From NCBI GenBank assembly GCA_964609215.1, contig CAZSQZ010000009.1, positions 16,394 to 80,393 of the forward strand: 64,000 nucleotides of DNA, written 5' to 3'. Positions within the stretch are counted from its first letter, which is position 1; the number at the start of each line of letters is the position of its first letter. The notes below the pieces were generated by a model, which was not told the origin of the DNA, did no database searches, and was given only the letters and a program-made list of their open reading frames with translations. Source of the stretch: an uncultured Flavobacteriales bacterium. Its GTDB lineage: Bacteria; Bacteroidota; Bacteroidia; Flavobacteriales_D; JABDKJ01. The translations under genes and the position numbers were made by a program. Below, piece after piece: positions 1 through 64,000 of this stretch.

Positions 1-359
1 AATGGGTTAGTATCGGAGAGATTGATGGAGCTGGAACTTCAAACCAAAACGACTACCAATTTCAAGCGGGCCCTATATCCGGCTTGAATAGATTTAGGGT
101 TATTCAGAAGAACTTTGAGGGAAAGGTTAGAAAAAGCCCAGAGGTGAGTTTCACTTCTGATTTAAAGCCTGTTACTTTTAAATACAACAGAAAATCGCAA
201 ACCATTGAATTCTCAAATAAAACCAGTTTTGAAGTATTCAATGAACAGGGTCAGATTGTTAAGAGAGGTTATGATTCAACAATAGATGTTTCTGGTTTAA
301 GAAAGAATCTATATTATTTGGCTTACGATAATTTGGATGATAAATTCCAAAAGAAGTAG
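1..359 (+). CDS. 3' end of a gene continuing from upstream of the window; hypothetical protein C-terminus
   Basis: The frame of the 84..359 ORF stays open back to position 3 with no stop (WVSIGEIDGAGTSNQNDYQFQAGPISGL...). The listed 'M' at 84 is a TTG codon. I recognise no domain. Confidence 0.4.
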   Translation, partial: WVSIGEIDGAGTSNQNDYQFQAGPISGLNRFRVIQKNFEGKVRKSPEVSFTSDLKPVTFKYNRKSQTIEFSNKTSFEVFNEQGQIVKRGYDSTIDVSGLRKNLYYLAYDNLDDKFQKK

Positions 360-368
360 CCAGTAGAT

Positions 369-1010
369 TTGAATAAATTCGAAATTGAAATACCAGTAAC
401 TATTAGGTATTTCACCCACGGAAAACTCAGCTCCAGCACAAAATTCATTTGGATAGCTTGTCACGGCTATGGTCAACTGGCTCAATATTTTATTAAAAAA
501 TTCGAAGTTTTAGATGAGCATGAGCACTTTGTAATTGCACCAGAAGGAATGAATCGTTTCTATCTTAATGGTTTTTCAGGAAGGGTTGGAGCTACATGGA
601 TGACTAAAGAGGATAGAGAAACTGATATTGCTAATTATTGCAGGCAACTAAACGCAATTCTTCATTCCATACCTAAAGAGCAAAGGGAACATATAAGGTT
701 AAATTTATTTGGCTTTTCTCAAGGCACAGCTACCATTTCCAGATGGATGGAAAAAGAGAATATCAAATGTGAGAATCTGATTTTATGGGCTGGGAAACTA
801 GCACATGAAGTAGAACTTAAAAAATTTAGATCCCAATTCAATAAAGGATATTTTTTATTGGGCTCTGAAGATGAATTTTCTTCCGAAGAAGATATCCGTA
901 AATATTTGAGCTCAATTTCAGAATTCGGTGTGAATTTGTCATTTATACCTTACAAGGGTAATCATGCAGTTGATTCTGAGTTATTAAGGGAAATTTCATC
1001 TAACTTCTGA
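369..1010 (+). CDS. alpha/beta-hydrolase fold esterase (phospholipase/carboxylesterase-like)
   Basis: GFSQG nucleophile-elbow motif (GxSxG) about 120 aa in. Length and layout (HGYGQ ... GFSQGT ... late conserved H) fit a small serine hydrolase. The listed start is a TTG. Confidence 0.55.
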   Translation: MNKFEIEIPVTIRYFTHGKLSSSTKFIWIACHGYGQLAQYFIKKFEVLDEHEHFVIAPEGMNRFYLNGFSGRVGATWMTKEDRETDIANYCRQLNAILHSIPKEQREHIRLNLFGFSQGTATISRWMEKENIKCENLILWAGKLAHEVELKKFRSQFNKGYFLLGSEDEFSSEEDIRKYLSSISEFGVNLSFIPYKGNHAVDSELLREISSNF

Positions 1011-1075
1011 TTTGGAATTCCATTATTACACAGTTATAATCTCTAATTCTTGAATTCTAATTTGAACAAATTAGT

Positions 1076-2890
1076 GTGTTTATAGGTATATTTATCACCT
1101 TATATCAGAAAATTATGAAATCAATCTTTAGCGTTCTTTTTTCAATTCTCGCATGCAGTTCAATGATTCATGCGCAATCTATAACACCTCCCAATTTTTC
1201 AACACCCGAGGAATTGAGTCAGGAAGTGATTCCAGTAGATGGAATACTTGACGGGATAACTGATCCTCCAGACTTCGATGTTAGACCAATGGCAGAGTGG
1301 GAAGAAATCCAAAGTTTAATCATTACTTGGGCTGGATTCAATAGTATCAATAAGAACATTGCAAGATATGCTAAAGAAGAATGTGAGGTTATTATTTTAA
1401 CCGATAATCCTTCTTCAACTCAAAATTATTTAATGGGAAATTCTGGTGGTGGACCTTTGAACAATATGGACAATATTACCTTGATAGATTCCAATTATGA
1501 TTCTATTTGGGGAAGAGATTACGGTGGGAATACCTGTTATAAAAATGATGTTGAAGAACCAATTTTAGTAGATTGGATTTATAACCGTGTAAGACCTAAT
1601 GATGATGTGACGCCTGCGCTTATTGCTAATTATAAGGGTATCGATTTATATGAAACTACTGAACCACCTTATGATATGATGGCTACTGGTGGTAATTTTA
1701 TGTCAGATGGTGTACATACGGCTTTTTCTTCTGAACTTATCTTAGACGAGAATCAAGGAGGTTTTTTCAATGGCTTGAATCATCCTACGCATACTGAAGA
1801 GGAAATTGATGACATCGTAGAACAATTTATGGGGATAGAGAACTATATTAAAATGGATAATCTCCCTTATGACCTTATTCATCATATAGACATGCACATG
1901 AAGATTCTGAATGAAGAAACTATTGTTGTAGGGCAGTATCCAACTGGTGTTTCGGATGGTCCGCAGATTGAAGCGAATATTGATTATGTGCTTTCTAATT
2001 TCACCACTTCTTTTGGTACTCCTTACAAGGTTGAACGAGTAATTCAACCACCTGAGAGTGGCGATTATCCGGGAGGACCTTTTGGAAACGGAGATTATAG
2101 AACCTATACGAATTTGGTTTTTGTAAACAAGACGGTTATTGTTCCTGTTTATGAAGCGCAATTTGATAATCAAGCCTTAGAAACCTTAACGGAATTACTT
2201 CCCGGTTACAATATTGAAACGATTAATTGTAATAATATAATTCCTTTAAGTGGAGCTATTCATTGCATTACAAAAGCAGTAGGTGTAGACGATCCTCTTT
2301 GGATAGGGCATGATCCTGTTGATGATACTTTTGTTGAACTTGAAGATCAAACAATTCAGGCTATAGTAAAGCATAAAGATGGAATTGAGGCAGTGAAATT
2401 ATTTTACAAAACAGATTTGGCGGGTTCATATACGGAGATCCCGATGACTCTGGTAGATGCAGATGAATCAATTTACGAAGCAACAATACCAGGTCAATTA
2501 TTTGGTACACAAGTGTTTTATTATATTAATGGAGAAGCTACTACAGGAAAAACAATTAATCGTCCAATGCCCGCTCCTGAAGGATATTTTTCTTTTGAGT
2601 TCATTGGAACTGTTGGATTATCTGAATTAGATCAAGATGTGTTTGAATCTATTTATCCAAATCCTGCAAATGCCATAACTGTGGTTCCGTTAAATATTCC
2701 TAGTGCTTTGAGCGGAAGATTGTATGTTGTTAATTCTTTAGGTCAGCTTATTGAAGAATTGCACAATGGTAGCTTTAGTCCAGGATTGCAAAAGTATTTC
2801 CTGAATGCAGCAAATTATTCTACTGGTGTTTATAACGTAATTTTTGAGTCCGATGGTTACGTGTCAACTCAGAAATTGGTGGTAAGATAA
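1076..2890 (+). CDS. agmatine deiminase / Porphyromonas-type peptidyl-arginine deiminase family protein with T9SS C-terminal sorting domain
   Basis: IWGRDYGG motif and a C-proximal GAIHCITK motif, which matches the catalytic-Cys motif G-x-I-H-C-x-T of guanidino-modifying enzymes. The N-terminus has a signal peptide, and the likely true start is MKSIFSVLF near 1115. The last ~80 aa (IYPNPANAITVV...GVYNVIFESDGYVSTQKLVV) look like a Por_Secre_tail CTD. Confidence 0.6.
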   Translation: MFIGIFITLYQKIMKSIFSVLFSILACSSMIHAQSITPPNFSTPEELSQEVIPVDGILDGITDPPDFDVRPMAEWEEIQSLIITWAGFNSINKNIARYAKEECEVIILTDNPSSTQNYLMGNSGGGPLNNMDNITLIDSNYDSIWGRDYGGNTCYKNDVEEPILVDWIYNRVRPNDDVTPALIANYKGIDLYETTEPPYDMMATGGNFMSDGVHTAFSSELILDENQGGFFNGLNHPTHTEEEIDDIVEQFMGIENYIKMDNLPYDLIHHIDMHMKILNEETIVVGQYPTGVSDGPQIEANIDYVLSNFTTSFGTPYKVERVIQPPESGDYPGGPFGNGDYRTYTNLVFVNKTVIVPVYEAQFDNQALETLTELLPGYNIETINCNNIIPLSGAIHCITKAVGVDDPLWIGHDPVDDTFVELEDQTIQAIVKHKDGIEAVKLFYKTDLAGSYTEIPMTLVDADESIYEATIPGQLFGTQVFYYINGEATTGKTINRPMPAPEGYFSFEFIGTVGLSELDQDVFESIYPNPANAITVVPLNIPSALSGRLYVVNSLGQLIEELHNGSFSPGLQKYFLNAANYSTGVYNVIFESDGYVSTQKLVVR

Positions 2891-2905
2891 ATAGAAGAGA
2901 TTAAG

Positions 2906-2940
2906 TAAAAAAAGGAGAGCAATTTGCACTCCTTTTTTTG
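2906..2940. terminator. bidirectional rho-independent terminator between convergent genes
   Basis: The sequence is an A-run, then the hairpin AGGAGAGCAATTTGCACTCCT, then TTTTTTTG. It lies between the + gene ending at 2890 and the - gene ending at 2958. Confidence 0.55.
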
Positions 2941-2957
2941 TTTAAGGTGAACGGTAA

Positions 2958-5438
2958 TTATAATTTCATCAGCTTACGATGGGCTTTTTTGCCATCTTTT
3001 TCGAATACAAATAAATATACACCACTTGCCCATTTTGATATTTCAAAGGGGGTTACTTCAGTATTTAATTCTCTCTCTTCTATAAGCATTCCCTGCAAGT
3101 CAAAAACTTTAAGGTTGATATCGGTTAAATCTGATATTTCGATTATTACTTGATCAATTGCAGGGTTTGGAAAGAAATTAATTTTGTTTTCTATGTCTAT
3201 TCCTTCTATGCCAATAATTGGAACTGAATCTGCAGAAATACAGATTTCAAATTCCCCTGCCTCATTGCTTCCTCCATTCCAAAATTGAATGAGATAATCA
3301 GTGTTTTCATTTAAGTTAGTTAACTCAACTAGGGCTAAAGAATCAAGATCATTTTCACAGATCATTTCTAAACTGTCGCAAGTCTCATAAACAGCAAATG
3401 AGGCATTGCTTGCAGTGATAAGATTTATATCGACACTTACGCTAGTATTTGAGCCTGTATTAAAGGAGTACCAGACGTCTTGAATAATGCCAAATTGGTC
3501 GCAAACAGGATTGTTCAAATTTGTACTGGCGCATGCATTGGATCCTATAACGTATGAGCATGAATCTGATTGACTTAGTGCAATGATTTCAGCTGTGGAA
3601 CACGTTTGGTTATTTGGAATAGGTAAGCATGGCTCCATACAAGTTATTTCCATGTTGAATGTTCCAACACTAAATTCATTAAAGCCATGAACCAGTATGT
3701 AATAATCAATTCCACCGGTAGTATTCCATGTTGCGATCGAAGAGAATCCACTACAATCTAAACCGTCTGGACCAACTGCATCATCATTTGCAACAACGCA
3801 ACTAAGGTTTGAACAAGAGCCTTCATAGACTGAAATTTTTGTATCGTAATCTGCAATATTGCAGGTACTAGCGATGAACTGCCCACCAGTGCCTACAATA
3901 TGATACCATATACCAGGAGCAACTACAGTCACAGCGCCACAATCTGGAGCATCCGGACTATCCACGCTGGCAAAAGTTGTAATTCCACTTACAATAGTAT
4001 CGCATTCCAATTCTATTGCATCTGTGCATATGTCATTTATTGGAGGTGTATCTCCAGTTGTGAAATTCAATACTAACGAGGTGTCGCTAATACCATCAGT
4101 ACCACAATCTTGCAGTATATAGGCAGAATAGTTTGTTATTGGATCTAAACCTGAAATGGTATATGAAGGACCATCAGTACCTGTTATTCCGGTGATCATT
4201 GTACCATTGCCGGGAACAAAACCACCAAGACCATATTCTATAATGAAATTCGTTCCTGGTGTTGCAGGTGACCAATCTAAAATTGCTTCAGAATCACTAA
4301 CATCAGTTAAAACTAAAGAAGGCTCAGGACATGAAATACATGAGAGAGTTAAGTGAAATTCTCCTACACTACCTCCAAATCCATGCACGAGAATAAAATA
4401 TTCTTCTCCGAGATTTGATTGCCAAGAAAAAGTAGATGTATTCCCTTGGCAGGGAAAAGAATCATCAACTCCACCAACACAGTTCAATGAATCGCACGAG
4501 CCTGAGAATACGCTTATTTTAGTATCAAAATCTGCTGAATCACAAGTTGATGCTTCTAACAAGGATCCATCACCAACAACTGAATACCATATTCCGGGTG
4601 AGTCAATAGGCGTTCCACAGTTTTCACCATTTAAGGAAACATTGGCAAATTCCGTACTCCCGTTAACAGTAGCTCCACAGTTTAATGGAACCGAACCTGT
4701 GCATAGATCATTTGCAGGAGCTGGTAAAGAATCTGTACTGAAGTTTATTGGGCCAAGAAGATTGGATAAGGAAGAATCTGGACATGTCTCAAAAATATAT
4801 GCTTGATAGTCGGTGTCTATGTTAAGGCCGGTAATATTTACTGTAGCATTTGTACTACTCTGAAAAGTGCCTGTTCCTAAGGGAAAGCCAGCTAAGCCAT
4901 ATTCTATTGTTGCTTCATTCGTTGGCATGCTACTATTCCAAGATATTTGTGCTGCATCAACAGTAGTGAGATCAACTACTGGGTCTGTAATTCCAGGGCA
5001 AATATTAAATAGTAATCTCCAATTAAATGGATCTGATTCCCAATTATCGTCCCATTCTATATAATAGGTAATGCCGGGTTCTACGGCAAATTCTGCAATC
5101 GATGAAAAATTAGTGCCCACTCCACAACCATCATCACCTTGAGCAATTAAACTTAGATTATTACAATCTCCGCTATATGCCCAAAATCTGGTGTCAGGGC
5201 CGTTCTGATCTTCGCATGATGTAACGGTGGCAAATCCTATTTCAGGCACCGTAAAAGTATACCAATCTGCATTTACGGCATTAGAAGAACAATTAAAACA
5301 TCCCATTCCACTTGATGGTCCATCTGCACTAAATGAGTTATTTACGGTTGCTATTTCTGCAGTTGCACAGGTTTCTCCCTGCCCGAAAATTTGAATTGAA
5401 AAAATAAGAAAAGCTAAAATGGAGGAGCAATTTTTCAT
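2958..5438 (-). CDS. large secreted cell-surface protein, T9SS cargo, with a fibronectin-III-like domain and repeated Cys-containing beta-sandwich domains
   Basis: N-terminal signal peptide. The C-terminal ~75 aa (FFPNPAIDQVIIE...GVYLFVFEKDGKKAHRKLMKL) form a Por_Secre_tail. Internal repeats are of the type SC(D/S)xL(N/S)CV...YYILVHGF, and there is an FN3-like segment (ILDWSPATPGTNFIIEYG). Confidence 0.55.
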   Translation of the reverse strand: MKNCSSILAFLIFSIQIFGQGETCATAEIATVNNSFSADGPSSGMGCFNCSSNAVNADWYTFTVPEIGFATVTSCEDQNGPDTRFWAYSGDCNNLSLIAQGDDGCGVGTNFSSIAEFAVEPGITYYIEWDDNWESDPFNWRLLFNICPGITDPVVDLTTVDAAQISWNSSMPTNEATIEYGLAGFPLGTGTFQSSTNATVNITGLNIDTDYQAYIFETCPDSSLSNLLGPINFSTDSLPAPANDLCTGSVPLNCGATVNGSTEFANVSLNGENCGTPIDSPGIWYSVVGDGSLLEASTCDSADFDTKISVFSGSCDSLNCVGGVDDSFPCQGNTSTFSWQSNLGEEYFILVHGFGGSVGEFHLTLSCISCPEPSLVLTDVSDSEAILDWSPATPGTNFIIEYGLGGFVPGNGTMITGITGTDGPSYTISGLDPITNYSAYILQDCGTDGISDTSLVLNFTTGDTPPINDICTDAIELECDTIVSGITTFASVDSPDAPDCGAVTVVAPGIWYHIVGTGGQFIASTCNIADYDTKISVYEGSCSNLSCVVANDDAVGPDGLDCSGFSSIATWNTTGGIDYYILVHGFNEFSVGTFNMEITCMEPCLPIPNNQTCSTAEIIALSQSDSCSYVIGSNACASTNLNNPVCDQFGIIQDVWYSFNTGSNTSVSVDINLITASNASFAVYETCDSLEMICENDLDSLALVELTNLNENTDYLIQFWNGGSNEAGEFEICISADSVPIIGIEGIDIENKINFFPNPAIDQVIIEISDLTDINLKVFDLQGMLIEERELNTEVTPFEISKWASGVYLFVFEKDGKKAHRKLMKL

Positions 5439-5526
5439 AATAATACTTAATCATTGAAAATTACTTCAATTGTATTATTAGCGAGAAGAAGTAAAATTTA
5501 TGTGTCCACTTTATAAAGTGAATAAT

Positions 5527-6243
5527 CTATTTCTTGCTTTGGGGAAGGAAGTAGCGGAAATCAGCAGTTAGGTAACCACCATTCAATTCGGTGACATAAT
5601 CAAATATTTCCGATTGCTTTCTATAATTCAACTGAGTGAATGCAATATTTTCAAAAGGGTTATGAAAGGTAACACCTAAATAGAAGAAACCACTTTTTTC
5701 TGTTCTATATTCAAATCCGATATTTGCTTTTAAAGAAGGTTGAATCCATTTTCTATAAAGAGTTACTTGACTAAACTCCTCCCCAGTGCTAGCTACATCG
5801 CTTGCATACATATCTAATGAAATACCTAAAGAATTATTGAGATATAAATTCTCTCCCATTTGAACGTAAAAAAGAGCTGTAATTGGTATCTCATAGTTTA
5901 CCAAACCAACATCGGAACCGGTGGTAAAGGTTGAATCCAAATCGGTTAATTTAAAATCGAAATTTCTTCTAACATAGCTAATGCCAGTTTCAAAAGAGAA
6001 CTTTTTGGAAAGACTTTTTCTGACAACCGCTCCCCATGAATATCCGAACTTAGGATCAACATTTATTCTGGCAAAACCTTCCGTAAACTCAAAAGAACCA
6101 CTATTGGTTATATCCGTGGGAATTATAGGTTTAAATTGAACACCTATTGTCAGCCCATCTTGCGCATAAGTTGCAGAGCAAAACAAACTGATTAGAACTG
6201 CTATGAATAGGTATTTAATCTTCAAATAAAAATATTTATGCAA
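5527..6243 (-). CDS. outer-membrane beta-barrel protein (porin-like), signal peptide
   Basis: Signal peptide followed by alternating hydrophobic beta-strand patterning, and the protein ends in an aromatic residue pattern. The size is about 240 aa. Confidence 0.4.
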   Translation of the reverse strand: MHKYFYLKIKYLFIAVLISLFCSATYAQDGLTIGVQFKPIIPTDITNSGSFEFTEGFARINVDPKFGYSWGAVVRKSLSKKFSFETGISYVRRNFDFKLTDLDSTFTTGSDVGLVNYEIPITALFYVQMGENLYLNNSLGISLDMYASDVASTGEEFSQVTLYRKWIQPSLKANIGFEYRTEKSGFFYLGVTFHNPFENIAFTQLNYRKQSEIFDYVTELNGGYLTADFRYFLPQSKK

Positions 6244-6289
6244 ATATCCTTATAAATTACGATTCTTCCAGAGTCTTATTGTCTAAAAA

Positions 6290-7438
6290 TCAATCAAACT
6301 TTATCATTAAACGTTGTCCTTTTCTTAAATAAGCACGTCTATTTAAGCCATTATCCGCGCATAAATCCATGAGATCAATACCATATAATTGAGAAATATA
6401 GGATAGATTTTCTCCATTTTGCACAAAGTGGAGGCGAACTCCTTTGGGATATGCGGTATAACCCCATTTTGATTTTTTAAGAACTATTGTATCAGAATGC
6501 AATGTTTTATCCTTGAAAGAAATAATATGCGATGGATTTAAAGGAATACCTTTGAAACGCATTTCAAAATGTAGGTGACTTCCAGTAGATCTTCCGGAAC
6601 TTCCACCTAAACCGACTATATCTCCAGCTTCTACAATGTCCCCTGGTTTAACTTTGAAACGGTGCAGGTGTGCATAATAAGTCTCTAGTCCATTATAGTG
6701 CCTTACAACTACTAGTCTACCATAATTTCCATGATATTTGGCCAAACGCACAACACCCCCAAAACTTGCATGCACAGGATCCCAAACTTCTAGATCAATA
6801 TCATAACCATTGTGGTTTCTTCCATCCCTATATCCATATTTAGATGTAATTACTCCATCAAATGGCATGTGAAAATCACAGTTCATGTTTTCGTTTTTTA
6901 ACTGAAGCATCACTGTAGTGTCATGCTGTGTTAAATTATAACTGTAGGGATTTGCGCTTTGTGTATTCCAGGTTTTATAAAAGTAGTTTGCCGGATAAGG
7001 GGAGTTATCATACGGAATCATGAAATCAAAATCGATCTCGTCTGCTGAAAATTCGTAATGTGCTATTTGAAAATTTATTTCATTAATTAAAGCATAAGGT
7101 ATTTGATCTAAAGTAAATAGAGAGTCCAATATGCTTTGAAGTTCTCCAGGTTTTTTTCTGTTTAAGCTTTTACAAAGTTTGACCGTTTTTTGAAAATCAA
7201 CTGAAATACTATCATGTTCCAGTATTTCGTTTAGATATTGATCAAAATGACTTTGGTAGTTTTCCCAACCACTTCCTAGAATCATGTCATTACCATACAT
7301 AACGACAGCAGTGGCTGTATCTCTTGCGGTTTTCTTATCACCCTTTTTGATCTTATTCCCATCACCACTTGCAGAAAGCAGACAAAACGAAAAAAGAAAA
7401 ACAAAAAGGAAAAACCCCTTATGCTTTGAAAGTGTCAA
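6290..7438 (-). CDS. M23 family metallopeptidase with C-terminal LysM domain
   Basis: HNGYDIDLE...HLHFEMR motifs (the HxxxD and HxH of M23). C-terminal LysM-like segment (ENLSYISQLYGIDLMDLCADNGL). Signal peptide present. Confidence 0.7.
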   Translation of the reverse strand: MTLSKHKGFFLFVFLFSFCLLSASGDGNKIKKGDKKTARDTATAVVMYGNDMILGSGWENYQSHFDQYLNEILEHDSISVDFQKTVKLCKSLNRKKPGELQSILDSLFTLDQIPYALINEINFQIAHYEFSADEIDFDFMIPYDNSPYPANYFYKTWNTQSANPYSYNLTQHDTTVMLQLKNENMNCDFHMPFDGVITSKYGYRDGRNHNGYDIDLEVWDPVHASFGGVVRLAKYHGNYGRLVVVRHYNGLETYYAHLHRFKVKPGDIVEAGDIVGLGGSSGRSTGSHLHFEMRFKGIPLNPSHIISFKDKTLHSDTIVLKKSKWGYTAYPKGVRLHFVQNGENLSYISQLYGIDLMDLCADNGLNRRAYLRKGQRLMIKFD

Positions 7439-7594
7439 TTGTTAAGTTCTTGTATAAAGTCTTTAGGTTATACGCAAAAGAATAATTTTTAGATATAATA
7501 CAAAAACCTAAAACTTAACTATACAATTATACTTTTTAACAGGAATGTGTATAAGTTAAAAGTCTGGATTTATAAACAACTGAATATTAATTGC

Positions 7595-7957
7595 TTAGAC
7601 GGGATTTTTGAAATACCCATATATAGCTAAAGCAATAACGGAAATACTTAATAGTATTAAGAAATATCTAAAAACGGGGTCTCCTATGAATGGCCTTCTG
7701 AACTTTCCAATAGCTATATTATTTAGTTCTGTAGCTTTCTCCATGTCCTTTCTGTGGATGCCATAAAGCTCTCTTTTCACCAAATCTTCACTGCTGTGAT
7801 GTTCAAATTCTATGCTGTTATTCTTTAATAGTTCTTCGAAATACTTCGCCATTTTTATATCCGAATAGAAAAAGACCCAATAGGATTTGTTGGTTGGGTG
7901 GATATTGAAATTCCTAATTTTAAGTTTTGAGGAATCTGCCTGATCAAACTTGTTCAT
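7595..7957 (-). CDS. hypothetical protein with C-terminal transmembrane helix
   Basis: ORF of 120 aa overlapping the upstream nitroreductase gene by 4 nt, which implies an operon. C-terminal hydrophobic helix. No recognisable domain. Confidence 0.3.
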   Translation of the reverse strand: MNKFDQADSSKLKIRNFNIHPTNKSYWVFFYSDIKMAKYFEELLKNNSIEFEHHSSEDLVKRELYGIHRKDMEKATELNNIAIGKFRRPFIGDPVFRYFLILLSISVIALAIYGYFKNPV

Positions 7958-8541
7958 TCTTCAATCCATTCTGTAATATACTCAATAGGCTTTCTTTGCC
8001 CTTTTGGCCATTCTCCTTTAGGATATCCAAGGTAGACTATTCCTATCATGTTGTCAGCTTCTTTAAGGCCTAAACGCTCTTTAAAACCATCGGTATGAAT
8101 AAAACCAGGGGTACTCCAAAATGAACCCAAACCATGCGCGGTTGCATGTAAAAGGATATTTTGAACAGCTGCAGCACAGGCAAAAAGTTCATCTTTTTCG
8201 TGAATCCTCTCTTCCTTAGGCCTTTCCATCCAAACCAGAATTGCAGCACTTGCATTTGCAGGACTACTTTTCATTTTATCTTCCTTTGCTTTTTTTCTGT
8301 CTTCTTCTTTTACTGCAAGATGGTACTCACTAACAAGTAAATCAGCCAGTTTTGCTAATCCATCTTCCATGTAGACTTTAAACCTCCACGGTTGGTTCAT
8401 ACCATGTGTTGGGGCCCAAATGGCAGAATTTAGAAGCTCTTCAATGATCTCTTTATGAACCTTTCGCTCGGAAAATTGGATGGGATAAATTGTTCTTCGA
8501 TCCTTTATTAGATCTCTAATCTCACTAAGATTGTATTTCAT
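7954..8541 (-). CDS. nitroreductase family protein (NAD(P)H-dependent oxidoreductase)
   Basis: Nitroreductase fold signatures (AIWAPTHGMNQPWRFKV; C-terminal GLGSFW). Confidence 0.6.
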   Translation of the reverse strand: MKYNLSEIRDLIKDRRTIYPIQFSERKVHKEIIEELLNSAIWAPTHGMNQPWRFKVYMEDGLAKLADLLVSEYHLAVKEEDRKKAKEDKMKSSPANASAAILVWMERPKEERIHEKDELFACAAAVQNILLHATAHGLGSFWSTPGFIHTDGFKERLGLKEADNMIGIVYLGYPKGEWPKGQRKPIEYITEWIEE

Positions 8542-8547
8542 CCAAAT

Positions 8548-9102
8548 CTATTTCCATTTTATATTGCAACCCATGCTAGGCATTTGTCTTTCTGGTATGT
8601 CCTTACCATTCAATACGCTATCAAGAGCTTCACGCATGTCTTTACCAGTTACGGGAATATCTTTACCCGGACGTGAATCATCTAAACGACCTCTATAAAC
8701 GCAGTTGTCATTCGAATCAAAAAGATCAAAATCAGGGGTGCAAACTGCATCATAGGCTCTGGCAACATCTTGTGTTTCATCATATAGATAAGGAAATGGA
8801 AAATTGAGTTGCTCTCCAAGTAGCTTCATTTTGTCAGGAGCATCATCAGGATAGTTGACTGCATCATTTGACGAAATAGCTATAAATCCTATTCCCTTAT
8901 CTTTATAATCGTTAGCTAATCTTACTAATTCTTCTCTGATATGAATTACATAGGGACAATGATTGCAAATAAACATTACCAATGTTCCTTTCTCACCTTT
9001 TAAATCTTGAAAAGAATAGTTATTCCCACTAATGGTGTCCAGTAAATTAAACTCGGGAGCTTTAAATCCTAATGGAATATTTAATGTTGGAGTTAATGCC
9101 AT
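8548..9102 (-). CDS. thioredoxin-fold thiol-disulfide oxidoreductase
   Basis: CNHC (CxxC) active-site motif in a thioredoxin-like context (LVMFICNHCPYV). Confidence 0.55.
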   Translation of the reverse strand: MALTPTLNIPLGFKAPEFNLLDTISGNNYSFQDLKGEKGTLVMFICNHCPYVIHIREELVRLANDYKDKGIGFIAISSNDAVNYPDDAPDKMKLLGEQLNFPFPYLYDETQDVARAYDAVCTPDFDLFDSNDNCVYRGRLDDSRPGKDIPVTGKDMREALDSVLNGKDIPERQMPSMGCNIKWK

Positions 9103-9188
9103 ATTTCTATTTTAAGTACAAAGATAATTCTTCCGTTTTGTAAATCAGTATAAATGATGTTTCTTAGTTGAGAGACAAAGAATAGATA

Positions 9189-9950
9189 ATGCAAAAGACA
9201 TTTATAATTACAGGTGCCGGAACGGGAATAGGAAAAGCAACAGCTCATAAATTAGCCAACGAAGGACATCGTTTAGTTTTATGTGGAAGAAGAGGTCATT
9301 TATTGACGGAGCTTGAATCGGAACTGAAAGGGGATGAACACATTACTCTAAGCTTGGATGTTTCAGATAAAAAGGCAGTGAAAGAAGCATACGATTCTAT
9401 TGGATTAAGCGATTTAAATTTGGCTGGAATTTTTGCGAATGCTGGAATAGGAGGAGAGAATGAATATGGGGATGATGATAGATGGGAACAAATTTTAAAT
9501 ATTAATTTATCTGGAACATATTATTCCATTATGGAGGCTATCCCGGCAATGAAAAAGGCAGAAGAGAAATTCAAACATATTTTAATTACTTCAAGTTGTT
9601 TGGCTAGGTTTGGAGTTCCATACTACACGGCTTACTGCGCTTCTAAAACAGGGTTGTTAGGTCTAACAAAAGCTCTGGCTATTGAATTAGCACCTTTTAA
9701 TATATTGGTAAATTCTATAACTCCAGGTTGGGTAGAAACTGAGATGGCTAAAGCTGGAATTCAAAAATTAGCAGACCATTCTAGTAAATCCTATGAAGAT
9801 GCATTTAGAGAGCAAATGGGATATGTTCCTTTAGGCAGAATGTCTGATCCAAATGAAATAGCCAGCTATGTTTCTTTTTTATTCTCGAATAAACAAACCT
9901 CAATTACTGGACAAGCGCTTGATATTAACAACGGAGCATTTATGATATGA
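9189..9950 (+). CDS. SDR family oxidoreductase
   Basis: TGAGTGIG Rossmann motif at the N-terminus. YxxxK catalytic pair (YCASK). Length 253 aa. Confidence 0.7.
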   Translation: MQKTFIITGAGTGIGKATAHKLANEGHRLVLCGRRGHLLTELESELKGDEHITLSLDVSDKKAVKEAYDSIGLSDLNLAGIFANAGIGGENEYGDDDRWEQILNINLSGTYYSIMEAIPAMKKAEEKFKHILITSSCLARFGVPYYTAYCASKTGLLGLTKALAIELAPFNILVNSITPGWVETEMAKAGIQKLADHSSKSYEDAFREQMGYVPLGRMSDPNEIASYVSFLFSNKQTSITGQALDINNGAFMI

Positions 9951-11323
9951 AAAGGATTTTAGTTCTTCTGTTTTGCTTTCATTTTATCCATTCATTTTCG
10001 CAGGATGATAATGATTCTTTGGTTGTAAGGTCAATTTTTGATGAGGCTTTGGTGAATGGAGAAGCCTATGATAATTTGAGATTCCTGTGTAAGAATATTG
10101 GAGCGCGTTTAAGCGGTTCAGACGCTTCTTACAAAGCCATTTATTGGGGTGAGAATTTGATGAAATCTTATGGTTTTGATAATGTGCAATTGCAGAAAGT
10201 AATGGTTCCTGTATGGAGAAGAGGATTACGCAATAGTCTTACTATTGAAGGTTTGGGAGAAGTTAATGTATTGGCACTTGGAGGATCTATTGGAACGAAT
10301 GGTCAATTGCAGGGAGAAATAGTTGAAGTAAAGAAGTTTGATCAGGCTAAAGAAATGGACCCATCTCTTTTCAAGGATAAAATTATTTTTTTTAATGAAG
10401 CCATGGATCCACGTTTCATAAGCACTTTTAGAGCGTATGGTTCTTGCTCTAGTCAGAGATATGCGGGAGCAAATGTTGCAGGAGAATTGGGAGCTAAAGC
10501 GGCTATTGTTCGTTCTTTAGGACTTTCTAAGGACAATTATCCTCATACAGGAAGTATGGGGTATATGGAAGGTGTAACCAAGGTTCCGGGTGCAGCAATC
10601 GGAACGGAAGATGCATTTAAACTGAGTCAGTTATTAAAAGACAAAAAGGTGGAAGTGAGTCTTGAATTGAGCTGTGTGCAGAAACCAGATACTTTATCTT
10701 ATAATGTAATGTGTGAGATTAAAGGGACTGAATACCCTGAGAAAATCATCCTCATCGGAGGTCATTTAGATAGTTGGGATGTCGGTGAAGGTGCTCATGA
10801 TGATGGGGCAGGAGTTGTGCAATCATTGGAAGTTTTAAGATTATTTAAGGCACTTGGAATAAAACCAAAACACACGATTAGATGTGTTTGGTTTATGAAT
10901 GAGGAGAATGGCAATAGAGGCGGAAAAGAATATGCCAAAATTGCTAAAGAAAATGGGCTTGAACATGTCGCGGCATTGGAAACGGATAGGGGCGGTTTTT
11001 CACCAAGGGGTTTCGACTATGATGGTGATGATGAGTTGCAATTTGAGAAATTTCAAAGTTGGAAAACCATACTTGAGCCTTATGGATTGCATCAATTTAG
11101 AAAAGGTTATTCCGGAGTAGATATTAGACCATTAAAGGATGGTAAAATTGCGCTATTTGGTTTGTCTCCTGATTCTCAAAGATATTTTAAATACCATCAT
11201 ACAGATGCAGATGTTTTTGAGGCGGTAGATGAAAGAGAATTACAGCTAGGAGCAGCTTCTATGGCTTCTTTAATTTATCTCATAGATAAATATGGTTTTC
11301 CTACTCCTCTGAAATTGGATTAG
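9947..11323 (+). CDS. M28 family zinc peptidase (aminopeptidase), secreted
   Basis: Signal peptide. Zinc-binding block HLDSWDVGEGAHDDGAG and a later NEENG motif typical of M28. Confidence 0.6.
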   Translation: MKRILVLLFCFHFIHSFSQDDNDSLVVRSIFDEALVNGEAYDNLRFLCKNIGARLSGSDASYKAIYWGENLMKSYGFDNVQLQKVMVPVWRRGLRNSLTIEGLGEVNVLALGGSIGTNGQLQGEIVEVKKFDQAKEMDPSLFKDKIIFFNEAMDPRFISTFRAYGSCSSQRYAGANVAGELGAKAAIVRSLGLSKDNYPHTGSMGYMEGVTKVPGAAIGTEDAFKLSQLLKDKKVEVSLELSCVQKPDTLSYNVMCEIKGTEYPEKIILIGGHLDSWDVGEGAHDDGAGVVQSLEVLRLFKALGIKPKHTIRCVWFMNEENGNRGGKEYAKIAKENGLEHVAALETDRGGFSPRGFDYDGDDELQFEKFQSWKTILEPYGLHQFRKGYSGVDIRPLKDGKIALFGLSPDSQRYFKYHHTDADVFEAVDERELQLGAASMASLIYLIDKYGFPTPLKLD

Positions 11324-11676
11324 TCAATACCAGTAAAAATTTTCTGAAAGGTTTCCCCTAAAATGGGAAGCAATTTATTTTTTCGGTTCATGGCATGAAC
11401 AAAGCCGATTAAGAGCAAAATTATTACAGACAACCACAATAAAATATTCACCAGCCAACCTAAGACTGGAATCATTTGAATCATATTTCCAACGAAGTAC
11501 ACAATTAGCATCGTGACATGCATACCTAAAGCCTGTCTCAGATGAAAAGAACTGAGTTTTGTTTTATTGTTTCCGTGTAAAATTATGGAAGCTAATAAAC
11601 CAACTATAGGAATATATCCTATAGCGGCAGCTAGCCTCCCAGAACCATCTTTTGTTTCTGAAGTGTCTTGTTCCAT
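11320..11676 (-). CDS. small integral membrane protein (DUF4870-like)
   Basis: Three predicted transmembrane helices. The N-terminus reads AIGYIPIVGLLASIIL. Confidence 0.35.
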   Translation of the reverse strand: MEQDTSETKDGSGRLAAAIGYIPIVGLLASIILHGNNKTKLSSFHLRQALGMHVTMLIVYFVGNMIQMIPVLGWLVNILLWLSVIILLLIGFVHAMNRKNKLLPILGETFQKIFTGID

Positions 11677-11741
11677 TCACGCTAAAATAAAAAAAAGGGG
11701 AACATAACATGTTCCCCTTTTCAACTAGTGTTTATTAGTGC

Positions 11742-13343
11742 TTATTTAAAAGCAATTCTCTTCGTAATAATTGCATTATTATTGAACCTTAGTTCCGCAA
11801 CATACATTCCACTTGCTAAGGCATCTTTATCCATTTGGAAAACGTTATTTTCAATCTTAACGTGAGCTTTAACCAATCTTCCGTTCAGATCATATACATA
11901 AACATCTTGGATAGGATACTCGCTATTGGTCGTAAACGTGATTTGATCAACTCCAGGATTTGGACCTACTTGTAATCCAACAAGTGATTCTGCTAACTCC
12001 TCTACTCCAACTGTAATACCTGAACCTTGCAAATCGCATCCTAAATCCAGAGTAATACATGCTCTTGGTGCATAATATCCAATAATTGTATCAATAAAAG
12101 TTCTGGCTTTTTCAGGTGTCATATCTGGGTTAAGAAATATACCAGTGGCATGATTAACGTTAGTCGCTGGATCCCAAAAATCCCATGGAGATGAATCGAA
12201 TTCAGCACCAGCAGGACGTGTAATTGGCATTAAACCATTTACAGCCATACCTGGCAATTGTGCAGAAGAAGCAGGTAGAGCACCTTCTAATTCATCCGCT
12301 CTTAGAGAAAATGGATCCACGAAATCATGTTCATACCATTCCGCATTATTCCCAAATGAATCCTGAATTCTTTGTACATCATAAGAACCTGAAACTTCTA
12401 CTACAGGTTCGTTTGTTGTAGGTACGATTAGTGTCGCAGTCTCGTAAGGAGCAAAAGGATCAGTAGGTGTTTGAATAGAGATAATAGGAGCATCTCCTGG
12501 ATCAAGCCAAGTTGAATCTCCCATAGCACCTCCTACATTTACACAAAGTTGAAAACTAGAATCGAAGCCAACATGGTTGGGATAACATAAAGTGTCTCCA
12601 GGCGGAAAAGCAGGAAAACCAGGTGGAACCACACCGAATGATGTGCCAAAAATATCTCCATTCACATCCTCAAGAACCATAGGAATAAATCCACCCATTC
12701 CATCTGGAATAAAGAATTTATTTAAAAGAACTTCTTCATATGCATGAAGTGAATTTGCGGCCAAGGAAATATATCCCCCTGTACCTTGCCCAAAAAGAAC
12801 AATTTTATTTGGATCTATTCCATGCGGATTTCCAAGTTCAGCAACCGTTCTTTTAAAATATCTGACTGCAGTTCTCGCATCTTGGACTCCTCTATAAGCA
12901 GCATTTATTAATGTTGCGGTTCGTCCAATTTGGGTTGTGTCTAGAGGGTTCCATCCTAATCTGTAGTCAATGCTTGCCACAACGTATCCCATTCTGGCAA
13001 GGCGGCTGCAAATTTCAACTGCCGTTGAATCAGTTCTTGTACCCGATACACTTCCGTTTTGTGGATGAGGAAGGAAATTTCCTGTGTGAGCGTAGATAAC
13101 CAAAGGTCTTTCAGTTTCTGTATCTCCTGCTGGCATATATAAATCAGCAACTAAAGGTTCCGGAATTGCCTCACCAACAACCCCCAATAATAAAACGGTA
13201 GCATTTACTCCATAAATCTCTGTTGTAACAGGTTCAATATCAGTGAAAATTTCATCGATATATCTTTCCGTTTGAGCATTGAGATTCATTGAGAATGCAA
13301 AACATGCTAATAAGCATAGTGTAAAAATTCTTCTCATAATCAT
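11742..13343 (-). CDS. secreted alpha/beta-hydrolase (esterase/lipase) with T9SS C-terminal sorting domain
   Basis: Signal peptide. GQGTGG serine-hydrolase-like elbow. C-terminal Por_Secre_tail (VGPNPGVDQITF...GMYVAELRFNNNAIITKRIAFK). Confidence 0.5.
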   Translation of the reverse strand: MIMRRIFTLCLLACFAFSMNLNAQTERYIDEIFTDIEPVTTEIYGVNATVLLLGVVGEAIPEPLVADLYMPAGDTETERPLVIYAHTGNFLPHPQNGSVSGTRTDSTAVEICSRLARMGYVVASIDYRLGWNPLDTTQIGRTATLINAAYRGVQDARTAVRYFKRTVAELGNPHGIDPNKIVLFGQGTGGYISLAANSLHAYEEVLLNKFFIPDGMGGFIPMVLEDVNGDIFGTSFGVVPPGFPAFPPGDTLCYPNHVGFDSSFQLCVNVGGAMGDSTWLDPGDAPIISIQTPTDPFAPYETATLIVPTTNEPVVEVSGSYDVQRIQDSFGNNAEWYEHDFVDPFSLRADELEGALPASSAQLPGMAVNGLMPITRPAGAEFDSSPWDFWDPATNVNHATGIFLNPDMTPEKARTFIDTIIGYYAPRACITLDLGCDLQGSGITVGVEELAESLVGLQVGPNPGVDQITFTTNSEYPIQDVYVYDLNGRLVKAHVKIENNVFQMDKDALASGMYVAELRFNNNAIITKRIAFK

Positions 13344-13375
13344 AGCTAATAAAAATTAATAAGTCCTAAATCTAG

Positions 13376-16201
13376 TTATTTTTTTCGGAGCTCATAAGAA
13401 ATAGAAAAATAGGCCAATCTGCCTATTCTTGGACCCCCATAAGTCTGAAATTGTCTATTGTTTAAAATATTTGTAGCACCTAATTTAAATGTGCTTTTCA
13501 ATTTTTTTGCTTTATAATTGACTTGTGCGTCCACCAAATCATAGGTTGGAATGAATCCTGTGAATTGTGGAGAGCCTTCAAAAAGAAAGCCTTCTATCCA
13601 TTTATAGTTTACATTGAAGCCAAAACTTTTTATTTCTTTATTGCCTATTTTCAGAGGGATATCTCTTCCACTAACTCCAATATTGTACTTGTGCTCTGGA
13701 GTATTAAAAGCTGGAATAATGGGATCATCATCAAAGGATTTGTTTAGCTTGTTCCAGGAATAATTACCATTGATACTATAATACTTTCTGAAATAGTAAT
13801 TCCAACCTATGGAAAATCCTTGGGTCGTAACTTGGTTTTCAGAATTGGCAGAGTACCGGAATACTTGAAGCTCATCAATTAAGGAAGTAACAGGATCTAG
13901 TTCTAAATCTATACCAATGTTAAAGCCCAGAAAGTCATCGTAGATACTGTAATAATAACCTGCGTCTAGATAAAGATTGTTATTAATAGTTGTTCGATAA
14001 CCCAACTCAAAAGTCTTAACTCTTTCCGGTTGAATAGGATCGATGCTAAAATATTCGAGATCATCTGAAAGCTGACTTCCCCTGAAGGCCTGAAAGGAAT
14101 CAAGTGTTACCAAACTATCCACACCATTTAGATTTCCAGATAAAATAGCTGGCCCAACATTTAGAAATTGGAATTGATCCGTTAAAGTAGGGTTCCTAAG
14201 TGCAGATGAGAAAGAGAAACGTATAAAGTTATTCGCTCTCGGCTTCCAGACAAAGGAAACTGCGGGAGTGAAAATTGCGTTAAAGTTCTCATTCTTATCC
14301 ATCCGTATTGTGGCATTCATAGTAACTCTATCATCAGCCAGCTTTTTCTCAATTCCTGAGTAAATTCCAAATTCTGAATTAGTAATTCGAATTCCTGCAG
14401 TATCAGAAAAGATGGTCCCATCTGATAATGGTCGATATATTCTTCCATTTGCTCCAACTGTCAATTCTTCTGTCCATTCTGGATTGAAAGTGTATTCCCC
14501 TTGAATATGAAATAGTTTAGATTTATCATAAAACATGGTTCCTCCTTCACGCTCATTATTCCTTAAGGAACGAATTCGATTAAACTCGGCCTGAAACTCT
14601 GGTGAACTTGGATCGAGAAGCACACTGTTTCCTGATCCAAAACCTGAGTTTACAGTGTCTGCTGTGATTGCATGAAATTGACTAAGAATATCTTGATTGT
14701 CAATTAACCATTGATTTGCAGCTGCAATTGAGTCAGGGTCAAAGAAAGAGATAAAATCAGGTGGAGGACCAATAATGAAATCGTCACTAAGATCAACATA
14801 GCCAGCATCCAACATCTGTGCGAAGATGTTATTCTTCCAGAAATTTGTGTAAGCACCTATCCAAGAACTCAATTCACCAGTTTGTTCTTGAAGCCTGAGT
14901 GCAGTTGCAAAGGGGTCATAGGATGAACCGGCATCTTCAGCCGTTATATAAGCCCGAACAAAATACTTATCCGTTTTCCGCAATTCTATTTTGTTCTGAA
15001 AAAATAAAATATCCTCCAATCTAAATCTGTTATCACCTTGATAAATGGTTGTTCCAGTTCCCACATTTCCTCCAACAATTAATTCCGGAGATTGCAATTC
15101 CATATCTGGCTTTAGTCTAAAATGGAATGCCAAGTTGGCTTTTAGATTTTCGGTGTCATAGTCAACAAGATCTATTTCTCTATACCCTGTTCGGTAAAAT
15201 CGACCTAAGCCAGCTTCATTCAAAACTGGAGATTCAGCAAAATTCGCAAAGGTTTCATCTCCATATATATTAACCGCATCAAAACCACCCGGATTTGATG
15301 CAGTAACTGGAGAGCCATCAACAGGATCGAAGTTTTCCGCTTCCCAATCATCGGCTGTTAAGTAGGAAATATTAAACTTATATGCCATAAACGGAAGCTC
15401 TTCATTATTATTAAAAACATCCGCCCAACGAACAGAAACTTCCGTTAAAGCTCTTTCACCTACTTTCAAACTTGCAGATAATCCTTCATGAAGAAATGGA
15501 CTTTTATTATCGATATTAATAACTCCGTTAAACGCATTTGGACCATAAAACGCAGAGCTTGCTCCAGAAATAATTTCTACTTTTTGTACATCTAGCTCGG
15601 GTGAACCTAGAAAATTTCCTAAAGAAAAATTTAATCCCGGAGCTTGATTATCCACTCCGTCAATAAGCTGCAGAGATCGAACAGGACTAGTGCTATTGAA
15701 GCCTCTGGTATTAATTACTTTAAATCCTAGACTAGCGGCAGTTAAGTCCACTCCTTTTAAATTTCCAAGTCCATCATAAAAATTATCTGCTGGTGTTTCC
15801 TTTATCGCAATCAAATCCATTGCTTCAACGGTTAATGGTCTAGATTTTTGTTTTTCTGAAATTCTTTGACCTACTATTTCAACTGATCCAATATCAATGG
15901 CTTCTGAATCTAGAAATATTTCAATCTTTTGATTTTCGCTAGTTACTTCAACCTCTTTGGTTAAATAACCTATAAACTGAACAACCAGAGTTAAAGGTAA
16001 ATCACCTTTAGTTTTAAATTGAAATGCACCATCAATATCTGTTACAGCGCCATTGGTAGTTCCTTTTTCTACAACTGTTGCTCCAATTAGTGATTCATCT
16101 AATGATTTATCTTTTACAACACCTTTAACAGTAGTTTGACCCAAAAGATTGGTACTGAGAAAAATAATAAAAGAACAAATAACACACACTTTTCCGTTCA
16201 T
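13376..16201 (-). CDS. TonB-dependent outer-membrane receptor with N-terminal carboxypeptidase-regulatory-like domain
   Basis: Signal peptide, then a CarbopepD_reg-like segment (VKGVVKD...DGAFQF), a plug, and a long beta-barrel ending in an aromatic-rich terminus (YFSISYELRKK). Confidence 0.7.
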   Translation of the reverse strand: MNGKVCVICSFIIFLSTNLLGQTTVKGVVKDKSLDESLIGATVVEKGTTNGAVTDIDGAFQFKTKGDLPLTLVVQFIGYLTKEVEVTSENQKIEIFLDSEAIDIGSVEIVGQRISEKQKSRPLTVEAMDLIAIKETPADNFYDGLGNLKGVDLTAASLGFKVINTRGFNSTSPVRSLQLIDGVDNQAPGLNFSLGNFLGSPELDVQKVEIISGASSAFYGPNAFNGVINIDNKSPFLHEGLSASLKVGERALTEVSVRWADVFNNNEELPFMAYKFNISYLTADDWEAENFDPVDGSPVTASNPGGFDAVNIYGDETFANFAESPVLNEAGLGRFYRTGYREIDLVDYDTENLKANLAFHFRLKPDMELQSPELIVGGNVGTGTTIYQGDNRFRLEDILFFQNKIELRKTDKYFVRAYITAEDAGSSYDPFATALRLQEQTGELSSWIGAYTNFWKNNIFAQMLDAGYVDLSDDFIIGPPPDFISFFDPDSIAAANQWLIDNQDILSQFHAITADTVNSGFGSGNSVLLDPSSPEFQAEFNRIRSLRNNEREGGTMFYDKSKLFHIQGEYTFNPEWTEELTVGANGRIYRPLSDGTIFSDTAGIRITNSEFGIYSGIEKKLADDRVTMNATIRMDKNENFNAIFTPAVSFVWKPRANNFIRFSFSSALRNPTLTDQFQFLNVGPAILSGNLNGVDSLVTLDSFQAFRGSQLSDDLEYFSIDPIQPERVKTFELGYRTTINNNLYLDAGYYYSIYDDFLGFNIGIDLELDPVTSLIDELQVFRYSANSENQVTTQGFSIGWNYYFRKYYSINGNYSWNKLNKSFDDDPIIPAFNTPEHKYNIGVSGRDIPLKIGNKEIKSFGFNVNYKWIEGFLFEGSPQFTGFIPTYDLVDAQVNYKAKKLKSTFKLGATNILNNRQFQTYGGPRIGRLAYFSISYELRKK

Positions 16202-16242
16202 ACAATAGATTATTAAGTTGTAGAATAGTCTTCTGTTTGAAT

Positions 16243-16725
16243 TTACCGAATTCTATCCAATGATTTTATCAGATTTTCATCTTTTTTGATAGAACGACTT
16301 GCCAAAATCAAAAATGGCAATGCTGCCACAGCTAGATAAAGTCCAATTTTATAGGTGGTTTGTGCGTTAGATCCTAAGTTTTCATTAAATGAATCTGCGG
16401 AGTAAAACAAGTAGACTATCAACCCAAGACTAAGGAGGGTATTCAAATAATTTAGTTTGATCTGAACTCCTCTTTTCTTGAAGAATAGAATGGCTATGAT
16501 AATACAAGCAACTGTTATTGTAAGCCATAAATATACAGGAAAGATAGGTTGATATCCACTCATTTCGTTCATCGAACTGGAATTAGTAGAACTATAAACA
16601 AACCCATTTTCGTTAAATTCGTACACTATAGCATCTCTACTGATTTCAGCAATGGGAAAGAAAAAAATCAACCCTAGTAAAATTGCTGCTAGCAATAGAT
16701 AAACAGTTTGAATCCTTTGAATCAT
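16243..16725 (-). CDS. DUF4293 family membrane protein
   Basis: MIQRIQTVYLLLAA N-terminus and four transmembrane helices. It sits immediately upstream of rho, as is typical in Bacteroidota. Confidence 0.5.
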   Translation of the reverse strand: MIQRIQTVYLLLAAILLGLIFFFPIAEISRDAIVYEFNENGFVYSSTNSSSMNEMSGYQPIFPVYLWLTITVACIIIAILFFKKRGVQIKLNYLNTLLSLGLIVYLFYSADSFNENLGSNAQTTYKIGLYLAVAALPFLILASRSIKKDENLIKSLDRIR

Positions 16726-16903
16726 AAAATCTCGAAAATTATTTTCAAGACGAAATTAATGGAATTTCGAAAATAATGGCAGAATTATAATACTGAATAA
16801 ATAATTCGTATAATTGCATCGGAAACGCAATCGCGATTTCATTTTTTCCTTATTACGTATTCATTCTGAATCAATCAATAACAAATTATCAAATTAAATT
16901 TTC

Positions 16904-18481
16904 ATGTACGACATTATTGAATTAAACTCTAAAAAGGTTGCTGAGCTTAGAGAAGTTGCAAAGGAGTTAAATATCAAAAAAGCAGAATCGCTTAAAAAAC
17001 AAGACCTTATTTATAAAATACTAGATGAACAAGCTGTAAACCCTTCTGCGATTGCTGTAAAGGAAGCAGCTGAGCCGAAGTCTGAAGCAAAAAAGACTGA
17101 GAAAAAAGAAAGAAAACCTAGAGCTGAGAAAAAGCCAAGAGAAAAAAAGGAAGATCAAGTAAAGGCAGATTTTAAAGAAGAACCAAAGGATGGTGATGCT
17201 CAAGTTAGTTCGGATAATGATTCAAATACTGAATCTAAATCTGAAGTAAAAACCGATCGAAGAAATGGCGATAGGAGAAATGGCGATAGAAGAGGAGACA
17301 GAAATGGCGACTCAAGAAGAAGAGAACATTCGAATAGAGGAAAAGCTGATGAACACGGTTATAATTTTGATGGAATAATTAATCAGGAAGGTGTTTTGGA
17401 AATTATGCCTGATGGTTATGGATTCTTAAGATCTTCCGACTACAATTATTTAAATTCTCCAGATGATGTTTACGTATCTCAATCGCAAATTAAATTGTTT
17501 GGACTGAAGACTGGGGATACTGTTGTTGGAGCTATCAGACCACCAAAAGAAGGTGAAAAGTATTTTCCATTAATTAAAGTAGATAGTATTAATGGTAGAG
17601 ATCCTTCTTTCGTAAGAGATAGAGTGCCGTTCAAATATTTGACTCCCTTATTTCCCGATCAGAAATTAAATCTTGCTGGAAATAATAAGAATATATCTAC
17701 CCGAATTATGGATTTGTTCTCTCCAATAGGAAAAGGGCAAAGGGGAATGATTGTGGCGCAACCGAAAACTGGTAAAACTGTATTGTTAAAAGATGTTGCC
17801 AATGCAATTGCAGAAAATCATCCAGAGGTTTACTTAATCATTCTTTTGATTGATGAAAGACCAGAAGAGGTAACAGATATGGCAAGAAGCGTAAAAGCGG
17901 AGGTCGTGGCATCCACTTTTGATGAGCCAGCCGACAGACATGTTAAGATCGCAAACATCGTTCTTGAAAAAGCAAAAAGAATGGTTGAGTGCGGACATGA
18001 TGTGTGTATTCTTTTAGATTCTATTACCCGTCTGGCAAGAGCATACAATACCGTTTCTCCGGCTTCTGGAAAAGTATTAACCGGTGGTGTGGATGCAAAC
18101 GCTCTTCAAAGACCTAAGTCTTTCTTTGGTGCAGCGAGAAAAATTGAAAACGGTGGTTCATTAACCATTCTTGCTACTGCACTCACAGAAACAGGTTCTA
18201 AAATGGATGAGGTGATTTTCGAGGAATTCAAAGGAACGGGTAATATGGAATTACAATTGGATAGAAAGCTCGCGAATAGAAGAGTTTTCCCATCAATTGA
18301 TATTCCTGCATCTGGAACAAGGCGAGAAGATCTATTAATGGATAAGGATTCGTTACAACGTGTTTGGATTTTAAGAAAACACCTAGGAGATATGAATTCC
18401 GTTGAAGCAATGGAGTTTATCAAACAAAGAATTATGGGGACCCAAAACAATGAGGAGTTCTTAATTTCGATGAACGGATAA
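16904..18481 (+). CDS. rho: transcription termination factor Rho with extended N-terminal insertion domain
   Basis: C-terminal RecA-like ATPase with Walker A (PKTGKT) and Rho Q/R loops. N-terminal SAF/OB region. A ~100 aa low-complexity K/E-rich and RNGDRR-repeat insertion precedes the core. Confidence 0.9.
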
Positions 18482-18502
18482 TTCCAAAATAAAATTTAAT
18501 CA

Positions 18503-18540
18503 AGCCTGATTCCTTTTGGTCTCAGGCTTTTTTTATTTTC
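18503..18540 (+). terminator. rho-independent terminator downstream of rho
   Basis: AGCCTGA ... TCAGGCT stem followed by TTTTTTTATTTT. Confidence 0.6.
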
Positions 18541-19085
18541 GAACCATGGAGCGAAAAAACTTTCCATTGCTGTTAGCTTTGGTTTGGCTTTTGATTAAGT
18601 CGGGAATCAAGTTTACAGATTTCTATGATCAATCCATTATTATTGGAATAGGTTTAAATCTATTGATTTTACCTTTTATAGTTCTATTTGCTATAAAACC
18701 ATATTTTAATGAGAAAGGACATAGCGGAATTTTTATAGCTAAAGAAGGGATGAAATCTGGAGCGATTTATGCAATTTGTGTAACCTTCGGAATTTTTATT
18801 TACTACAGTTTTTTAGATCCCACATTTGCAGAAAATATTGAGGAACAAAGAATAGAAGCAATAACATCGGAAATTGAAAATGCTGGTGGAATAGAAGCTT
18901 TTAGAGAACTTTATCCTGCTGTTGGAGATAAAACAGCAGAAGAGCTGATAGAGGAGGAGAAGGCGGTTTACGAGAATTTAACAGCATTCAAGTTAACTAC
19001 ATTCTCACTTCTTTGTTTAATGATTCTAGCTATCTTTTATTCCTTTTTAATGGCCATACTTTTTAAAGTACTAAACCGGTCTTAG
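18516..19085 (+). CDS. hypothetical membrane protein
   Basis: Several transmembrane helices. Likely start at MERKNFPLLL (~18546). No recognisable domain. Confidence 0.3.
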   Translation: MVSGFFYFRTMERKNFPLLLALVWLLIKSGIKFTDFYDQSIIIGIGLNLLILPFIVLFAIKPYFNEKGHSGIFIAKEGMKSGAIYAICVTFGIFIYYSFLDPTFAENIEEQRIEAITSEIENAGGIEAFRELYPAVGDKTAEELIEEEKAVYENLTAFKLTTFSLLCLMILAIFYSFLMAILFKVLNRS

Positions 19086-20442
19086 CTGCCAATTCCTTTG
19101 AATATTCATCAATATTAATTCCTCCATAGTTTCCGCTGCTCATCAAAAGCAAATTTGTATTCCTCAACTCCGTATTCTCTAATATCTCCCTAACCTGCTC
19201 GGTACAAATTACTACTTCCAAATTTTCTTTTTTAAACGCTTCTTTTATTTGCTCTATGCTTATATCATCTAGTTTTTTATGCTTAACAACATCTGGATTA
19301 AAATAGACAATTGCTCTGTCAGCAGCGTCCATTGAAGAATTATATTCCTTCAGAAAATCAGCATTTAAACTGCTGAATGTATGCAGCTCCATGCAGGCAA
19401 CCAATGTTCTGTTTGGCCATTGTTTTTTCACAGCGTTGGTTGTTGCTTTCAGTTTAGAAGGAGAGTGTGCAAAGTCCTTGAAAATTCTGAAATCCGGGCC
19501 TTCAGCCATGGTTTCCAATCTTCTAGCTGCGCCTTTAAATGTTTGAATAGCTTCATAAAACATCTTAGAGCTGATTCCAATTTTTTCACAGACCAGTCTT
19601 GCACCATTTAAATTTTGCAAATTATGATCTCCAAAAATGAGAATAGGATAAAAGCTCTCGTCATTTTCAAGAATACTTAATCCATTTTCGATATAGTGTG
19701 GATGAACAGTATAAGGCAGAATTTCAATGTTTTGGGCGTTGAGAGCGATCTCATGGAGATTTTTATCTTCTCGATAGTAAATGAGCGCGCCATTTTCTTC
19801 TATGCTATCAGCGAAAATTGAAAACTGCTCAACATAATTTTTAAATTTGGGAAAGACGTTTATATGATCCCATGCTATTCCGCTTACCAATGCAACATGC
19901 GGCTTGTACCAATGGAACTTTGGTCTTCGGTCAATAGGTGAACTCAAGTACTCATCTCCTTCCAGAATTATGATTGGAGCATCCGATAGTTTTACCATGC
20001 AGTCAAAACCCTCTAATTGTGCACCTACCATATAATCATTTTCGATGCCATGAAAATTCAAAATGTGCAGAATCATTGAAGTAATAGAGGTTTTACCATG
20101 ACTACCTCCAATAACAACCCTTGTTTTATTCTTGCTTTGCTCGAAAATATATTCAGGGTAAGAGTAGATTTTTAAACCTAGTTCTTGCGCTTTAATTAAT
20201 TCCGGATTATCAATCCGCGCATGCATCCCCAAAATAATGACATCAATTTCGTCATTTATATTTTCAGGATGCCAACCCATTTTATTGGGTAAAAGACCGT
20301 GTTTTTCTAGTCGGGATTTTGAAGGATCAAAAATTTGATCATCAGAACCGGTAACCTTATAACCTTTAAGATGTAATGCAATAGCCATGTTATGCATTGC
20401 AGCTCCTCCTATAGCAATTAGATGGATTCTCATAGTTCTCAA
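19063..20442 (-). CDS. mpl: UDP-N-acetylmuramate:L-alanyl-gamma-D-glutamyl-meso-diaminopimelate ligase (Mur ligase family)
   Basis: N-terminal IHLIAIGGAAMHNMA Mur-ligase Rossmann motif, central GSHGKTS P-loop, and a length of about 455 aa. The likely start is the internal MRIHL. Confidence 0.7.
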   Translation of the reverse strand: MRTMRIHLIAIGGAAMHNMAIALHLKGYKVTGSDDQIFDPSKSRLEKHGLLPNKMGWHPENINDEIDVIILGMHARIDNPELIKAQELGLKIYSYPEYIFEQSKNKTRVVIGGSHGKTSITSMILHILNFHGIENDYMVGAQLEGFDCMVKLSDAPIIILEGDEYLSSPIDRRPKFHWYKPHVALVSGIAWDHINVFPKFKNYVEQFSIFADSIEENGALIYYREDKNLHEIALNAQNIEILPYTVHPHYIENGLSILENDESFYPILIFGDHNLQNLNGARLVCEKIGISSKMFYEAIQTFKGAARRLETMAEGPDFRIFKDFAHSPSKLKATTNAVKKQWPNRTLVACMELHTFSSLNADFLKEYNSSMDAADRAIVYFNPDVVKHKKLDDISIEQIKEAFKKENLEVVICTEQVREILENTELRNTNLLLMSSGNYGGINIDEYSKELAAKTGLVL

Positions 20443-20501
20443 TAATACTTAAATTCAAAAGTGCATATTTGCAGAACGCGTAGAATTATTAACTGAGAAC
20501 A

Positions 20502-21350
20502 ATGAAACTTTATTCTATAAATACAGGCTTCTTCAAGTTAGACGGAGGGGCTATGTTTGGAGTAGTCCCAAAATCAATATGGTCAAGAACAAATCCTGCA
20601 GACTCAAATAACATGTGCGATTGGGCAATGCGTTGTTTGTTATTAGAGGATGGAGAAAGATTAATGCTTTTTGATTGTGGAATTGGAGATAAGCAAAGCG
20701 AAAAGTTCTTTAGTTACTATTATTTATTTGGAGAAGATACGCTAGACTCCAACCTTGCAAAACACGGATTTTCAAGAAATGATATTACGGATGTTTTCTT
20801 TACGCATTTGCATTTTGACCATTGTGGTGGAGCAATTAAAAGAGATGGAGATTTACTGAAACCTTCATTTCCAAATGCACACTTTTGGAGTACCAAAAAC
20901 CATTGGGATGCAGCTCTGGAACCAAATGCGCGAGAAAAAGCCTCTTTTTTAAAAGAAAACATACTTCCAATTCAAGAGAGTGGGCAATTGAAATTCATTA
21001 ATAGAAAAGATGACTTCACGGAAAATGCATTTGATAATATTGATGTTCTTTTCGCAGATGGCCATACTGAAAGTCAAATGATTCCACACATAAAGTATAA
21101 GGATAAGACCATTGTATATATGGCAGATCTTTTGCCTTCTGTTGGGCATATTCCGCAGGCCTATGTTATGGGTTATGATACACGTCCTTTGATTACCTTA
21201 AAAGAGAAAAAGCGATTTCTGGAAAGAGCGGTAAAGGAGAATTTTATACTTTTTCTAGAACACGATCCAGAAAATGAATGTTGCACGGTTAAAATGACTG
21301 AAAAAGGTGTACGACTAGATCAAAAATTCAGTTTGTCATCTATTCTTTGA
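20502..21350 (+). CDS. MBL-fold metallo-hydrolase
   Basis: HxHxDH motif (THLHFDHCGG). Confidence 0.6.
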   Translation: MKLYSINTGFFKLDGGAMFGVVPKSIWSRTNPADSNNMCDWAMRCLLLEDGERLMLFDCGIGDKQSEKFFSYYYLFGEDTLDSNLAKHGFSRNDITDVFFTHLHFDHCGGAIKRDGDLLKPSFPNAHFWSTKNHWDAALEPNAREKASFLKENILPIQESGQLKFINRKDDFTENAFDNIDVLFADGHTESQMIPHIKYKDKTIVYMADLLPSVGHIPQAYVMGYDTRPLITLKEKKRFLERAVKENFILFLEHDPENECCTVKMTEKGVRLDQKFSLSSIL

Positions 21351-21880
21351 ATGTGATAAATGAGGTGAAGAAAATGTTAGCACTAAGAATCGCCACAAAA
21401 AAAGATGCATCGGAAATTGCTCAGTTGGGTGCAGTCGCATTTAAACATTATTTTGAAAATGATAATAACAGAGAAGAGCTTCTTCCTTATCTTAAGAAAG
21501 CTTTTTCCGAAGAAGCAATATTGAAAGAATTTGAGGCAGATAAAAACCACTTTTTACTTGCGGTTGAGGAAGACAAAGTATTGGGCTTTGCAAGGTTATG
21601 GGAGGATTTGGATGAAAATGCCCCTGATAACTCCTTGAAGATGGAACGTTTGTATTTATGGCCGAAAGAGGTAGGGAAGGGTGTGGGAGCCTTTTTAATG
21701 AGGCAATCCATAGAGCTTGCAAAATCGGAGGGATATAAAACACTTTGGTTGCAAGTGCTAAGACCGAACAAGTTGGCGCATGGCTTTTACCTAAAATGGA
21801 ATTTCGAAGAATTTCATCAATCACCCGGAAAATTTAAAGGTGATAATGAAATTGATTTATGGATGAAAAGAAAGATTTAA
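21347..21880 (+). CDS. GNAT family N-acetyltransferase
   Basis: Acetyl-CoA binding motif region (VGKGVGAFLM). 177 aa. Start overlaps the previous gene by 4 nt. Confidence 0.55.
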   Translation: MNVINEVKKMLALRIATKKDASEIAQLGAVAFKHYFENDNNREELLPYLKKAFSEEAILKEFEADKNHFLLAVEEDKVLGFARLWEDLDENAPDNSLKMERLYLWPKEVGKGVGAFLMRQSIELAKSEGYKTLWLQVLRPNKLAHGFYLKWNFEEFHQSPGKFKGDNEIDLWMKRKI

Positions 21881-22386
21881 GGTTTTTCTTTGGCTCTTGG
21901 ACCAAGTTCGATTACTTCTAAATCCCTGAGATTTCCGGCATCAATTTTAAACCGAAGTAAAGTTCTCATTTTGTGAAACCCGTGTCTTCCAGCAGCACCT
22001 GGATTCATGTATAACATTCTCAATCTCTTGTCCATTTGCACCTTGCAGATATGAGAATGACCACAAACAAAAATATCAGGCGGACTTGCTTTTAATGCTT
22101 CTCTAATTCTGTAATCATAAGCATAGACTGGACCACCAATATGGGTAATCCAAACTTTCATGCCCTCACAAATGAAACGATTGTGCAAGGGAAATTCGGA
22201 ACGTATTTTTGCATTGTCAATATTGCCATAAACCCCCTTTACAATTGCCAATTCTGCCAATTGATCCATTACTTCGATCTTGCCAATATCACCAGCATGC
22301 CAAATTTCATCTACCCCTTTGAAATGATGAAGTATTCTGTCATCCATATATGAATGCGTATCTGATATTAGTCCTATTTTTTTCAT
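21877..22386 (-). CDS. metallophosphoesterase (YfcE-like phosphodiesterase)
   Basis: MKKIGLISDTH...GDIG...GHSH motifs of the calcineurin-like phosphoesterase fold. Confidence 0.65.
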   Translation of the reverse strand: MKKIGLISDTHSYMDDRILHHFKGVDEIWHAGDIGKIEVMDQLAELAIVKGVYGNIDNAKIRSEFPLHNRFICEGMKVWITHIGGPVYAYDYRIREALKASPPDIFVCGHSHICKVQMDKRLRMLYMNPGAAGRHGFHKMRTLLRFKIDAGNLRDLEVIELGPRAKEKP

Positions 22387-22531
22387 TTAGTTAAAGAACC
22401 TACTTGCTTATTAGAAATCCTATTGCTAGAGAGGTACCATAGCCTTTGAAGACAAAAATCAATTTCGTCAAAAATAGAAGCAAAATGAAAATATTGAGAA
22501 TATCCCACGGAAAAAATCGCACTTTTGCGAA

Positions 22532-23281
22532 GTGGCAAGGTATTTCTTGAAAATAGCGTATGATGGCAGCCAATATCACGGATGGCAAGTCCAGGAAAAT
22601 GCACATTCCATTCAAGCTGAAATAAATGGAGCATTACAAAAGCTATTAAGCGATAAGGAAATTTATGTTGTGGGTTGCGGAAGAACTGATGCGGGCGTGC
22701 ATGCGAGTGAATTTTTTCTGCATTTTGATACGGAAAAGGATTGTAGTAACAGAGAAAATTTGATCTATCGTTTGAATCAAATTTTACCTAAGGATATTGT
22801 GGTATTCGATTGGATTAATGTTGCAAATGAAGCACACAGTAGATTTGATGCTTTATCAAGGACCTATCAATATCATATCATTCAATTTAAAAACCCTTTT
22901 AACCAAGACTATGCAGCTTTTTTTCCGAAAGGATTGAATTTGGATAAAATGAATGAAGCCGCTGGTATTCTTGAGTGTTATAAGGATTTTACTTCATTTA
23001 GTAAGTTGCACACAGATACACATACCAATGATTGTGAGGTGCATTATGCTAAATGGTTCGTTCAGGAAGATGAGCTTATATTTGAAATAAAAGCAAATCG
23101 CTTTTTACGAAATATGGTGCGCGCTTTGGTAGGAACATGTATTGAAGTGGGTAAGGGAAAAATGGAAATAGATTCCTTTAAGAAAGTTATAGAAGCAAAA
23201 GATAGAAGCCAAGCAGGTAGTTCTGTCCCAGCGAAAGGATTGTTTCTGACCAAGGTTGAATATGATTATGTTGGTTCCTAG
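22532..23281 (+). CDS. truA: tRNA pseudouridine(38-40) synthase
   Basis: YDGSQYHGWQVQ N-terminal motif and catalytic GCGRTDAGVHA block. Confidence 0.8.
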   Translation: MARYFLKIAYDGSQYHGWQVQENAHSIQAEINGALQKLLSDKEIYVVGCGRTDAGVHASEFFLHFDTEKDCSNRENLIYRLNQILPKDIVVFDWINVANEAHSRFDALSRTYQYHIIQFKNPFNQDYAAFFPKGLNLDKMNEAAGILECYKDFTSFSKLHTDTHTNDCEVHYAKWFVQEDELIFEIKANRFLRNMVRALVGTCIEVGKGKMEIDSFKKVIEAKDRSQAGSSVPAKGLFLTKVEYDYVGS

Positions 23282-23429
23282 TTCCTAGTTTGGGATTACT
23301 AATTCCTAATAATTAACCACTAACTATCCATTCAGCTATTAATCATTAACCATTAATTCTCAATTATTACCATAAGTCTTAACAGACTACTCCAAAAAAA
23401 TCCAATAAAGCAATTATCTTCGTGCTCTG

Positions 23430-25190
23430 ATGGCGGCAGTAAGCGGAAAGGCATTTGATTCACAGATTTTTTGGCGGTTAATGAGCTATGCAAGACCTTA
23501 TCGCATAAGGTTTTGGCTGACCCTTGGTTTAACCCTTTTTTTAGCGACTATTGGTCCTTTAAAGCCTTATCTTATCATCCTTATTGTCAACGATTATATC
23601 GCAACAAAGGATATCGCAGGGCTGACGAACTGGTCCTTAATATATGTTGGAATCATTATTATTGAATCTCTGGTTACTTTCTTTCAGACCTATTCCGCAA
23701 ATTGGATAGGACAAAATATTATTCGTGATCTTCGAGTGAGTTTATATAATCATGTAGTTAATTTTAAACTCAAGTACTTTGACAATACGCCCATAGGAAG
23801 ATTGGTCACTAGGTGTGTTTCTGACATAGAAACTATTGCAGAAGTTTTCTCTTCTGGCATTTTGGTAATCATTGGAGATATTTTGAAATTGATCGTGATT
23901 GTTCTGATCATGTTTTTGGTGAATTGGAAGTTTGCGTTGGTAGTATTAATTCCTGTACCCGTTCTTATTGTTGCCACCCGTATTTTTAAGAATGCTATTA
24001 AATCAGCTTTTCAGTCTGTTCGAACTGAAGTTTCTCGTTTGAATACTTTCGTTCAAGAACATATTACTGGAATGAGCGTTATTCAGATTTTCAATAGAGA
24101 AAAAGAAGAACAAAAGAAATTTAGAGATATAAACAAAAGACATAGAGACGCCCACATAAAATCTGTTTGGGCTTATTCTATCTTCTTTCCTGTTGTTGAA
24201 ATTTTGAGTGCGATGTCAGTGGCCTTGCTGATATTTTGGGGGATAAAAGCAATAGATGATCCTATTGTATTAAAGCAAGACATATTTGGGCAAATTGTAG
24301 GCTTTGTAATGTTCATTTTTATGATGTACCGGCCCATTCGACAATTAGCAGATCGTTTCAACGTTTTGCAGATGGGAATGGTTGGAAGCGAACGTGTTTT
24401 TGAAGTTCTGGATACGGAATCTTCAATTGCCGAAGATGCTGAATTAAATGACTTAAAGATTCAAGGCAACATTTCATTTAAAGATGTTTGGTTTGCATAT
24501 GTTGAAGAGAATTATGTGCTTAAGAATATTTCTTTCGATCTAAAGGCTGGAGAGACCATAGCCTTTGTTGGGGCAACTGGTGCAGGAAAATCATCTGTGA
24601 TCAATTTGTTGAGTCGTTTTTATGAATTTCAAAAAGGGGAGATATTGGTAGAAGGGAGAGACTTAAGAAGTTTAGATAAGAACTTCCTTAGAAAGAATAT
24701 TGCTGTGGTGCTGCAAGATGTATTCCTCTTCTCGGATTCTATCTTGAATAATATTACCCTTAATGATCCCAGTATTGACTTTGAACAAGTTGTAGCTGCT
24801 GCAAAAGCAGTTGGAGCCCATGATTTTATTATGAAATGCCCAGGTGGATACGACTATGATGTGAAGGAAAGAGGAGCAATGCTTTCAGTAGGACAGCGTC
24901 AACTTATTTCGTTTATCAGAGCCTATGTGCATGACCCCAAGATTTTGGTTTTAGATGAAGCAACAAGTTCAGTGGATACAGAGAGCGAGATATTGATTCA
25001 AAATGCAATTGAAAAACTGACAGAAAACAGAACATCCATAGTTATTGCTCACCGACTTTCAACCATCAAAAGAGCAAATAAGATTATAGTCTTAGAACAA
25101 GGAGAAATTATCGAGCAAGGAACCCATTCAGAGTTAATTAATGCTAATGGCCACTACAAAAAACTGTATGATCTGCAGTTTAAACATTGA
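23430..25190 (+). CDS. ABC transporter, fused permease/ATP-binding exporter (MsbA-like)
   Basis: Six-TM N-terminal domain. C-terminal NBD with Walker A (GATGAGKSS), signature (LSVGQRQL), Walker B (LVLDEATS) and H-loop. Confidence 0.75.
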   Translation: MAAVSGKAFDSQIFWRLMSYARPYRIRFWLTLGLTLFLATIGPLKPYLIILIVNDYIATKDIAGLTNWSLIYVGIIIIESLVTFFQTYSANWIGQNIIRDLRVSLYNHVVNFKLKYFDNTPIGRLVTRCVSDIETIAEVFSSGILVIIGDILKLIVIVLIMFLVNWKFALVVLIPVPVLIVATRIFKNAIKSAFQSVRTEVSRLNTFVQEHITGMSVIQIFNREKEEQKKFRDINKRHRDAHIKSVWAYSIFFPVVEILSAMSVALLIFWGIKAIDDPIVLKQDIFGQIVGFVMFIFMMYRPIRQLADRFNVLQMGMVGSERVFEVLDTESSIAEDAELNDLKIQGNISFKDVWFAYVEENYVLKNISFDLKAGETIAFVGATGAGKSSVINLLSRFYEFQKGEILVEGRDLRSLDKNFLRKNIAVVLQDVFLFSDSILNNITLNDPSIDFEQVVAAAKAVGAHDFIMKCPGGYDYDVKERGAMLSVGQRQLISFIRAYVHDPKILVLDEATSSVDTESEILIQNAIEKLTENRTSIVIAHRLSTIKRANKIIVLEQGEIIEQGTHSELINANGHYKKLYDLQFKH

Positions 25191-25384
25191 ATATATCCAA
25201 GTACCCTTCGAGAACCTCAAGGTACTAGGTAGGACTCTCAAGATTGCACCCTGAAGTTCTCGAAGGGTGCTCACTAAGACTCTTCGAGGGGGTGTTCACA
25301 AAGTTCTCTAAATAGCTCACTGAATAATTGAAGTTTCTCACTGCGACTCTCAAAGAATACACCCTGAGGTTCCCGAAGGGTGCT
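25191..25384. repeat. intergenic cluster of imperfect direct/inverted repeats (CACCCTGAxGTTCxCGAAGGGTGCTCACT family)
   Basis: Two ~45-nt imperfect direct copies at ~25248-25293 and ~25357-25402. An inverted partial copy (GTACCCTTCGAG) is at ~25200. The pieces recur as CTCGAAGGGTG with its complement CACCC(T)TCGAG. Confidence 0.55.
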
Positions 25385-26166
25385 CACTGAGGCTCTCGAA
25401 GTGAGATTTCACTTAGATTCTCAAAATCATAAAGTTTAGCATCCATTAAGTGAGAAGGTGAAACATTTTTAATTGCGTTGAAAATCACCTCTTTTCTTCC
25501 GGGTTGCATTTCTTCCCATTCTGCTAGCATTTTCTTCACTCTTTGTCTTTGCATGCCATCTTGAGAACCACAAAGTGTACAAGGAATAATTGGAAATTCC
25601 ATATGCTCTGCATATTCCGCAATCATTGCTTCTTTACAATATGCCAAGGGACGCAGAACAATATGTTTGCCATCATCGGTTCTGTACTTTGCGGGCATAG
25701 CCTCCAACTTTCCGCTGAACATCAAGTTAAGAAATAGTGTTTCAATAATATCTTCCCTATGATGACCAAGAGCCAATTTATTACAACCCAACTCCTCTGC
25801 TGCTGAGTAAAGCGTTCCTCTTCTCAATCGTGAGCAAAGGCTACACATCGTTTTTCCTTCAGGTGTTTTGTCAACCACAATAGAATACGTGTCTTTTTCT
25901 ACAATCTTATAGTTGACTCCAATTTTTTCAAAATAATTGGGTAAGATTTCTTCAGGAAACCCGGGTTGTTTTTGGTCCATGTTTACCGCAATAATTTCAA
26001 AATCATAGATTTCTGTAGCTTGCACATGCATGAGCATATCCAGCATAGTATAGCTGTCTTTTCCACCCGAAATGCACACCATTATGCGGTCACCTTTCTC
26101 AATCATGTTGAAGTCCTTAATAGCACTCCAAACTTTTTTCCTTAATTTCTTTTGAACCTGTTCCAA
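25384..26166 (-). CDS. ttcA: tRNA 2-thiocytidine(32) synthetase
   Basis: PP-loop SGGKDS motif. CxxC pairs (CSLC, CTLC). Confidence 0.7.
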
Positions 26167-26218
26167 TGTGATGTAAAGGTAGTTTTTTAAATATCAAATT
26201 GATTAAAGAAGAAGGCTC

Positions 26219-29023
26219 TTAATCTTTGAATTTCCCTTTTAAATACCTTCCGGTAACCGATTTCTTTTCCTTCATCGCATCCTCAGGTAAACCCTCAAAA
26301 ACAATATGTCCTCCTTCTTCACCACCCACAGGCCCTAGGTCAATCATCCAGTCCGCACATTTGATAACATCTATATTGTGCTCAATAACAATAACCGAAT
26401 GGCCTTGGTCAATCAATGCGAAAAGGGAGATCAATAATTTTCGGACATCATGAAAGTGCAAACCTGTTGTGGGTTCGTCAAAGATAAATAGGGTCTTTTC
26501 GGCTTTTTCCTTTTTGGATAAGAAGGATGCCAGTTTAATTCTTTGTGCTTCACCTCCTGATAATGTACTTGATGCCTGACCTAATTGCACATATCCCAAA
26601 CCAACATCTTGTAGTGGTTTTAATTTATTCAAGATTTTTTTGGAATAACTATTCTCTTCTATTTTGAAAAACACGATGGCTTCATCAACCGTCATTCTTA
26701 AAATTTGAGAGATGTTTTTATCGTGATATTCAACTTCTAAAACTTCTTCTGAAAAACGTTTGCCTCTGCATGTCTCGCATTCCAGAGTAATGTCTGCCAT
26801 GAATTGCATTTCAATCTTTACACTTCCCTCACCTTCGCAAGTTTCGCACCTTCCTCCGGAAACGTTAAATGAAAAATGGCTGGCTTTATAGCCCCTTATT
26901 TGCGCCAGTTGTTGTTTGGAAAACAAAGTTCTTATTTCGTCAAAAGCTTTGACATAGGTTACCGGATTGGAACGCGATGATTTCCCAATTGGATTTTGAT
27001 CAACAAATTCAACAGCGCCAATTCTGGAAAAATTTCCATTCATTTCGGAATACTCGCCAACTGCATCTGCATAGTTTCCTAATTTTCTTTGCACAGCAGG
27101 GTAGAGGATGTCTTTTATCAAAGATGTTTTCCCTGAACCACTTACTCCAGTTACCACAGTAAGATTACCCAAAGGGATTTTTACATCTACATTTTTTAGA
27201 TTGTTCTCTCGCGCACCTTTTATTTCAATGCATTCCTTCCAAGTTCTTTTCTTTTTAGGAACGGGAATAATTTCTCTACCCGTTAAATACTTTGCTGTTA
27301 AACTTTCTTTTTGATCAATCAACTCAGCATGAACTCCTTCAAAAACAACTTCACCACCATGATGGCCAGCTCCTGGCCCCATGTCGATAATGCGATCTGC
27401 AGCTTTCATCATTTCTTCATCATGTTCAACTACTATCACAGTATTTCCTAAATCTCTCAGGGACTTAATCACGGATATCAAACGCTCGGTATCATGTGAA
27501 TGAAGACCTATACTCGGTTCATCAAGAATGTACATTGAACCGACTAAATTACTACCTAGAGAAGTTGCCAAATTGATGCGTTGAGACTCTCCACCAGAGA
27601 GCGTATTCGATCTCCTGTTTAAGGTTAAATAACCTAGTCCAACATCGCATAGGTACTCAAGCCTGTTTTTTACCTCTATTAATATTCTTGAAGCAATTGC
27701 TTCATCATGTTTGCTGAGTTGGATGTCCTGAAAAAATTGAGAACATTTGGCGACAGCAATTTCCGTAAGTTCGTTTATGGATTTACCATCCACTTTGACA
27801 TTATTGGTATCTGCTCTCAGCCGACTTCCTTTGCATTCGGGGCAGGTAGTTTTACCTCTGTAGCGTGAAAGCATTACTCGATATTGAATTTTGTAAGACT
27901 TGGATTCTACATATTCGAAGAAAGCATTTAAGCCATCAAAATGCTCATTACCCGACCATAGTAGTGCTATTTCCTCTTCACTAAGTTCATGAATGGGGCG
28001 GTGAATGGGAAAGTTAAATTTATCAGCTGCCATCATCAACTGATCCTTCCATAAACCCATTTTCTCTCCTTTCCAACAAACAATAGCTCCATCAAAAACC
28101 GAAAGTGTTTTGTTGGGAATTACCAAATCAGGATCAATACCTATTACCGATCCAAAACCTTCACAAGTTTGACATGCACCTAGAGGATTGTTAAAAGAGA
28201 AAAAATGCACACTGGGTTCAGTAAAAGTTATTCCATCAAGCTCAAATTTGTTGCTATAGTTTTTTTCGATATGCTTTTCTTCAAGGTCATATAAAAGAGA
28301 GATTTCACCCCTTCCTTCAAAGAAAGCTGTTTCCAAAGAGTCCCCAATACGACTCAAATTTTCTTCACTTCGTTCAGCAGTAAATCGATCAATAACCAAT
28401 TGAACATCTCCTTTAGGAATTCTTTCGATATGCTGTATCTTTTCAATTTTACCATTGACTATTAATCTCACATAACCTTGCAACTCAAGAACTTTAATCT
28501 GTTCTTTTAAGCTTCTGTCGCCTGTATATATCGGTGCGATTAATACTATGCGAGTAGCTTCGGGTAATTTTATGATATCCTCCACGACATCTTCAACACG
28601 ATCTCTTTTTACTTCTTTTCCCGAAACAGGAGAAATGGTTTTGCCTATTCTGGCAAATAACAATTTGAGATAATCGTAAATTTCTGTTGCTGTTCCCACT
28701 GTTGAGCGAGAATTTCTCGAAACTACTTTTTGCTCAATAGCTATGGCAGGAGAAATGTTTTCTATTTGATCTACATCTGGCTTATCAAGCCTGCCAAGGA
28801 ATTGTCTTGCATAGGAAGAAAGGCTTTCAACATACCTTCTTTGCCCCTCTGCATATAACGTGTCAAAAGCCAAAGAAGATTTCCCTGATCCTGATAGTCC
28901 AGTTACCACAACCAATTTGTTTCTGGGGATACCAACTGTAACATTCTTAAGATTATGCACTCGCGCGCCTTTAATCTTTATTTCAGCAATCTCTTTTTTC
29001 TCCTGTATGGCTGCTTTCGGCAT
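26219..29023 (-). CDS. uvrA: excinuclease ABC subunit A
   Basis: 934 aa. Two ABC ATPase modules (GLSGSGKSS and GVSGSGKTS Walker A). Zinc-finger CxxC pairs. Signature LSGGE motifs. Confidence 0.9.
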
Positions 29024-29282
29024 AGTATTTGTTGCTATCTTAACAGAAATTAACGCACGAAATTAGACCTTTATATTGACATTTAGGGTAAAAGAGTCTA
29101 AGTTTGTATAGTAATTGCATCGGAGGCAAAAAAAAATTGCTAAACATGTAATAAAATTTAAAATTTTGCGTTTAAATAAAAAGCGCAAGCTTATTGTCTA
29201 ATTAAAACAGAAAGAATTATTGCATAAAACTCTACTTTAAAAAGAAAGTTTTTTTACGAATTAATTAAAGAGAGGAATTATT

Positions 29283-29870
29283 ATGCAAAGTTCTGGATTA
29301 GCCGATCAGGTTCTGATCAAAAAGTACATCAACGGTAACGAAAAAGCATTTGAGGTGTTATTAAATCGCCACAGAAATAAGGTGTATACACACGTTTATT
29401 TAATGGTGAGAGATAATGACCTTGCAGATGATATTTTTCAAGACGCATTTATTAAGGTTATAAATACCTTAAAGTCAGGTAAATATAACGAAGAAGGAAA
29501 GTTTCTTCCCTGGGTAATTCGAATTGCGCATAATCTGGTTATTGATCATTTTAGAAAATCTAAGAAAATGCCAAAAGTGCGTGAAGATGAGGAATATAGC
29601 CCCTTTGCCACCATTGAAAATGAGGACATGAATGTTCAGGATGAAATGATTACTGATCAAATTCATTCAGATTTGAAACATTTGGTCGAATTATTACCAG
29701 ATGAACAGAAGGAGATTATACTTCTAAGACATTATATGGGTATGAGTTTTAAGGATATTGCGGATAGAACTAACGTGAGTATTAATACTGCTCTTGGTCG
29801 CATGCGTTATGCTTTAATTAACCTTCGAAAGATGGTTGAAGAAAAAGAAATCATTCTTACCCAATCATAA
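29283..29870 (+). CDS. RNA polymerase ECF-type sigma-70 factor
   Basis: Region 2 (FQDAFIKV...WVIRIAHNLVIDHFR) and region 4 HTH (SFKDIADRTNVSINTALGRMRYAL). Confidence 0.75.
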   Translation: MQSSGLADQVLIKKYINGNEKAFEVLLNRHRNKVYTHVYLMVRDNDLADDIFQDAFIKVINTLKSGKYNEEGKFLPWVIRIAHNLVIDHFRKSKKMPKVREDEEYSPFATIENEDMNVQDEMITDQIHSDLKHLVELLPDEQKEIILLRHYMGMSFKDIADRTNVSINTALGRMRYALINLRKMVEEKEIILTQS

Positions 29871-29933
29871 TTTGATTTCATTTTATAGAGATCGAATTAT
29901 GCAATAATTTGGTTAGTTTTGGTTAGTTCGGAA

Positions 29934-29970
29934 GGCCCCATGGAGAATATCTGTGGGGCTTTTGTTTTGT
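29934..29970 (+). terminator. rho-independent terminator downstream of the sigma factor gene
   Basis: GGCCCCA...TGGGGC hairpin followed by TTTTGTTTTG. Confidence 0.6.
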
Positions 29971-30077
29971 CTTGGTACTTATTGTTCTTGAAAAAATATT
30001 TTCGTTTCGAACCTCGAGCGAAGCTGAGAGGTACGAAATGATAGAATTTAACTACGATTTTTTAGTTCCAATTTGAC

Positions 30078-31088
30078 TCAAATAGAAATGCTTGCAAGAG
30101 AAATATTCCTCGGCTGATAATTCTTTGCAGTTTCTGCCATAGCTCGAATATGATCTGGAGTTGTTCCGCAGCATCCACCTAAAATATTTACTAAGCCATC
30201 CTTTAAATATTCTTCAACTTGATTTTTCATTTGCTCAGGGCTCTCATCGTATTCCCCCATTTCATTAGGTAAACCAGCATTTGGATAAGCAGAAACAAAT
30301 ACATTAGACTTTCTTGCAAGTACTTTTACATAAGGAGTCAATTGATCAGCACCTAAAGCGCAATTGAAACCGATAGAGAGTAGATTGATGTGTGACAATG
30401 AAATAAGAAAGGCCTCTGCAGTTTGCCCAGAAAGTGTTCTTCCGCTTGCATCTGTGATTGTTCCTGACGCCATTAAGGGAAGTTCAACATTCTTTTCTCT
30501 AAAGACTTGTTTGATGGCAAAAAAAGCTGCTTTGGCATTTAAAGTGTCAAAAATGGTTTCAACCAGCAACAAATCGGCTCCACCATCAATTAATCCTCGG
30601 GCTTGTTCAGAATATGCATCAACCAATTCGTTAAATGTAATCGCTCGATACCCAGGGTCATTTACATCAGGTGATAATGATGCTGTTTTATTGGTAGGTC
30701 CTAGTGCTCCTGCAACCCATCTAGGCTTTTCTGGATTTTCTTCCGTCTTCTTTTTAGTTGCTCTTTTTGCTATTTCTGCAGCAGCTTTATTTAATTCATA
30801 AACAACAGATTCCAATCCGTAATCTGCTTGTGCGATACTGGTTCCACTAAAGGTGTTGGTTTCAATAATGTCTGCTCCTGAATCTAAAAATTCTTTATGA
30901 ATTCCTTCAATGATCTCAGGCTTTGTTAAACAAAGAATATCATTGTTCCCTTTTAAAGGATGCGTGTGATTCTTGAAAATGTCACCGCGAAAACCTTCTT
31001 CACTCAAAGGGTGTTTTTGAATCATAGTTCCCATGGCACCATCCAAGATGAGAATGCGATCTTCTAAAACTTTGCGTATATCAACCAT
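30078..31088 (-). CDS. homocysteine S-methyltransferase family protein (MetH N-terminal-like / MmuM-like, Zn-dependent)
   Basis: ILDGAMGT N-terminal motif. C-terminal GGCCGTTPDHI zinc-ligand block of Pfam S-methyl_trans-type enzymes. 336 aa, stand-alone. Confidence 0.65.
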   Translation of the reverse strand: MVDIRKVLEDRILILDGAMGTMIQKHPLSEEGFRGDIFKNHTHPLKGNNDILCLTKPEIIEGIHKEFLDSGADIIETNTFSGTSIAQADYGLESVVYELNKAAAEIAKRATKKKTEENPEKPRWVAGALGPTNKTASLSPDVNDPGYRAITFNELVDAYSEQARGLIDGGADLLLVETIFDTLNAKAAFFAIKQVFREKNVELPLMASGTITDASGRTLSGQTAEAFLISLSHINLLSIGFNCALGADQLTPYVKVLARKSNVFVSAYPNAGLPNEMGEYDESPEQMKNQVEEYLKDGLVNILGGCCGTTPDHIRAMAETAKNYQPRNISLASISI

Positions 31089-31323
31089 TTTGTTTTTCAG
31101 CTTGACGCACTTTATACATATTGAAAAAAAGAATGCCTAAAAGTATATAAGGAATAACCATTAAAATGTAAATCCCCTTGTTTATTCCGTTTCCCATTTC
31201 AACTTTATTGACAGGCGTCATTCCACTTTCAACAACAGCCTTGCACATGGAACATTGGGCGTCTATATCTATGCTCAAGAAAAAAGAGAAAACAAATAAT
31301 ATGATGATGATTTTACCTTTCAT
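31081..31323 (-). CDS. small predicted secreted/membrane protein
   Basis: 80 aa. Signal peptide, a CxxC pair (CSMC) and a C-terminal transmembrane helix. Overlaps the downstream gene start by 8 nt. Confidence 0.3.
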   Translation of the reverse strand: MKGKIIIILFVFSFFLSIDIDAQCSMCKAVVESGMTPVNKVEMGNGINKGIYILMVIPYILLGILFFNMYKVRQAEKQNG

Positions 31324-31399
31324 ATTTAATAAACAAAGGTAGGGAATTAAGGTTTTGATTTATTAAATAGTGCTGACAGTTTTGTTCGCTTTTATGAGT

Positions 31400-31433
31400 A
31401 CAAAAAAAGCGAGATTGCCTTGGCAATCTCGCT
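31400..31433 (-). terminator. rho-independent terminator for the SPFH gene
   Basis: GCGAGATTGCC..GGCAATCTCGC hairpin. On the minus strand it is followed by TTTTTTT. Confidence 0.6.
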
Positions 31434-31450
31434 TGTGGAACAAATTATAA

Positions 31451-32551
31451 CTACGGAGGTGAACCAAGAATGTCTTTAAGTTGGCCAATCATACTGCCTT
31501 TGCCATCAACAGTAATTTCACCGATCTTGTCAGCCACTTTTTCCACGAACTCCATTTCCTTCAATTTATAGAGCATTTGGTTGTTCTCCATTAATTTTGC
31601 TGTGTTCAACATACTTCTAGTAGAAGCTGTTTCTTCTCTTCTCATGATCATGCTGGCAGCGGCTTTTTTCTCTGCTACTAAAACTTGATTCATGATTTCT
31701 TTAATGTCGCCCGGAAGAATGATATCTTTAATACCGCAAGAAATCAATTCTACTCCAAGTGCTTTGCATTCTTTATGACTTCCGCTTTTTACAAATGAGC
31801 CTGCTTGGGTTTTTAGCTCTAAGAGTTCATCAAAGCTCAAACCACCTACATAAGCTCTTAAAGACATTTGCAAAATGGTATAGAGCTGCTTTCTGAAGTC
31901 TATGTTTTTAAGCAAAGCAAGAACTGGGTCAACGACTTTAAACGCAAATTCGAAGTTGATTCTTAAGTTGGCTTTATCTTTAGTCAAGATTTCTTGGCCG
32001 CTTAACTCCATTGATTGTTGTCTCAAATCAATAATATCAACTTGAACATTAGACAATTGCTTGTAAAAGTGATAAACACCTGGAGTCAGGGCTTCAAATA
32101 ATTTACCATCCTCTTGAACTAAACCCATTTCGAAATTTCTGATTTCAATCTTTTTCAAAATGTTGTTGTTCACCAGAGCATCTAATACTTTTTTAGAAAG
32201 GTTATCCTGAACTCTTACCTCTTTCATATTTAGTGTCTGAAATGTATAAAGAGAGTTTTCTTTCCAGTAAGCATAGATACCTTCGGTAAGAATTGATTGA
32301 AGAATGTTATTTCTATAAACCAATATAACTTGTTCGTCTGTGATTTCAAGTACGTCTAGTTGCTTGTATAGTTCTTCATTTTTCAATAACAAAGCCAGAT
32401 CAATTGGTGCATCAAAGCGCATCAAGGTATTGTAAATCTTTATTGTCTTATTGCTAAAGTTCCAGTGCTTACCGCTACTTAATACTTTGATCAAATCTTG
32501 ACCTTCAAATACGAGGCCTTTTTCGTACGTTTTAATTTTTACTCTAAACAT
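31451..32551 (-). CDS. SPFH/band-7 (slipin-like) domain protein
   Basis: SPFH core (ILTKDKANLRINFEFAFKVVDP...), followed by a coiled-coil-like AEKKAAASMIMRREETAS region typical of HflK/C-stomatin relatives. Confidence 0.6.
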   Translation of the reverse strand: MFRVKIKTYEKGLVFEGQDLIKVLSSGKHWNFSNKTIKIYNTLMRFDAPIDLALLLKNEELYKQLDVLEITDEQVILVYRNNILQSILTEGIYAYWKENSLYTFQTLNMKEVRVQDNLSKKVLDALVNNNILKKIEIRNFEMGLVQEDGKLFEALTPGVYHFYKQLSNVQVDIIDLRQQSMELSGQEILTKDKANLRINFEFAFKVVDPVLALLKNIDFRKQLYTILQMSLRAYVGGLSFDELLELKTQAGSFVKSGSHKECKALGVELISCGIKDIILPGDIKEIMNQVLVAEKKAAASMIMRREETASTRSMLNTAKLMENNQMLYKLKEMEFVEKVADKIGEITVDGKGSMIGQLKDILGSPP

Positions 32552-32858
32552 GACATATCTATTTTAATTATTCATTCAATTTTTATAAAAAAAACCAACC
32601 TTTCAGATCCATCTGAATTTAGCGGAGCAAACTCAAGCATGGTATAGTTTTATGATTTACATAATATGAGTTTTAGGCTGAGAAAAGAGTGTGAATTTTA
32701 CTGGCAGCGAAATCGCGTTGAGTAAAATTCTAGTTCAATTCTGTACCTAATGCCCAGGCTTTATTCAGATTTTTCATTCCATTGTCAAGGACAATTGATG
32801 AAAAGGACCTGAAGGTTGATTTTTTGAAAATGGGAGGTATTAACTGAGCTACCTAACC

Positions 32859-32935
32859 TCAATAGGGGTGGAATCGAACCACCGACCTTCTCGTTTATGC
32901 GAGATGCTCTAACCACTTGTGTTACTATATAAAAG
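32859..32935 (-). pseudogene. tRNA-like element (5'-disrupted), with a 6-nt anticodon-like loop
   Basis: Minus-strand reading gives a canonical D-loop/3' D-stem (AGTGGTTAGAGCA), variable AGGTC and T-arm GGTGG-TTCGATT-CCACC. The 5' D-stem and acceptor partner are absent. The anticodon-position hairpin TCTCG/CATAAA/CGAGA has a 6-nt loop. Confidence 0.4.
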
Positions 32936-32959
32936 TATAGCGCGTTTTCCAATTACGCC

Positions 32960-33050
32960 ACTGTGCCACAAGCACAGACAGGACTCGAACCTGTATAACA
33001 TGGGATTTATTTTCAGCAAATCCAAGTACTGAATTCATCATCAATATAAT
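32960..33050 (-). pseudogene. tRNA-like fragment (T-arm plus extended hairpins)
   Basis: Minus-strand ACAGG-TTCGAGT-CCTGT T-arm followed by a CTGTGC/GCACAG hairpin. An upstream GGATTT...AAATCC stem has a 9-nt loop. No acceptor pairing. Confidence 0.3.
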
Positions 33051-33194
33051 TAGGAGATACTTCTCAGCATCCAATTACAACATAGTGCATTTCACACACC
33101 AAAAAGATGAACCAGTCTTTTTAATTTTTTAAAGAACGTTTCTAAAAAGTCTTAATATATCCCCGAGACAAAATTGTCTCGAGGAATTTCTTGT

Positions 33195-33270
33195 GTCTCT
33201 TGTCGGATTCGAACCGACACTCTCATAATTAAACGAGCAGATTGGCTCTAAATTCGCTTCCCTACTTTAT
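33195..33270 (-). pseudogene. tRNA-like fragment (T-arm GTCGG-TTCGAAT-CCGAC), followed by a hairpin
   Basis: Canonical T-arm on the minus strand, with no matching acceptor stem. Immediately downstream (minus sense) is a CGAGACA/TGTCTCG hairpin at 33160-33183. Confidence 0.3.
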
Positions 33271-33427
33271 TAAATATATTTCGGTGCTTCTGCAAACTCT
33301 ATCCTTCCGCAGGCGAACTACGACCGGCATCATCCAATCACTACATGGTCTGAATCAACTTTTACCATAGCACTTCCTTTTATGCTAAAGAGACAATATT
33401 TAAAGAACTTCTATTAGCTTTTGCTAA

Positions 33428-33452
33428 AGCTCCTTGCCGTATTGCAAGGAGC
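33428..33452. other. strong 10-bp hairpin (AGCTCCTTGC / GCAAGGAGCT)
   Basis: Perfect inverted repeat with a 5-6 nt loop, followed on the + strand by a T-rich stretch. Confidence 0.4.
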
Positions 33453-33577
33453 TGTTTCATTTATGGTACAAATATTTCAACAGTAATACGCAATATATTT
33501 GCGTAATTAATATTGATTTTTGAATCTTAATTTAGAAAGTCTGTAATGAGACTTCTTAGCGGAAATACAATGAAAAG

Positions 33578-34270
33578 TTAACGGGCAAAATCCGTATACT
33601 TTATTTTGGTTATTACCCTTTCCCCTTTTCTATTGAATAATTCCGTTGTAGGCCTCATAATTAAGCCTTCAGCTATATAATCCGTATTCTCTGCAATGGT
33701 GGATTTGAAACCTTCTTTGACGAAAGCAATAGCTTCTTCAAGTTTCCAAATTCCCATGATGGGTACAATCCCAATATTTAATTTATTGGCGATGTCTTCA
33801 TTGGCTTCTCTATTCAACCAGAAATCTCCAATTTTTACATCGAACAAAATGAAGTCGGTCCGATCAGGAAGATAGTTTCCACCTCTTTGAATTTTTTTGC
33901 CATAACCTTCTCCATATAAGCAAACATTTGTTGCATCTGGAAAATGTTTTTGCATTTTTTCATTAGTGAATGTATCCTGAAGAACGGAAACTAAATGCGC
34001 AGGAATTTGTGCATTATCCGTTTTTCCTCCGAAACGAACTTTTATTCCATCCCACATGATTCTGATATTTGTTCCGTCAATTTTTTCGGTACAAATCCAG
34101 TTGATGTTCTTCAATAATTCGAATTCCGGTTTTGCCCAAGTTCCTTCTAGTAAGGTCTTGTGTTTATTTTTAGGATCTCTAAAAAACACCGTTTGAATTT
34201 TTTGGTATTGTTTCATTTCACTCATATTTAAATTATCCATTCGTAGGAATAGAAAGATTCGAACTCTCAT
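33578..34270 (-). CDS. minimal ATP-dependent RNA/DNA ligase-like nucleotidyltransferase (KxDG adenylyltransferase domain only)
   Basis: Motif I TEKIDGTN (KxDG), motif III-like FILFDV, motif IV AEGLIMRP (EGhhhK/R) and motif V ITKIKYTDF. The first ~15 codons of the listed ORF overlap the tRNA-Arg gene, so the true start is probably an internal Met (MSEMKQ/MKQYQ near 34216-34225). The mature protein is about 215 aa, with no OB domain. Confidence 0.55.
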   Translation of the reverse strand: MRVRIFLFLRMDNLNMSEMKQYQKIQTVFFRDPKNKHKTLLEGTWAKPEFELLKNINWICTEKIDGTNIRIMWDGIKVRFGGKTDNAQIPAHLVSVLQDTFTNEKMQKHFPDATNVCLYGEGYGKKIQRGGNYLPDRTDFILFDVKIGDFWLNREANEDIANKLNIGIVPIMGIWKLEEAIAFVKEGFKSTIAENTDYIAEGLIMRPTTELFNRKGERVITKIKYTDFAR

Positions 34271-34315
34271 CCTCTGGTTCGTAGCCAGATATTTTCTCCC
34301 TTAAACTATATTCCT
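34244..34315 (-). tRNA. tRNA-Arg (anticodon ACG)
   Basis: Folded by eye. Perfect 7-bp acceptor AGGAATA/TATTCCT. Anticodon stem TCTGG/CCAGA with loop CTACGAA. T-arm GAGAG-TTCGAAT-CTTTC with one G-U. D-loop contains GG. Discriminator A. No encoded CCA. Confidence 0.6.
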
Positions 34316-34320
34316 ATTTG

Positions 34321-34393
34321 TGGAACAGAAAGGACTCGAACCTTTATCTTCCCGTCTTCAGCGGGTCGCATTGACCATCTTTGCTACTATTCC
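34321..34393 (-). tRNA. tRNA-Phe (anticodon GAA)
   Basis: 7-bp acceptor GGAATAG/CTGTTCC with one G-U. 3-bp D stem with a GG loop. Anticodon loop CTGAAGA. Variable AGATA. T-arm AAAGG-TTCGAGT-CCTTT. Confidence 0.6.
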
Positions 34394-34395
34394 AT

Positions 34396-34468
34396 TGGGT
34401 GTCTTCGAGGCTCGAACTCTGTTCTCTTCAGTCACAATGAAGTGTTTTACCGCATAAACTAAAGACAC
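34396..34468 (-). tRNA. tRNA-His (anticodon GTG)
   Basis: Anticodon stem CTTCA/TGAAG with loop TTGTGAC. The acceptor can be drawn with G-1 and C73 followed by CCA. D stem GTTT/AAAC with a GG loop. The T-stem is weak (about 3 bp around TTCGAGC). It is separated from the Phe gene by 2 nt. Confidence 0.5.
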
Positions 34469-34474
34469 CATAAG

Positions 34475-34548
34475 TACCCCTCCTAGGATTCGAACCTAGA
34501 CTGTAAGGATTTTAAGTCCTATGCCTCTGCCAATTGGGCCAGAGGGGC
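34475..34548 (-). tRNA. atypical tRNA with Leu anticodon TAA (type-I architecture, short variable loop)
   Basis: Acceptor GCCCCTC/GAGGGGT (G1-U72). Perfect T-arm CTAGG-TTCGAAT-CCTAG. Anticodon loop CTTAAAA on a 4-bp stem. 5-nt variable loop ACAGT. 3-bp D stem with D-loop AATTGGCA. Discriminator A. Confidence 0.5.
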
Positions 34549-34686
34549 AATTAAACTTGTGCTCTGTAGGGGAGAACCCCTATTTTCTGATAGAACTTAG
34601 CGAAGCGATCTCAACGAATCCATTGGAGATCATTCCCCTTGAGTCAAAGTCAGATGTACCAGCGGTTCTACTAGCAGAGCATTAGT
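34549..34686 (-). ncRNA. unassigned structured element between tRNA genes
   Basis: The minus-strand transcript would have a 7-bp terminal helix (TGCTCTG ... CAGAGCA) and internal hairpins GATCTC[13 nt]GAGATC and TAGGGG-TTCT-CCCCTA. It does not fold as a canonical tRNA by eye. Confidence 0.25.
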
Positions 34687-34759
34687 GCGGAGAGAGAGAC
34701 TCGAACTCTCAAATACCTGATTCTAAGTCAGGCGCCTTTGCCAATTTGGCCATCTCCGC
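34686..34759 (-). tRNA. atypical tRNA with Leu anticodon TAG (type-I architecture), paralog of the TAA gene
   Basis: Perfect 7-bp acceptor GCGGAGA/TCTCCGC. Anticodon stem CCTGA/TCAGG with loop CTTAGAA. Variable TATTT. T-arm GAGAG-TTCGAGT-CTCTC. 3-bp D stem with D-loop AAATTGGCAAA. Discriminator A. Confidence 0.55.
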
Positions 34760-34765
34760 ATTTGT

Positions 34766-34834
34766 TGCTCTATCAGGGTTCGAACCTGAAATCCAAGAAT
34801 CAAAATCTTGTGTGTTGCCATTACACTATAGAGC
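34766..34834 (-). tRNA. tRNA-Gln (anticodon TTG)
   Basis: Perfect acceptor GCTCTAT/ATAGAGC. D stem GTGT/ACAC with loop AATGGCA. Anticodon stem CAAGA/TCTTG with loop TTTTGAT. T-arm CAGG-TTCGAAC-CCTG. Discriminator A. Confidence 0.6.
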
Positions 34835-34879
34835 TATTTTGTTTGGGAAGTAGGATTATCTCACGTTTGAATTAATCCT

Positions 34880-34960
34880 AAATGATGTTCGTGAATGCAA
34901 AGCATTTCGAACCTACGACCTCCCGCGTCCAAGGCAGGTAAACAACCACCGTTATCTTCC
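34880..34960 (-). pseudogene. tRNA-like remnant carrying a T-loop motif (GGTTCGAAA), unresolved fold
   Basis: TTCGAA T-loop-like motif without a complementary T-stem. A possible acceptor-like pairing exists, GGGAGGT with ACTTCCC about 100 nt apart. The region also contains the hairpin ATCTTCCAAGAT followed by TTTTTTT. Confidence 0.25.
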
Positions 34961-35028
34961 AAGATTTTTTTGCTTAACATTCTCATGACTTCAGGAGACA
35001 GCTGAATTCAGTTGAACATTAAGCAAAG

Positions 35029-35111
35029 TGAAAGCGGCAGGACTCGAACCTGCATGCTCAGAAGAGACCTGATTTACAGTCAGGCGAGCCAACCAATTGC
35101 TCAACACTTCC
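35029..35111 (-). tRNA. tRNA-Tyr (anticodon GTA), type II
   Basis: Acceptor GGAAGTG/CGCTTTC with two G-U pairs. Canonical D-arm GAGC-AATTGGTTG-GCTC. Anticodon stem CCTGA/TCAGG with loop CTGTAAA. 13-14 nt variable arm with internal stem. T-arm GCAGG-TTCGAGT-CCTGC. Discriminator A. Confidence 0.65.
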
Positions 35112-35120
35112 ATATTTTAG

Positions 35121-35192
35121 AGACAAGGATGAGAGTCGAACTCATAAAAACAGTTTTGCAGACTGCTGCCTTAGCCATTCGGCCACCTTGTC
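35121..35192 (-). tRNA. tRNA-Cys (anticodon GCA)
   Basis: Perfect acceptor GACAAGG/CCTTGTC. D-arm GCC-GAATGGCTAA-GGC. Anticodon stem GCAGT/ACTGT (one G-U) with loop CTGCAAA. 4-nt variable. T-arm ATGAG-TTCGACT-CTCAT. Discriminator U, which is the Cys identity base. Confidence 0.65.
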
Positions 35193-35199
35193 AATTCGC

Positions 35200-35300
35200 G
35201 GAGAACAAAGGAATTGCTGCGCAGATCGCTGCGCTCAGAGTTCGAACCTTCACCGCGGATATGCGGCCTCACTTAGCAGTGAGTCTAACGAACCAGTATT
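35200..35300 (-). pseudogene. degenerate type-II tRNA-like element with Ser-type anticodon GCT in a 6-nt loop
   Basis: Minus-strand hairpin CTCAC/TGCTAA/GTGAG, which has only a 6-nt loop. Variable-arm-like stem CCGC/GCGG. A TTCGAAC T-loop motif lacks a proper T-stem. No acceptor pairing was found. Confidence 0.25.
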
Positions 35301-35309
35301 TACCTATTC

Positions 35310-35360
35310 TCCATTTGCGGAAAGAGTGGGAGTCGAACCCACACGAGTCGTTATCTCCGA
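35310..35360 (-). pseudogene. tRNA-like fragment (T-arm GTGGG-TTCGACT-CCCAC)
   Basis: Canonical T-arm on the minus strand followed by TCTTTCC. Only a minihelix-scale pairing partner (GGAGATA) lies upstream. Confidence 0.25.
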
Positions 35361-35375
35361 ACGGTTTTAACTCCA

Positions 35376-35408
35376 TATAGCGAACTCAATTGGTGTCGTT
35401 GAGTTCGC
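35376..35408. other. perfect 11-bp inverted repeat (AGCGAACTCAA ... TTGAGTTCGCT)
   Basis: Seen directly: AGCGAACTCAATTGGTGTCGTTGAGTTCGCT. It lies between the tRNA-like remnants and the terminator hairpin at 35470. Confidence 0.5.
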
Positions 35409-35467
35409 TTTGCTCAGTTCAAGGTCGTGACCACCACCAATTGGCTTGTCTTTCCAAAATCTTTTTC

Positions 35468-35500
35468 AAAAAAAAAGCACCTCACGAGGAGGTGCTTTTT
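35468..35500. terminator. bidirectional rho-independent terminator hairpin
   Basis: AAAAAAAAGCACCTC-ACGAG-GAGGTGCTTTTT. Perfect 7-bp GC-rich stem flanked by an A-run and a T-run. Confidence 0.6.
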
Positions 35501-35924
35501 AAATGTCTTGATCTATTTATTTCAATCTATTTTAAATGCTTCTCCCTATAGAATTTTTTGAATTCCGGATAGAATAATCGCAGCGAACTACATCCTTGTT
35601 CTTGGACTAAGTGGGCTTGGATTATATGTTCTAATGCAATTTTCATTGTGCTTTGTTTTGTGCGCTGCAAATATTTAAACTCTTTTTCAATTATACAAGA
35701 AAAAATTAATTTAAGTTACTGATAATCAAATGTTTACGATAAATTTTTGGACATAGAAATCCCGACTCGTATTTCTCGAATTTTCTTTTTTTTCGCAATT
35801 GCCTGTCTCTCAATTGATTCATTTTTTCTATTCTATTTCAACCTTATTTTAATTTATTCATTAATTATTTTTTTCAGTGTTTTTCAATTTCATTTATTCA
35901 AGCTCTTGTTATAGAGTTTGGGAC

Positions 35925-35960
35925 ATAAAAAAAGCCCGAACATTTTTAGGTTTCGGGCTT
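35925..35960 (-). terminator. rho-independent terminator of the minus-strand nucleotidyltransferase/RtcB operon
   Basis: GCCCGAA...TTCGGGC hairpin. On the minus strand it is followed by TTTTTTTATGTCCC. Confidence 0.55.
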
Positions 35961-36136
35961 TAACAATTCAAAATATTTTATTTCTAATGCATAAAAAGCC
36001 AAAACCGATTAAGACTGAAACGCGGTTCAGATATAGATGATATTAATATATATTGTTGCTTATGCATTTGTATTCTTTCTTTGCGTCTCAAAAATATTCG
36101 TGTTTTTTTGAAACGTGCCCTATAGACGTTAGAAAT

Positions 36137-37207
36137 TTATTTTGGTTGTCTAACCCGAGCATAAAATTCAGTTCTTAAGTTTCTGAGAAGCAAGTCTATT
36201 TGGTTTTTATCAGGTGAATCTTTTAAATTGGAGAACTTAAATAATAAATCAAGTTCCTGCCTTAATTTTTCTGCTTCTTTTAGAAGATATTCATACTCGA
36301 ATTCCCCATTTTTAATTGAAAGTAAAAAATCTCGATCTTTTCTTTTTACATTAATTCTTCCTTCTAGTGCTATTTCTTTGGCCATCTTGAGAAGCCTGAA
36401 TGTATGCATAATGTTTTTCGAGTCATAGTTTTTTCCATGTTTCACAGTTGTATTGTATCTCTCTTCATTTCTATTTTCCACCCAAGCCCAATATTCTTTA
36501 TGTCTCTTACAATAGGTGGAATAGCCATCTAGATTGAAAAAGAGCATGGTAAGGGCCTTTTCTCCTTTGGGTATTGAACTTAATGCAATTTCATTGGCAT
36601 TAGAGCTATTTATAATTCCTTTGTGTTGAATTGATTTGCTGTGAAAAAGACTATAACAGTCTTTCATGTTGGCTAATTTAACAAGACCACAATCTTCTTG
36701 TCGAATATTATTGTCTTTTAAGTATCGGCTAAGAGGAACTGATTTATTATGATCTAAAACAAAGCAAAAATCAAGAACTCCTTTTTTGACTTTTGACATT
36801 GGATTAACAATTTTCTTCTCAAGTCCTCTAGCTTTTTTAATCTGAGTAAATACATAGTTAGAAAATGTTTCCTTGCAACGCTTGCTCAAGAATAGATCTG
36901 TTTTCACCTTACCAAAAATGGGGTCTTTGTGCAATATGCAACCCTCCGGAACAGACAGGAGCTCAATTATATTGGGGTTATTATTAAGGCATAATTTCAG
37001 GAACTTTCTGATTTCATAATAAACAATGTCATTGCTTGGATTATTAATTTGTTCTGTATAATCGAAAGAATACAATTGCTTTTCTGGAAGAATATATACC
37101 CCTCTAATATCCGTGTCCGAATTTGGAGTAGCTAAACCATAAGCTCTACTTCCACTGATGCACTCAAAAATGATGTGACCTGATTCTTTTAATTCCTCAA
37201 GAGTCAT
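36137..37207 (-). CDS. Pol-beta superfamily nucleotidyltransferase (predicted RNA/nucleotide-modifying NTase)
   Basis: N-terminal hG[GS]x9-13Dh[DE] motif ISGSRAYGLATPNSDTDIRGV. 356 aa. Stop overlaps the start of the upstream paralog, so the two are operonic. Confidence 0.55.
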   Translation of the reverse strand: MTLEELKESGHIIFECISGSRAYGLATPNSDTDIRGVYILPEKQLYSFDYTEQINNPSNDIVYYEIRKFLKLCLNNNPNIIELLSVPEGCILHKDPIFGKVKTDLFLSKRCKETFSNYVFTQIKKARGLEKKIVNPMSKVKKGVLDFCFVLDHNKSVPLSRYLKDNNIRQEDCGLVKLANMKDCYSLFHSKSIQHKGIINSSNANEIALSSIPKGEKALTMLFFNLDGYSTYCKRHKEYWAWVENRNEERYNTTVKHGKNYDSKNIMHTFRLLKMAKEIALEGRINVKRKDRDFLLSIKNGEFEYEYLLKEAEKLRQELDLLFKFSNLKDSPDKNQIDLLLRNLRTEFYARVRQPK

Positions 37208-37950
37208 GTCAGTTCATTTATAAAAAACTCATTGAATGCAGTTGGATTCAATCTTACTTTTTTCAATGAATCCTTTTTCGATTCGTTTTCAAGTACAATT
37301 GTTTTAGCCATATTTAGCAAGTCTGTATTTATAGCAACAATTCCAGCTTCAGCAGTCGAAGCCTTTAACTGAACTAAATCGAGTAAAAGTCTTGATTCAT
37401 GATCTGAAATCAATTCAAAAAGCTCGGTAAATGAAACTGGAGGGATGGTCTTATTTTTTAAAATCCAATTGGCACATAATGCAGTTCTTATGGCGTAGAA
37501 GAATTCTTTAATAGTAAATTTTCCTTCTTTCAATTTCTCATGAAATCCTTTGTTCATACTGTGAAAATGATAGAATCCAGAAACAGGATTGAAATTTTCT
37601 TTTGCAAGAGTTCGCATATTTTCGAGTGTTTCCCTGTGAGAAAAATAGACGATTGGAGAAAATAGCCAACCTAGAAACGAAGCATTGGACTTGGCCAAAA
37701 GTTTGGAGGCTTTTTGCAAATCCCATCCAACTCCATCCAAGTCTTCTTCCGTCATAAATTGAATTGTATCATCTTCTTCCCATAGACTTAAGTATTTACG
37801 AAAGTCCTTTTTGTAAACGAAACGAACGTCATAATCTGAATCGGGAGACTCAAAACCCCAGGCCCTACTTCCAGATTCAACAGCAAAAAGAATATCTACT
37901 TCCTTCGTTTTTTCTATTTCTTTGAGTTTATTTATTATTAAGTCTTTCAT
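37204..37950 (-). CDS. Pol-beta superfamily nucleotidyltransferase, paralog of the downstream gene
   Basis: ESGSRAWGFESPDSDYDVRFVY motif (GS...DxD). 248 aa. 4-nt overlap with the next gene. Confidence 0.55.
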   Translation of the reverse strand: MKDLIINKLKEIEKTKEVDILFAVESGSRAWGFESPDSDYDVRFVYKKDFRKYLSLWEEDDTIQFMTEEDLDGVGWDLQKASKLLAKSNASFLGWLFSPIVYFSHRETLENMRTLAKENFNPVSGFYHFHSMNKGFHEKLKEGKFTIKEFFYAIRTALCANWILKNKTIPPVSFTELFELISDHESRLLLDLVQLKASTAEAGIVAINTDLLNMAKTIVLENESKKDSLKKVRLNPTAFNEFFINELT

Positions 37951-37961
37951 TTTTTTTCAAT

Positions 37962-40047
<2,086 letters not shown>

Positions 40048-40090
40048 TCAAAGGTGTAATCTATGTGCGCAATAATTTTGCGTAGATAAT

Positions 40091-41140
40091 TTGAAAGCTT
40101 TAATTTTGTATATGGCTCAAAATAAAAACGCTCTGATAAGATATAAAACCATTGATAAATGTCTTCAAAATCAATATAGAAAATGGACTTTGGAGGATTT
40201 AATTGATGCTTGTTCAGATGCATTGAACGAATATGAAGGACGAGATATAAATGTAAGCAAACGAACTGTTCAGCTTGATATTCAGTTAATGAGGAGTGAT
40301 AAACTTGGATATAATGCACCCATTATTGCTTATGAACGCAAATATTATCGTTATGAAGATGAGAATTATTCAATCACGAATATTCCTCTTACAGAAAATG
40401 ATATGAGTGTATTGACAGAGACGGTTGAAATGTTGAAACAGTTCAAAGATTTTTCATTGTTTTCTGAGTTGGGTGGTATTATTCATCGTCTAGAGGACAA
40501 AATTCACACGGAGAAAACTCAAAACTCTTCAGTCATTCATTTAGAAAAGAATGAGAATCTAAAAGGCTTGGAGCATTTAGATTTGCTTTATCAAGCGATT
40601 CTAAAAAAGATTTGTTTGACATTGGATTATCAATCCTTCAAGGCTAAGTCATCGAGTAGAATCGTTTTTCATCCATTTATTTTGAAAGAGTTTAACAATC
40701 GCTGGTTCGTGGTTGGAAGAAAAGGGAAGAGTAGTCCCATCATTACTTTTGCCTTAGATAGAATAATAGCTATTGACTATAATTTAGACATTCCATATTT
40801 AAACGAAGACTTTGATAGAGATGAGTATTACAAAAACACAATTGGTGTAACCGTACTTAACGAAACGCAGCTGAGAGAAGTTGATTTGAAAATTGACAAA
40901 TACAATGCACCTTATGTTTTGACCAAGCCCTTTCACCAATCGCAAGAGGTAATAGAAACAGATAGATATGGAAACGTAACGGTCAGAATCAAAGTTCATT
41001 TGAATTTCGAATTGGAACGTCTCATACTAGGTTTTGGAGATTCAATTCAAGTTCTTAAACCTAGACAATTGAAGAATAGAATAAGAAGGAAATTAAAAAA
41101 TGCGATTGAGAATTATGAGAAGGCTAAGGAACCTCATTAA
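40091..41140 (+). CDS. HTH plus WYL-domain transcriptional regulator, divergent from rtcB
   Basis: N-terminal winged-HTH-like segment (NALIRYKTIDKCL) and central WYL-like segment (NRWFVVGRKGKSSPIITFALDRI). 349 aa. The likely start is MAQNKN near 40112. Confidence 0.55.
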   Translation: MKALILYMAQNKNALIRYKTIDKCLQNQYRKWTLEDLIDACSDALNEYEGRDINVSKRTVQLDIQLMRSDKLGYNAPIIAYERKYYRYEDENYSITNIPLTENDMSVLTETVEMLKQFKDFSLFSELGGIIHRLEDKIHTEKTQNSSVIHLEKNENLKGLEHLDLLYQAILKKICLTLDYQSFKAKSSSRIVFHPFILKEFNNRWFVVGRKGKSSPIITFALDRIIAIDYNLDIPYLNEDFDRDEYYKNTIGVTVLNETQLREVDLKIDKYNAPYVLTKPFHQSQEVIETDRYGNVTVRIKVHLNFELERLILGFGDSIQVLKPRQLKNRIRRKLKNAIENYEKAKEPH

Positions 41141-41648
41141 AAAACTCGAGTTGCTTATTCAAATTCTCTGGATTTCTAACAGGGTTGTATAGGAACGGAT
41201 TCTTCATCATTATCGCGAAAGTTTGTAGTTCTTCATCATTCAATTCATTTAGTTCTTTGTCAAAATAAAATTCTGCAGCTCTTTTAAGAGAAATGTTTTG
41301 GTATAAAAAATCATATTGATGAGCTATGAAATTTAAACATTGTCTATTGTTGACTTTTTTAAGTACATGCGAAGCATATACATATTTATTGCTCAAAATA
41401 CCTCTGTTAGATGCTAAATGAAACATGGAGATCGCCCAAACGCATGGACATTCAGATTTATCCGAGTTGAATAAAGAGTATAAATGAGGGATTAATTTTT
41501 TGCTGTTGTGGTACTGATTGAAAAACTCTGCAAATCGTTCAGGAACTTCGGGAGAATTCTCTACTTCAAGGATAATTTCTTGCACTATTTTTCTATCAAT
41601 TTTTGGATTAAGATTGCTTCTTAAGAACAAAAGAAATAAAGTTAGCAT
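41124..41648 (-). CDS. hypothetical membrane-anchored protein with weak resemblance to the C-terminal half of a GT51 peptidoglycan glycosyltransferase domain
   Basis: N-terminal TM helix. SLKRAAEFYFDK and AIMMKNPFLYNPVRNPE resemble GT51 late motifs (AAxxYFGK; LAALLPNPxxY). The early catalytic motifs are not evident. Confidence 0.25.
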   Translation of the reverse strand: MLTLFLLFLRSNLNPKIDRKIVQEIILEVENSPEVPERFAEFFNQYHNSKKLIPHLYSLFNSDKSECPCVWAISMFHLASNRGILSNKYVYASHVLKKVNNRQCLNFIAHQYDFLYQNISLKRAAEFYFDKELNELNDEELQTFAIMMKNPFLYNPVRNPENLNKQLEFFNEVP

Positions 41649-41791
41649 GAGCAGTACTCCCCCAATTAAACGAATTGTGGTTCTCAGCGTTTTTTTTTAG
41701 CAGGGTGTTCATTTTATTAATAGAATTAATGTACGCAGGTGTGATTGGATAAAAGATGTTTTCTTAAACGGGTAGTTTTTCGATATTGAAT

Positions 41792-42160
41792 TCAGTACAG
41801 GTGACATCCAAACAAAACCAAACCAACAATACTTACTCCAATAGCAGTAATTAGGACAGAAGCTGAAGCAATATCTTTTATTTTTCCAGCCTTTTCATGG
41901 TAATCCGGGGAAATAAAGTCAACTAAATATTCGATGGCTGTATTTATTCCCTCCATTGCAAAAATGAAAAAGATGCATAGTATAAGTATCATAAACTCCA
42001 TGAGAGAAAACTTAAGAAAGAATGCAGCGCAAATAGTCAGTAGCGCAATTATAAGGTGAATTTTGAAATTACTTTCTCTGAAAATATATGGAATACCTTT
42101 AAATGCATCTGAAAAACTCTGTTTTCTTCCTTTCAAGTACGAATCATTTGTCCTTTTCAT
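41792..42160 (-). CDS. dgkA: diacylglycerol kinase family protein
   Basis: 122 aa with three TM helices and the EGINTAIEYLVD...ASASVL motif region of DgkA/UDP kinase. Confidence 0.6.
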   Translation of the reverse strand: MKRTNDSYLKGRKQSFSDAFKGIPYIFRESNFKIHLIIALLTICAAFFLKFSLMEFMILILCIFFIFAMEGINTAIEYLVDFISPDYHEKAGKIKDIASASVLITAIGVSIVGLVLFGCHLY

Positions 42161-42827
42161 TCATCCAACTTTTGTAATGTAAATATCCAAAATGTCTGAT
42201 GGTGAAATAAGCAATTATCAAAAAACTTGATAAGACAATAGTCATTCCCCAAGTTGCAGAGTGTTGGATAGGGTGACTGATTCTTTGAACAATGTCCAAT
42301 GCCAGTCCTTGGGGATTAGTTAGAATATCCCAGGAATTCCATCTTAAGTAGCGACCTATATAAACACCAAATCCTGCCATGAAAAGAGAAACAAGAGAAA
42401 AGCACCAGGCAATTCCCTTATTCCATCTTTTCTTAACTACTTCTTGCATATGCCACAGACTATAAAAACCTAGAATAAGTCCGTTCCAAGCGTATGAGAA
42501 TATGAGCATTAAATCGTACCAAAGTGGAATATCCTGTTTAGGTTTAAGATGAAAAATATCCGTTACTATATATGGTGCATTTGGAAAGAAGAGTAACCAG
42601 AGTGCAATTAGAGATAAAAGCATCCAGGTTTTGAATTTTTGAAACTTGTGATTTGCAATTACGGCTATAACCAAGGGGATTCCTGCCAAAATTAAATTCC
42701 ATATTAGGAATGCATAAGTAATGCTACCCGACATTTTCATTCGTGCGTAGCTGAGCACTAAACTTAATGAAATGGAGATGGATATAATGGCAATAAGCCG
42801 AGCTTCCTTTCGTATGATATCTACCAT
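42144..42827 (-). CDS. DUF1361 family integral membrane protein
   Basis: Multi-TM protein with a PNAPYIVTD motif. Confidence 0.45.
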   Translation of the reverse strand: MVDIIRKEARLIAIISISISLSLVLSYARMKMSGSITYAFLIWNLILAGIPLVIAVIANHKFQKFKTWMLLSLIALWLLFFPNAPYIVTDIFHLKPKQDIPLWYDLMLIFSYAWNGLILGFYSLWHMQEVVKKRWNKGIAWCFSLVSLFMAGFGVYIGRYLRWNSWDILTNPQGLALDIVQRISHPIQHSATWGMTIVLSSFLIIAYFTIRHFGYLHYKSWMNEKDK

Positions 42828-42944
42828 GTTGCTTTAATTGGTATTTGTTCAAACGGATAAGAATGGAATTTGTGATTTGGACTTTCTTAAGGAATGTTAA
42901 AGGAACCTTTCGGAGAATTATCGTTTCAGGTATTTAAGGCCAAA

Positions 42945-43973
42945 TCAATCTTTTCTTGATTGAATGTAATTTTCCCAGCGTTCCAAGACTTTCTGCATAT
43001 CGTCTGGAATTTCTTTTTCAAACTTCATTCGTTCTCCGCTGCTTGGGTGATCAAATTCCAGGGATTTTGCATGTAAGGCCTGACGGGAAAGAATATCGAA
43101 GCAATTTTCTACAAAGCGTTTATATTTTGTGAAGATGGTTCCCTTTAAAATCTTGTCACCACCATACTCATCATCACCAAAAAGAGAATGGTTTATGTGT
43201 TTCATATGAACGCGAATCTGATGTGTTCGGCCTGTTTCTAATTTGCATTCAATGAGTGTTACATAACCTAACCTCTTGAGAACCTTATAATGGGTGACTG
43301 CATGTTTTCCATATTCCGCATCTTCAAATACAGTCATCATTTTCCTGTTTTTCAGAGAACGACCAATGTGTCCTTCAACGGTTCCATCTTCTTGAATATC
43401 ACCCCAAGCTATTGCTGCATATCTTCGATCTATAGTGCGATCAAAAAATTGTTTGGCTAAATGAGTTAAAGCATGTTCGGTTTTTGCAACTACCATTACA
43501 CCGGTAGTCTTTTTATCCAATCTATGAACTAAGCCAGGCCTTGGGCTATCAAAATCTCCTTTGTCTGGTAATTGTCCAAAATGATAAACCAAAGCATTGA
43601 CTAAAGTTCCAGTATAATTCCCATAACCAGGGTGCACTACAATACCTGCTTGCTTATTGAGAACGATTAGATCATTATCCTCATAGAGTATTTCTATAGG
43701 TATATCTTCTGGAATCAACTCAATTTCACGAACAGGATAGGGGAGTACTATGGAAATATCGTCACCTGGTTTTATTTTAAAATTGGGTTTAACTGCTTTA
43801 TTATTGACTTTAATCCCTCCATTGTAAGCAACCGCTTGCAATTTTGTTCTGGAAGTATTTGGAATACGATCCATTAAAAATTTGTCAATACGCAGCGGTT
43901 CCTGTCCAGGATCTGCTTTTAATTTGTAATGTTCAAAGAGTTCTTCTTCGTTATGCTCTTGCTTATCTGACAA
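42945..43973 (-). CDS. RluA-family (RluD-like) 23S rRNA pseudouridine synthase with S4 domain
   Basis: S4-like N-terminus (RIDKFLMDRIPNTSRTKLQ) and catalytic HRLDKKTTGVMVVAKT motif. Confidence 0.75.
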   Translation of the reverse strand: MSDKQEHNEEELFEHYKLKADPGQEPLRIDKFLMDRIPNTSRTKLQAVAYNGGIKVNNKAVKPNFKIKPGDDISIVLPYPVREIELIPEDIPIEILYEDNDLIVLNKQAGIVVHPGYGNYTGTLVNALVYHFGQLPDKGDFDSPRPGLVHRLDKKTTGVMVVAKTEHALTHLAKQFFDRTIDRRYAAIAWGDIQEDGTVEGHIGRSLKNRKMMTVFEDAEYGKHAVTHYKVLKRLGYVTLIECKLETGRTHQIRVHMKHINHSLFGDDEYGGDKILKGTIFTKYKRFVENCFDILSRQALHAKSLEFDHPSSGERMKFEKEIPDDMQKVLERWENYIQSRKD

Positions 43974-45822
43974 GTACTATTTTCTTTGTAATAGGGGGCG
44001 AAAGATAAGGATTGGAAAGTCTTATCCAATACAATCCATTATTACTTTGAGATAAATCAATAGAATTTGTTTGTAAGAAATCCTGAGCTATTATTTGCCC
44101 GGAAATATTAAATACCTCATATCTCCATTTATTTGCAATTTGAGGTAATTCCAAATACACAACTCCATTACTTGGATTAGGATAAAGATTAATATCCTTA
44201 TCAGAAATTTCATTGACACTAACAATAGGAATATCTCCAACAGCTGGTCGCATCATTAAAGTTCCAGTTATCGCAGAAGGATTCCAGGTTCCGTTTACAT
44301 TAAATTTTAAACGATTCGCATTGTTGTTAGTATTCTTGTCGTTTCCAATATTTAAAGATAAATCTCCGGATTGTTGCCAGCCTATCCATATCGGTTGTGA
44401 AGCGTCAACAAAAACTTTTTCTTGAAGTGGGTACACCAAAAAATAATCAGGAGCAACTTGATAATCTACAAAAGAAGGAGCTGCTATTGTTGACTGTTGA
44501 ATTATAGTGTCTGGACAATTAAGATCTGCATCATGGCTCCAAATAGTCAAGAAAAATTGCTCATCACTTGGATCTTGAGCAACGGGTAAGAAATACATAT
44601 ACAGAGCTGATATACTGTCTGGTTGCAGAAAATCAAATTTATAGGCAACCTGACCTCCTGCAATATCGACTCCATAGCCTCGTTCGGCAGAGCCGTCATC
44701 ATAGGCATAAAAGTCATCAAAGCTCTGGGTAAATTTCAAGCGGTTATTATCCAGTATGAAATCTGGGCTAACATTATAGGAAAATTCAACATCAAAATTT
44801 ACTGGACCTGGTAAGGAACTATCATATTCTATATTCCCTCCGTTTAGATCATAGTTATATCCTTGTGTGCTTCCAGCAGAAACAGATGGATCAAAAATAT
44901 TTTGATAGGACGTTTGTAAAACTCCCGATTCAAAAATTTCAAGAAAATTGTTATCTTGGAAAGATCCATTATTTCCATTGTTCTTAATTTGCAAAAGAAT
45001 ATTTTCCCTAATCAAAGAGTTGTCGAAATGATCCCAAGGAACAGAGGAATATTCTTCGGTCAAACTAAATTGAGGCTCAAAAAACGCCAGATCTTGGTTA
45101 ATGGTATCTGTTAAACTCCTGTTATCATCTATTTCGATGTAATCAATATTCCAATGATCTAATGCTCCAGAAAGTGTTGCATAATTCTTGAATCTAATTC
45201 TGAAATCCGGTTCAAGGAAAATTGTACTGTCTATAGGTATTAGAACCTGTTCAAATTCTGAAAGTGCTCTGCCCGGAGATGACCAGGCCCAATGCCATTT
45301 ATTGGAATCTGGCTCGAAAAACTCCAAAACTAAAGAATCACTTGCTTCAGGACGGTTACCCAATCCTTCAGCTTGAAAGAAAAAACTCATTACCACTAGA
45401 CCAGATGTCGAGCTAAGATCTATGTCAACAGATTCTAAAGTGTCTGCTACACCAAAGTCATTGGCATTTTCAAAATTATAGGGAAAACCGGTGCAATCTA
45501 AACCGTCAAAAGTCATTACTCCAATGCTAGGAGCATTTACTGCAAAAGTTTCATTTCTTCTTGCACAACTTTCCTCCCAAAGTACCTGGTTCCCATCGGG
45601 GTTATTAAATGTCTTGTCTATGGAGAAGTCATCAATAAAGGGAAGAGAGATCATACTCTTTTCCGCATTGCTGGACTTTTTTTGTTTAGTACTTTCTTTA
45701 AGTAATTGGATATCGTAGGTCAACGGAACTTCTACTTCTTGTGCTCCCAAACTAAAGGTGAGTAGAAGAGAAAAAATCCAAATAATTCTGTTTCGTTTCA
45801 TATATACATTTAATACATGCAA
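43963..45822 (-). CDS. secreted hypothetical protein, T9SS cargo
   Basis: Signal peptide and a C-terminal Por_Secre_tail (LYPNPSNGVVYLEL...GLYWIRLSNP...KKIVLVR). Confidence 0.5.
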   Translation of the reverse strand: MHVLNVYMKRNRIIWIFSLLLTFSLGAQEVEVPLTYDIQLLKESTKQKKSSNAEKSMISLPFIDDFSIDKTFNNPDGNQVLWEESCARRNETFAVNAPSIGVMTFDGLDCTGFPYNFENANDFGVADTLESVDIDLSSTSGLVVMSFFFQAEGLGNRPEASDSLVLEFFEPDSNKWHWAWSSPGRALSEFEQVLIPIDSTIFLEPDFRIRFKNYATLSGALDHWNIDYIEIDDNRSLTDTINQDLAFFEPQFSLTEEYSSVPWDHFDNSLIRENILLQIKNNGNNGSFQDNNFLEIFESGVLQTSYQNIFDPSVSAGSTQGYNYDLNGGNIEYDSSLPGPVNFDVEFSYNVSPDFILDNNRLKFTQSFDDFYAYDDGSAERGYGVDIAGGQVAYKFDFLQPDSISALYMYFLPVAQDPSDEQFFLTIWSHDADLNCPDTIIQQSTIAAPSFVDYQVAPDYFLVYPLQEKVFVDASQPIWIGWQQSGDLSLNIGNDKNTNNNANRLKFNVNGTWNPSAITGTLMMRPAVGDIPIVSVNEISDKDINLYPNPSNGVVYLELPQIANKWRYEVFNISGQIIAQDFLQTNSIDLSQSNNGLYWIRLSNPYLSPPITKKIVLVR

Positions 45823-45839
45823 ATGCTGGAGTTCCCTAT

Positions 45840-46688
45840 TTATTGAAACCCCACAGTATCTGTGGTTAAGTAAATATCTACACTGGCGCCAATACCGAGT
45901 TCACCATCACCAAAACGAGGTTTTTGATCATATATTCTCGCAAGAGATGAATCAATTTTGTCTTTGCAATCCATACATTTTAATACAATTCCCAAATTCA
46001 GAGAATTTTCACTTAAATATCTTCGTGCGTCCGACATTGTAAGTCCATATAAGTCTGGCGCGGAAGTAGATTCATATGTTTTTTTGCTAACTACTAAATC
46101 TATCTTTTCTCCCATTTTAATTGGGGCTCCTGCTTTTATTGCTTTGCCCTTATACAATTGCTTTAAAATAAGGTTGTCACCTAAACTATTGGCTTCGTAA
46201 GTAATGTTTCCTACACCAAGCCCTGCAGTTTCAAGCTTTATAAGCGCTACTCTTTCAGATATATCCACAAGTTCTGGCATTCTTTTAGTAGGTGGAGTCA
46301 CTCTGGAAATTGTAACATATACTTTTCGGTTTTCTTTTACCTGCCTTCGAATAGAATCCCCATTACTAAGAACAGCATAGGCAGCAGGATTTTGAGAAAT
46401 AACCCTACCCGGCATATGGTTTTTCAGATAAACAGAATCCTGAATGACCAGCCTTAGATTGCTTTTCTCGATTAAACTTTTCGCCTCATATTTAGAATAA
46501 TCCATTAAATCTGGAACATCAATAGTGTCTCCATGATTTGTATAAAAGCGTAGACCAAAAAATACTGCAAAAATCAATAAGCTGATTATCAGAACATAAA
46601 GACCCAAATTCTTAATGAAGGACTTACTAAAAACAAATGCGATTAAATCTTTTAGCATAAAGTGTTCAAATATAACACTACAACTCAT
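45840..46688 (-). CDS. PASTA domain-containing membrane protein
   Basis: N-terminal TM helix followed by repeated PASTA-like modules. The likely start is MLKDLIAF. Confidence 0.5.
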   Translation of the reverse strand: MSCSVIFEHFMLKDLIAFVFSKSFIKNLGLYVLIISLLIFAVFFGLRFYTNHGDTIDVPDLMDYSKYEAKSLIEKSNLRLVIQDSVYLKNHMPGRVISQNPAAYAVLSNGDSIRRQVKENRKVYVTISRVTPPTKRMPELVDISERVALIKLETAGLGVGNITYEANSLGDNLILKQLYKGKAIKAGAPIKMGEKIDLVVSKKTYESTSAPDLYGLTMSDARRYLSENSLNLGIVLKCMDCKDKIDSSLARIYDQKPRFGDGELGIGASVDIYLTTDTVGFQ

Positions 46689-46792
46689 TTATAGGCAATG
46701 TATTTTATTCCTAAATCGTTCAATTAGATGTGTTTAAAAATAATTAACAGATAAAATTATTGGAAACAAAAATTTCGAAATTTCAAAATTGA

Positions 46793-47794
46793 ATGAATAA
46801 AAGAAAAAGAATAGCAATAGTTGCAGGAGGTTTTTCGGGTGAATCGATTGTTTCTTTAAAGAGTGCCGAAACCATTTTGAAGCATATTGATAAAGAGATA
46901 TTCGAACCATTTCTAGTAAAGGTTTTGGAAAGCGGATGGACCGTTGAGTGGAAAGCACAAGAATTACCAGTTAATAAAGAAGATTTTTCATTTAATTATG
47001 AGAATGATAAGGTTCAATTTGACTTTGCTTTCATTATTATACACGGAACACCTGGGGAAGATGGTATACTACAAGCCTATTTTGATTTGATTGAGATGCC
47101 TTATAGCACAGGAGATTCTACTCTTATGGGGCTCACTTTTGATAAGGCATACACGCAAAACGTTTTGAAAGGACTTGGTTTTAATGTGGCTAGAAATAGT
47201 GTTGTACAGAAGGGGATGGAAATACAAGCAAAGGAAATATGTTCGGATTTAGGTTTACCTTGCTTTGTTAAACCTTCTCGGGCAGGAAGTAGTTTGGGAG
47301 TTTCTAAGGTTAAATCATGGGAAGAGTTGGATTCGGCTTTGAATAAAGCCTTTTCTGAACATCCGACTGCTTTAATTGAAGAGTTTTTAGATGGTATTGA
47401 AATAACCTGCGGAGCCTATTTGAAAAATGGAGAAATTATTGCTTTGCCTGTAACCGAAATAGTAAGTCAAAATGAGTTTTTTGACTTTGAGGCAAAGTAT
47501 AATGATGAAAGTACAGAGGAAATAACACCAGCGAGAATTTCAGCAGATGATTTTCTTAATTGCCAAGCGGTTACCAAAAAAGTATATCAGCAGTTGTCTT
47601 GTAAAGGAATTGTAAGGGTAGATTATATGTTGGTTGGACGTGAGTTGTATATTATCGAGCTAAATACTGTGCCTGGTATGAGTGCTGAGAGTATAGTTCC
47701 TAAACAACTTGCCGCAGCGGAAATAGACATTAAGTTATTTATTAGCGATTTAATTTTAGGAAAAATTAAAAATCAAGAACCGGCTCATTCCTGA
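46793..47794 (+). CDS. ddl: D-alanine--D-alanine ligase
   Basis: IAIVAGGFSGESIVSLKSA N-terminal motif and ATP-grasp fold. Confidence 0.85.
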   Translation: MNKRKRIAIVAGGFSGESIVSLKSAETILKHIDKEIFEPFLVKVLESGWTVEWKAQELPVNKEDFSFNYENDKVQFDFAFIIIHGTPGEDGILQAYFDLIEMPYSTGDSTLMGLTFDKAYTQNVLKGLGFNVARNSVVQKGMEIQAKEICSDLGLPCFVKPSRAGSSLGVSKVKSWEELDSALNKAFSEHPTALIEEFLDGIEITCGAYLKNGEIIALPVTEIVSQNEFFDFEAKYNDESTEEITPARISADDFLNCQAVTKKVYQQLSCKGIVRVDYMLVGRELYIIELNTVPGMSAESIVPKQLAAAEIDIKLFISDLILGKIKNQEPAHS

Positions 47795-48372
47795 GTATAA
47801 TTGGCTTCGAGATATTTCATGAAATTTCCAAATGCTCTGGCTCTATGACTGAATTTATTTTTCTCACTTAATTCCATTTCACCAAAGGTTTTATGTGATC
47901 CATCGGGTTTGAAAATAGGATCATAGCCAAAACCATTTGTGCCCTTTTGTTCTTTTATAATACTACCTTCAACAATTCCTTCAAAATTTTTTTCTTCTCC
48001 GTTAATGATGGAACATACAACCGTTCTGAACTGAGCCTTTCTATTTGCTTTTTGAGTCAATAGAATCAAGACCTTTTGCATGTTTTTTAGGGCGTCTTTA
48101 TTTGGTCCTGCATACCTAGCTGAATAAACTCCAGGTTCAAAATTCAATGAGGGAATTTCTAATCCTGTATCATCGGCAAAGCAGGGAATACCAAATTTCT
48201 TGTAAACCTGTCTGGCTTTTTGTATTGCATTGCCCTGCAAAGTTTCACTGGTCTCCAATAATTCATCCATTTGTTCAACATCATTAAGGCCAATTATTTC
48301 TACTCCCTTTGGAGCAATGGATTTAATCTCTTTTACCTTATTCGGATTTTGTGATGCAAAAATGAGTTTCAT
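47785..48372 (-). CDS. rdgB: non-canonical purine NTP pyrophosphatase (Ham1/RdgB family)
   Basis: MKLIFASQNPNKVKEI start, FGYDPIF motif, 195 aa. Confidence 0.8.
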   Translation of the reverse strand: MKLIFASQNPNKVKEIKSIAPKGVEIIGLNDVEQMDELLETSETLQGNAIQKARQVYKKFGIPCFADDTGLEIPSLNFEPGVYSARYAGPNKDALKNMQKVLILLTQKANRKAQFRTVVCSIINGEEKNFEGIVEGSIIKEQKGTNGFGYDPIFKPDGSHKTFGEMELSEKNKFSHRARAFGNFMKYLEANYTQE

Positions 48373-48376
48373 AATT

Positions 48377-51300
48377 CTATTCTACAAAAAACCATTGTAT
48401 TTGCGAATTTGAACCTACACTTAGCCTTAAGAGGTAACTTCCAACTTCCAGAGTTGGAACATGTATGAGGTGATTATTATGCCCATTAGTACCATCAATT
48501 TCTCTGTACTTAATGGTTCTGCCTTGAGCATCTATAATTTCCAAAATTACCAAATTGTCTATGGGAAGAAGGAAATCAAAATTCAAGGCACCCTTATTAG
48601 GATTTGGATAAGGTGGAAATAGTATAAACTCATCTTCAATAAGAGCTTTACAACGTGTGTTATTTTCTAACGTCAACTCTCTATTGTTTCCATTTGGCAT
48701 AGAAACAGTAGAACAGAGAAATTCGTGGTGCAGAGCAGGACTATACTCAGGAGCAGCAACAAAATCGTAAATTAAGGTTTCACCTGGTCTCAACAAGCCA
48801 TTCCAGGTTTCAGTAATTCTCGGACCGTTACCAACGTTCAAGTTAATTTCGAAGGTATTGATGTCATGGTTCCCAAAGTTTGAAACGATTGCAGAAGCAA
48901 AGATTTGTCCATTATCAATTACACATGAAATATCAGCTAAGTCCAATTCAAAAATAGGCTCAATGACTAGAATGGTTTTGTTAATCGTATCACTACAGTT
49001 ATCATTATTTATTGCCAATAACTGAATGGTAAAGATTCCAGTATCCAAATAAGTGTATTGAGGAGAGAAATCAAGGGATGAATCGCCATTTCCAAAGTTC
49101 CATACAAAATCATTTGCATCTGTTGTGAGATTGTTAAAAGTAACATCCAATGGAGGGAGGCCAATTGTTGGGTCAAATTCAAAGTTTGGATCGGGGTCTT
49201 CAAACACAGTAATAATTTCTTGTGCGGAAGCTTCGCAGCCGGCTTGAGATGTAACTTCTAGTGAGACATTGAAGTTGCCTGTGCTGTTAAATGTAAAAGA
49301 AGGATTAGCAAGATCAGATGCTCCTTGATTAGAAAAATTCCAATTCCATTCTGCGATTGAATCTGTTAGAAATATGTTTGTGGTATCCATAAAAAGAGTG
49401 GATTCGCCAATACATGCATTCAAATTTGAGAAACCAGCATTGGGTAAATCGTTGATGTTTACTATTTGAACAGTATCGTCTACGCATCCCAATATGGAAG
49501 TAACACTCAGGCTGACATTAAAACTTCCCGGAACAAAATAGGTTTGGGAAGTTGTTGGAAAATTACTTGTAAACCCATTGTCAAAATCCCATGCATAAAT
49601 TTGAATGGGACCTGCAATTGTGGTATCAATATTTTGACTAAACACAGTAGCCTGTCCTAAACAAGTTGAACTTGCAGTAAAATTGGAAACGGGAGAAGGG
49701 TTTATGGTAATGGTTATACTTTGTTCATTTGAGCAATTTACATCTGAGGTTGCTGTTAGAGTGACATTATAAGAGCCAGGTTCAGCATAAGTGTGCCCGA
49801 CATTTTGACCATTGGCGGAACTACTATCTCCAAAATCCCAAGACCAGTTATTAATGTTACCGTTGCTGATAGTAGAATTATCGTCAAAAAATGCATCTTG
49901 GTCCGAACATAAATTACTTACCAGAAAATCCACTTCAGGAAGTGGGTTTATCTGTATTTCGGTTTCAAAGATATCGGCACATCCTGCGGGTGTTTCAACA
50001 ACTAAGGACACTGTATAAGAACCCAGATCATCAAAAAGATGGCCAGGGTTTGGATCATTGGAACCATTTCCATCACCAAAATCCCAAGTCCAGGAAGAAA
50101 TAGTTTCTCCACCAGGTGGAAAGGATAAATCGGAAAAATCTACTTGCTCTCCCAAGCAAAAATTATTAGCAATAAAACTGGCTGTTGGAGCCTGTCCAAT
50201 AATAGTGACATCTATAGTGTCCTGAGCAATACATCCATTTTCATTCTCGGCTTCAACCCAATATGTTCCTGATACATTTACCACCAATTCGGGATCACTG
50301 GAAAGATCATTCCATTCGTAGGAAACTGCTTCATCCTGACCTGAAATAAGTTGTAAAGTGTTCCCAGAACATAAACTTAAATCTGGACCCAAAGATGCAG
50401 TATTTGGAAAATTATCTATGTCAACCATAACAGTATCACTTTGAAAAACACAGTTATTTTGATCTGTGACTTGAACATAATATTCACCCTCTTCTTCGAT
50501 AAGAAAATTAGAATTGACTGACATATCATTCCATTGATAAGTGAAATTGCTATTTCCCAATCCAATTTCCCAAGTAGAATCATTTCCAATACATAAACTG
50601 AAATCTTGTATGAAATTTCCAGGAAAGGAAACTTCGATAGTGTCAGAAGATTCTATTCCAAAATCTGAAATAGTATTAAGTATGTAAGTTCCACTCTCAG
50701 ACACTTCTATTTTAGGAGTGGTTTCACCTGTACTCCATAAATAAGACCGAAAAGAATCGTCTATACCTATAGAATCTGGACAAAAACCATCAAATGTGAT
50801 ATCGGCCCCCAAATCCAAAACAGGAGTATATTTTTCAATAAGATAATCATAGACTGTTTCTTTTTCGCTTTCGGAAAGCTCCTGATTAAAAGCTAGAATC
50901 TCTGCAATATTTCCATGCCAATTCCTAAATAATTGATCACGATCATTACCAATGATTAAGCTAGAAAAACTGCCTTGTGATGCAGATGTTCCCAGTGCAT
51001 ATTTATATTCCGTGGGATTTGAGTATGCACTTCCAGGAACTGCATTGACTTCAAAATTGGATTGAAAAAAGCCATTAGTAAAAAAAGCAGGTACACCACT
51101 ACTATTAATTATCAAAATACTCCCTGGACCACCAGATTGTTCGGTTATCAGTCCAGAGAAAGGAGTAATTGTATTTGTTTCAGAGTTAAAAACTATAACA
51201 CAGGATGCAATTTCAATACTATTGTTAATCAAGAAAACATCATCAGAGCCATCAAAGAAAAATGCACTTTGATTATTAAGGAACGGAATGTTTTCCCTTA

Positions 51301-51514
51301 ACTCAGGCTGAAAATCTGGATTAATTTGGCTTGCATTATTTCCATTTCCACTTATATCCTCCCAATGTAAAACTCCATCCATATCTACAGAAACTCCAGA
51401 GTCTGCCTGTAATCTTAAAATAAGACTTTGAATGTCCTCTATTTCTTGTCCAAATGAGCACAATGGAAGGCTTACAACTAAATAAATTACAACTAATTTG
51501 GTAAGTAGTTTCAC
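48377..51514 (-). CDS. large secreted protein with LamG-like domain and multiple PKD repeats, T9SS cargo
   Basis: Signal peptide. At least five PKD-like repeats (WxWDFGDG...). C-terminal Por_Secre_tail (LILFPPYPNPNKGALNF...GSYLLRLSVGSNSQIQWFFVE). Confidence 0.6.
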   Translation of the reverse strand: MKLLTKLVVIYLVVSLPLCSFGQEIEDIQSLILRLQADSGVSVDMDGVLHWEDISGNGNNASQINPDFQPELRENIPFLNNQSAFFFDGSDDVFLINNSIEIASCVIVFNSETNTITPFSGLITEQSGGPGSILIINSSGVPAFFTNGFFQSNFEVNAVPGSAYSNPTEYKYALGTSASQGSFSSLIIGNDRDQLFRNWHGNIAEILAFNQELSESEKETVYDYLIEKYTPVLDLGADITFDGFCPDSIGIDDSFRSYLWSTGETTPKIEVSESGTYILNTISDFGIESSDTIEVSFPGNFIQDFSLCIGNDSTWEIGLGNSNFTYQWNDMSVNSNFLIEEEGEYYVQVTDQNNCVFQSDTVMVDIDNFPNTASLGPDLSLCSGNTLQLISGQDEAVSYEWNDLSSDPELVVNVSGTYWVEAENENGCIAQDTIDVTIIGQAPTASFIANNFCLGEQVDFSDLSFPPGGETISSWTWDFGDGNGSNDPNPGHLFDDLGSYTVSLVVETPAGCADIFETEIQINPLPEVDFLVSNLCSDQDAFFDDNSTISNGNINNWSWDFGDSSSANGQNVGHTYAEPGSYNVTLTATSDVNCSNEQSITITINPSPVSNFTASSTCLGQATVFSQNIDTTIAGPIQIYAWDFDNGFTSNFPTTSQTYFVPGSFNVSLSVTSILGCVDDTVQIVNINDLPNAGFSNLNACIGESTLFMDTTNIFLTDSIAEWNWNFSNQGASDLANPSFTFNSTGNFNVSLEVTSQAGCEASAQEIITVFEDPDPNFEFDPTIGLPPLDVTFNNLTTDANDFVWNFGNGDSSLDFSPQYTYLDTGIFTIQLLAINNDNCSDTINKTILVIEPIFELDLADISCVIDNGQIFASAIVSNFGNHDINTFEINLNVGNGPRITETWNGLLRPGETLIYDFVAAPEYSPALHHEFLCSTVSMPNGNNRELTLENNTRCKALIEDEFILFPPYPNPNKGALNFDFLLPIDNLVILEIIDAQGRTIKYREIDGTNGHNNHLIHVPTLEVGSYLLRLSVGSNSQIQWFFVE

Positions 51515-51606
51515 TTCTAGAAAAATATAGATTTTTTATCTAATCTGTATACCTAATTTAAAAAGATAAAAACAGAAAAGTTGAAAAATGAATGCCTTGA
51601 TAATCA

Positions 51607-52545
51607 ATGAGGATTAGATTAGTTTTGCGTATGTCAGAAAAAATAACTCACCCAATAAATGAAAACTGGAAATTTGAAATTCAAGACAGAATTTCAACAG
51701 ATAAGATAATAGAAGGGTATAAAAGAGTTTATGATTTCGATTGCAGTTATTTGTTTGCGGATATTCAAGAAGTCAATTTATGCAGGTGCGAAGAGACGGG
51801 CTTTAGATTTTATTCTCCTAGATCTATTAGTGGCGATTCCAAATTCTACGAGTATTTTGAAAATTTCGAATGGTATTATCTGAAATGGAAATGGGAACAT
51901 GATGAGTCTTTAGAATATATCAAAAGTGATTCCAAGGTTCTTGAAGTTGGCTGTGGCAGAGGAGATTTTATTTCAAAAGTACACCAGGATATTGGAGCTG
52001 AAACGGTTGGTTTGGAGTTGAATAAGAATTCTGCTTTGTCAAATCCAGAATTAATAGTGGAGGAAAGCGTACAGGAACATGCAGAGAAAAAACCAAATTT
52101 TTATGATGTTGTTTGTTCCTTTCAGGTTCTAGAGCACATAAGTGATGTCGGGTCTTTTTTGATGGCTAAAACAAAATGCTTGAAGCCAGGGGGAATAATG
52201 ATTATATGCGTTCCAAATAATGACAGCTTCATTAAATTGGATCATTTTAATTTGTTGAATATGCCTCCACATCATATGGGCTTATGGAACGAAGAGTCAT
52301 TGCGTTCTTTATCAAATGAACTTGGATTAGAGCATGTTAAGACTTCTTTTGAACCCCTTCAGGAATATCATTTAGATTATTACTATCGACTCAAGTGTAT
52401 TTCAATTCTCGGTGAGAGATTGGGTAGTTATTTCACTGCTATTATTAATAAGTTTGGATTAAAAGCTTTTGTGCATGGTTTAATTCGAAAGAGATCAAAG
52501 AGAATTAAAGGACATTCCATTTTTATTGCATTTAGAAAACTCTAG
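51607..52545 (+). CDS. class I SAM-dependent methyltransferase
   Basis: Motif I VLEVGCGRGDF. The likely start is MSEKITHP (~51637). Confidence 0.6.
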   Translation: MRIRLVLRMSEKITHPINENWKFEIQDRISTDKIIEGYKRVYDFDCSYLFADIQEVNLCRCEETGFRFYSPRSISGDSKFYEYFENFEWYYLKWKWEHDESLEYIKSDSKVLEVGCGRGDFISKVHQDIGAETVGLELNKNSALSNPELIVEESVQEHAEKKPNFYDVVCSFQVLEHISDVGSFLMAKTKCLKPGGIMIICVPNNDSFIKLDHFNLLNMPPHHMGLWNEESLRSLSNELGLEHVKTSFEPLQEYHLDYYYRLKCISILGERLGSYFTAIINKFGLKAFVHGLIRKRSKRIKGHSIFIAFRKL

Positions 52546-53715
52546 TTAGTGATTTAGTATCTCAGAAAAAAGATTTGAATAACTCTTTTCCTGTTCTTTC
52601 AGTGCAAATTTTTGCCTTGCTTCCTGTGAAATTAGACTCTTGTTAAAGTTTAATTTTAAAGCTTCTTCAATTGTTTTTTCAAGGTTGCTGGAATTTAATT
52701 CTTTTGCGAGTAAACCATTCTGACCTTCCTTTATTAATTCAGGAATTCCTCCAACCGCAAAGCCGATCACAGGTGTTCCGCAACACAATGACTCTAGAAT
52801 AGTGTTTGGTGAATTGTCTATCAATGATGGAATAACAAATAAATCTGCACTACAATATTTTTTTGCCATCTCACTTTCATCATGAATGGTTCCGGTAAAT
52901 TCAACAGAATCATTTGACAATCCTTTATTATCTCCTACCGCAATCCAATTATATTTAGATGAGTTTTTTAAGATTAACTCCTTCAATATTGAAAAGCCCT
53001 TTCGTTTATTTTTAATGCTTTCAGCTACAAATAGAATAGTTGGCTTTCGGTTTTGATCTGTATTAATAGATCTATATTTATCACTAAAGATGTTGGTATC
53101 AACAGCGTTTGGAATATGATAAAATTTAGAAGATTTAAATACTGCACTTTTTTTAGCTTTTTCCAATAACCATTTTGATGGGCTTACAACATGGATTTTT
53201 TTATTGGAACAAGCTGTGATCTTTACATTTAAATTCTCTTGAATTATATCTTGATGGCTCTTGAAATTGTCAATTTCATAATGGTATCCGCCTGTGAAAG
53301 CCTCCATATCGTGTAAGGTCCAAACCAAAGGCTTTTTGTTTTTCTTAAAAAATGAAGAGTAGTCTAGTAAATTAGATACCCAATGTAAATTTATCAGGTC
53401 TGCCTTTTTGTATAGTGGGTGTTCTAGGATATCTTCTGGATGAATAGGAAAATTAAATATTTCAGTTTTATGAAGAAGCTCTAGATTCTCTTTACGCAAT
53501 TTTACAAGTTTTCTATGTCTGATTAAATGAGAAGGCCGCAATAGATTTTGAATTTTCCTTGGTTCAAATATCAGCTGAGGAAATTTTTTGTTTTCGGAAA
53601 TTTTGAAAAGAACATTAACGCTGAACACCGTGTTTTTATCAAATGCTTTGCATAGCCTTATGCATGCTTTTCCTGCTCCACCAGTTGAATATGAATTGAT
53701 TAACAATATATTCAT
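52546..53715 (-). CDS. glycosyltransferase family 4 (GT-B, RfaG-like)
   Basis: C-terminal E..L..GTPVIGFAVGGIPELI (EX7E region). 389 aa. Confidence 0.65.
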   Translation of the reverse strand: MNILLINSYSTGGAGKACIRLCKAFDKNTVFSVNVLFKISENKKFPQLIFEPRKIQNLLRPSHLIRHRKLVKLRKENLELLHKTEIFNFPIHPEDILEHPLYKKADLINLHWVSNLLDYSSFFKKNKKPLVWTLHDMEAFTGGYHYEIDNFKSHQDIIQENLNVKITACSNKKIHVVSPSKWLLEKAKKSAVFKSSKFYHIPNAVDTNIFSDKYRSINTDQNRKPTILFVAESIKNKRKGFSILKELILKNSSKYNWIAVGDNKGLSNDSVEFTGTIHDESEMAKKYCSADLFVIPSLIDNSPNTILESLCCGTPVIGFAVGGIPELIKEGQNGLLAKELNSSNLEKTIEEALKLNFNKSLISQEARQKFALKEQEKSYSNLFSEILNH

Positions 53716-53814
53716 CGGTCAAAAATATTAATAAATAGATTGTAGATTAATTATTTGAATTAATGAGGCTAAAAAATGATATTCCTTTAATTTGCAATCT
53801 AGAGAATTTAAGCA

Positions 53815-54591
53815 ATGACCAATAAAAGAAAACTAGTTATAATTCTAGGGTATCCAAAAAGTGGAACAACTTGGTTAACTAGACTTACAGCAGATTTGTT
53901 GAATTCCCCAATAAAAGGTTTTTTATACTCAGATCATTCCGACTTAATTATTGATGGTAAAGACAGAGAAGGCGAATACGAAATTTTCAAAGGACATCAG
54001 CAATTATCGGAAATACGTTCCGAAGAATTAAATTCTGCAAAGATTATCTACATCTATCGCGATCCACGGGATGTTGCAATTAGCGCTAGTCATTATTTCT
54101 ACAATAGAGAATTATGGGAGCCTTTTAATAAAATTGCACTGAGAAGAAAGCCAAAGTATATTCTTAAGATGATAATTGGTGGCAAATTAGGCCCCTATTT
54201 AATTAGAAATAGAGTGATTAACGCAATTCTAAATGGTGACAAGAATTTAGATTTTTGGTGCAGAATTTCATGGATTGAACATGTTCAGCCCTTCATAGAA
54301 AACAGGAACATTTTAAGTCTTAGATATGAGGACTTGTTAAATGATACACATTTGAAGGCAACTGAAATTGCTAATTTCATAGATGAAGAAATTCAGAATG
54401 ATCAAATAATTAAATCAATAGAGAATCAATCTTTTTCACATTTAAAGAAAAAGTTCAAAGACCATAAGGTTCAGAAGAAATTTCTTAGATCTGGAAATAA
54501 GGAACAATGGAAAAAGGTATTGACTGAAAGGCAAAAGCAAAAGTTTGATAGTCGCTTATCTACGCATTTGAAAAAGATGAAATTTAATTAA
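53815..54591 (+). CDS. sulfotransferase domain protein
   Basis: 5'-PSB motif PKSGTTW and 3'-PB motif RDPRDVAIS, both PAPS-binding. Confidence 0.65.
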   Translation: MTNKRKLVIILGYPKSGTTWLTRLTADLLNSPIKGFLYSDHSDLIIDGKDREGEYEIFKGHQQLSEIRSEELNSAKIIYIYRDPRDVAISASHYFYNRELWEPFNKIALRRKPKYILKMIIGGKLGPYLIRNRVINAILNGDKNLDFWCRISWIEHVQPFIENRNILSLRYEDLLNDTHLKATEIANFIDEEIQNDQIIKSIENQSFSHLKKKFKDHKVQKKFLRSGNKEQWKKVLTERQKQKFDSRLSTHLKKMKFN

Positions 54592-54637
54592 TGGTAACTA
54601 ACTTTAATTTTGTTGTATAGCTGCCTAAGTATATAGA

Positions 54638-56371
54638 ATGAAGCAAAACATAATTATTAAATCTACACTTAAGACCTTGAGGATTTTGCCAAGGCGTCAT
54701 AAGAAGATTAGTATTGGCGTTTTGTTTTCTATGATTTTTTCGTCTCTATTGGATCTTTTTGGGATAGCTAGCATTTTTCCATTGTTGTTGCTATTGGTTA
54801 AACCGGGGGTGATTTTCGAAAATCCTTATTTGTATGCCATATATCAGTTTTTGGGATTGGAAAGTGAAAAGGAATTCATTATTGCTATGGCCATAATCTC
54901 ATTCTCTCTTCTCTTTTTAAAGAATGTGATTTATTTCATCAATCTTAGATTTCAGGCTAGATTCGCAATGGGAGTCCTAAGACATCTTACATCTCGTCTA
55001 ATGGACATTTATTTTGCAAAAGGCTACTTCTTTTTGACAGAGAATAATACCAATCATTTAGCAAAGAAAATTGCAATGTATCCTAGGGTCTTTAGTCTTG
55101 GGTTAGTGTTGCCTTTGCTAAAGATTATGAGTGAGTTTTTAATTTTATTAGTGATAATAACATTACTGGTAATTTTTTATTCAAAACTTATTTTTGGATT
55201 CCTTCTCTTTGTTATTCCTCTATTTTATGTATTCTATCGACTTACCAGAAAAAAGTTATCTGTTATTGACAAAGAAACGGCAGACTATACCTATAGAAGC
55301 CAACACTCATTGTTTGATGTGCTAAATGCAGATTTGGATATTAGAATAAGTGGTAACTATTCCTTCTTTAAGAAGAGATTTACGAATAATATTTCCCAAG
55401 AATCGAATTTAAGAATCTGGTCTATTCTTTTTTCAGAGGCACCAGTTAAGATCATAGAATTGGGAATAATGACTGCTATTATTACTTTGTTTCTTGTCAT
55501 TTCATTTTCTAATTATCCCGTAGAGCAGATAGTGGAAACTCTCGGAGTTTTTGGTTTAGCTGCTTTCAGATGTGTGCCCTCAATGAACAGAATAGCAACC
55601 GGTGTTATTAAGCTAAAATCAAATGAGTTTACTTTTGATTCATTGGATGAGATCGAACTTAGTAATAAGGAAGCAAAGATAGCTCAAAGTGAAGATTTGG
55701 TGTTTAATAAAAACATCAAGTTTGATAATATTTCTTTTACTTATCCAGGCACGCAGAACTTAATTCTCGATAGATTTTCCTTTACAATAAATAAGGGACA
55801 ATCAGTTGGTATTATTGGACAATCTGGTTCAGGCAAGACCACTTTGATGAATATTTTTCTTGGCTTCCTTACACAGTCTGAGGGTGATTTATTACTAGAT
55901 GGAATTGTATTAGACGAAAGAAATAAAAAGGCTTGGCACAAGAAAGTTGGATATGTGAAGCAAGAAGTATTTCTTCTTGACGATACTTTACTGAATAATA
56001 TTGCTTTTGGAGATACTTCTCCTGATATTAATTTAGTGAATGATCTGGTTGAAAAAGTACAATTGAAATCATTTGTAGATTCTTCAGAAAAAGGAATACA
56101 CATAAATGTAGGAGAGAAAGGTGCAAAAATTTCTGGTGGGCAAAGACAGAGAATTGGTATTGCAAGAGCTCTTTACAAAAATCCAGAAATTTTGGTTTTT
56201 GATGAAGCAACTTCCGCTTTAGATGAAAATACAGAAGATGAAATTTTAGATCTTATTAAAAGTTTATCTGTCTCAAATCTTACTACACTTATAATCTCGC
56301 ACAGGAAACGAACTTTTAAGTACACTGATGAAATAATTGATTTTGACAAAATCAATAAACAGAAAACTTAA
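54638..56371 (+). CDS. ABC transporter, fused permease/ATP-binding exporter (polysaccharide/lipid export type)
   Basis: N-terminal 6-TM domain. C-terminal NBD with Walker A GQSGSGKTT, signature ISGGQRQR and Walker B LVFDEATS. Confidence 0.7.
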   Translation: MKQNIIIKSTLKTLRILPRRHKKISIGVLFSMIFSSLLDLFGIASIFPLLLLLVKPGVIFENPYLYAIYQFLGLESEKEFIIAMAIISFSLLFLKNVIYFINLRFQARFAMGVLRHLTSRLMDIYFAKGYFFLTENNTNHLAKKIAMYPRVFSLGLVLPLLKIMSEFLILLVIITLLVIFYSKLIFGFLLFVIPLFYVFYRLTRKKLSVIDKETADYTYRSQHSLFDVLNADLDIRISGNYSFFKKRFTNNISQESNLRIWSILFSEAPVKIIELGIMTAIITLFLVISFSNYPVEQIVETLGVFGLAAFRCVPSMNRIATGVIKLKSNEFTFDSLDEIELSNKEAKIAQSEDLVFNKNIKFDNISFTYPGTQNLILDRFSFTINKGQSVGIIGQSGSGKTTLMNIFLGFLTQSEGDLLLDGIVLDERNKKAWHKKVGYVKQEVFLLDDTLLNNIAFGDTSPDINLVNDLVEKVQLKSFVDSSEKGIHINVGEKGAKISGGQRQRIGIARALYKNPEILVFDEATSALDENTEDEILDLIKSLSVSNLTTLIISHRKRTFKYTDEIIDFDKINKQKT

Positions 56372-56392
56372 GCAAAACCCATTTTTGAAGTT

Positions 56393-57352
56393 ATGCAAGA
56401 CGAAAACTACTTCTTTCATGTTGGACTTCCCAAGACTGCAAGCACCTTTTTGCAGAAGGAAGTTTTTCCAAAGCTTGAAGAAGTTTTTTATTTAGGACGC
56501 CCTTATACTCAGGAGAACAAGGCTTTTAATCACTTGCAGTACGCAGATGGTCCAAATTATTCTTCTCAATTGATGCTTTCTGAATTTGAAAAGATTGAAA
56601 AGAGCAGGAAGGGTCGAAGTGTGTTAATATCCGATGAACTTTTATCTGGCCTTCCAACAAGTAATTTTATGAATAGGGGGACTATTGCTGAAAGAATCAA
56701 TACCATACTGCCTAATAGTCAGATAATTATTTTTTTAAGATCTCAAAGGACATTGATTGAATCACTGTATAATCAATATGTGAAGGTTGGATGGTTTTCC
56801 GAAGAATTGGATCCTGATATGTTGCATTCGCCTGGAAAGGGATTTGAACTGGAAAAATGGCTCGATGGGCAAAGGTCTTGGAATATTAGCAATAGACATT
56901 TTAATCACCGTTCTTATTTTTCAATTGATCATTTTAGGTATAGTACATTATTGGATTTTTATAATCAACTGTTCAATAAGGTTCATATTTTTTTATTCGA
57001 AGATTTAGAATCGGATTTTGAAAGTTTGCTGATAAGACTCTGCAAAGTCCTTAATTCAAAGAATCCAACCGAGATACAATTTGAAAGAAAAGTTAATGCT
57101 GGCATGGGCAGTAAGGACTTAGCTCATAAAATTGTTTCCAATAAATTAAAAGGCCTTGAAAGTTATTTTGGCAAAATAGAACAATTTTTAGTTAGGAAGT
57201 ATGTCAACTTAAAAAAAGGAAAAGAAGCTACTGATTTTTCAGTTATAGATAATAAGCTGCTACAGGCAGGATTATATGAAGACAATAAATTGATAAACTC
57301 GAAATTTAAATTGGGAATGGAAAAATATCCAGCAGCATTTTTTAAGGAGTAA
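56393..57352 (+). CDS. sulfotransferase family protein (Sulfotransfer_3-like)
   Basis: N-terminal HVGLPKTASTFLQ P-loop-like PAPS-binding motif typical of this family. Confidence 0.45.
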   Translation: MQDENYFFHVGLPKTASTFLQKEVFPKLEEVFYLGRPYTQENKAFNHLQYADGPNYSSQLMLSEFEKIEKSRKGRSVLISDELLSGLPTSNFMNRGTIAERINTILPNSQIIIFLRSQRTLIESLYNQYVKVGWFSEELDPDMLHSPGKGFELEKWLDGQRSWNISNRHFNHRSYFSIDHFRYSTLLDFYNQLFNKVHIFLFEDLESDFESLLIRLCKVLNSKNPTEIQFERKVNAGMGSKDLAHKIVSNKLKGLESYFGKIEQFLVRKYVNLKKGKEATDFSVIDNKLLQAGLYEDNKLINSKFKLGMEKYPAAFFKE

Positions 57353-57384
57353 ATTTAAACTCATTACACGTAAGCATCGCTTAA

Positions 57385-58278
57385 ATGAACTACACCATCC
57401 AAGAAATAGACATACACAATAATCGGATTAGGGAGCAAATAATAGTTCTAGTAGATCGCGTTTTTAATTTGAAAATAGACCATCAAAAATTAGTGAAAAA
57501 CACGGAAACCAGAAATGGCAAGACCTTATATCTTGGTGCCTTTTACGGTGATGAATTAGCAGCTATAAACTTTTTTATTGGTCATGAATTACAAATAGAA
57601 GCTGATAATATAATTGCACATCAAAGTTGTTGGTCAGCGGTATCTCCAGACCATAGAAGAAAAGGCTTGTTTTCCAAATTAATAGAAGAAGCAAAAATCA
57701 TCTTGAAGAATAAAAATAGTGCATTTATTTTTGGCTTCCCGAATCAGAATTCAGAGGGTATTTTTATAAATAAATTAGGTTTCAAATCCTACCCAATGTC
57801 AAAATTAAATATCCCTGCAAATCGACTTTTAGGGTTTACATTGAACCGGGATCTAAAGAAAATTGATAGTGATTTTTATCTTAAGACAGAAAAATGTGTT
57901 CTTCCTTTAGAAGGTGAGATTTATGAATGGAAAAGAGAAGAATTTGGAAATGATGTTTACTTGTTTTCAAGCTATAATAATCTGGTCTGGGGCAAAAGAA
58001 GGAGAATTCAAAAATTTGGAAAGAATCTTACATATTTAGACGTAGGAGGAATTCAAGTTAATAAACCTAACTTGATACATGATTTGTTTGCAGAAATAAG
58101 AAGAGCAAAGAAATTTGATTTTTTTCAAATCGTTGCGAGTTCTAATGCTGTGTTTTGGGAAATGTTTAAAGGAGTTCAATTTGCTCCAAAGATTGAACCT
58201 TTAATAATTTATGATTTGAATTTATCTACATCAGCATTACAATTTCAATTTTTTAAAGGAATAAAAGATGTATTCTAA
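57385..58278 (+). CDS. GNAT-like acyltransferase
   Basis: RRKGLFSKLIEEA region resembling GNAT motif A. Confidence 0.4.
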   Translation: MNYTIQEIDIHNNRIREQIIVLVDRVFNLKIDHQKLVKNTETRNGKTLYLGAFYGDELAAINFFIGHELQIEADNIIAHQSCWSAVSPDHRRKGLFSKLIEEAKIILKNKNSAFIFGFPNQNSEGIFINKLGFKSYPMSKLNIPANRLLGFTLNRDLKKIDSDFYLKTEKCVLPLEGEIYEWKREEFGNDVYLFSSYNNLVWGKRRRIQKFGKNLTYLDVGGIQVNKPNLIHDLFAEIRRAKKFDFFQIVASSNAVFWEMFKGVQFAPKIEPLIIYDLNLSTSALQFQFFKGIKDVF

Positions 58279-58281
58279 AGA

Positions 58282-59145
58282 ATGAAGGCTCTAGTTAAAA
58301 AAGCATATAACATAGTTGCCTCAAAATCTTCATTGAGAAAGTATAAATTACAATTGCTGTTTGTATTTCATACAGAGAAAATATACAATGATGAAATTTA
58401 CAATAACCTAAAAGAATTTTGTTTCGAATATTATTCTTTGACCGGTGCCAAAGCTATTTGTACTATTATTCCACCAACCAACTTGAAGCTTCAAAAAGAA
58501 ATGAAAGAAGCATCTTTTGACAATGGCGAATTTGTGGAAAGATTACGTGAATTAGAAAAAATATCTACTCTAGGATATCATGGACATTTCTTTCAGAACA
58601 ATACTCCTGAATATTGGAACGCGATTCATTGCAATAGCTTTCAATCCACAGCGATGATTGATCAGTTCAATAAAGATTTGGAATGGTTTAAGAAGAATGA
58701 TATAAATCATAATGGAATTTATGCAGCTGGTTGGTGGTTTATGAATAGTAGTTTGATGGATATGTTATTGGCGAATGGGTTTAGATGCGATTTTTCATTT
58801 TCTTTACTGCCTTATTTCTATAATTCCTATTTCGCAAAATTAAGGCAAAGTGATGAGGTGAAATTGGGTGAAATTTTAAAATTAAGAAGTCCCAGTAAAT
58901 CCAATGAAATTATTGGTGTTCAGAATTTTATTGGAATTCAAAAGAGTTCAGACTTACTAGAATTCGATAGAAATTTGTTAAAGCTTATTAAAAGATATAA
59001 AATGCCGGATCAAATGATAGGAAGCGTTAATTCCCATGATTATGATCTTAATATTAAAAATGCTTTAACTGGAATTAAGCATTTATTGGAAGACTCAAAA
59101 GCTACTTTCCTGTCATTTAAAGATATACAAAAGCTGCACTCATGA
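58282..59145 (+). CDS. hypothetical protein in polysaccharide locus
   Basis: 287-aa ORF with tight spacing in the operon. No domain recognised. Confidence 0.3.
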   Translation: MKALVKKAYNIVASKSSLRKYKLQLLFVFHTEKIYNDEIYNNLKEFCFEYYSLTGAKAICTIIPPTNLKLQKEMKEASFDNGEFVERLRELEKISTLGYHGHFFQNNTPEYWNAIHCNSFQSTAMIDQFNKDLEWFKKNDINHNGIYAAGWWFMNSSLMDMLLANGFRCDFSFSLLPYFYNSYFAKLRQSDEVKLGEILKLRSPSKSNEIIGVQNFIGIQKSSDLLEFDRNLLKLIKRYKMPDQMIGSVNSHDYDLNIKNALTGIKHLLEDSKATFLSFKDIQKLHS

Positions 59146-59173
59146 TCCTGCGAAATTATAAAACACTCGTTTT

Positions 59174-60052
59174 TTAGTCCAGATTTTCAAGGTCAAATTC
59201 CTTGGGTAAAAAGAGATAGTTATACCCTTCCTTTTTTGATAATGAAGAAGTATCCATTTGTAAGCCATTAGAGTTTATACAAAACGCTTGATATTCGTGC
59301 TTTTCTAGAAAGTTCATTAACCAATTCCTTTTGTCTTCATCGGGAAAAGTTTCAAGTAGAATTTTTGGTCTATTTTTTTTCATCTGCGTACTCGCCCCTT
59401 TTAAAACTTCAATCTCATAACCTTCAACATCCACTTTAATAAGATCTATTTTTTCTAAGTTATGAAGTGAACAAAATTCGTCTATTGAAACTTGTTTGAC
59501 ATCTATCTTTTTCCACTCTATTTTTCCTTGATAAGTAGATTTACTAAAATCTTCTAATACAGAGGTGGTGTCTGAAATGATATTGTTCTTTGGAACATTA
59601 AGTTCTATCTTTTGAGTATTAGCACCTATTGCATATCTGGAAACTTGAATATTGCTAAGTTCATTTAGCTTGATATTCTCCTCTAATCTTTTAAAATTAA
59701 CGGGGTTTGGTTCAATTGCAAAAATTTTGGAATTGGGTTCTGACTTGCCACTAAGGATGCTATAAATTCCAGTATTTGAGCCAATATCTAGAATTACAGA
59801 ATCAGGTTTTATTAAACGCAAAAACTGCTTCAAATCATTAACCTCTGAGTATTTGAGCTTAAAATAAAGCTGGTCGACAATTCCATCATCACAACAATTT
59901 CTCATTTTGAAACTAATGTTGTTGAAGTTTATTCGAACAATTCCAGAGGTACGCCACCGAAGCTTTAATTTGTCAAATTGCTGGGGTAAAACTTTCAATA
60001 TATTTCTACCCAACAAATTGACAAGAGAATATTTTCTTATATCTTTTTGCAC
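59174..60052 (-). CDS. FkbM family methyltransferase
   Basis: VILDIGSNTGIYS motif and overall FkbM-like layout. Confidence 0.6.
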   Translation of the reverse strand: MQKDIRKYSLVNLLGRNILKVLPQQFDKLKLRWRTSGIVRINFNNISFKMRNCCDDGIVDQLYFKLKYSEVNDLKQFLRLIKPDSVILDIGSNTGIYSILSGKSEPNSKIFAIEPNPVNFKRLEENIKLNELSNIQVSRYAIGANTQKIELNVPKNNIISDTTSVLEDFSKSTYQGKIEWKKIDVKQVSIDEFCSLHNLEKIDLIKVDVEGYEIEVLKGASTQMKKNRPKILLETFPDEDKRNWLMNFLEKHEYQAFCINSNGLQMDTSSLSKKEGYNYLFLPKEFDLENLD

Positions 60053-60086
60053 TTTTAGGACTAGGACTCAATACTAATTAAAATAT

Positions 60087-61100
60087 ATGATAAACTCAGA
60101 TCTTCCAAAAATCTCTATTGTAACGCCCTCTTTTAATCAGGGTGCTTTTTTGGAAGAGACCATTGATTCTGTTTTGAGTCAGAATTATCCTAATCTCGAG
60201 TATATAATTATTGATGGAGGAAGTAGTGATAATTCTATTGAGATTATAAAAAGATACGAGAGGCATCTTACTTATTGGATTTCAGAAAAGGATAGAGGAC
60301 AAAGTCATGCAATAAATAAGGGTTTGAAAAAAGTTACTGGTGATATATTTAACTGGCTGAATTCAGATGATTTTTATGAACCAAAAGCACTATTTAAAGT
60401 AGGTGAGGTTTTTAAAGACAAAAGGGTGAAAATGGCTGCTTTTAGAAGTAATATTTTTGGTAAGGAAAGCAGGGTTTCAAAGGGCACAGATATATTCGAA
60501 AACTTAGAAAAAACGATTGCCTATTCTAGAATAGATCAGCCAGAAACATTTTTTAGTTTCGATGCGATAAAAGAAATCGGAGGTGTAAAAGAGAATATGC
60601 ATTATTGTATGGATCAAGACTTATACCTTAGATTCCTTTTCAAATATGGACTTGAGCCCATTGTTAAGAGGGAGGAGGTCATCGTTAACTTTAGAATTCA
60701 TGAAGATTCTAAAACAAACAATCATAGACAGAAATTCACTAATGAAAAAGACAATATGTTTTTGGCGCTGTCAAAAAAAAGCGATGAAAAGAAAATTGAG
60801 AAATTTATAGAAGGATTTATTGGTCAGGAAAACAATTTAGGTTTTACCTATGATGATCTTGTCATGAACAAATCTCATTTAAATGGAGCTATACATTATT
60901 TTTTATTTTTTAAGGGCATGTCTCTCTATGGTCAGTCCAGGTATAAGGATGCCCAAAAGTATTTTGAGCTTATAAATACAAAATTCCTATTAAAGGAAGA
61001 CCAAGATAGCTTGCGCAAGGTTATTTGGAGAAATAAAAATATTCCCAAACCTATTTTGGAGGTATTGAGAAATTTGAAATCAAAGACTTCAAATGCATAA
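60087..61100 (+). CDS. glycosyltransferase family 2
   Basis: ISIVTPSFNQ...YIIIDGGSSD (DxD region) N-terminal GT-A signature. Confidence 0.7.
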   Translation: MINSDLPKISIVTPSFNQGAFLEETIDSVLSQNYPNLEYIIIDGGSSDNSIEIIKRYERHLTYWISEKDRGQSHAINKGLKKVTGDIFNWLNSDDFYEPKALFKVGEVFKDKRVKMAAFRSNIFGKESRVSKGTDIFENLEKTIAYSRIDQPETFFSFDAIKEIGGVKENMHYCMDQDLYLRFLFKYGLEPIVKREEVIVNFRIHEDSKTNNHRQKFTNEKDNMFLALSKKSDEKKIEKFIEGFIGQENNLGFTYDDLVMNKSHLNGAIHYFLFFKGMSLYGQSRYKDAQKYFELINTKFLLKEDQDSLRKVIWRNKNIPKPILEVLRNLKSKTSNA

Positions 61101-61111
61101 TAAGAGAATTC

Positions 61112-62047
61112 TTGGAATATAACTTAAGTGTCATAATACCAACTTATAATGGAAGGCATCGTATTTCAAAAATATTAGGAGCCTTAGAAAATCAAACACA
61201 GCCTGATTTCGAGACTTTGGTTATGGTAGATGGATCGAGTGATGGAACGCTTGAATATTTAAGCAAAGAAAAATTCAAATTGAAAAACTTAAATGTTCAC
61301 TTTACTGAGAATATTGGAAGAGCTGCAATTAGAAATTTGGGTGCAGAAAAGGCAAGCGGTAACCTGCTAGTTTTTTATGATGATGATATGCTTCCTGAAT
61401 GCAACACAATTGAACTTCATTTAGCACACCATAAGGAATACTTAAATTCCATTTTAGCAGGTGCTCAGATAGATAAATACGAGAGGGATGAAAGCACAGA
61501 TTTTCTCGACTATAAATCTTTGAGATCTGAATTTTGGATGAAAAAATACACTGGGAAATTAAAAATGGGAAGAGATAATCTATTTATTACCGGAGCTCAC
61601 TTTTCCATACCTAAAAATTTGTTTAATGAATTAGGAGGATTTGATAATAGGTTAACGGATGCGGAAGATTGGGATTTTGCGGTGAAGGCATTTCTTGGAA
61701 AAAGCGATATTTATTTAGATCCTGACAACATAGCTTATCATCAAGATTTTATCACTTGCGAAAATTATATCAGAAGAAGAAGAGAATATGTGGTGGCACA
61801 GAAAAGGCTTAATGAACTAAATAAATATGTTTTAGAAAATGGATTCAGTAGATTGCAAGAAGTGAGGGCACCTTTTTTGAAAAAAAGTATAATTTCTATG
61901 GTATCCAATATGACTATGGTTAAATTAATTGATAATGGTTTTTTTAAGACTGTTTTACCAAAAACTATCAGATATAGATTGTATGATCTTGTGATAGTTG
62001 GTCTGGTAAAGATTTTTCCTGACAGGAATATTAGTAAATCTAATTAG
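61112..62047 (+). CDS. glycosyltransferase family 2
   Basis: SVIIPTYNG...MVDGSSDGT...FYDDDM motifs. Confidence 0.7.
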   Translation: MEYNLSVIIPTYNGRHRISKILGALENQTQPDFETLVMVDGSSDGTLEYLSKEKFKLKNLNVHFTENIGRAAIRNLGAEKASGNLLVFYDDDMLPECNTIELHLAHHKEYLNSILAGAQIDKYERDESTDFLDYKSLRSEFWMKKYTGKLKMGRDNLFITGAHFSIPKNLFNELGGFDNRLTDAEDWDFAVKAFLGKSDIYLDPDNIAYHQDFITCENYIRRRREYVVAQKRLNELNKYVLENGFSRLQEVRAPFLKKSIISMVSNMTMVKLIDNGFFKTVLPKTIRYRLYDLVIVGLVKIFPDRNISKSN

Positions 62048-62055
62048 AATAGAAA

Positions 62056-62859
62056 ATGTTCTGTTACTTCGGTCATCCTAAATCCGCTTCTACCTATTTT
62101 GGTAAAATTATGCTTCGTTTTGGAGTAGAGCTAGGGTTTAAACATTTCTACAAACAAATCACTTTACCTGGTAGCCTTGAAAAAATAAACAGCAATTATT
62201 TCGATTTAGTAATTAGCCAAAACTCTAGTTATTCAAAAGTGAATAGCATCAAGCATGATTTCAAGGCATTTCATTTAATTCGAGATCCAAGAGATATATG
62301 TGTTTCTGCTTATTTTTCATATTTAAAAACACATGACATAGATAATTGGACTGAGTTAGCTGATTTACGAAAAACTCTTTCCAAAAAGTCTATAGATGAA
62401 GGATTGTATGATGTAATTGATTTTAATCATCAATTCTTTGAACATATGGGAACATGGGATTTTGGCGATGAAAGAATATTAGAACTTAGATTTGAAAATT
62501 ACATTCTTAATCCTTCAAAAACCATATTTAACATTATGATGTTTTTTGATTTGGTGAAAGAGAGGTCAACTTTGCTAGATGAAATAGTAATTTTCTATAA
62601 TAGATTAGTTTTTAAGTTATTCAGAAGTTCAACATTAGCAATAAGAATTAAAAAATTGTCTAAATCCAGAATTGAAAAAATAATAGAAGAACTCTCCTTT
62701 AAAAATATTACCAAGGACAGGGAAATAGGAGAGGAAAATGTTAATTCGCACTACAGAAAAGGAATTCAGGGAGATTGGAAAAAATTCCTTAAGGAAGAAC
62801 ACTTATCTTACTTTCGATCAAAACATCCAGATTTGCTGTCTAAATTGAACTATGAATAA
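62056..62859 (+). CDS. sulfotransferase domain protein
   Basis: GHPKSASTYF (5'-PSB-like) and IRDPRDICVSAYFS (3'-PB-like). Confidence 0.55.
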   Translation: MFCYFGHPKSASTYFGKIMLRFGVELGFKHFYKQITLPGSLEKINSNYFDLVISQNSSYSKVNSIKHDFKAFHLIRDPRDICVSAYFSYLKTHDIDNWTELADLRKTLSKKSIDEGLYDVIDFNHQFFEHMGTWDFGDERILELRFENYILNPSKTIFNIMMFFDLVKERSTLLDEIVIFYNRLVFKLFRSSTLAIRIKKLSKSRIEKIIEELSFKNITKDREIGEENVNSHYRKGIQGDWKKFLKEEHLSYFRSKHPDLLSKLNYE

Positions 62860-62868
62860 TACTGTTTT

Positions 62869-63987
62869 TTGAAAAGGATAAAACTGACTTATATCATTTC
62901 TAATATTCAAAAATCTCTTGCATTTGAATGGGTTGCAGAAAACTTAGATCACTCTAAATATGAGTTGTCATTTGTTTTCTTGAATTCTGAAAAGTATCCA
63001 ATTCAGGAATATATGGAACATAGGAACATTGAAACTCATTTGATTTTCAATAATGGTAAACGCAGTTACCCATTTATTTTTCTGAAGCTTTTTGCAAGAT
63101 TTCTTTTAAATAGACCAAGCATTGTTCATTGCCATATGTTTGATGCTACTTTGCTTGGTTTGCTGGTAAGCAAATTACTCCATATTAAAAAGCGAATTTA
63201 CACTCGTCACAATGCAACTTTCAATAGGGAGTACTTTCCGAAAATGGTAAAATGGGATAAATTCAATAACAGCTTGGCTACACATGTAGTAGCAATTTCC
63301 AGAAACGTAAAAGAAGTTCTTGAGACTTTGGAGAATGTTCCAAGCAATAAAATAGAACTTATTCCCCATGGTTTTGATTTGGAAAGGTTCAGGAATATTC
63401 CAAATAATGATAAGAATAGAATTTTCAAGAAGTATAATATAGAATCAAATCGGGATTATCCGGTTGTGGGCGTAATTTCTAGATTTTTGCATTTAAAGGG
63501 AATTCAGTATGTTATACCTGCATTCAGATTATTATTGGAAAAAAAACCAAATGCTGTGTTAATACTATGTAATGCAAATGGTCCTTATTCAAATGAAATT
63601 GAAAAACTCTTAAGCAGTTTGCCAGAGAGAAGTTATAGGAAAATCACTTTTGAAGAAGATATCTTTGCGCTCTATTCCATTTTTGATGTATTTCTACATG
63701 TTCCCATCAATGAAAAAATAGAAGCATTTGGACAGACATATGTGGAGGCATTGTCCGCAGGTGTTCCAAGTGTCTTTACCCTTTCTGGAATTGCAGTAGA
63801 GTTCATTGTTGATGAGCAGAATGCTCTGGTTGTCGATTTTAAAGATTCTGGTCAAATTTATTCAGCTATGATTAAGATATTGAATTCCGACAAACTAAGA
63901 GATAAGTTAATCATGGAGGGTTTCAAATCAATCAAACCATATAACTTAACTACTTTTGTTAATCGGCTGCACAAGCTTTATGAATGA
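62869..63987 (+). CDS. glycosyltransferase family 4
   Basis: C-terminal EAFGQTYVEALSAGVPSV (EX7E). Confidence 0.65.
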   Translation: MKRIKLTYIISNIQKSLAFEWVAENLDHSKYELSFVFLNSEKYPIQEYMEHRNIETHLIFNNGKRSYPFIFLKLFARFLLNRPSIVHCHMFDATLLGLLVSKLLHIKKRIYTRHNATFNREYFPKMVKWDKFNNSLATHVVAISRNVKEVLETLENVPSNKIELIPHGFDLERFRNIPNNDKNRIFKKYNIESNRDYPVVGVISRFLHLKGIQYVIPAFRLLLEKKPNAVLILCNANGPYSNEIEKLLSSLPERSYRKITFEEDIFALYSIFDVFLHVPINEKIEAFGQTYVEALSAGVPSVFTLSGIAVEFIVDEQNALVVDFKDSGQIYSAMIKILNSDKLRDKLIMEGFKSIKPYNLTTFVNRLHKLYE

Positions 63988-64000
63988 AGAAGTGAAATTT

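Follow-up and report, generated by a model that had tools for sequence, protein, structure and literature searches.

We identified a compact array of tRNA genes at positions 34243-35192 of the window, the 64-kb stretch of DNA from an uncultured Flavobacteriales bacterium that we analysed as a whole. The eight array genes are real and under selection for structure, and they lie inside an island whose core is conserved in related loci. We put at roughly 55% the probability that the array provides stress- or damage-inducible, supernumerary but functional tRNAs, integral to a chromosomal RNA-damage-response island of Flavobacteriales-type Bacteroidota and coupled to tRNA repair. Judging from sequence comparison, the array tRNAs are most likely supernumerary in the window organism.

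Run on the 64-kb window, ARAGORN called exactly eight tRNA genes, all on the minus strand, and none in the remainder. These are tRNA-Arg(ACG) (34243..34315), tRNA-Phe(GAA) with G37 (34320..34393), tRNA-His(GTG) with an encoded G-1 (34397..34469), the class-I-like tRNA-Leu(TAA) (34474..34548) and tRNA-Leu(TAG) (34685..34759), tRNA-Gln(TTG) (34764..34835), the class II tRNA-Tyr(GTA) (35028..35111) and tRNA-Cys(GCA) (35120..35192). All are intact, and each is supported by ARAGORN, Rfam and compensatory changes (11 compensatory pairs for Arg). Their scores with the Rfam tRNA model, 46.7-69.6 bits where the gathering score is 29 bits, are similar to those of related arrays and slightly under those of isolated tRNAs in related loci (61.9-70.3 bits). 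With the boundaries set by ARAGORN, 3-8 nt separate adjoining genes, and GC content is 38-52%. CCA is encoded in none of the eight, each gene ending in N73-C followed by an A-rich spacer of 3-4 nt.

Both Leu genes measure 75 nt with a variable loop of 5 nt, yet have a D-arm of Leu type. The D-stem is 3 bp long in the Leu, Phe and Arg genes, G-U pairs are present in the acceptor stems of Tyr, Leu-TAA and Phe, and the His gene has a T-stem with just three Watson-Crick pairs, a weakness kept family-wide. Discriminators are U73 in Cys and A73 in both Leu and Tyr; the encoded G-1 of His faces C73, and the 1-72 position of Gln is unpaired. An earlier inspection of the letters, hereafter the sequence-only reading, had named these eight genes at this place, with the same anticodons, tight packing, stem peculiarities and identity elements, and had held them to be functional genes rather than products of random decay. 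All of this agrees with our results. In each tRNA family 95-100% of stem cells remain paired (4-10 distinct orthologues each, mean identity 69-91%), with 3-15 compensatory pair changes per family across related arrays, and between the window and the related locus L081 the tRNA bodies are much better conserved than flanking non-coding DNA. The array tRNAs form a lineage distinct from that of housekeeping tRNAs: in arrays, Phe genes combine G37 with an odd D-arm, against A37 and a canonical D-arm in isolated Phe genes of the same loci, and Leu measures 74-75 nt in arrays and 83 nt when isolated.

The larger gaps in the array (136 nt, 192 nt, and 260 nt upstream of Cys) are all occupied by five more tRNA-derived units, so that 13 units, eight intact and five disrupted, form one co-oriented cassette (35455-34243, minus strand). 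The sequence-only reading left the strand unstated and overlooked the interrupted genes. Four units carry inserts of 28-52 nt in the T-loop or anticodon loop. tRNA-Ser(TGA) (35318..35455) has 51 nt inserted at position 37/38 of the anticodon loop (about 35419-35369). It can be aligned to intact 88-nt genes in L087 and L005; its body is preserved, with compensatory changes, but the window copy has two broken anticodon-stem pairs. The other three, all with intact orthologues in L081 (insert-free in the case of Ser-GCT), are tRNA-Ser(GCT) (35199..35312) with a 28-nt T-loop insert (35242-35215) and a 6-nt anticodon loop, tRNA-Pro(TGG) (34841..34962) with a 50-nt T-loop insert (about 34908-34859), and tRNA-Glu(TTC) (34559..34680) with a 52-nt anticodon-loop insert (about 34647-34596) and a 3-nt T-loop deletion. 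The 28-nt motif of the Ser-GCT insert occurs once in the window, and the L081 orthologues of the Cys and Phe genes each have this 28-nt insert. The fifth unit, a truncated tRNA-Asp(GTC) derivative (34969..35027), consists of a 9-bp closing stem and the anticodon arm TTCAG-CTGTCTC-CTGAA, and is called Asp-gtc by ARAGORN in mitochondrial mode; at this position L091, L085 and L087 each have a complete tRNA-Asp(GTC) gene whose loop is likewise CTGTCTC.

Next to the array lies a set of protein genes, all on the minus strand except the first. A WYL-WCX transcription regulator (40091..41140, plus strand; Pfam WYL and WCX, PADLOC WYL models) is divergent from the island operon and adjoins RtcB/RlaP in most related loci. 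It is followed by an RtcB-family 3'-phosphate RNA ligase (38641..40026; PF01139 at 1.6e-35), whose orthologues in related islands are 68-80% identical, and by a lineage-specific all-alpha protein (37962..38696; AlphaFold pLDDT 90, 12 helices). The latter matched nothing in Pfam, NCBIfam or PADLOC and no PDB fold significantly (best E 0.3); all named sources among its 39 homologues are Flavobacteriales. Then come the RlaP nucleotidyltransferase RlaP1 (37204..37950; PF10127 at 6e-61; more than 7000 homologues) and its conserved partner, a second, longer RlaP-like nucleotidyltransferase (36137..37207; N-terminal PF10127 domain, 2e-25). RlaP adds nucleotides at the 3' ends of cleaved tRNA, ahead of ligation (PMC12776372). 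A module of promoter, short ORF and terminator precedes the array. Beyond the array lie an ATP-dependent RNA ligase with an Rnl2-like nucleotidyltransferase domain (33578..34240; PF09414 at 1.3e-17; weak NCBIfam match to Rnl2; 218 aa in the L081 orthologue), which probably starts at 34225 or 34240, right after tRNA-Arg, then a tRNA-like RNA of ~205 nt, and an SPFH/Band-7 protein (31451..32551; PF01145 at 3e-21) of a kind that recurs in related islands.

Among 161 fetched related loci the core of WYL regulator, RtcB, RlaP1 and the second RlaP is kept in most. Clusters of three or more tRNAs occur in about 15 of the 161, concentrated in the RlaP clade nearest the window: by our count, 10 of 16 loci with RlaP identity of at least 55% and sufficient sequence have one. 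In L081 all genes between the WYL regulator and Band-7, these two included, come in the identical order within the same chromosomal flanks. The distribution of the array is patchy, related genomes lacking it or having very different content (2 to 24 genes), and it is always linked to RtcB/RlaP genes.

In all 11 array loci the promoter, short ORF and intrinsic terminator immediately precede the array. A palindrome CAATTG-N9-CAATTG (35796..35816, minus strand), a candidate operator, is kept in the leader modules of related loci, and the 5' half of the module is also found before other units of the islands. The ORF (35527..35646, minus strand; 39 aa) is a candidate leader peptide with homologues in nine other loci (37-46 aa, except for L005, called as 69 aa). 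The terminator hairpin GCACCTC-CTCGT-GAGGTGC, followed by T9 (35468..35495, minus strand; dG -10.8 kcal/mol), sits 12 nt before the first tRNA unit. It was absent from the list of a pattern scanner; it is found in all related leader modules, and its arms covary. In 9 of 10 loci 47-51 nt separate the ORF stop codon from the T-run, and the first tRNA begins 1-26 nt beyond that run, leaving no space for a promoter between them. In 10 of 10 loci the best partner of the terminator 5' arm is a GGGAG-type segment ending 4-23 nt before the ORF end (mean z-score -2.7). This pairing is short (5-10 bp) and taken alone is not strong evidence, since it arises in part because an otherwise A/T-rich leader has a single stretch rich in G, which encounters a C-rich stem. 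The leader ORFs show a 1.3-2.2 fold excess of codons that the array tRNAs can read (p 0.0002 to 0.1), and this enrichment is not independent across loci, since the ORFs are homologous and have the peptide motif C-L-R-S-P..E..F in common.

This arrangement looks like a ribosome-sensing attenuator. As in the trpL, pheL, hisL and leuL attenuators, there is a short ORF with an intrinsic terminator at a fixed distance, a stretch close to the end of the ORF is able to base-pair with the 5' arm of the terminator, and the downstream genes are related to what translation of the ORF would sense. It differs from them in that tRNAs and not biosynthetic enzymes lie downstream, in that the leader ORF has none of the tandem runs of a single regulatory codon seen in classical attenuators, and in that just a two-state scheme, antiterminator against terminator, can be drawn from the letters. 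To our knowledge, attenuators of the amino-acid-operon type have been little studied in Bacteroidota. The short ORF could alternatively encode a functional micro-protein.

From these elements we infer how the array would most likely be induced, expressed and used. The signal would be cleavage or depletion of tRNAs by competitors' anticodon nucleases, phage-triggered toxins or translation inhibitors, or any stalled translation. Under such a trigger ribosomes would not finish the short upstream ORF, the GGGAG segment would remain available for pairing with the terminator 5' arm, and transcription would read through into the array. RNase P, 3' trimming and CCA addition would then release replacement tRNAs, presumably chargeable, as they have the identity elements, and with bodies and anticodon loops unlike those of housekeeping tRNAs. 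Meanwhile the two ligases (RtcB and the ATP-dependent one) and the RlaP nucleotidyltransferases would heal and reseal broken tRNAs.

The closest known counterparts are the cyanobacterial L-arrays, which stay silent until translational stress induces them, help the cells to survive and have rtcB as a co-regulated neighbour (PMC8421152). Like the trn operon of Anabaena sp. PCC 7120 (Santamaria-Gomez et al. 2021, PMC8421152), the window array consists of close-set, co-oriented supernumerary tRNAs with no encoded CCA, includes some pseudogenes, is patchily distributed and is genomically linked to RNA-processing genes including rtcB; the role proposed for L-arrays is likewise survival of translational stress and tRNA cleavage. 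It is smaller (8 intact genes), has insert-interrupted genes and forms a physical part of an RtcB-RlaP-Rnl-Band-7 operon that comes with a WYL regulator; the Anabaena rtcB, by contrast, lies elsewhere. The Anabaena operon is regulated via direct repeats, by a repressor named TrcR in a later paper, and PMC8421152 mentions no leader, attenuation or terminator, in contrast to the short ORF and terminator preceding the array here.

The array RNAs might instead be mainly non-translating tRNA mimics, serving as nuclease decoys or sponges, or as cofactors or scaffolds for the repair enzymes, comparable to Y RNA with Ro60 or the proposed b7a-tRNA with Band-7. A strongly supported tRNA-like RNA lies next to Band-7. 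The conserved tRNA-like RNA (33187..33398, minus strand; 8 sequences found by nhmmer) has an acceptor-type closing stem, a D-arm-like hairpin, a canonical T-arm and a large inserted multi-helix domain. In covariation tests both sides have changed in 22 of 52 pairs, and 97.7% of cells pair, against 34-44% with partners slid; the observed values were reached by 0 of 500 shuffles. More tRNA-like or Y-RNA-like fragments upstream of Band-7 (32866..33013, minus strand) give sub-threshold Rfam matches (YrlA 28.6 bits, E 9e-4; tRNA 24.5 bits) and are conserved with L081 only. The truncated Asp unit retains just the anticodon arm of its tRNA, related arrays contain repeats of tRNA 3' fragments, and the sponge idea was raised by the L-array authors themselves (PMC8421152). 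According to bioRxiv 10.1101/312249, Burroughs & Aravind 2016 predicted a system of RtcB and Band-7 that includes a b7a-tRNA; in the form given there it resembles our island in its set of RtcB, RlaP and SPFH/Band-7 with tRNA-like RNA genes alongside, and differs in that the concept cited is of a single tRNA-like RNA, while the island has genuine tRNAs in an array, the ~205-nt tRNA-like RNA in addition, and a second ligase, which is ATP-dependent. We nevertheless consider mimicry unlikely as the main role of the array: identity elements and full cloverleaves are upheld by compensatory change, which matches the needs of translation and exceeds those of a decoy, and 23 Anabaena array tRNAs are aminoacylated in vivo (PMC8421152).

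Disruption of five of the 13 units, three of them with second lesions (the 6-nt anticodon loop, the 3-nt T-loop deletion and the broken stem pairs), indicates that part of the cassette is decaying, and L087 has an uninterrupted version of about 21 genes. The whole array could accordingly be imagined as the relic of a larger, horizontally acquired one, eroding without function. This is improbable given the compensatory pairs and high stem pairing of the intact genes, and the far better conservation of tRNA bodies than of flanks between the window and L081.

The interrupted genes could also be intron-containing tRNAs, with inserts excised from the RNA and one of the neighbouring ligases, RtcB or Rnl, sealing the exons; this would amount to a bacterial protein-dependent tRNA splicing pathway. 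Position 37/38 is the canonical intron site of archaeal and eukaryotic tRNAs, and RtcB is the splicing ligase of archaea and metazoans. The Ser-TGA insert stands at 37/38 in four genomes, Phe-GAA of L004 has an insert of the same family at the same position, and deletion of exactly 28 or 50 nt yields perfect 7-nt T-loops. Work of Fujishima et al. in 2010 and of Randau and Soll in 2008 is reported to describe Thermoproteales tRNA genes that contain several small introns capable of transposing, with EndA and RtcB carrying out the splicing. Our inserts (25-54 nt in the arrays compared) are similarly short, occur at 37/38 and in the T-loop, are related across different tRNAs, vary in presence between close relatives and have RtcB nearby. 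We still give splicing only a slim chance. In contrast to the archaeal case, no canonical bulge-helix-bulge motif could be drawn by inspection, Pfam scans of the island proteins gave no match to a tRNA-intron endonuclease (EndA), and the all-alpha protein has no fold match. No conserved structure was detected within the Ser-TGA insert, the interrupted copies look damaged, with further lesions accumulating, and in-silico removal of the insert regained a tRNA call for Pro-TGG (exactly 50 nt) but not for Ser-GCT or Glu-TTC. A 25-nt insert family replaces G53 and is also present in hairpin loops of two unrelated tRNA-less viral contigs, which points to insertion at the DNA level.

While its case for functional genes held, the sequence-only reading had also called the pattern more typical of phage- or mobile-element-borne arrays, and this part found no support in that form. 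As cargo of a phage, prophage or mobile element the array would tune codon usage for the element; tight packing, atypical tRNA bodies and patchy occurrence among related genomes would fit. The array tRNAs do resemble those of phage arrays and stand apart from the housekeeping lineage, so in this one respect that reading was right: identity is 90% between the Tyr gene and an actinophage tRNA-Tyr and 83% between Leu-TAA and a phage tRNA, and tRNA-Leu genes of 77 nt are annotated in Bacillus phage P59. Phage tRNAs are reported, in 2023 work of van den Berg et al., to evade anticodon nucleases via loop changes. Phage clusters (T5-like, mycobacteriophage) share compactness, deviant bodies and anticodon loops, and single genes 78-90% identical; the window array differs in being encoded by the cell and tied to repair enzymes, and would protect the translation of the cell, not of a virus. 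We regard phage cargo as very improbable, as 50,697 phage and 72,556 plasmid records held no similar array, only single-tRNA matches of 67-90% identity, and no phage or conjugation genes were found among the Pfam-annotated neighbours, all of them cellular or RNA-repair genes (the window has Bacteroidota genes for a TonB-dependent receptor, T9SS-sorted proteins, UvrA and an ECF sigma factor). The shared chromosomal flanks of L081 and the constant linkage to RtcB/RlaP argue in the same direction.

That the array is an ordinary housekeeping tRNA operon, chromosomal, co-oriented and closely spaced as many bacterial ones are, is hardly credible, given its absence or very different content in related genomes, the canonical isolated tRNAs that accompany arrays in related loci, and the class-I-like Leu, Phe G37 and disrupted members, all unexpected among essential genes.

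Eight tRNA genes, all on the minus strand, are called by ARAGORN between 34243 and 35192, and no others in the 64-kb window. They are exactly the eight isoacceptors (Arg, Phe, His, two Leu, Gln, Tyr and Cys) named in the sequence-only reading of this DNA, which did not give the strand. Covariance scores of 46.7-69.6 bits place all of them above the Rfam gathering score of 29. The unusual structural traits described in that reading are found again in Rfam alignments and in the sequence. Both Leu genes are 75 nt long, with a variable loop of 5 nt and the Leu-type D-arm (AAUUGGCA.A) kept. The Leu, Phe and Arg genes have 3-bp D-stems, the T-stem of His contains three Watson-Crick pairs only, G-U pairs are present in several acceptor stems and position 1-72 of the Gln tRNA is open. 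CCA is encoded by none of the eight genes (0/8); each 3' end consists of N73-C followed by an A-rich spacer of 3-4 nt.

T-arm motifs are also present in the 136-nt gap, in the 192-nt gap and in the 260 nt upstream of Cys. By aligning the array region with L081, the closest relative locus (a metagenomic contig with the same gene order and an RlaP of 89% identity), we identified disrupted tRNA-derived units in these former spacers, all on the minus strand. In Ser-GCT (35312-35199), 28 nt are inserted behind the TTCG of the T-loop; Pro-TGG (34962-34841) has 50 extra nt at that T-loop position, and Glu-TTC (34680-34559) a 52-nt anticodon-loop insert together with a 3-nt T-loop deletion; all three genes are intact in L081. 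Conversely, Cys and Phe, intact in the window, have homologous 28-nt inserts in L081. Ser-TGA at the array head (35455-35318) is interrupted at position 37/38 by an insert of 51 nt (50-51 nt across the Ser-TGA genes). This insert is common to the window, L081 and the related loci L091 and L004, and uninterrupted 88-nt genes exist in L087 and L005. Slot comparison with relatives revealed a truncated Asp-GTC hairpin between Tyr and Pro (35027-34969); in L091, L085 and L087 the same slot holds full Asp-GTC genes with the identical anticodon loop CTGTCTC. The array is thus made up of eight intact and five disrupted units, co-oriented within 1.2 kb and separated by spacers of 3-8 nt. In an exhaustive in-silico deletion scan, ARAGORN calls were regained for Pro of the window and, in other loci, for seven interrupted genes; the calls for window Ser-GCT and Glu were not regained, owing to second lesions in both. 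Interrupted genes stay uncalled under the intron options of ARAGORN, and its mitochondrial mode adds two low-confidence calls, the Pro and Asp remnants.

The array is surrounded by RNA-repair genes. Upstream of it on the minus strand lie an RtcB-family ligase (38641-40026; PF01139, 1.6e-35), a lineage-specific all-alpha protein of 244 aa (37962-38696; AlphaFold-type model, pLDDT 90), RlaP (37204-37950; PF10127, 6e-61) and a longer RlaP-like protein, RlaP2 (36137-37207; PF10127, 2e-25). After the array come an RNA ligase (33578-34240; PF09414) and an SPFH/Band-7 protein (31451-32551; PF01145, 3e-21), both also on the minus strand, and a WYL-WCX regulator assigned by Pfam is encoded divergently on the plus strand (40091-41140). 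The 244-aa protein has 39 homologues, the named ones all from Flavobacteriales, always encoded between RtcB and RlaP; the family shares an invariant K-H-F-x-P-R..E motif and a nearly invariant C-x-CC. A role as splicing or anticodon nuclease was considered for it and rejected, given no family match, a confident all-alpha model and no PDB fold with E <0.3.

The interval of 680 nt between RlaP2 and the array is conserved and non-coding. It contains, on the minus strand, a palindrome of the form CAATTG-N9-CAATTG (CAATTGAGAGACAGGCAATTG, 35816-35796) located some 120 nt 5' of the leader promoter, a candidate Bacteroidota-type -7 box recognized by eye (AAATATTTG, about 35676-35668), a leader ORF of 39 codons (35646-35527) and an intrinsic terminator, GCACCTC-CTCGT-GAGGTGC followed by T9 (35495-35468; dG -10.8 kcal/mol). 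From the T-run to the first tRNA unit there are 12-14 nt, depending on the tRNA start used. The palindrome is retained by every leader module and is found again ahead of other island units, which makes it a candidate operator for the WYL regulator. Between RlaP2 and this leader, at about 35924-36070, we also observed a second short ORF (about 27 aa, MHKQQYILISSISEPRFSLNRFWLFMH) with a terminator hairpin of its own (AAAGCCCGAA..TTCGGGCTTT then T7, about 35961-35924, minus strand); analogous pairs of short ORF and terminator occur in the related loci L001, L004, L085 and L091. A terminator pattern scanner listed neither of the two minus-strand terminators, probably because their stems run into flanking A and T runs, and explicit folding was used.

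In a profile search, each of the family's 11 array loci has the leader module immediately 5' of its array. The module occurs without an array as well, in L006 and L093 before a lone degenerate tRNA-like gene and an RNA-ligase-like ORF, and in L116 and L122 before other sequence, and its 5' half (operator and promoter) recurs before other short-ORF/terminator units of the islands. Across ten loci the leader ORF encodes 37-46 aa, except in L005, with a call of 69 aa. The stop codon and the T-run are 47-51 nt apart in nine of these ten loci, and the first tRNA begins 1-26 nt after the T-run. A short, putatively translated ORF at conserved distance before an intrinsic terminator has the layout of an attenuator. 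In every one of the ten loci, the best partner of the terminator 5' arm is a GGGAG-type segment within the ORF; 4-23 nt separate its 3' end from the end of the stop codon. The predicted duplex of -9 to -12 kcal/mol is a short helix, with z-scores of -1.5 to -3.9 (mean -2.7) against shuffled sequences, and beyond GGGAG:CUCCY no clear covariation of the antiterminator pairing was seen among these loci. Codons that tRNAs of the respective array can read are enriched 1.3-2.2 times in six leaders relative to neighbouring genes, with p-values of 0.0002-0.1 that are not independent, as the leaders are homologous and have the peptide motif C-L-R-S-P..E..F in common; tandem codon runs are not present in the leaders. 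We put the odds at roughly even that this anatomy is best read as a ribosome-dependent attenuator.

Bacterial competition and anti-phage defence make heavy use of tRNA cleavage as a weapon, and recovery from it is poorly understood. The explanation we favour, with a probability of roughly 0.55, is that the array supplies damage- or stress-inducible spare tRNAs, integrated with tRNA repair enzymes and probably gated by a translation-sensing attenuator. Loss of usable tRNAs would be sensed via translation of the short leader ORF. A ribosome reaching the stop codon would cover the GGGAG segment and let the terminator form; with the ribosome stalled upstream or absent, GGGAG would be free to compete with the terminator. 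An unfinished leader ORF would in this way lead to bypass of the terminator and to transcription of the structurally deviant replacement tRNAs, alongside which the heal-and-seal enzymes would act. The presence of a terminator upstream is compatible with an array silent in normal growth and induced by stress. The closest functional precedent is the long tRNA array (L-array) of Anabaena, which is silent and induced by translation inhibitors, whose tRNAs are aminoacylated and in part cleaved in stress, and which improves survival (PMC8421152). In cyanobacteria, L-arrays are genomic neighbours of rtcB or co-regulated with it (PMC8421152). In vitro, RlaP extends the 3' ends of cleaved tRNAs by added nucleotides ahead of ligation (PMC12776372). 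Within the literature searched, we found no description of an attenuator before tRNA genes, nor of loop-interrupted tRNA genes in bacterial arrays. One conserved cassette here combines tRNA-repair enzymes, putative spare tRNAs unlike the housekeeping ones and a candidate translation-sensing switch, and none of these three components has been studied in its phylum. Carriers exist in culture, namely Kordia algicida OT-1 (locus L007), and a protein of Fluviicola taffensis is among the RlaP homologues; ideas about the locus are therefore testable.

The array RNAs might instead serve as decoys or cofactors. We hold this to be unlikely; the identity elements pointed out in the sequence-only reading are indeed there, namely U73 in Cys, an encoded G-1 opposite C73 in His, and A73 in Tyr and in both Leu genes. 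A further alternative takes the array for a relic. Five of its units are disrupted, and selection on the intact genes speaks the other way. Orthologues of the eight families were taken from 11 related arrays and aligned (4-10 distinct sequences per family, mean identity 69-91%), and pair types were counted on the consensus cloverleaf. In all eight families 95-100% of stem cells are still paired, and compensatory double changes range from 3 pairs in Cys to 15 pairs in Phe, with 11 of 21 in Arg-ACG. The earlier proposal that these are functional genes and not products of random decay is, at the level of sequence evolution, well supported by these figures. Across whole families in the related arrays, conservation extends to the weak His T-stem, to G37 of Phe and to the short variable loop of Leu; these are therefore lineage traits, not decay. 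Altogether, a relic seems quite improbable.

A third alternative concerns the interrupted genes, which might be intron-bearing and spliced by RtcB. Inserts fall into at least four families. Members of the 28-nt family (AACTYYGAG..CGATC..) sit at T-loop position 57/58 of Ser-GCT in the window and of Cys and Phe in L081; among the loci compared the family occurs only in these two, and it was found in none of 2.9 million viral contigs. A 25-nt insert (AGCCTGTGCTGAACTYGATTCAGTA) replaces G53 in Ser-GCT and Asn-GTT of Kordia and in Pro-TGG of the related locus L089. The family of about 50 nt (AATRC-hairpin-ATTCAYGAAC..) occupies the T-loops of window Pro and Kordia Leu-TAA and, as read by eye, is also present, reversed, in the anticodon loop of Kordia Arg-TCT. 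The fourth family, of 50-54 nt (AAATGAG..GAATTCAACG....GAGTT), lies at 37/38 of Ser-TGA in four genomes and of Phe-GAA in L004.

In favour of splicing, the inserts lie at 37/38 or within a loop and their removal restores the tRNA precisely; for the 28- and 50-nt T-loop inserts, 7-nt loops are given back exactly. It is the coincidence of the 37/38 site, this precise restoration and an adjacent RtcB that keeps the idea alive. Against it, by-eye inspection of the insert junctions led us to reject the bulge-helix-bulge (BHB) motif, as the central helix is not conserved and the bulges are too long. What exists is a relaxed 4-bp TTCG/CGAA helix with bulges of 6-8 nt in two L081 copies, which is not kept in the window copy. 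A hammerhead-like core was likewise dismissed by eye, CUGA..GA being absent from the inserts. RNAalifold detected no pairing conserved within the Ser-TGA insert, and there is no EndA-family splicing endonuclease among the island proteins scanned. The 25-mer occurs in unrelated viral contigs, exactly (25/25) in L165 at 5449-5473 and at 24/25 nt in L172 at about 10574-10597, both on the minus strand, each time within a local hairpin loop with no tRNA there. Other relaxed insert-pattern matches in viral contigs were mostly ordinary coding-like sequence and were judged chance, leaving L165 and L172 as the meaningful ones. Insertion at the DNA level is favoured over introns because the 25-mer sits in tRNA-free viral hairpin loops, because interrupted genes bear further lesions, and because no BHB motif, no conserved fold of the Ser-TGA insert and no EndA-like protein among those of the island were found. 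The inserts of 25-54 nt could represent miniature mobile elements of a new type, and introns joined by RtcB are less likely; splicing of the inserts by RtcB has a low probability. That the locus forms a 'tRNA emergency kit', self-contained and with a ribosome-dependent attenuator before its tRNA genes, which are repeatedly hit by, or harbour, these loop-landing inserts, is a possibility we put forward tentatively, as one with the odds against it. The 25-nt insert itself may be a tiny element with hairpin loops as its target.

Some related arrays contain yet another repeat, a tandem element of about 70 nt consisting of a hairpin and a T-arm with enlarged loop, to which the 3'-terminal 17 nt of the tRNA before it (A58 to N73-C) are appended. 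The element is conserved between genera and present in up to three copies, three of them after Pro in L091 and two after Cys in L087; repeats of this kind lie in L091 (5724-6050), L087 (14611-14793 and 15188-15307), L001 (12720-13055) and L007 (19596-19691). These repeats could be att-like scars or mimics of tRNA 3' halves.

The sequence-only reading had likened the array to those borne by phages or mobile elements, and its phage-borne character does not hold. All Pfam-matched neighbours are cellular or RNA-repair genes, the flanks of the array are syntenic between L081 and the window, and the phage collection gave no match at array level. The window belongs to a metagenomic contig of about 123 kb, and among its Bacteroidota chromosomal genes are those for a TonB-dependent receptor with CarboxypepD_reg, Por_Secre_tail (T9SS) proteins, UvrA and an ECF sigma factor, and the nearest relatives of RlaP are from Flavobacteriales. 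Phage-encoded tRNA clusters differ in location, since that of the window array is neither phage nor prophage. The locus is a cellular RNA-repair island, and the array, real and not phage-borne, is more interesting than an odd tRNA cluster.

Through an alignment search with RlaP we assembled 80 genomic and 80 metagenomic related loci, to which L081 was added. The WYL-RtcB-RlaP1-RlaP2 core (RlaP1 being the shorter RlaP) recurs among these 161 fetched loci in Flavobacteriales, Chryseobacterium, Chitinophagales and beyond. Clusters of at least three tRNAs accompany RlaP in about 15 of the 161 and concentrate in the clade nearest the window (10 of 16 loci with RlaP identity of at least 55% and enough sequence). 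Related arrays comprise 2-24 genes in a recognisable but variable order, the main array of L087 having about 21 uninterrupted genes. Such patchy distribution and variable content are consistent with horizontal transfer, and one might regard the whole array as cargo of a mobile element. We consider this improbable; blastn searches of phage and plasmid collections yielded no match at the level of the array and single-tRNA matches only, those from plasmids being two and unrelated. In a distant RlaP clade (44-45% identity), five metagenomic loci (L133, L135, L136, L139 and L147) have a single tRNA-Trp(CCA) about 0.4-0.6 kb after RlaP, which could be a single 'b7a-tRNA-like' arrangement.

Comparison of array tRNAs with isolated tRNAs that coexist with arrays in related loci revealed clear differences. 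The isolated ones are canonical: a Phe gene has the D-arm TAGCTCAGTTGGTAGAGCA and an A37 loop, and a Leu-CAA is of class II with 83 nt. All array Phe genes, in contrast, have an odd D-arm and G37, array Leu genes measure 74-75 nt, and array Asp and Glu genes of the relatives carry a pyrimidine at position 37. Related array tRNAs score 37.5-69.6 bits; two isolated tRNAs from these loci reach 61.9-70.3 bits. Similarity is found in phage clusters: the array Tyr shares 90% identity with a tRNA-Tyr from a Rhodococcus phage, and Leu-TAA shares 83% with a tRNA-Leu, 77 nt long, from Bacillus phage P59. Judged by these differences and by their likeness to phage tRNAs, the array tRNAs belong to a 'mobile pool' of tRNAs and not to the host lineage. 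Canonical Phe and Leu genes standing alone beside arrays in relatives lend indirect support to a possible redundancy of the array genes with housekeeping tRNAs. That the array is simply a housekeeping operon is scarcely credible, canonical tRNAs being present separately in related loci.

Array anticodon loops depart family-wide from bacterial norms at positions important for modification or nuclease recognition. The Asp loop in related arrays (L005, L007, L085, L087, L089, L091) is CTGTCTC, with T37 and C38, the Glu loop is CTTTCTA or CTTTCGA (T37 or G37), and the Phe loop, in related arrays and in the window (34320-34393), is YTGAAGN, with G37. Class-I-shaped Leu, G37 Phe and, in relatives, pyrimidine-37 Asp and Glu are natural variants in which to ask which features give escape from nucleases with charging kept. 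Related arrays also contain stop-codon-reading anticodons, TTA (ochre) and TCA, in L081 (13464-13537) and L087 (12900-12975). The body of the TTA-anticodon tRNA is orthologous to Val-TAC of L005, and the TCA tRNA is called SeC by ARAGORN; they may act as suppressors or be degenerate genes.

The ORF-free kilobase between the RNA ligase and Band-7 harbours one more conserved RNA, of about 205 nt (33398-33187, minus strand). It is 70-82% identical in L004 (13911-14125), L035 (9771-9984), L041 (9768-9983), L091 (7098-7310), L053 (19315-19522) and L018 (4469-4670), and lies also inside the full-length match of L081 (14645-14856). The consensus fold has ten helices and very strong covariation, with both-side changes in 22 of 52 pairs; 97.7% of cells pair, versus 34-44% with partners slid by 1-3 columns, and none of 500 shuffles matched the observed values. 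An acceptor-type closing stem of 6 bp is followed by A-CAA. One hairpin, with GG in its loop, resembles a D-arm; the 3' strand of the closing stem is directly adjoined by a canonical T-arm (GGTTCGAATCC), and about 130 nt of extra helices take the place of the anticodon arm. No Rfam family was found for this RNA, whose predicted architecture is tRNA-like.

[quoted passage not shown] Burroughs and Aravind (2016) predicted this RNA beside RtcB/Band-7, comparable to Y RNA with Ro60, and it was never validated, according to bioRxiv 10.1101/312249. The window has RtcB, two RlaP paralogues, Band-7 on the same strand and a tRNA-like RNA between ligase and Band-7; the 205-nt RNA could be the predicted b7a-tRNA or a different RNA. 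Two separate lines of work, L-arrays and RtcB/RlaP/Band-7 repair, are physically joined in one locus, where a WYL regulator, a second ligase, the large tRNA-like RNA and the leader-terminator module are found in addition. Just upstream of Band-7, the segment 33013-32866 (minus strand) gives sub-threshold Rfam matches to YrlA (28.6 bits, E 9e-4) and to a partial tRNA (24.5 bits); this segment, conserved only with L081, includes a tRNA-like unit whose 6-nt loop reads CAUAAA. In L004, a 155-nt Rfam tRNA match (13753-13907, 43.3 bits) with a large internal insertion stands directly upstream of the 205-nt RNA.

Follow-up and report, generated by a model that had tools for sequence, protein, structure and literature searches.

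What does a ligase made of little more than its catalytic domain do at the edge of a tRNA array? In the window (the whole stretch of 64,000 nucleotides analysed here, from an uncultured Flavobacteriales bacterium) a short reverse-strand gene with a ligase motif adjoins a run of tRNA genes, and the first-pass annotation took this neighbourhood to suggest sealing of nicks in tRNA or other RNA. We favour, with moderate confidence, the explanation that the gene encodes an ATP-dependent RNA ligase consisting of the nucleotidyltransferase domain only, co-transcribed with the array and sealing 3′-OH/5′-PO4 breaks in tRNA alongside RtcB and RlaP.

The ligase gene and its start codon

The longest-ORF listing of the ORF finder gives a frame of 230 aa with an ATG start at 33578..34270 (-). 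Its 5′ end runs through the tRNA-Arg(ACG) gene, as the first-pass annotation had noticed, and this is an artefact of taking the longest ORF. The range given earlier, 33578-34315, is too long for the frame, which ends at 34270, 34315 merely including the whole tRNA; ORF and tRNA overlap by 27-28 nt, which makes about 9 shared codons instead of the roughly 15 given before. The frame has ATG codons at 34240, 34225 and 34216. Among 22 aligned homologues, conservation begins exactly at M19 (MKxYxKIQT, the ATG at 34216), and the extensions upstream of it are not conserved, which leaves no longer shared N-terminus to speak for the upstream start. The identical protein (P0001) is called at 212 aa in public collections. 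Because homologue conservation starts at M19, we assign the true start to the ATG at 34216, with a predicted product of 212 aa; the internal Met proposed earlier near 34216-34225 is thus borne out.

33578..34216 (-): ligase CDS, 212 aa and stop, nucleophile K45 in TEKIDGTN (profiles, homologue alignment, fold model)
34217..34270 (-): spurious first 18 codons of the 230-aa ORF, with 34243-34270 inside tRNA-Arg

The dN/dS of about 0.09 against the orthologue in the related locus L083 indicates strong purifying selection on the ligase in its bacterial setting.

A one-domain Rnl2-like ligase

The nucleotidyltransferase motifs I, III, IV and V claimed for the frame are present in order and align with the catalytic residues of T4 Rnl2. 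In the 212-aa numbering they are I K45 (TEKIDGTN), III E103, IIIa F125-D126, IV E183/K188 and V K204/K206, with K45/E103/F125/E183/K204/K206 corresponding to K35/E99/F119/E204/K225/K227 of T4 Rnl2. These six residues are invariant in 51 of 51 homologues, and D126, K188 and the motif I Asp (KIDGTN) are kept in at least 90%. The Pfam RNA_ligase profile, named in advance as a check, is matched over its full model (PF09414, E 1.3e-17, 64.9 bits against a cut-off of 27; aa 57-224 in the 230-aa numbering, model positions 2-171 of 171), and the KxDG match is not fortuitous. The phage profile PHROG 548 'RNA ligase' (E 7e-25) and NCBIfam likewise point to an RNA ligase; the NCBIfam match to DNA ligases is weak (E 0.007). 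The best PDB sequence match is the N-domain of T4 Rnl2 (1s68, E 4e-8), with an alignment spanning motif I to motif V. The AlphaFold model has a pLDDT of 92, and Foldseek places 1s68/2hvr at the top (TM 0.70-0.72), followed by NgrRnl, TbREL1 and Rnl3.

The protein has only about 38 residues ahead of motif I and ends 6 residues past motif V, with no C-terminal or OB domain. The earlier claim to this effect agrees with the fold model and with PHROG 548, an Rnl2 profile of 341 positions of which the ligase covers 3-233. Hence, we predict a one-domain Rnl2-like adenylyltransferase RNA ligase with a classical KxDG motif, on sequence and fold matches that lie far beyond chance. The gene is no oddity and belongs to a very large family known by annotation, with about 1,400 clusters at 50% identity, nearly all members about 210 aa long. 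The family is common in phages, mostly phage-borne and already annotated 'RNA ligase'; in the literature searched we found no enzyme assay for any one-domain member.

Comparison with the known clades places the protein near Rnl2 and outside each of them as defined. The T4 Rnl2 N-domain (1S68, 2HVR) is its best match in both sequence and fold, yet identity is only about 20%, the score against the Rnl2 equivalog TIGR02307 (36 bits) is below the cut-off of 197, and of the features of Rnl2 sensu stricto it has the fold and lacks both the all-helical C domain and KxHG. This motif, with His two residues past the motif I Lys, is the Rnl2/Rnl5 signature (PMC1807946); T4 Rnl2 has KIHG where the 212-aa ligase has KIDG. 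The Rnl5 enzymes DraRnl and NgrRnl, which seal nicks in RNA repair, likewise have an Rnl2-like nucleotidyltransferase domain and no C-terminal domain; however, they carry KxHG and need an OB-like module of about 125 aa at the N-terminus, neither of which is found here (TIGR02306, 19.7 bits against a cut-off of 151). Nor does the protein fit Rnl3 (Pab1020/MthRnl), with its N-terminal, dimerisation and C-terminal domains in about 380 aa (TIGR01209, 17 bits against 136.9; weaker fold match).

Could one domain be enough? As the first-pass annotation correctly stated, the N-domain of T4 Rnl2 alone seals pre-adenylylated nicks (PMC1807946). Composite nick sealing is beyond T4 Rnl2 without its C domain, which is needed for nick recognition and for step 2 (PMC1807946), so a one-domain enzyme need not have the full activity. 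One-domain ligation is possible, since an N-terminal fragment of TbREL1 works by itself (PMC4599027).

The tRNA array

The array comprises 8 intact and 4 decayed tRNA genes and is preceded by a terminator-like hairpin.

34243/34244-34315 (-): tRNA-Arg(ACG), the last intact tRNA of the array (ARAGORN, Rfam)
34320..34548 (-): tRNA-Phe(GAA), tRNA-His(GTG) and a short 75-nt tRNA-Leu(TAA) (ARAGORN, Rfam)
34557..34680 (-): decayed tRNA-Glu(TTC)-like gene; its anticodon loop contains a reverse-oriented palindromic mini-element of 52 nt, and its T-loop lacks 3 nt (intact orthologue L083 9492-9564)
34685..34835 (-): tRNA-Leu(TAG), short 75-nt form, and tRNA-Gln(TTG) (ARAGORN, Rfam)
34842..34963 (-): interrupted tRNA-Pro(TGG)-like gene, T-loop insertion of roughly 50 nt after TTCGAA (intact orthologue L083 9259-9331)
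35028..35192 (-): tRNA-Tyr(GTA) and tRNA-Cys(GCA) (ARAGORN, Rfam)
35198..35312 (-): interrupted tRNA-Ser(GCT)-like gene with a 28-nt T-loop mini-element and a 1-nt anticodon-loop deletion (intact orthologue L083 8909-8996)
35317..35455 (-): interrupted tRNA-Ser(TGA)-like gene with a mini-element of roughly 50 nt immediately 3′ to the anticodon, within its loop (intact orthologue L145 6749-6836)
35468..35500 (-): intrinsic-terminator-like hairpin and T-run directly upstream of the array, read from the sequence and conserved in L083, L145 and L148

The ligase was described as nested inside the array; it does adjoin it, but all 8 intact tRNAs lie upstream and only tRNA-like RNAs follow downstream. 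In Chryseolinea relatives true tRNAs flank the ligase gene on both sides. The ligase is on the strand of the array, 26 nt separate the 3′ end of tRNA-Arg(ACG) from its ATG, and no terminator lies between; because of these three features we suggest a tRNA-mRNA co-transcript.

Palindromic mini-elements of 28-52 nt, specific to the array, interrupt the tRNA loops. They occur in both orientations, and copies also fill the array spacers. Array content turns over fast among relatives. Loop insertions affect 4 of the 12 array tRNA genes here, and other genes are interrupted in L083, L145, L007 and L016. The alignment shows further lesions in interrupted genes (1 nt lost from an anticodon loop, 3 nt lost from a T-loop, and a D-loop GG mutated to GA together with a mismatch in the acceptor), while the interrupted tRNA-Phe of L083 retains a compensatory acceptor-stem change. 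We considered introns or ribozymes for the insertions; there is no Rfam match at these positions, and in view of the two orientations, the spacer copies and the extra lesions we rejected introns as the main reading. A scan of viral contigs for the T-loop insertion motif gave no match, and the 54 matches in metagenomes are mostly chance ones in GC-rich coding DNA. The latter include, as an exception, some loci where units of 137 nt are repeated in tandem behind a tRNA-Gly.

The operon and its predicted type

On either side of the array and the ligase lie further genes for RNA repair and two tRNA-like RNAs.

31451..32551 (-): SPFH/Band-7 protein, 366 aa, last gene of the operon (profile matches)
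32838..33005 (-): conserved, structured tRNA-like RNA immediately ahead of Band-7, with two T-arms, a closed acceptor-like hairpin, a D-like arm and anticodon-like arms (weak Rfam YrlA match; RNAalifold)
33190..33393 (-): tRNA-like RNA of roughly 200 nt, acceptor GTCTCTT/AAGAGAC, T-arm GTCGGTTCGAATCCGAC, long internal insert (sequence comparison)
35527..35646 (-): small conserved ORF of about 39 aa (MKIALEHI...C..YPEF...), between the second RlaP gene and the terminator (ORF list, comparison)
36137..37207 (-): RlaP-family nucleotidyltransferase, long paralogue, 356 aa (PF10127)
37204..37950 (-): RlaP-family nucleotidyltransferase, 248 aa, full-length Pfam match (PF10127)
37962..38639 (-): conserved all-alpha helical-repeat protein (HEAT/PUF-like), 225 aa, no enzyme fold
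38641..40026 (-): RtcB-family RNA ligase, 461 aa (profile matches)
40091..41140 (+): divergent WYL/WCX-domain regulator (profile matches; arrangement conserved in L083, L147, L148 and L008)

The order is thus the divergent WYL gene, RtcB, the helical-repeat protein (probably a scaffold), two RlaP, the small ORF and terminator, the array, the ligase, the tRNA-like RNAs and Band-7. RtcB, both RlaP and Band-7 form a single same-strand block. The operon sits among chromosomal housekeeping genes with flat GC content and no compositional island, and synteny is identical in L083. PADLOC called none of the operon proteins a defence component except the WYL domain. The sigma-70 promoter scan gave 30 sites against 33 expected, with models that do not cover Bacteroidota promoters. 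We considered the small ORF as a leader-peptide attenuator with a codon run read by the array tRNAs and set this aside: its conservation looks amino-acid-level (MKI..EHI..C..YP), and we found no clear antiterminator.

The RNA at 33190..33393 is about 99% identical to its counterpart in L083, while the neighbouring CDS has a dS of 0.66; it is absent from L145. For 32838..33005, RNAalifold over four loci gives 38 consensus pairs, 12 of them with compensatory changes. This RNA has a YrlA-like topology and is a probable candidate for a 'b7a-tRNA', the tRNA-like RNA of a system with RtcB and Band-7 predicted by Burroughs and Aravind in 2016 (quoted in 10.1101/312249). Judged by the summary of that system in 10.1101/312249, the operon matches the predicted Band-7/'b7a-tRNA' repair type and adds a member to it at the level of sequence: here too RtcB and Band-7 share a strand, a tRNA-like RNA adjoins Band-7, and RlaP nucleotidyltransferases (two, PF10127) are present. 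Beyond what that summary describes, the locus has a multi-tRNA array, an ATP-dependent second ligase, the WYL regulator and the helical-repeat protein. The RtcB/Band-7 pairing is kept in L083 and L148; in L008 the two are adjacent on the strand opposite the ligase.

Two further systems are comparable. The damage-inducible Salmonella operon rsr-yrlBA-rtcBA (Ro60, Y RNA, RtcB) likewise combines RtcB, a scaffold protein and a tRNA mimic with a closed acceptor, and the RNA at 32838-33005 shares the YrlA topology of its RNA, with the Rfam match being weak; however, our locus has Band-7 instead of Ro60, WYL instead of RtcR, and no RtcA. In the phage T4 system of Pnkp and Rnl1, an ATP-dependent ligase seals tRNA anticodon loops that have been broken, and phage tRNA arrays offset attack on tRNA (PMC12776372, PMC7824862). 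Unlike the 212-aa ligase, Rnl1 belongs to a different clade and has a tRNA-specific C domain, and the present locus is chromosomal, bacterial and without an end-healing kinase-phosphatase.

Relatives of the ligase in other genomes

The operon architecture of the window is repeated in L083 and L145. The ligase adjoins RtcB in L047, and Ro60/TROVE and RtcB in L055 (in the order Ro60-RtcB-ligase); in L007 and L016 RlaP is encoded on the opposite strand at a distance of about 7-8 kb, and the flanks of L064 contain RlaP too. At 10 of 80 genome loci at least two same-strand tRNAs lie within 4 kb of the ligase, and the family occurs beside tRNA arrays with RtcB, Ro60 or RlaP in at least four phyla. 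About 85% of the genome loci have no tRNA array or repair gene in the available flanks, and many copies are solitary phage genes; the operon role would thus be one use of a versatile module. In jumbo phages RNA ligases, RlaP and tRNAs co-occur (PMC7824862).

Proposed mechanism of tRNA repair

The earlier suggestion of nick sealing gains strength from RtcB, the two RlaP, WYL, Band-7 and the tRNA-like RNAs, and from other phyla, in which the ligase family again adjoins tRNA arrays, RtcB and Ro60. We suggest that the ligase most likely acts on damaged tRNAs whose 3′ ends RlaP has rebuilt, sealing 3′-OH/5′-PO4 breaks as a complement to RtcB; the substrate is deduced from these neighbours.

Regulation by WYL and co-transcription of the array are both read from the gene arrangement. 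The ligase would be transcribed as the 3′ end of the tRNA-mRNA, and the co-expressed array would provide replacement or decoy tRNAs. RtcB would join the 2′,3′-cyclic-phosphate/5′-OH ends left by metal-independent tRNases. RlaP adds one or two NMP to RNA 3′-OH ends, which according to the authors fits 5′-phosphate ligases and not RtcB (PMC12776372); in the operon it would restore one or two nucleotides on trimmed 3′ ends, with a 3′-OH that RtcB cannot use. The Rnl2-like ligase would then close these extended 3′-OH/5′-PO4 breaks in tRNA stem-loops. By the chemistry of the superfamily, Lys45 would be adenylylated by ATP, AMP would pass to the RNA 5′-phosphate, and attack of the 3′-OH would close the break. 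Because the ligase lacks the domain that T4 Rnl2 uses for nick recognition and step 2, it would need either sufficient intrinsic substrate binding or binding borrowed from Band-7, the helical-repeat protein or a tRNA-like RNA. Against this mechanism, we recognised no polynucleotide 5′-kinase or 3′-phosphatase in the operon that would account for the 5′-PO4 ends, and the 225-aa protein folds as a helical repeat and not as an enzyme.

Alternative explanations

The phage copies suggest another history, in which a counter-defence cassette taken over from a phage and domesticated gave rise to array and ligase; its main job would be tRNA replacement, with the ligase serving phage-type tRNAs rather than general host repair. 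The closest ligase relatives (78-84% identity) lie on phage-like contigs, the family occurs in 183 sequenced phages, in L078 the ligase adjoins 13 tRNAs within a phage replication module, and one phage copy has just upstream an internally deleted RtcB 50-56% identical to that of the window. The short 75-nt tRNA-Leu genes are 78-83% identical to phage tRNA-Leu, and the quick turnover of the array fits as well. We nevertheless hold this rather unlikely: the chromosomal housekeeping surroundings, flat GC, identical synteny in L083 and strong purifying selection speak against it, and it is more an account of origin than a different mechanism, compatible with the repair explanation. It is also quite doubtful that the ligase performs a partial reaction, self-adenylylating and sealing only pre-adenylylated 5′ ends, with a need for another RNA 5′-adenylylating activity or a trans-acting binding partner. 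The missing domain, required in Rnl2 for nick recognition and step 2 (PMC1807946), would be explained in this way, and Band-7, the helical-repeat protein and the tRNA-like RNA are conserved candidate scaffolds; but phages often carry the family as a solitary gene without such partners, and the TbREL1 fragment is active alone (PMC4599027).

The interrupted tRNAs raise the further idea that the ligase matures the operon's own RNAs, joining exons after excision of the inserts or closing or circularising the tRNA-like RNAs. Two RNA ligases encoded alongside, insertions in a third of the array genes with different genes hit in the relatives, and the compensatory change kept in the L083 tRNA-Phe would suit it; yet the insertions are copies of palindromic mini-elements found also in spacers and in both orientations, the interrupted genes bear additional damage, and we recognised no splicing endonuclease, which makes this scarcely credible. 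The least credit goes to a DNA ligase, or to a non-functional relic beside tRNA genes by chance, which we regard as extremely improbable. The classical KxDG motif, as in DNA ligases, and the weak NCBIfam match are outweighed by strong sequence and fold matches that are all to RNA ligases, and DNA ligases cannot carry out step 1 without an OB domain (PMC1807946). Linkage to RNA-repair genes is repeated in different phyla, and a dN/dS of 0.09 excludes a relic.

Significance

Shuman's model of how ligases evolved starts from a hypothetical stand-alone adenylyltransferase (PMC1807946). As predicted from its sequence, the 212-aa protein would be a natural ligase of this type, and its family bears on whether one domain suffices for RNA ligation. 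The operon also puts a predicted 5′-phosphate ligase next to RtcB and two RlaP. A 2025 study of RlaP raised the problem that RtcB cannot join RlaP-extended 3′-OH ends (PMC12776372), and the 212-aa ligase could close this gap. We think it very unlikely that the ligase is dedicated to the operon's RNAs, with interrupted tRNAs and tRNA-like transcripts cut and then rejoined or closed by the two operon ligases. If true, this would mean a protein-dependent pathway of tRNA splicing or assembly in bacteria, tied to a fast-evolving cassette-like array whose turnover the palindromic elements drive. The locus joins a regulator, two ligases, nucleotide-adding enzymes, scaffolds, tRNA mimics and a fast-evolving phage-like array, and under the repair mechanism proposed above it could become a model for how bacteria survive tRNA-cleaving toxins.

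The ligase gene and its start codon

On comparison with homologues, the ligase gene is 33578-34216 on the minus strand and encodes 212 aa, because an identical (100%) 212-aa database entry exists, located on a 123-kb JGI metagenome contig, conservation (MKxYxKIQT) sets in exactly at Met19 of the computed ORF when 22 homologues are aligned, and those few that extend further at the N-terminus do so with unrelated sequence. The ORF finder gives 33578..34270(-), 230 aa; its ATG at 34270 falls within tRNA-Arg(ACG) (34243-34315), which ARAGORN and Rfam place last of eight tRNA genes on the same strand (span 35192-34243), and thus about nine codons overlap. Further in-frame ATGs lie at 34240, 34225 and 34216, the last of them 26 nt downstream of the tRNA-Arg 3′ end. 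Nearly all of the >7,900 homologous proteins (E < 1e-5) are 209-221 aa long. The first-pass annotation had expected an internal Met start, which ATG 34216 bears out; the overlap of ~15 codons that it gave is to be shortened as described, and its upper ORF coordinate, 34315, belongs to the tRNA-Arg 5′ end. With these small corrections of coordinates, its observation and interpretation of the ligase stand.

A one-domain RNA ligase

Pfam RNA_ligase (PF09414) covers the match end to end at E 1.3e-17, in agreement with the ligase identity initially read from motifs. In PHROG 548 ('RNA ligase') residues 1-210 align to profile positions 3-233 of 341; the alignment omits just the C-terminal third of the phage Rnl2-type enzymes, and the early reading that an OB or other C-terminal domain is missing holds. 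The NCBIfam models of Rnl2, DraRnl-type and archaeal ligases all match below threshold. Compared with solved structures, the family profile matches the T4 Rnl2 N-domain (1s68) from motif I through motif V at E 4e-8. The AlphaFold model is confident (pLDDT 92), and Foldseek pairs it best with 1s68/2hvr (TM 0.70-0.72), followed by Naegleria NgrRnl, TbREL1 and archaeal Rnl3 enzymes. K45, E103, F125, E183, K204 and K206 are invariant among 51 homologues, and D126 and K188 are kept in at least 90% of them. However, this ligase lacks the C domain of T4 Rnl2, and its motif I reads KIDG, the classical form, in place of the KxHG signature of Rnl2/DraRnl (PMC1807946). Judged from profiles and the predicted model, the protein has all the features of sequence and fold that mark an ATP-dependent RNA ligase, with no appended domain. 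The gene is, by sequence comparison, under strong purifying selection (dN 0.06 and dS 0.66 against the orthologue of L083; L numbers denote loci from other genomes or contigs, with their own coordinates).

The ligase belongs to a known, already annotated family. An exhaustive profile search (E <= 1e-30) gives 1,397 clusters at 50% identity; the best 150 of these are almost all 202-245 aa and matched full length, hence the one-domain form is the norm of the family. It is present, annotated 'RNA ligase', in 183 sequenced phages, including crAss-like phages, Lak megaphages, and Klebsiella and Streptomyces phages. For this one-domain family, a literature search turned up no biochemical work.

Operon around the ligase

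The ligase is set among RNA-repair genes, directly behind tRNA genes.

Features of the locus in upstream-to-downstream order, with the divergent regulator first
40091-41140, plus strand: WYL/WCX regulator, divergently transcribed from the operon
38641-40026, minus strand: RtcB
37962-38639, minus strand: conserved 225-aa protein
37204-37950, minus strand: RlaP
36137-37207, minus strand: longer RlaP paralogue
35527-35646, minus strand: small conserved ORF (MKIALEHI...C..YPEF, ~39 aa)
35468-35500, minus strand: intrinsic-terminator-like hairpin
Downstream of the hairpin, minus strand: tRNA array, then the ligase, then ~1 kb of non-coding DNA
31451-32551, minus strand: SPFH/Band-7 protein

[quoted passage not shown] RlaP, named from its association with RNA ligases, adds one or two nucleotides to RNA 3′-OH ends, and the authors of that recent finding regard the extended ends as suited to 5′-phosphate ligases, not RtcB (PMC12776372). 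The 225-aa protein carries a CxCC motif and has ~107 homologues, mostly in Flavobacteriaceae; no Pfam family was found for it. The prediction, a confident one, is an all-alpha helical repeat whose fold neighbours are all HEAT/PUF-like; the protein is therefore more probably a scaffold that binds RNA or protein than an enzyme of end healing. Array tRNAs read every codon in a run of 11-12 within the small ORF. The ORF also precedes the array, together with the hairpin, in L083 and L148; the L145 copy is frameshifted. A leader/attenuator role of the ORF and hairpin is possible.

The tRNA array and its palindromic elements

The eight intact genes encode tRNAs Cys, Tyr, Gln, Leu(TAG), Leu(TAA), His, Phe and Arg(ACG), none with an encoded CCA. 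Both tRNA-Leu (34474-34548 and 34685-34759, minus strand) are 75 nt long without the long variable arm, and are 78-83% identical to phage tRNA-Leu. One tRNA backbone carries differing anticodons, ACG in the window and L083, TCT and CCA in L145, and an additional tRNA of L083 bears the anticodon TTA and would read UAA (non-canonical array tRNAs: L083 9655-9728; L145 7934-8008 and 8290-8361). Alignment of the window, L083 and L145 reveals that four of the 12 array genes, which look like plain spacers, are interrupted tRNA genes; ARAGORN and Rfam miss all of them.

Decayed tRNA genes of the array
35317-35455, minus strand: Ser(TGA)-like
35198-35312, minus strand: Ser(GCT)-like
34842-34963, minus strand: Pro-like
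34557-34680, minus strand: Glu-like

An insertion of 28-52 nt interrupts each gene in either its anticodon loop or its T-loop, and in every case it follows GAA. In relatives different tRNAs are interrupted (Cys and Phe in L083, ~9054-9085 and ~9866-9897; a Tyr-like one in L145, ~7127-7265), so that insertion presence is polymorphic. We rejected introns as the main reading: what has been inserted is a small palindromic element, copied in both orientations (reversed in the Glu-like gene), and the interrupted genes bear additional lesions. The aligned loci thus argue that these tRNA genes became pseudogenes through insertions at the DNA level, in an array that turns over fast.

The element core is CTNAGCRNAGCG in flavobacterial arrays and GCTTTAGCGAAGG in Chryseolinea. 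Its three copies in the 64-kb window, 34596(+), 35238(-) and 35417(-), all lie inside the array. In Chryseolinea an analogous hairpin element follows nearly every tRNA, with 4-7 copies per locus, all within the array (L007 11586-12311; L009 11610-12401; L016 8991-9769), and in two of three species it also sits inside the tRNA-His anticodon loop. Within the available DNA the elements are confined to tRNA arrays, where both spacers and tRNA loops hold copies; array turnover may be driven by them as sites of recombination or processing.

When metagenomes were scanned for the T-loop insertion motif, loci came up in which tRNA-Gly(GCC) is followed by tandem 137-nt units (L090 485-880; L139 7885-8125; L126 5515-5700; also L115, L123 and L132), each with a 22/23 match to the window insertion and terminating in a copy of the tRNA 3′ end.

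tRNA-like RNAs between the ligase and Band-7

The region 32838-33005(-), adjoining Band-7, aligns with L083, L145 and L148, and its consensus fold has 38 pairs, 12 of them with compensatory changes. It comprises a T-arm, a closed acceptor-like hairpin, a D-like arm, an anticodon-like arm (TAG in two loci), a second stem-loop and a second T-arm. The two T-arms and closed acceptor-like hairpin make the topology YrlA-like, and Rfam gives a weak YrlA match. We suggest that this predicted RNA is probably the b7a-tRNA expected beside Band-7. In a second predicted tRNA-like RNA of ~200 nt, 33190-33393(-), a long internal insert accompanies a 7-bp acceptor stem and a T-arm. The window and L083 copies of this RNA are ~99% identical, despite the synonymous divergence of the adjacent ligase gene; L145 has no copy.

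Conservation of the setting and phage relatives

L083 has the same operon architecture, an 88% identical ligase and identical flanking synteny. L145/L146 share the architecture, with a 78% identical ligase, different flanks and no RtcB within the available sequence. L148 contains WYL, RtcB, two RlaP, an RtcB2-PrfH pair, a TPR protein, a short tRNA array, non-coding RNA and Band-7; the ligase is absent, which makes it an accessory module.

The RtcB2-PrfH-TPR module is known for repair of colicin E3-cut ribosomes. Its fusion to related operons (PrfH being of the RF-1 family; L148 7998-19020, L147 8512-19007) yields large composite islands for RNA repair under a WYL regulator.

At least two same-strand tRNAs lie within 4 kb of the ligase in 10 of the 80 genome loci found with the ligase profile; one of the ten, L042, resembles an ordinary Thr-Tyr-Gly-Thr cluster. 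In Chryseolinea tRNAs flank the ligase on both sides, with RlaP or RtcB-Band-7-WYL nearby. The gammaproteobacterial L047 has six tRNAs, RtcB and the ligase; L055 (Akkermansiaceae) ten tRNAs, Ro60/TROVE, RtcB, the ligase and HNH; and L078, a Lachnospiraceae prophage-like region, 13 tRNAs with the ligase. Most of the remaining loci have no tRNA array or repair genes within the available flanks.

T-loop deviations in these repair-operon tRNAs are systematic: most T-loops of the L055 array (5297-6860) are GTGCAA or similar, not GTTCGA (U55 replaced), and those of Chryseolinea tRNA-Asn and tRNA-Lys are GGATCG (T54 replaced). After the Chryseolinea ligase (L007 10700-10900; also L009 and L016) comes a nearly invariant structured region of ~200 nt with a tRNA-like acceptor GTGGCGCG/CGCGCCAC and a T-arm-like hairpin, then a conserved 116-aa ORF.

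The closest relatives of the ligase (78-84% identity) stand as solitary genes on phage-like contigs. Just upstream of one of them, a 73-aa ORF (L143 9556-9777; L144 5167-5388) is an internally deleted RtcB, retaining the first 30 and last 46 residues, 50-56% identical to the window RtcB. Read as a remnant, it shows that an ancestral RtcB-ligase pair existed in phages; taken with the recurring loci, ligase and RtcB are thus a mobile pair common to phages and bacterial repair operons.

Proposed mechanism

We suggest that the operon would be under control of the WYL protein, and that the ligase would be co-transcribed with the array and freed by tRNA processing. The array would provide spare or decoy tRNAs. 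RtcB would handle cyclic-phosphate/5′-OH breaks, and the ligase would seal 3′-OH/5′-PO4 breaks in tRNA, especially once RlaP has rebuilt the 3′ end. No kinase was recognised in the operon as a source of the 5′-phosphates. When its C domain is removed, T4 Rnl2 fails to carry out step 2 of ligation (PMC1807946), although the TbREL1 N-fragment is active (PMC4599027). The locus is of interest because it offers a natural stand-alone ligase domain whose biochemistry can be tested and which fits with RlaP, and because the tRNA array around this ligase is unusual and evolves fast.

Follow-up and report, generated by a model that had tools for sequence, protein, structure and literature searches.

The window analysed here, a stretch of 64,000 nucleotides from an uncultured Flavobacteriales bacterium, carries two tRNA genes that pair leucine anticodons with a short, type-I body, and the locus thus raises the question of whether these are genuine leucine tRNAs and what they may do in their surroundings. 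Both genes were called on the minus strand by ARAGORN, as tRNA-Leu(taa) at 34474–34548 and tRNA-Leu(tag) at 34685–34759 with the anticodons taa and tag at position 35 (ARAGORN numbering), and both matched Rfam RF00005 over the full model, Leu(UAA) at 34475–34548 with 55.1 bits (E 3.9e-9) and Leu(UAG) at 34686–34759 with 69.6 bits (E 3.9e-13). The initial annotation, made from a manual fold, had placed UAA and UAG on a type-I scaffold and had allowed for a folding error, a hidden long arm or another anticodon register; the two programs confirmed the short loop and the same anticodons.

From the Rfam alignments, Leu(UAA) was read as GCCCCUC UG GCC CAAUUGGCAGA GGC A UAGGA CUUAAAA UCCUU ACAGU CUAGG UUCGAAU CCUAG GAGGGGU A, and Leu(UAG) as GCGGAGA UG GCC AAAUUGGCAAA GGC G CCUGA CUUAGAA UCAGG UAUUU GAGAG UUCGAGU CUCUC UCUCCGC A. 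Each gene is 74 nt long; the D arm has a 3-bp GCC/GGC stem and a loop of 11 nt, the variable loop measures 5 nt (ACAGU and UAUUU, respectively), the T arms are perfect and the discriminator is A73, in agreement with the dimensions and the anticodon loops (CTTAAAA and CTTAGAA) given in the initial annotation. A long class II variable arm is absent, as merely 5 nt separate the anticodon and T stems in both genes. Leu(UAA) starts with a G1·U72 pair and contains a U27·U43 mismatch, which is the sole stem defect across both genes; the conserved tertiary nucleotides are all kept. Leu(UAG) has A37, and its minimum free energy (MFE) fold gave z = −3.4. No encoded CCA was found at the 3′ end of either gene. 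Both are hence confirmed as genuine leucine tRNA genes that do without the usual long extra arm.

The tRNA bodies were read against known identity elements. A14, A15, U16U17, G18G19, N20, A20a, R21, A22, an unpaired 13:22, U48 and A73 are present in both genes, which match the E. coli LeuRS identity set of PMC9976931 and PMC6614811. The D arm consists of a class-II-style 3-bp stem with a AAUUGGNANA D loop, as in class II bacterial tRNA-Leu; the D loops read C/A-AAUUGGCA-G/A-A, the variable loops end in U48, the T loops are UUCGAAU (UAA) and UUCGAGU (UAG), and the discriminator A73 closes 3′ ends of ...GGGGU-A and ...CCGC-A. The tertiary core is complete in both, with A14, the A15–U48 Levitt pair, G18G19 after U16U17, A20a and U54/U55/C56/A58. 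No identity element for another synthetase was seen in a manual reading against the identity sets of PMC9976931.

These data bear on the suggestion of the initial annotation that the tRNAs might be identity-switched, in which case the leucine anticodons would belong to bodies that accept a different amino acid, and UUA and CUA would be recoded. The one pointer in this direction is the missing long arm, which had been taken there as a sign of a non-leucine body. The body is of the leucine type in its D arm, U48 and A73, the nearest relatives are found among the chromosomal tRNA-Leu(UAA) genes of actinobacteria, and among the blastn matches to phage records that are listed with an annotated feature, every such feature is a tRNA-Leu (73–88% nucleotide identity, no gaps through the variable region). 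With the full leucine identity core kept and no element for another synthetase seen, recoding is regarded as highly improbable.

Charging by the host LeuRS would be expected by analogy. According to a 2023 review, the long arm is a structural hallmark and not an identity determinant for the E. coli and A. aeolicus LeuRS (PMC9976931), and ScoLeuRS leucylates the type-I tRNA-Leu(CAA) of S. coelicolor, with a minimum loop length of 5 nt (PMC6614811). The S. coelicolor type-I tRNA-Leu was charged neither by E. coli LeuRS nor by one Streptomyces LeuRS (PMC6614811), so charging by a flavobacterial LeuRS should not be taken for granted.

The same review describes tRNA-Leu as long-armed everywhere except in animal mitochondria (PMC9976931), and the remark of the initial annotation that type-I leucine tRNAs depart from the textbook rule was correct in this respect. 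Its view that the scaffold is unusual did not hold. A type-I form is the solitary chromosomal tRNA-Leu(UAA) in many Actinomycetota, e.g. Nocardia, Mycobacterium, Gordonia and Arthrobacter; in a small set of sampled viral contigs it accounts for 20 of 75 tRNA-Leu(UAA/UAG) genes, and a genome scan found it, with several anticodons, to be the usual leucine form in long, horizontally transferred tRNA arrays. As this architecture is often met with in phages, mobile tRNA clusters and actinobacteria, it is genuine without being exotic. Among 214 unique type-I leucine tRNAs collected from viral and bacterial loci, each of the 20 stem pairs was paired in 96–100%, with two to six pair types at 19 of the 20 stem positions, and A73, which was not part of the search pattern used to gather the set, was present in all 214. 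The layout of both window genes is identical to that of this set.

The loss of the arm is specific to leucine. In viral loci, 173 short and 40 long leucine tRNAs were counted, next to 0/102 short for serine and 1/49 short for tyrosine; the same tally in bacterial loci gave 145/5 for leucine, 0/22 for serine and 0/12 for tyrosine, so that Ser and Tyr tRNAs almost never lose the arm. Leucine tRNAs, unlike those for serine and bacterial tyrosine, can shed it because bacterial LeuRS reads A73 and the core of D loop, T loop and U48, and not the arm.

The initial annotation had presented the two genes as paralogs. They are not close ones, sharing 54% identity overall and 26% in the stems, and each is 80–82% identical to tRNAs from other genomes. 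Leu(UAA) shows 82% identity to solitary actinobacterial tRNA-Leu(UAA) and to the tRNA-Leu of Bacillus phage P59, while Leu(UAG) shows 80–81% identity to array genes in three other loci (L313, L220 and L347). Orthologs of Leu(UAG), about 80% identical, lie in islands of Fluviicola (L220), Crocinitomicaceae (L347) and Winogradskyella (L222), and the changes among these orthologs are compensatory across all four stems. Taken jointly with the functional explanation offered below, and at the same level of probability, it is likely that the two genes stem from separate lineages, the UAA gene from one of actinobacterial chromosomes and phages and the UAG gene from one of mobile arrays.

Comparison with known short forms supports their placement. 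Actinomycetota type-I tRNA-Leu has the 5-nt variable loop, leucine-type body and A73 of the window genes; the D arm of the actinobacterial tRNA-Leu(UAA), GCCCAAUUGGCAGAGGCA, is the same as that of the window Leu(UAA), and several members share its ACAGU variable loop. The actinobacterial tRNAs are single genes in high-GC Gram-positives, whereas those of the window belong to a multi-tRNA array on a 35%-GC flavobacterial contig, beside RNA-repair genes, and S. coelicolor tRNA-Leu differs further by C48 in place of U48. The same architecture occurs in phage P59, T5-like Serratia phage Kamaji, Felixounavirus, mycobacteriophages and cyanophages. P59 also encodes Leu(UAA) and Leu(UAG) side by side (77 nt including CCA), and the phage UAA lineage combines G1·U72 with A73 as the window Leu(UAA) does. 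Unlike the window genes, phage tRNA-Leu genes mostly encode CCA, and the window itself is not phage DNA: a megablast search of 20 kb against a phage collection gave no match, and the flanking genes (UvrA, a SusC-like receptor, D-Ala-D-Ala ligase) are chromosomal. No published description of arm-less phage tRNA-Leu was found in the literature searched, the nearest being the S. coelicolor study and papers on M. tuberculosis toxins. Animal mitochondrial tRNA-Leu likewise has a short variable loop and A73, but its D and T loops are degenerate and it is served by a LeuRS of its own, whereas the window genes have canonical G18G19/T54-Ψ55-C56 elbows in a bacterial context. A mitochondrial or other organellar origin was rejected on the basis of these elbows, a class II tRNA-Tyr and a tRNA-His with G−1 close by, and the bacterial neighbour genes.

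Both leucine genes are members of an array of eight intact and three disrupted tRNA genes (34244–35455), all on the minus strand, tightly spaced and non-periodic. Its 3′ part holds tRNA-Arg(ACG) (34244–34315), tRNA-Phe(GAA) (34321–34393) and tRNA-His(GUG) (34397–34469; encoded G−1, C73), and the 5′ part of the intact array holds tRNA-Gln(UUG) (34765–34835), tRNA-Tyr(GUA) (35029–35111; long arm, 83–84 nt) and tRNA-Cys(GCA) (35121–35192), each identified with ARAGORN and Rfam on the minus strand. The disrupted genes, on the same strand, were recognized by alignment. A tRNA-Pro(UGG)-like gene at 34842–34963, aligned to L220 and L222, has a T loop enlarged by an insertion of roughly 50 nt and an acceptor stem with two mismatches; it was neither called by ARAGORN nor matched in Rfam, and its counterpart in L220 is uninterrupted. 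Alignment and folds further identified two disrupted class II genes, a Ser(GCU)-like one (35198–35312), whose T loop is interrupted by an inserted hairpin of 28 nt, and a Ser(UGA)-like one (35317–35455), whose anticodon loop holds an inserted hairpin of 49 nt; this pair gave a 75.5% alignment to an intact Ser-Ser-Cys-Tyr block of L220. The insertion-bearing genes keep their anticodon and T stems.

As to the nature of the insertions, no bulge-helix-bulge motif was present in the MFE folds of four insertion-bearing tRNA genes, and archaeal-type introns were rejected on these grounds; a repeated mobile element was rejected as the source, because the inserted sequences recur neither elsewhere in the window nor in ten related loci. 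On a remote reading, cleavage and subsequent RtcB ligation might excise the short hairpins inserted into the Ser, Pro and Leu genes, which, if true, would amount to protein-dependent tRNA splicing in a bacterium.

With three disrupted neighbours, the array may be decaying here, and the leucine genes could then be silent or on their way to becoming pseudogenes, as remnants of a horizontally transferred or phage-derived cluster. The insertions and stem defects in 3 of the 11 tRNA-derived genes are in line with this, as are the variation in array size from 0 to 18 genes among related islands and the Leu(UAA) ortholog of L220, whose D loop is interrupted. The leucine genes themselves score 55–70 bits, their stems are fully paired except for U27·U43 in Leu(UAA), they retain every conserved tertiary nucleotide, and the differences between orthologs are compensatory and not disruptive, which makes decay of these two genes improbable. 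The array genes are probably supernumerary, because some related islands have no array and the host-type tRNA-Leu(CAA) beside two of the islands (L222 and L224) is a type II gene of 83 nt.

The array is enclosed by genes for RNA repair; this setting, like the minus-strand orientation, had gone unmentioned in the initial annotation. The genes form an operon-like island, in one orientation and in the order RtcB – unknown – RlaP – RlaP – tRNA array – Rnl2-like ligase – tRNA-like RNA – SPFH/Band-7. The first operon gene (38641–40026, minus) encodes an RtcB-family 3′-phosphate RNA ligase (PF01139, E 1.6e-35) with 6193 homologs, the closest in Flavobacteriales. Between it and the RlaP genes lies a gene (37962–38696, minus; 239 aa in the JGI gene call) for a protein without a recognised domain, which had no match in Pfam, NCBIfam or PADLOC and whose position between RtcB and RlaP is kept in related islands. 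Two tandem genes for RlaP nucleotidyltransferases (PF10127; 36137–37207 and 37204–37950, minus) gave Pfam E values of 2.1e-25 and 6.1e-61. Directly downstream of the array, an Rnl2-like ATP-dependent RNA ligase with the nucleotidyltransferase domain only (33578–34216, minus) was assigned by PF09414 (E 1.3e-17) and a gene call in L218; its NCBIfam Rnl2 match is weak. A non-coding stretch at 32844–33013 (minus), upstream of the Band-7 gene and 74% conserved with L221, resembles tRNA and YrlA in sub-threshold Rfam matches (YrlA 28.6 bits, E 0.008; tRNA 24.5 bits), and the last island gene encodes an SPFH/Band-7 protein (31451–32551, minus; PF01145, E 3e-21), a Band_7 gene being found at the distal island end in L220 and L221 as well. 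Divergent from RtcB, a putative regulator with WYL/WCX domains is encoded at 40091–41140 on the plus strand (PF13280, PF25583; PADLOC WYL).

RtcA, Rsr/Ro, a kinase-phosphatase and Hen1 were not found among the island ORFs with Pfam and NCBIfam; in some relatives, RNase_T or a second RtcB accompanied by RF-1/PrfH is present instead. In PADLOC, generic WYL models matched the WYL regulator alone and the other six island proteins had no match, and a known anti-phage defence system was rejected accordingly. A consensus promoter scan of the island returned 32 promoter-like sites against 35 expected, which is no better than shuffled sequence, and a consensus scan for terminators found no convincing one on the minus strand inside the array. 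As these scans were uninformative, it is the common orientation that suggests co-transcription of island and array.

A WYL–RtcB(–RlaP) core recurs in Flavobacteriales with variable arrays. The WYL gene adjoins the RtcB gene in 10 of 11 related loci and lies about 2.3 kb off in the remaining one (L349). Arrays are present in 6 of the 11 besides the window, with up to 18 genes, which puts the window array at the short end; 5 of 11 have no array, so the tRNAs are accessory cargo and not a core component. Leu(UAG) is of type I in 5/5 related loci that carry it. The arrays are patchily distributed, and next to the L223 island there is an integrase. In other phyla, arrays with type-I Leu were found at most 8 kb from genes for RlaP (L312), RtcB (L313) or a Band-7 protein (L280).

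Two groups of known systems resemble this arrangement. The L-arrays, such as the trn operon and TrcR regulon of Anabaena PCC 7120, consist of packed same-strand tRNA genes with a patchy distribution, and the Anabaena array is functionally linked to rtcB and a slipin/SPFH gene, its induction under translational stress being a feature of Anabaena. There, the array is located on a plasmid, with rtcB elsewhere and linked only through the RHH repressor TrcR, whereas the window array is short (eight intact genes) and lies physically inside an RtcB–RlaP–Rnl2–SPFH operon with a WYL neighbour regulator. The second group comprises the RNA-repair operons (rtcBA with RtcR; Salmonella rsr-yrlA-rtcBA), across which RtcB, RlaP, a second ATP-dependent ligase, an SPFH scaffold and an adjoining ligand-sensing regulator are encountered as in the window, along with a tRNA-like non-coding RNA, for which the stretch at 32844–33013 is the candidate counterpart. 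Here the differences are the regulator, which is a WYL protein in place of the CARF-containing RtcR, and the presence of complete canonical tRNA genes beyond a Y-RNA-like molecule. Repair systems containing RlaP and SPFH proteins were reportedly predicted by Burroughs and Aravind in 2016.

Building on what was observed of the structure, identity elements, phylogenetic distribution and genomic linkage of the genes, the explanation considered probable is that both genes are functional, leucine-accepting spare tRNAs in a horizontally acquired array, deployed together with tRNA repair. Housekeeping tRNAs would be damaged by tRNA-targeting toxins or translational stress, upon which the WYL regulator would de-repress the island. 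Broken tRNAs could then be repaired by RtcB or Rnl2 ligation, with RlaP re-adding lost nucleotides, and the island would at the same time provide new tRNAs as replacements, those for the leucine codons UUR and CUN among them. For the presumed induction and the combined role in replacement and repair, precedents come from Anabaena, where rtcB, a slipin/SPFH gene and the tRNA array are co-regulated under translational stress, and from RlaP, which can make over-damaged tRNA functional again in vitro.

Alternatively, translation could be secondary for the array tRNAs. They would then act as decoys, a possibility named in the initial annotation, or as sponges that absorb tRNA-targeting nucleases, or would serve repair and scaffold proteins (SPFH, WYL) as ligands or substrates. 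A sponge role was proposed for array tRNAs by the authors of the Anabaena study, and the tRNA-like non-coding stretches and insertion-bearing genes with intact anticodon and T stems would suit it. A decoy has no need of correct acceptor identity, yet A73 and the LeuRS core are conserved in 214/214 type-I leucine genes, the array tRNA-His has G−1 and C73, and Tyr and Ser remain class II, all of which points to selection for aminoacylation; a decoy function is thus judged distinctly unlikely.

The explanation by spare tRNAs can be extended by toxin evasion, akin to the nuclease escape considered in the initial annotation, in that the arm-less scaffold, together with A37 (for m1G37) in Leu(UAG), would have been selected for invisibility to effectors reading the arm or the anticodon loop. 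[quoted passage not shown] On the other side, no toxin of this kind is known or was identified in this genome. Leu(UAA) carries the canonical anticodon loop CUUAAAA, position 37 is a G in the L347 ortholog of Leu(UAG), and A37 also occurs in 6/10 long Leu(UAG) genes. In Actinomycetota the same Leu(UAA) lineage is represented by solitary chromosomal genes, so the form can persist without conflict, and with the arms of Ser and Tyr kept, protection would cover one in three class II families. Selection for evasion is therefore considered possible but rather unlikely, and equally tentative is the broader proposal of a replace-and-repair module, by which the island would confer immunity to tRNA-targeting toxins. 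In this module, a WYL sensor would turn on RtcB/RlaP/Rnl2 repair along with spare tRNAs built as poor toxin substrates (for Leu, with the arm deleted and often A37 for m1G37). If true, type-I Leu would escape effectors that read class II, such as AbiEii/MenT-type nucleotidyltransferases and arm-dependent nucleases, and its frequency in phages and mobile arrays would be accounted for.

With spare, leucine-accepting tRNAs as the preferred reading, the two genes are ordinary members of an under-appreciated class, and their context is of more interest than the genes themselves. The textbook rule of a long arm in every tRNA-Leu except that of animal mitochondria is incorrect; it fails for a whole bacterial phylum, for about a quarter of phage tRNA-Leu(UAA/UAG) in the small sample noted above, and for mobile arrays in many phyla, and type-I Leu should be provided for in annotation pipelines and isotype models. 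The leucine-only loss of the arm is a natural experiment that agrees with the identity rules of the synthetases. In Flavobacteriales, spare tRNA sets are wired into a WYL-controlled RtcB/RlaP/SPFH repair island. The idea of simultaneous repair and replacement so far rests mainly on the co-regulation seen in Anabaena, and the island offers a compact, genetically tractable locus for asking whether bacteria repair and replace damaged tRNAs at once.

Two tRNA-Leu genes were called with ARAGORN at 34686-34759 (anticodon UAG; 69.6 bits with the Rfam tRNA model) and 34475-34548 (anticodon UAA; 55.1 bits), both on the minus strand, which corrects the initial annotation. These calls, together with full-length Rfam matches above the gathering score, bore out that leucine anticodons are here carried on a type-I scaffold, i.e. 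with a short variable loop. The architecture described earlier was recovered from the Rfam alignments: both genes are 74 nt long, with a D arm consisting of a three-pair GCC/GGC stem and an 11-nt loop with AAUUGGCA, a variable loop of 5 nt (ACAGU in Leu(UAA), UAUUU in Leu(UAG)), the anticodon loops CUUAAAA and CUUAGAA (CTTAAAA and CTTAGAA in the DNA), respectively, perfect T arms and discriminator A73. Acceptor, anticodon and T arms were also obtained by thermodynamic folding, and the sole defect in the two genes lies in Leu(UAA), a single U27·U43 mismatch. Because just 5 nt separate the anticodon and T stems, a long arm is impossible in both genes. Within the array the short form is peculiar to Leu, as tRNA-Tyr there (83-84 nt) keeps the long arm usual in bacteria. 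The 137-nt spacer separating the Leu genes (34549-34685, minus strand) is without homolog in related loci and contains a GGGG-UUCU-CCCC hairpin.

Close paralogy of the two genes, as initially assumed, did not hold: identity is just 54% overall and 26% in stems, and by sequence comparison they belong to different lineages. Leu(UAA), with G1·U72, the D arm GCCCAAUUGGCAGAGGCA and its ACAGU loop, is 82% identical to an actinobacterial chromosomal gene and likewise 82% identical to a tRNA-Leu of phage P59. Leu(UAG) is 80-81% identical to array genes in a locus from another phylum (L313), in Fluviicola CP170456 (L220) and in a Crocinitomicaceae MAG (L347), and 78% identical to viral contigs. Compensatory changes separate it from its orthologs in three related flavobacterial islands, in the acceptor stem (G1-C72 to A1-U72, G3-C70 to A3-U70), the D stem (GCC/GGC, GCG/CGC, AUG/CAU), the anticodon stem (CCUGA/UCAGG vs CUUGG/CCAAG) and the T stem (GAGAG/CUCUC vs GUGGG/CCCAC). 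With the 5-nt loop ending in U48 and A73 kept in all orthologs, these changes indicate that Leu(UAG) is under selection for its fold.

Eight tRNA genes were called by ARAGORN between 34243 and 35192, all on the minus strand, in the transcription order Cys(GCA), Tyr(GUA), Gln(UUG), Leu(UAG), Leu(UAA), His(GUG), Phe(GAA), Arg(ACG), and all were covered end to end by the Rfam tRNA model above the gathering score. Three further tRNA-derived genes on this strand were missed by both programs because each has a unique hairpin-containing insertion: a Ser(UGA)-like gene (35317-35455) whose anticodon loop is interrupted by 49 nt following position 37, a Ser(GCU)-like gene (35198-35312) with 28 nt in the T loop and an anticodon loop of 6 nt, and a Pro(UGG)-like gene (34842-34963) whose T loop is extended by ~50 nt. 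Insertion-free orthologs were found in L220 and in Winogradskyella (L222). The Pro insertion occurs at the same position in Winogradskyella, with a conserved 5' motif there, and compensatory changes occur in the flanking T and anticodon stems. A Leu(UAA) ortholog in L220 (17896-18025) was not called by ARAGORN owing to a ~58-nt D-loop insertion after CAAUUG; it is otherwise intact, with G1·U72, A73 and the same anticodon and T arms as in the window. A 17-nt duplicate of the Pro-like 3' end, beginning 59 nt downstream, was also observed in L220. Neither a bulge-helix-bulge motif in the insertion-bearing tRNA genes nor repeated copies of the inserted sequences were found, and the insertions were treated as disruptions, though they adjoin an RtcB ligase. 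Since three neighbours are disrupted, this particular array may well be decaying; the Leu genes themselves, however, are free of defects save the single mismatch in Leu(UAA).

In conventional numbering, both genes carry U8, A14, A15, U16U17, G18G19, N20, A20a, R21 and A22, and share U48, a potential partner of A15, together with A73 and a canonical UUCGA T loop. Positions 13 and 22 are unpaired, which leaves a D stem of 3 bp as is typical of class-II tRNA-Leu, and the same elements were reported as the leucine identity set of E. coli LeuRS (PMC9976931). Using blastn against 50,697 phage records, 134 and 120 records were matched by the two sequences, and in every listed row carrying an annotated feature beneath the match, this feature is a tRNA-Leu. 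This comparison serves as a proxy for the isotype-model scoring suggested in the initial annotation. The identity switch considered in the initial annotation thus appears unlikely, because the tRNA body is leucine-type, and the recoding of UUA/CUA by the two tRNAs, raised with it, has essentially no support.

A type-I scaffold with Leu anticodons had also been regarded as unusual, but the same form was found in phages, mobile arrays and actinobacterial chromosomes. Among GenBank phages, several gap-free alignments across the variable region were obtained, e.g. for Bacillus phage P59, T5-like Serratia and Enterobacter phages, Felixounavirus, mycobacteriophages, Gordonia, Vibrio and Cellulophaga phages, and cyanophages. 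Phage P59 has neighbouring Leu(UAA) and Leu(UAG) genes (77 nt including CCA), the same pair as in the window, and in the T5-like phage Kamaji a short Leu gene occurs along with a long one. At least 120 IMG/VR contigs were matched by a strict type-I pattern, in which D loop, anticodon loop, U48 and T loop stand at set distances; in the 120 loci listed, ARAGORN called 173 short vs 40 long tRNA-Leu, with Leu(CAA), which the pattern cannot select, short in 27 of 30 cases, tRNA-Ser long in 102/102 and tRNA-Tyr long in 48/49. With a neutral pattern common to both architectures, giving a less biased sample, 20 of 75 Leu(UAA/UAG) genes in the first 80 IMG/VR contigs were short (UAG 14/28, UAA 6/47).

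The strict pattern was likewise applied to one-genome-per-species bacterial contigs, yielding at least 120 loci. Among the 120 listed, 93 hold a single tRNA, which is tRNA-Leu(UAA) in all but one. These loci are mostly from Nocardia, Mycobacterium, Gordonia, Rhodococcus, Arthrobacter and relatives, Rothia among them, with near-identical sequences between genera. The solitary Leu(UAA) is read as an ordinary chromosomal gene of those Actinomycetota, in agreement with a published report of a long variable loop in only 3 of 5 tRNA-Leu species of M. tuberculosis. Type-I Leu(UAA) in most sampled Actinomycetota contradicts the view that bacterial tRNA-Leu is always class II. About 20 of the listed loci are long arrays (up to 31 tRNAs in 8 kb) from Acidobacteriota, cyanobacteria, Cellvibrionaceae, Saprospiraceae and others, containing short Leu genes with several anticodons, 0/22 short Ser and 0/12 short Tyr.

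In 214 unique 74-nt type-I Leu sequences, all stem positions are 96-100% paired, with 2-6 pair types at 19 of 20 positions; a Watson-Crick 13:22 pair never occurs, and A73 is present without exception, although the search pattern did not include it. If the array tRNAs were pure decoys, this invariance would fit poorly, as would the correct identity features across the array, e.g. G-1 and C73 in its tRNA-His. The first acceptor pair G1·U72 of the window Leu(UAA) is shared with phages P59 and Kamaji and with 56 of the 214 sequences, and a phage-like start, A1-U72 or U1, is seen in several array tRNAs of relatives. Cellular tRNA-Leu that reads CUN codons usually carries G37, which TrmD converts to m1G37; the CUN-reading Leu(UAG) (34686-34759, minus strand) has A37, and its L347 ortholog G37. 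Among Leu(UAG) genes of phage and array loci that are independent of the search pattern, A37 was present in 14/14 short and 6/10 long ones.

The window, which corresponds to contig LBH21_10000012 of JGI metagenome 3300002927, is a bacterial chromosome fragment (GC ~35%), and its RtcB is 76-82% identical to proteins from Crocinitomicaceae, Schleiferiaceae, Fluviicola, Winogradskyella, Tenacibaculum and Polaribacter. The array sits within a minus-strand row comprising, in transcription order, RtcB (38641-40026), a protein without recognised domain (37962-38696), two RlaP genes (37204-37950 and 36137-37207), the array, an Rnl2-like RNA ligase (33578-34216) and, beyond a non-coding stretch of ~1 kb, SPFH/Band-7 (31451-32551); divergent from RtcB lies the gene for a WYL/WCX-domain protein (40091-41140). 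RlaP, an 'RNA-ligase-associated Pol-beta' nucleotidyltransferase, is reported to add 1-2 nt to damaged RNA 3' ends and to be required to restore aminoacylation of over-damaged tRNA (recent preprint PMC12776372). Between the RlaP genes and the array, a non-coding block (35646-35871, minus strand) is 70-74% conserved with a MAG (L221), Winogradskyella (L222/L223) and Aquimarina (L224), is also kept in an island without tRNA array, and may be a small RNA, leader or small ORF. A conserved non-coding stretch upstream of SPFH/Band-7 (32844-33013, minus strand; L221 19450-19601) is built from tRNA-like pieces, with T arms GGUUCGAGUCC and GGUUCGAUUCC as well as a D-arm-like AGUGGUUAGAGCA; its Rfam matches to tRNA (24.5 bits) and to YrlA (28.6 bits, E 0.008) are sub-threshold. 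Burroughs and Aravind reportedly predicted a tRNA-like partner of SPFH proteins in 2016, and this stretch may be that RNA.

Through RtcB homologs, 11 related loci were reached. The WYL gene adjoins RtcB in 10 of them (~2.3 kb off in L349), and one or two RlaP genes are present in 8 (not in L224, L226 or L348, a short contig). The tRNA array is variable cargo of this recurring island: 10 tRNAs were called in L220 and 7 in L347, each including a 75-nt Leu(UAG), 18 for 16 amino acids in Winogradskyella (L222, L223; 87-nt Leu(UAA), 75-nt Leu(UAG)) and 3 in L221, and among the related loci examined the array is absent from Polaribacter, Aquimarina, Flavobacterium litorale, Tenacibaculum and a Schleiferiaceae contig. 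The arrays have their gene order (Cys-Tyr…Gln…Leu(UAG)…His-Phe) and sequences in common and thus a shared origin. A host-type 83-nt tRNA-Leu(CAA) abuts the island in L222 (8644-8726) and L224 (8660-8742), so the local housekeeping Leu there is class II; its position at the island start, together with a tyrosine integrase adjoining the WYL gene in the Winogradskyella-like contig L223 (361-1605), suggests integration at a tRNA gene. A second RtcB paralog occurs in L221-L224 and L349. In L221-L224 an RF-1/PrfH-like release factor comes next, a combination already known from ribosome rescue and repair, and in L221-L223 a TPR protein follows as well; L347 instead has RNase_T and DUF6584, and the window island, without this module, has the Rnl2-like ligase. 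Type-I-Leu arrays in other phyla lie within 8 kb of homologs of RlaP (L312), RtcB (L313) or Band-7 (L280).

In Anabaena, a tRNA array gained by horizontal transfer is normally silent; translational stress switches it on with the kinetics of rtcB, and it was proposed that RtcB repair and array tRNAs jointly sustain tRNA levels, possibly also as nuclease sponges (PMC8421152); the TrcR regulon comprises array, rtcB and a slipin/SPFH gene (PMC10272220). The flavobacterial island likewise has array, RtcB and SPFH, here united with RlaP and a second ligase at one locus, beside a ligand-binding-type regulator. The two Leu genes are therefore most likely spare leucine-accepting tRNAs supplied along with a tRNA-repair kit. 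Their structure, identity elements, conservation and linkage are observed directly; beyond this they are presumably co-transcribed, charged by the host LeuRS, induced with the island in a WYL-dependent manner and beneficial under tRNA damage.

S. coelicolor LeuRS leucylates the organism's own type-I tRNA-Leu(CAA) at roughly half the kcat/Km measured with a type-II species, 5 nt being the shortest workable variable loop; this tRNA is not charged by E. coli LeuRS or one other Streptomyces LeuRS (PMC6614811). The simplest reason for the short Leu genes would be that bacterial LeuRS can do without the arm, which SerRS and TyrRS require, so that compact mobile gene sets could shed it from Leu alone, which fits the Leu-only loss in the viral and bacterial loci surveyed. 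Toxin evasion, in which arm loss shields tRNA-Leu from effectors reading the class-II arm, could be added to the spare-tRNA reading, and such effectors exist (MenT3, SLFN11, probably AbiEii); however, none is linked to the window locus, and the same short form is an ordinary gene in actinobacteria. Type-I tRNA-Leu is already known, but under-reported, and its island context here is a variant of the known mobile tRNA array–RtcB pairing.
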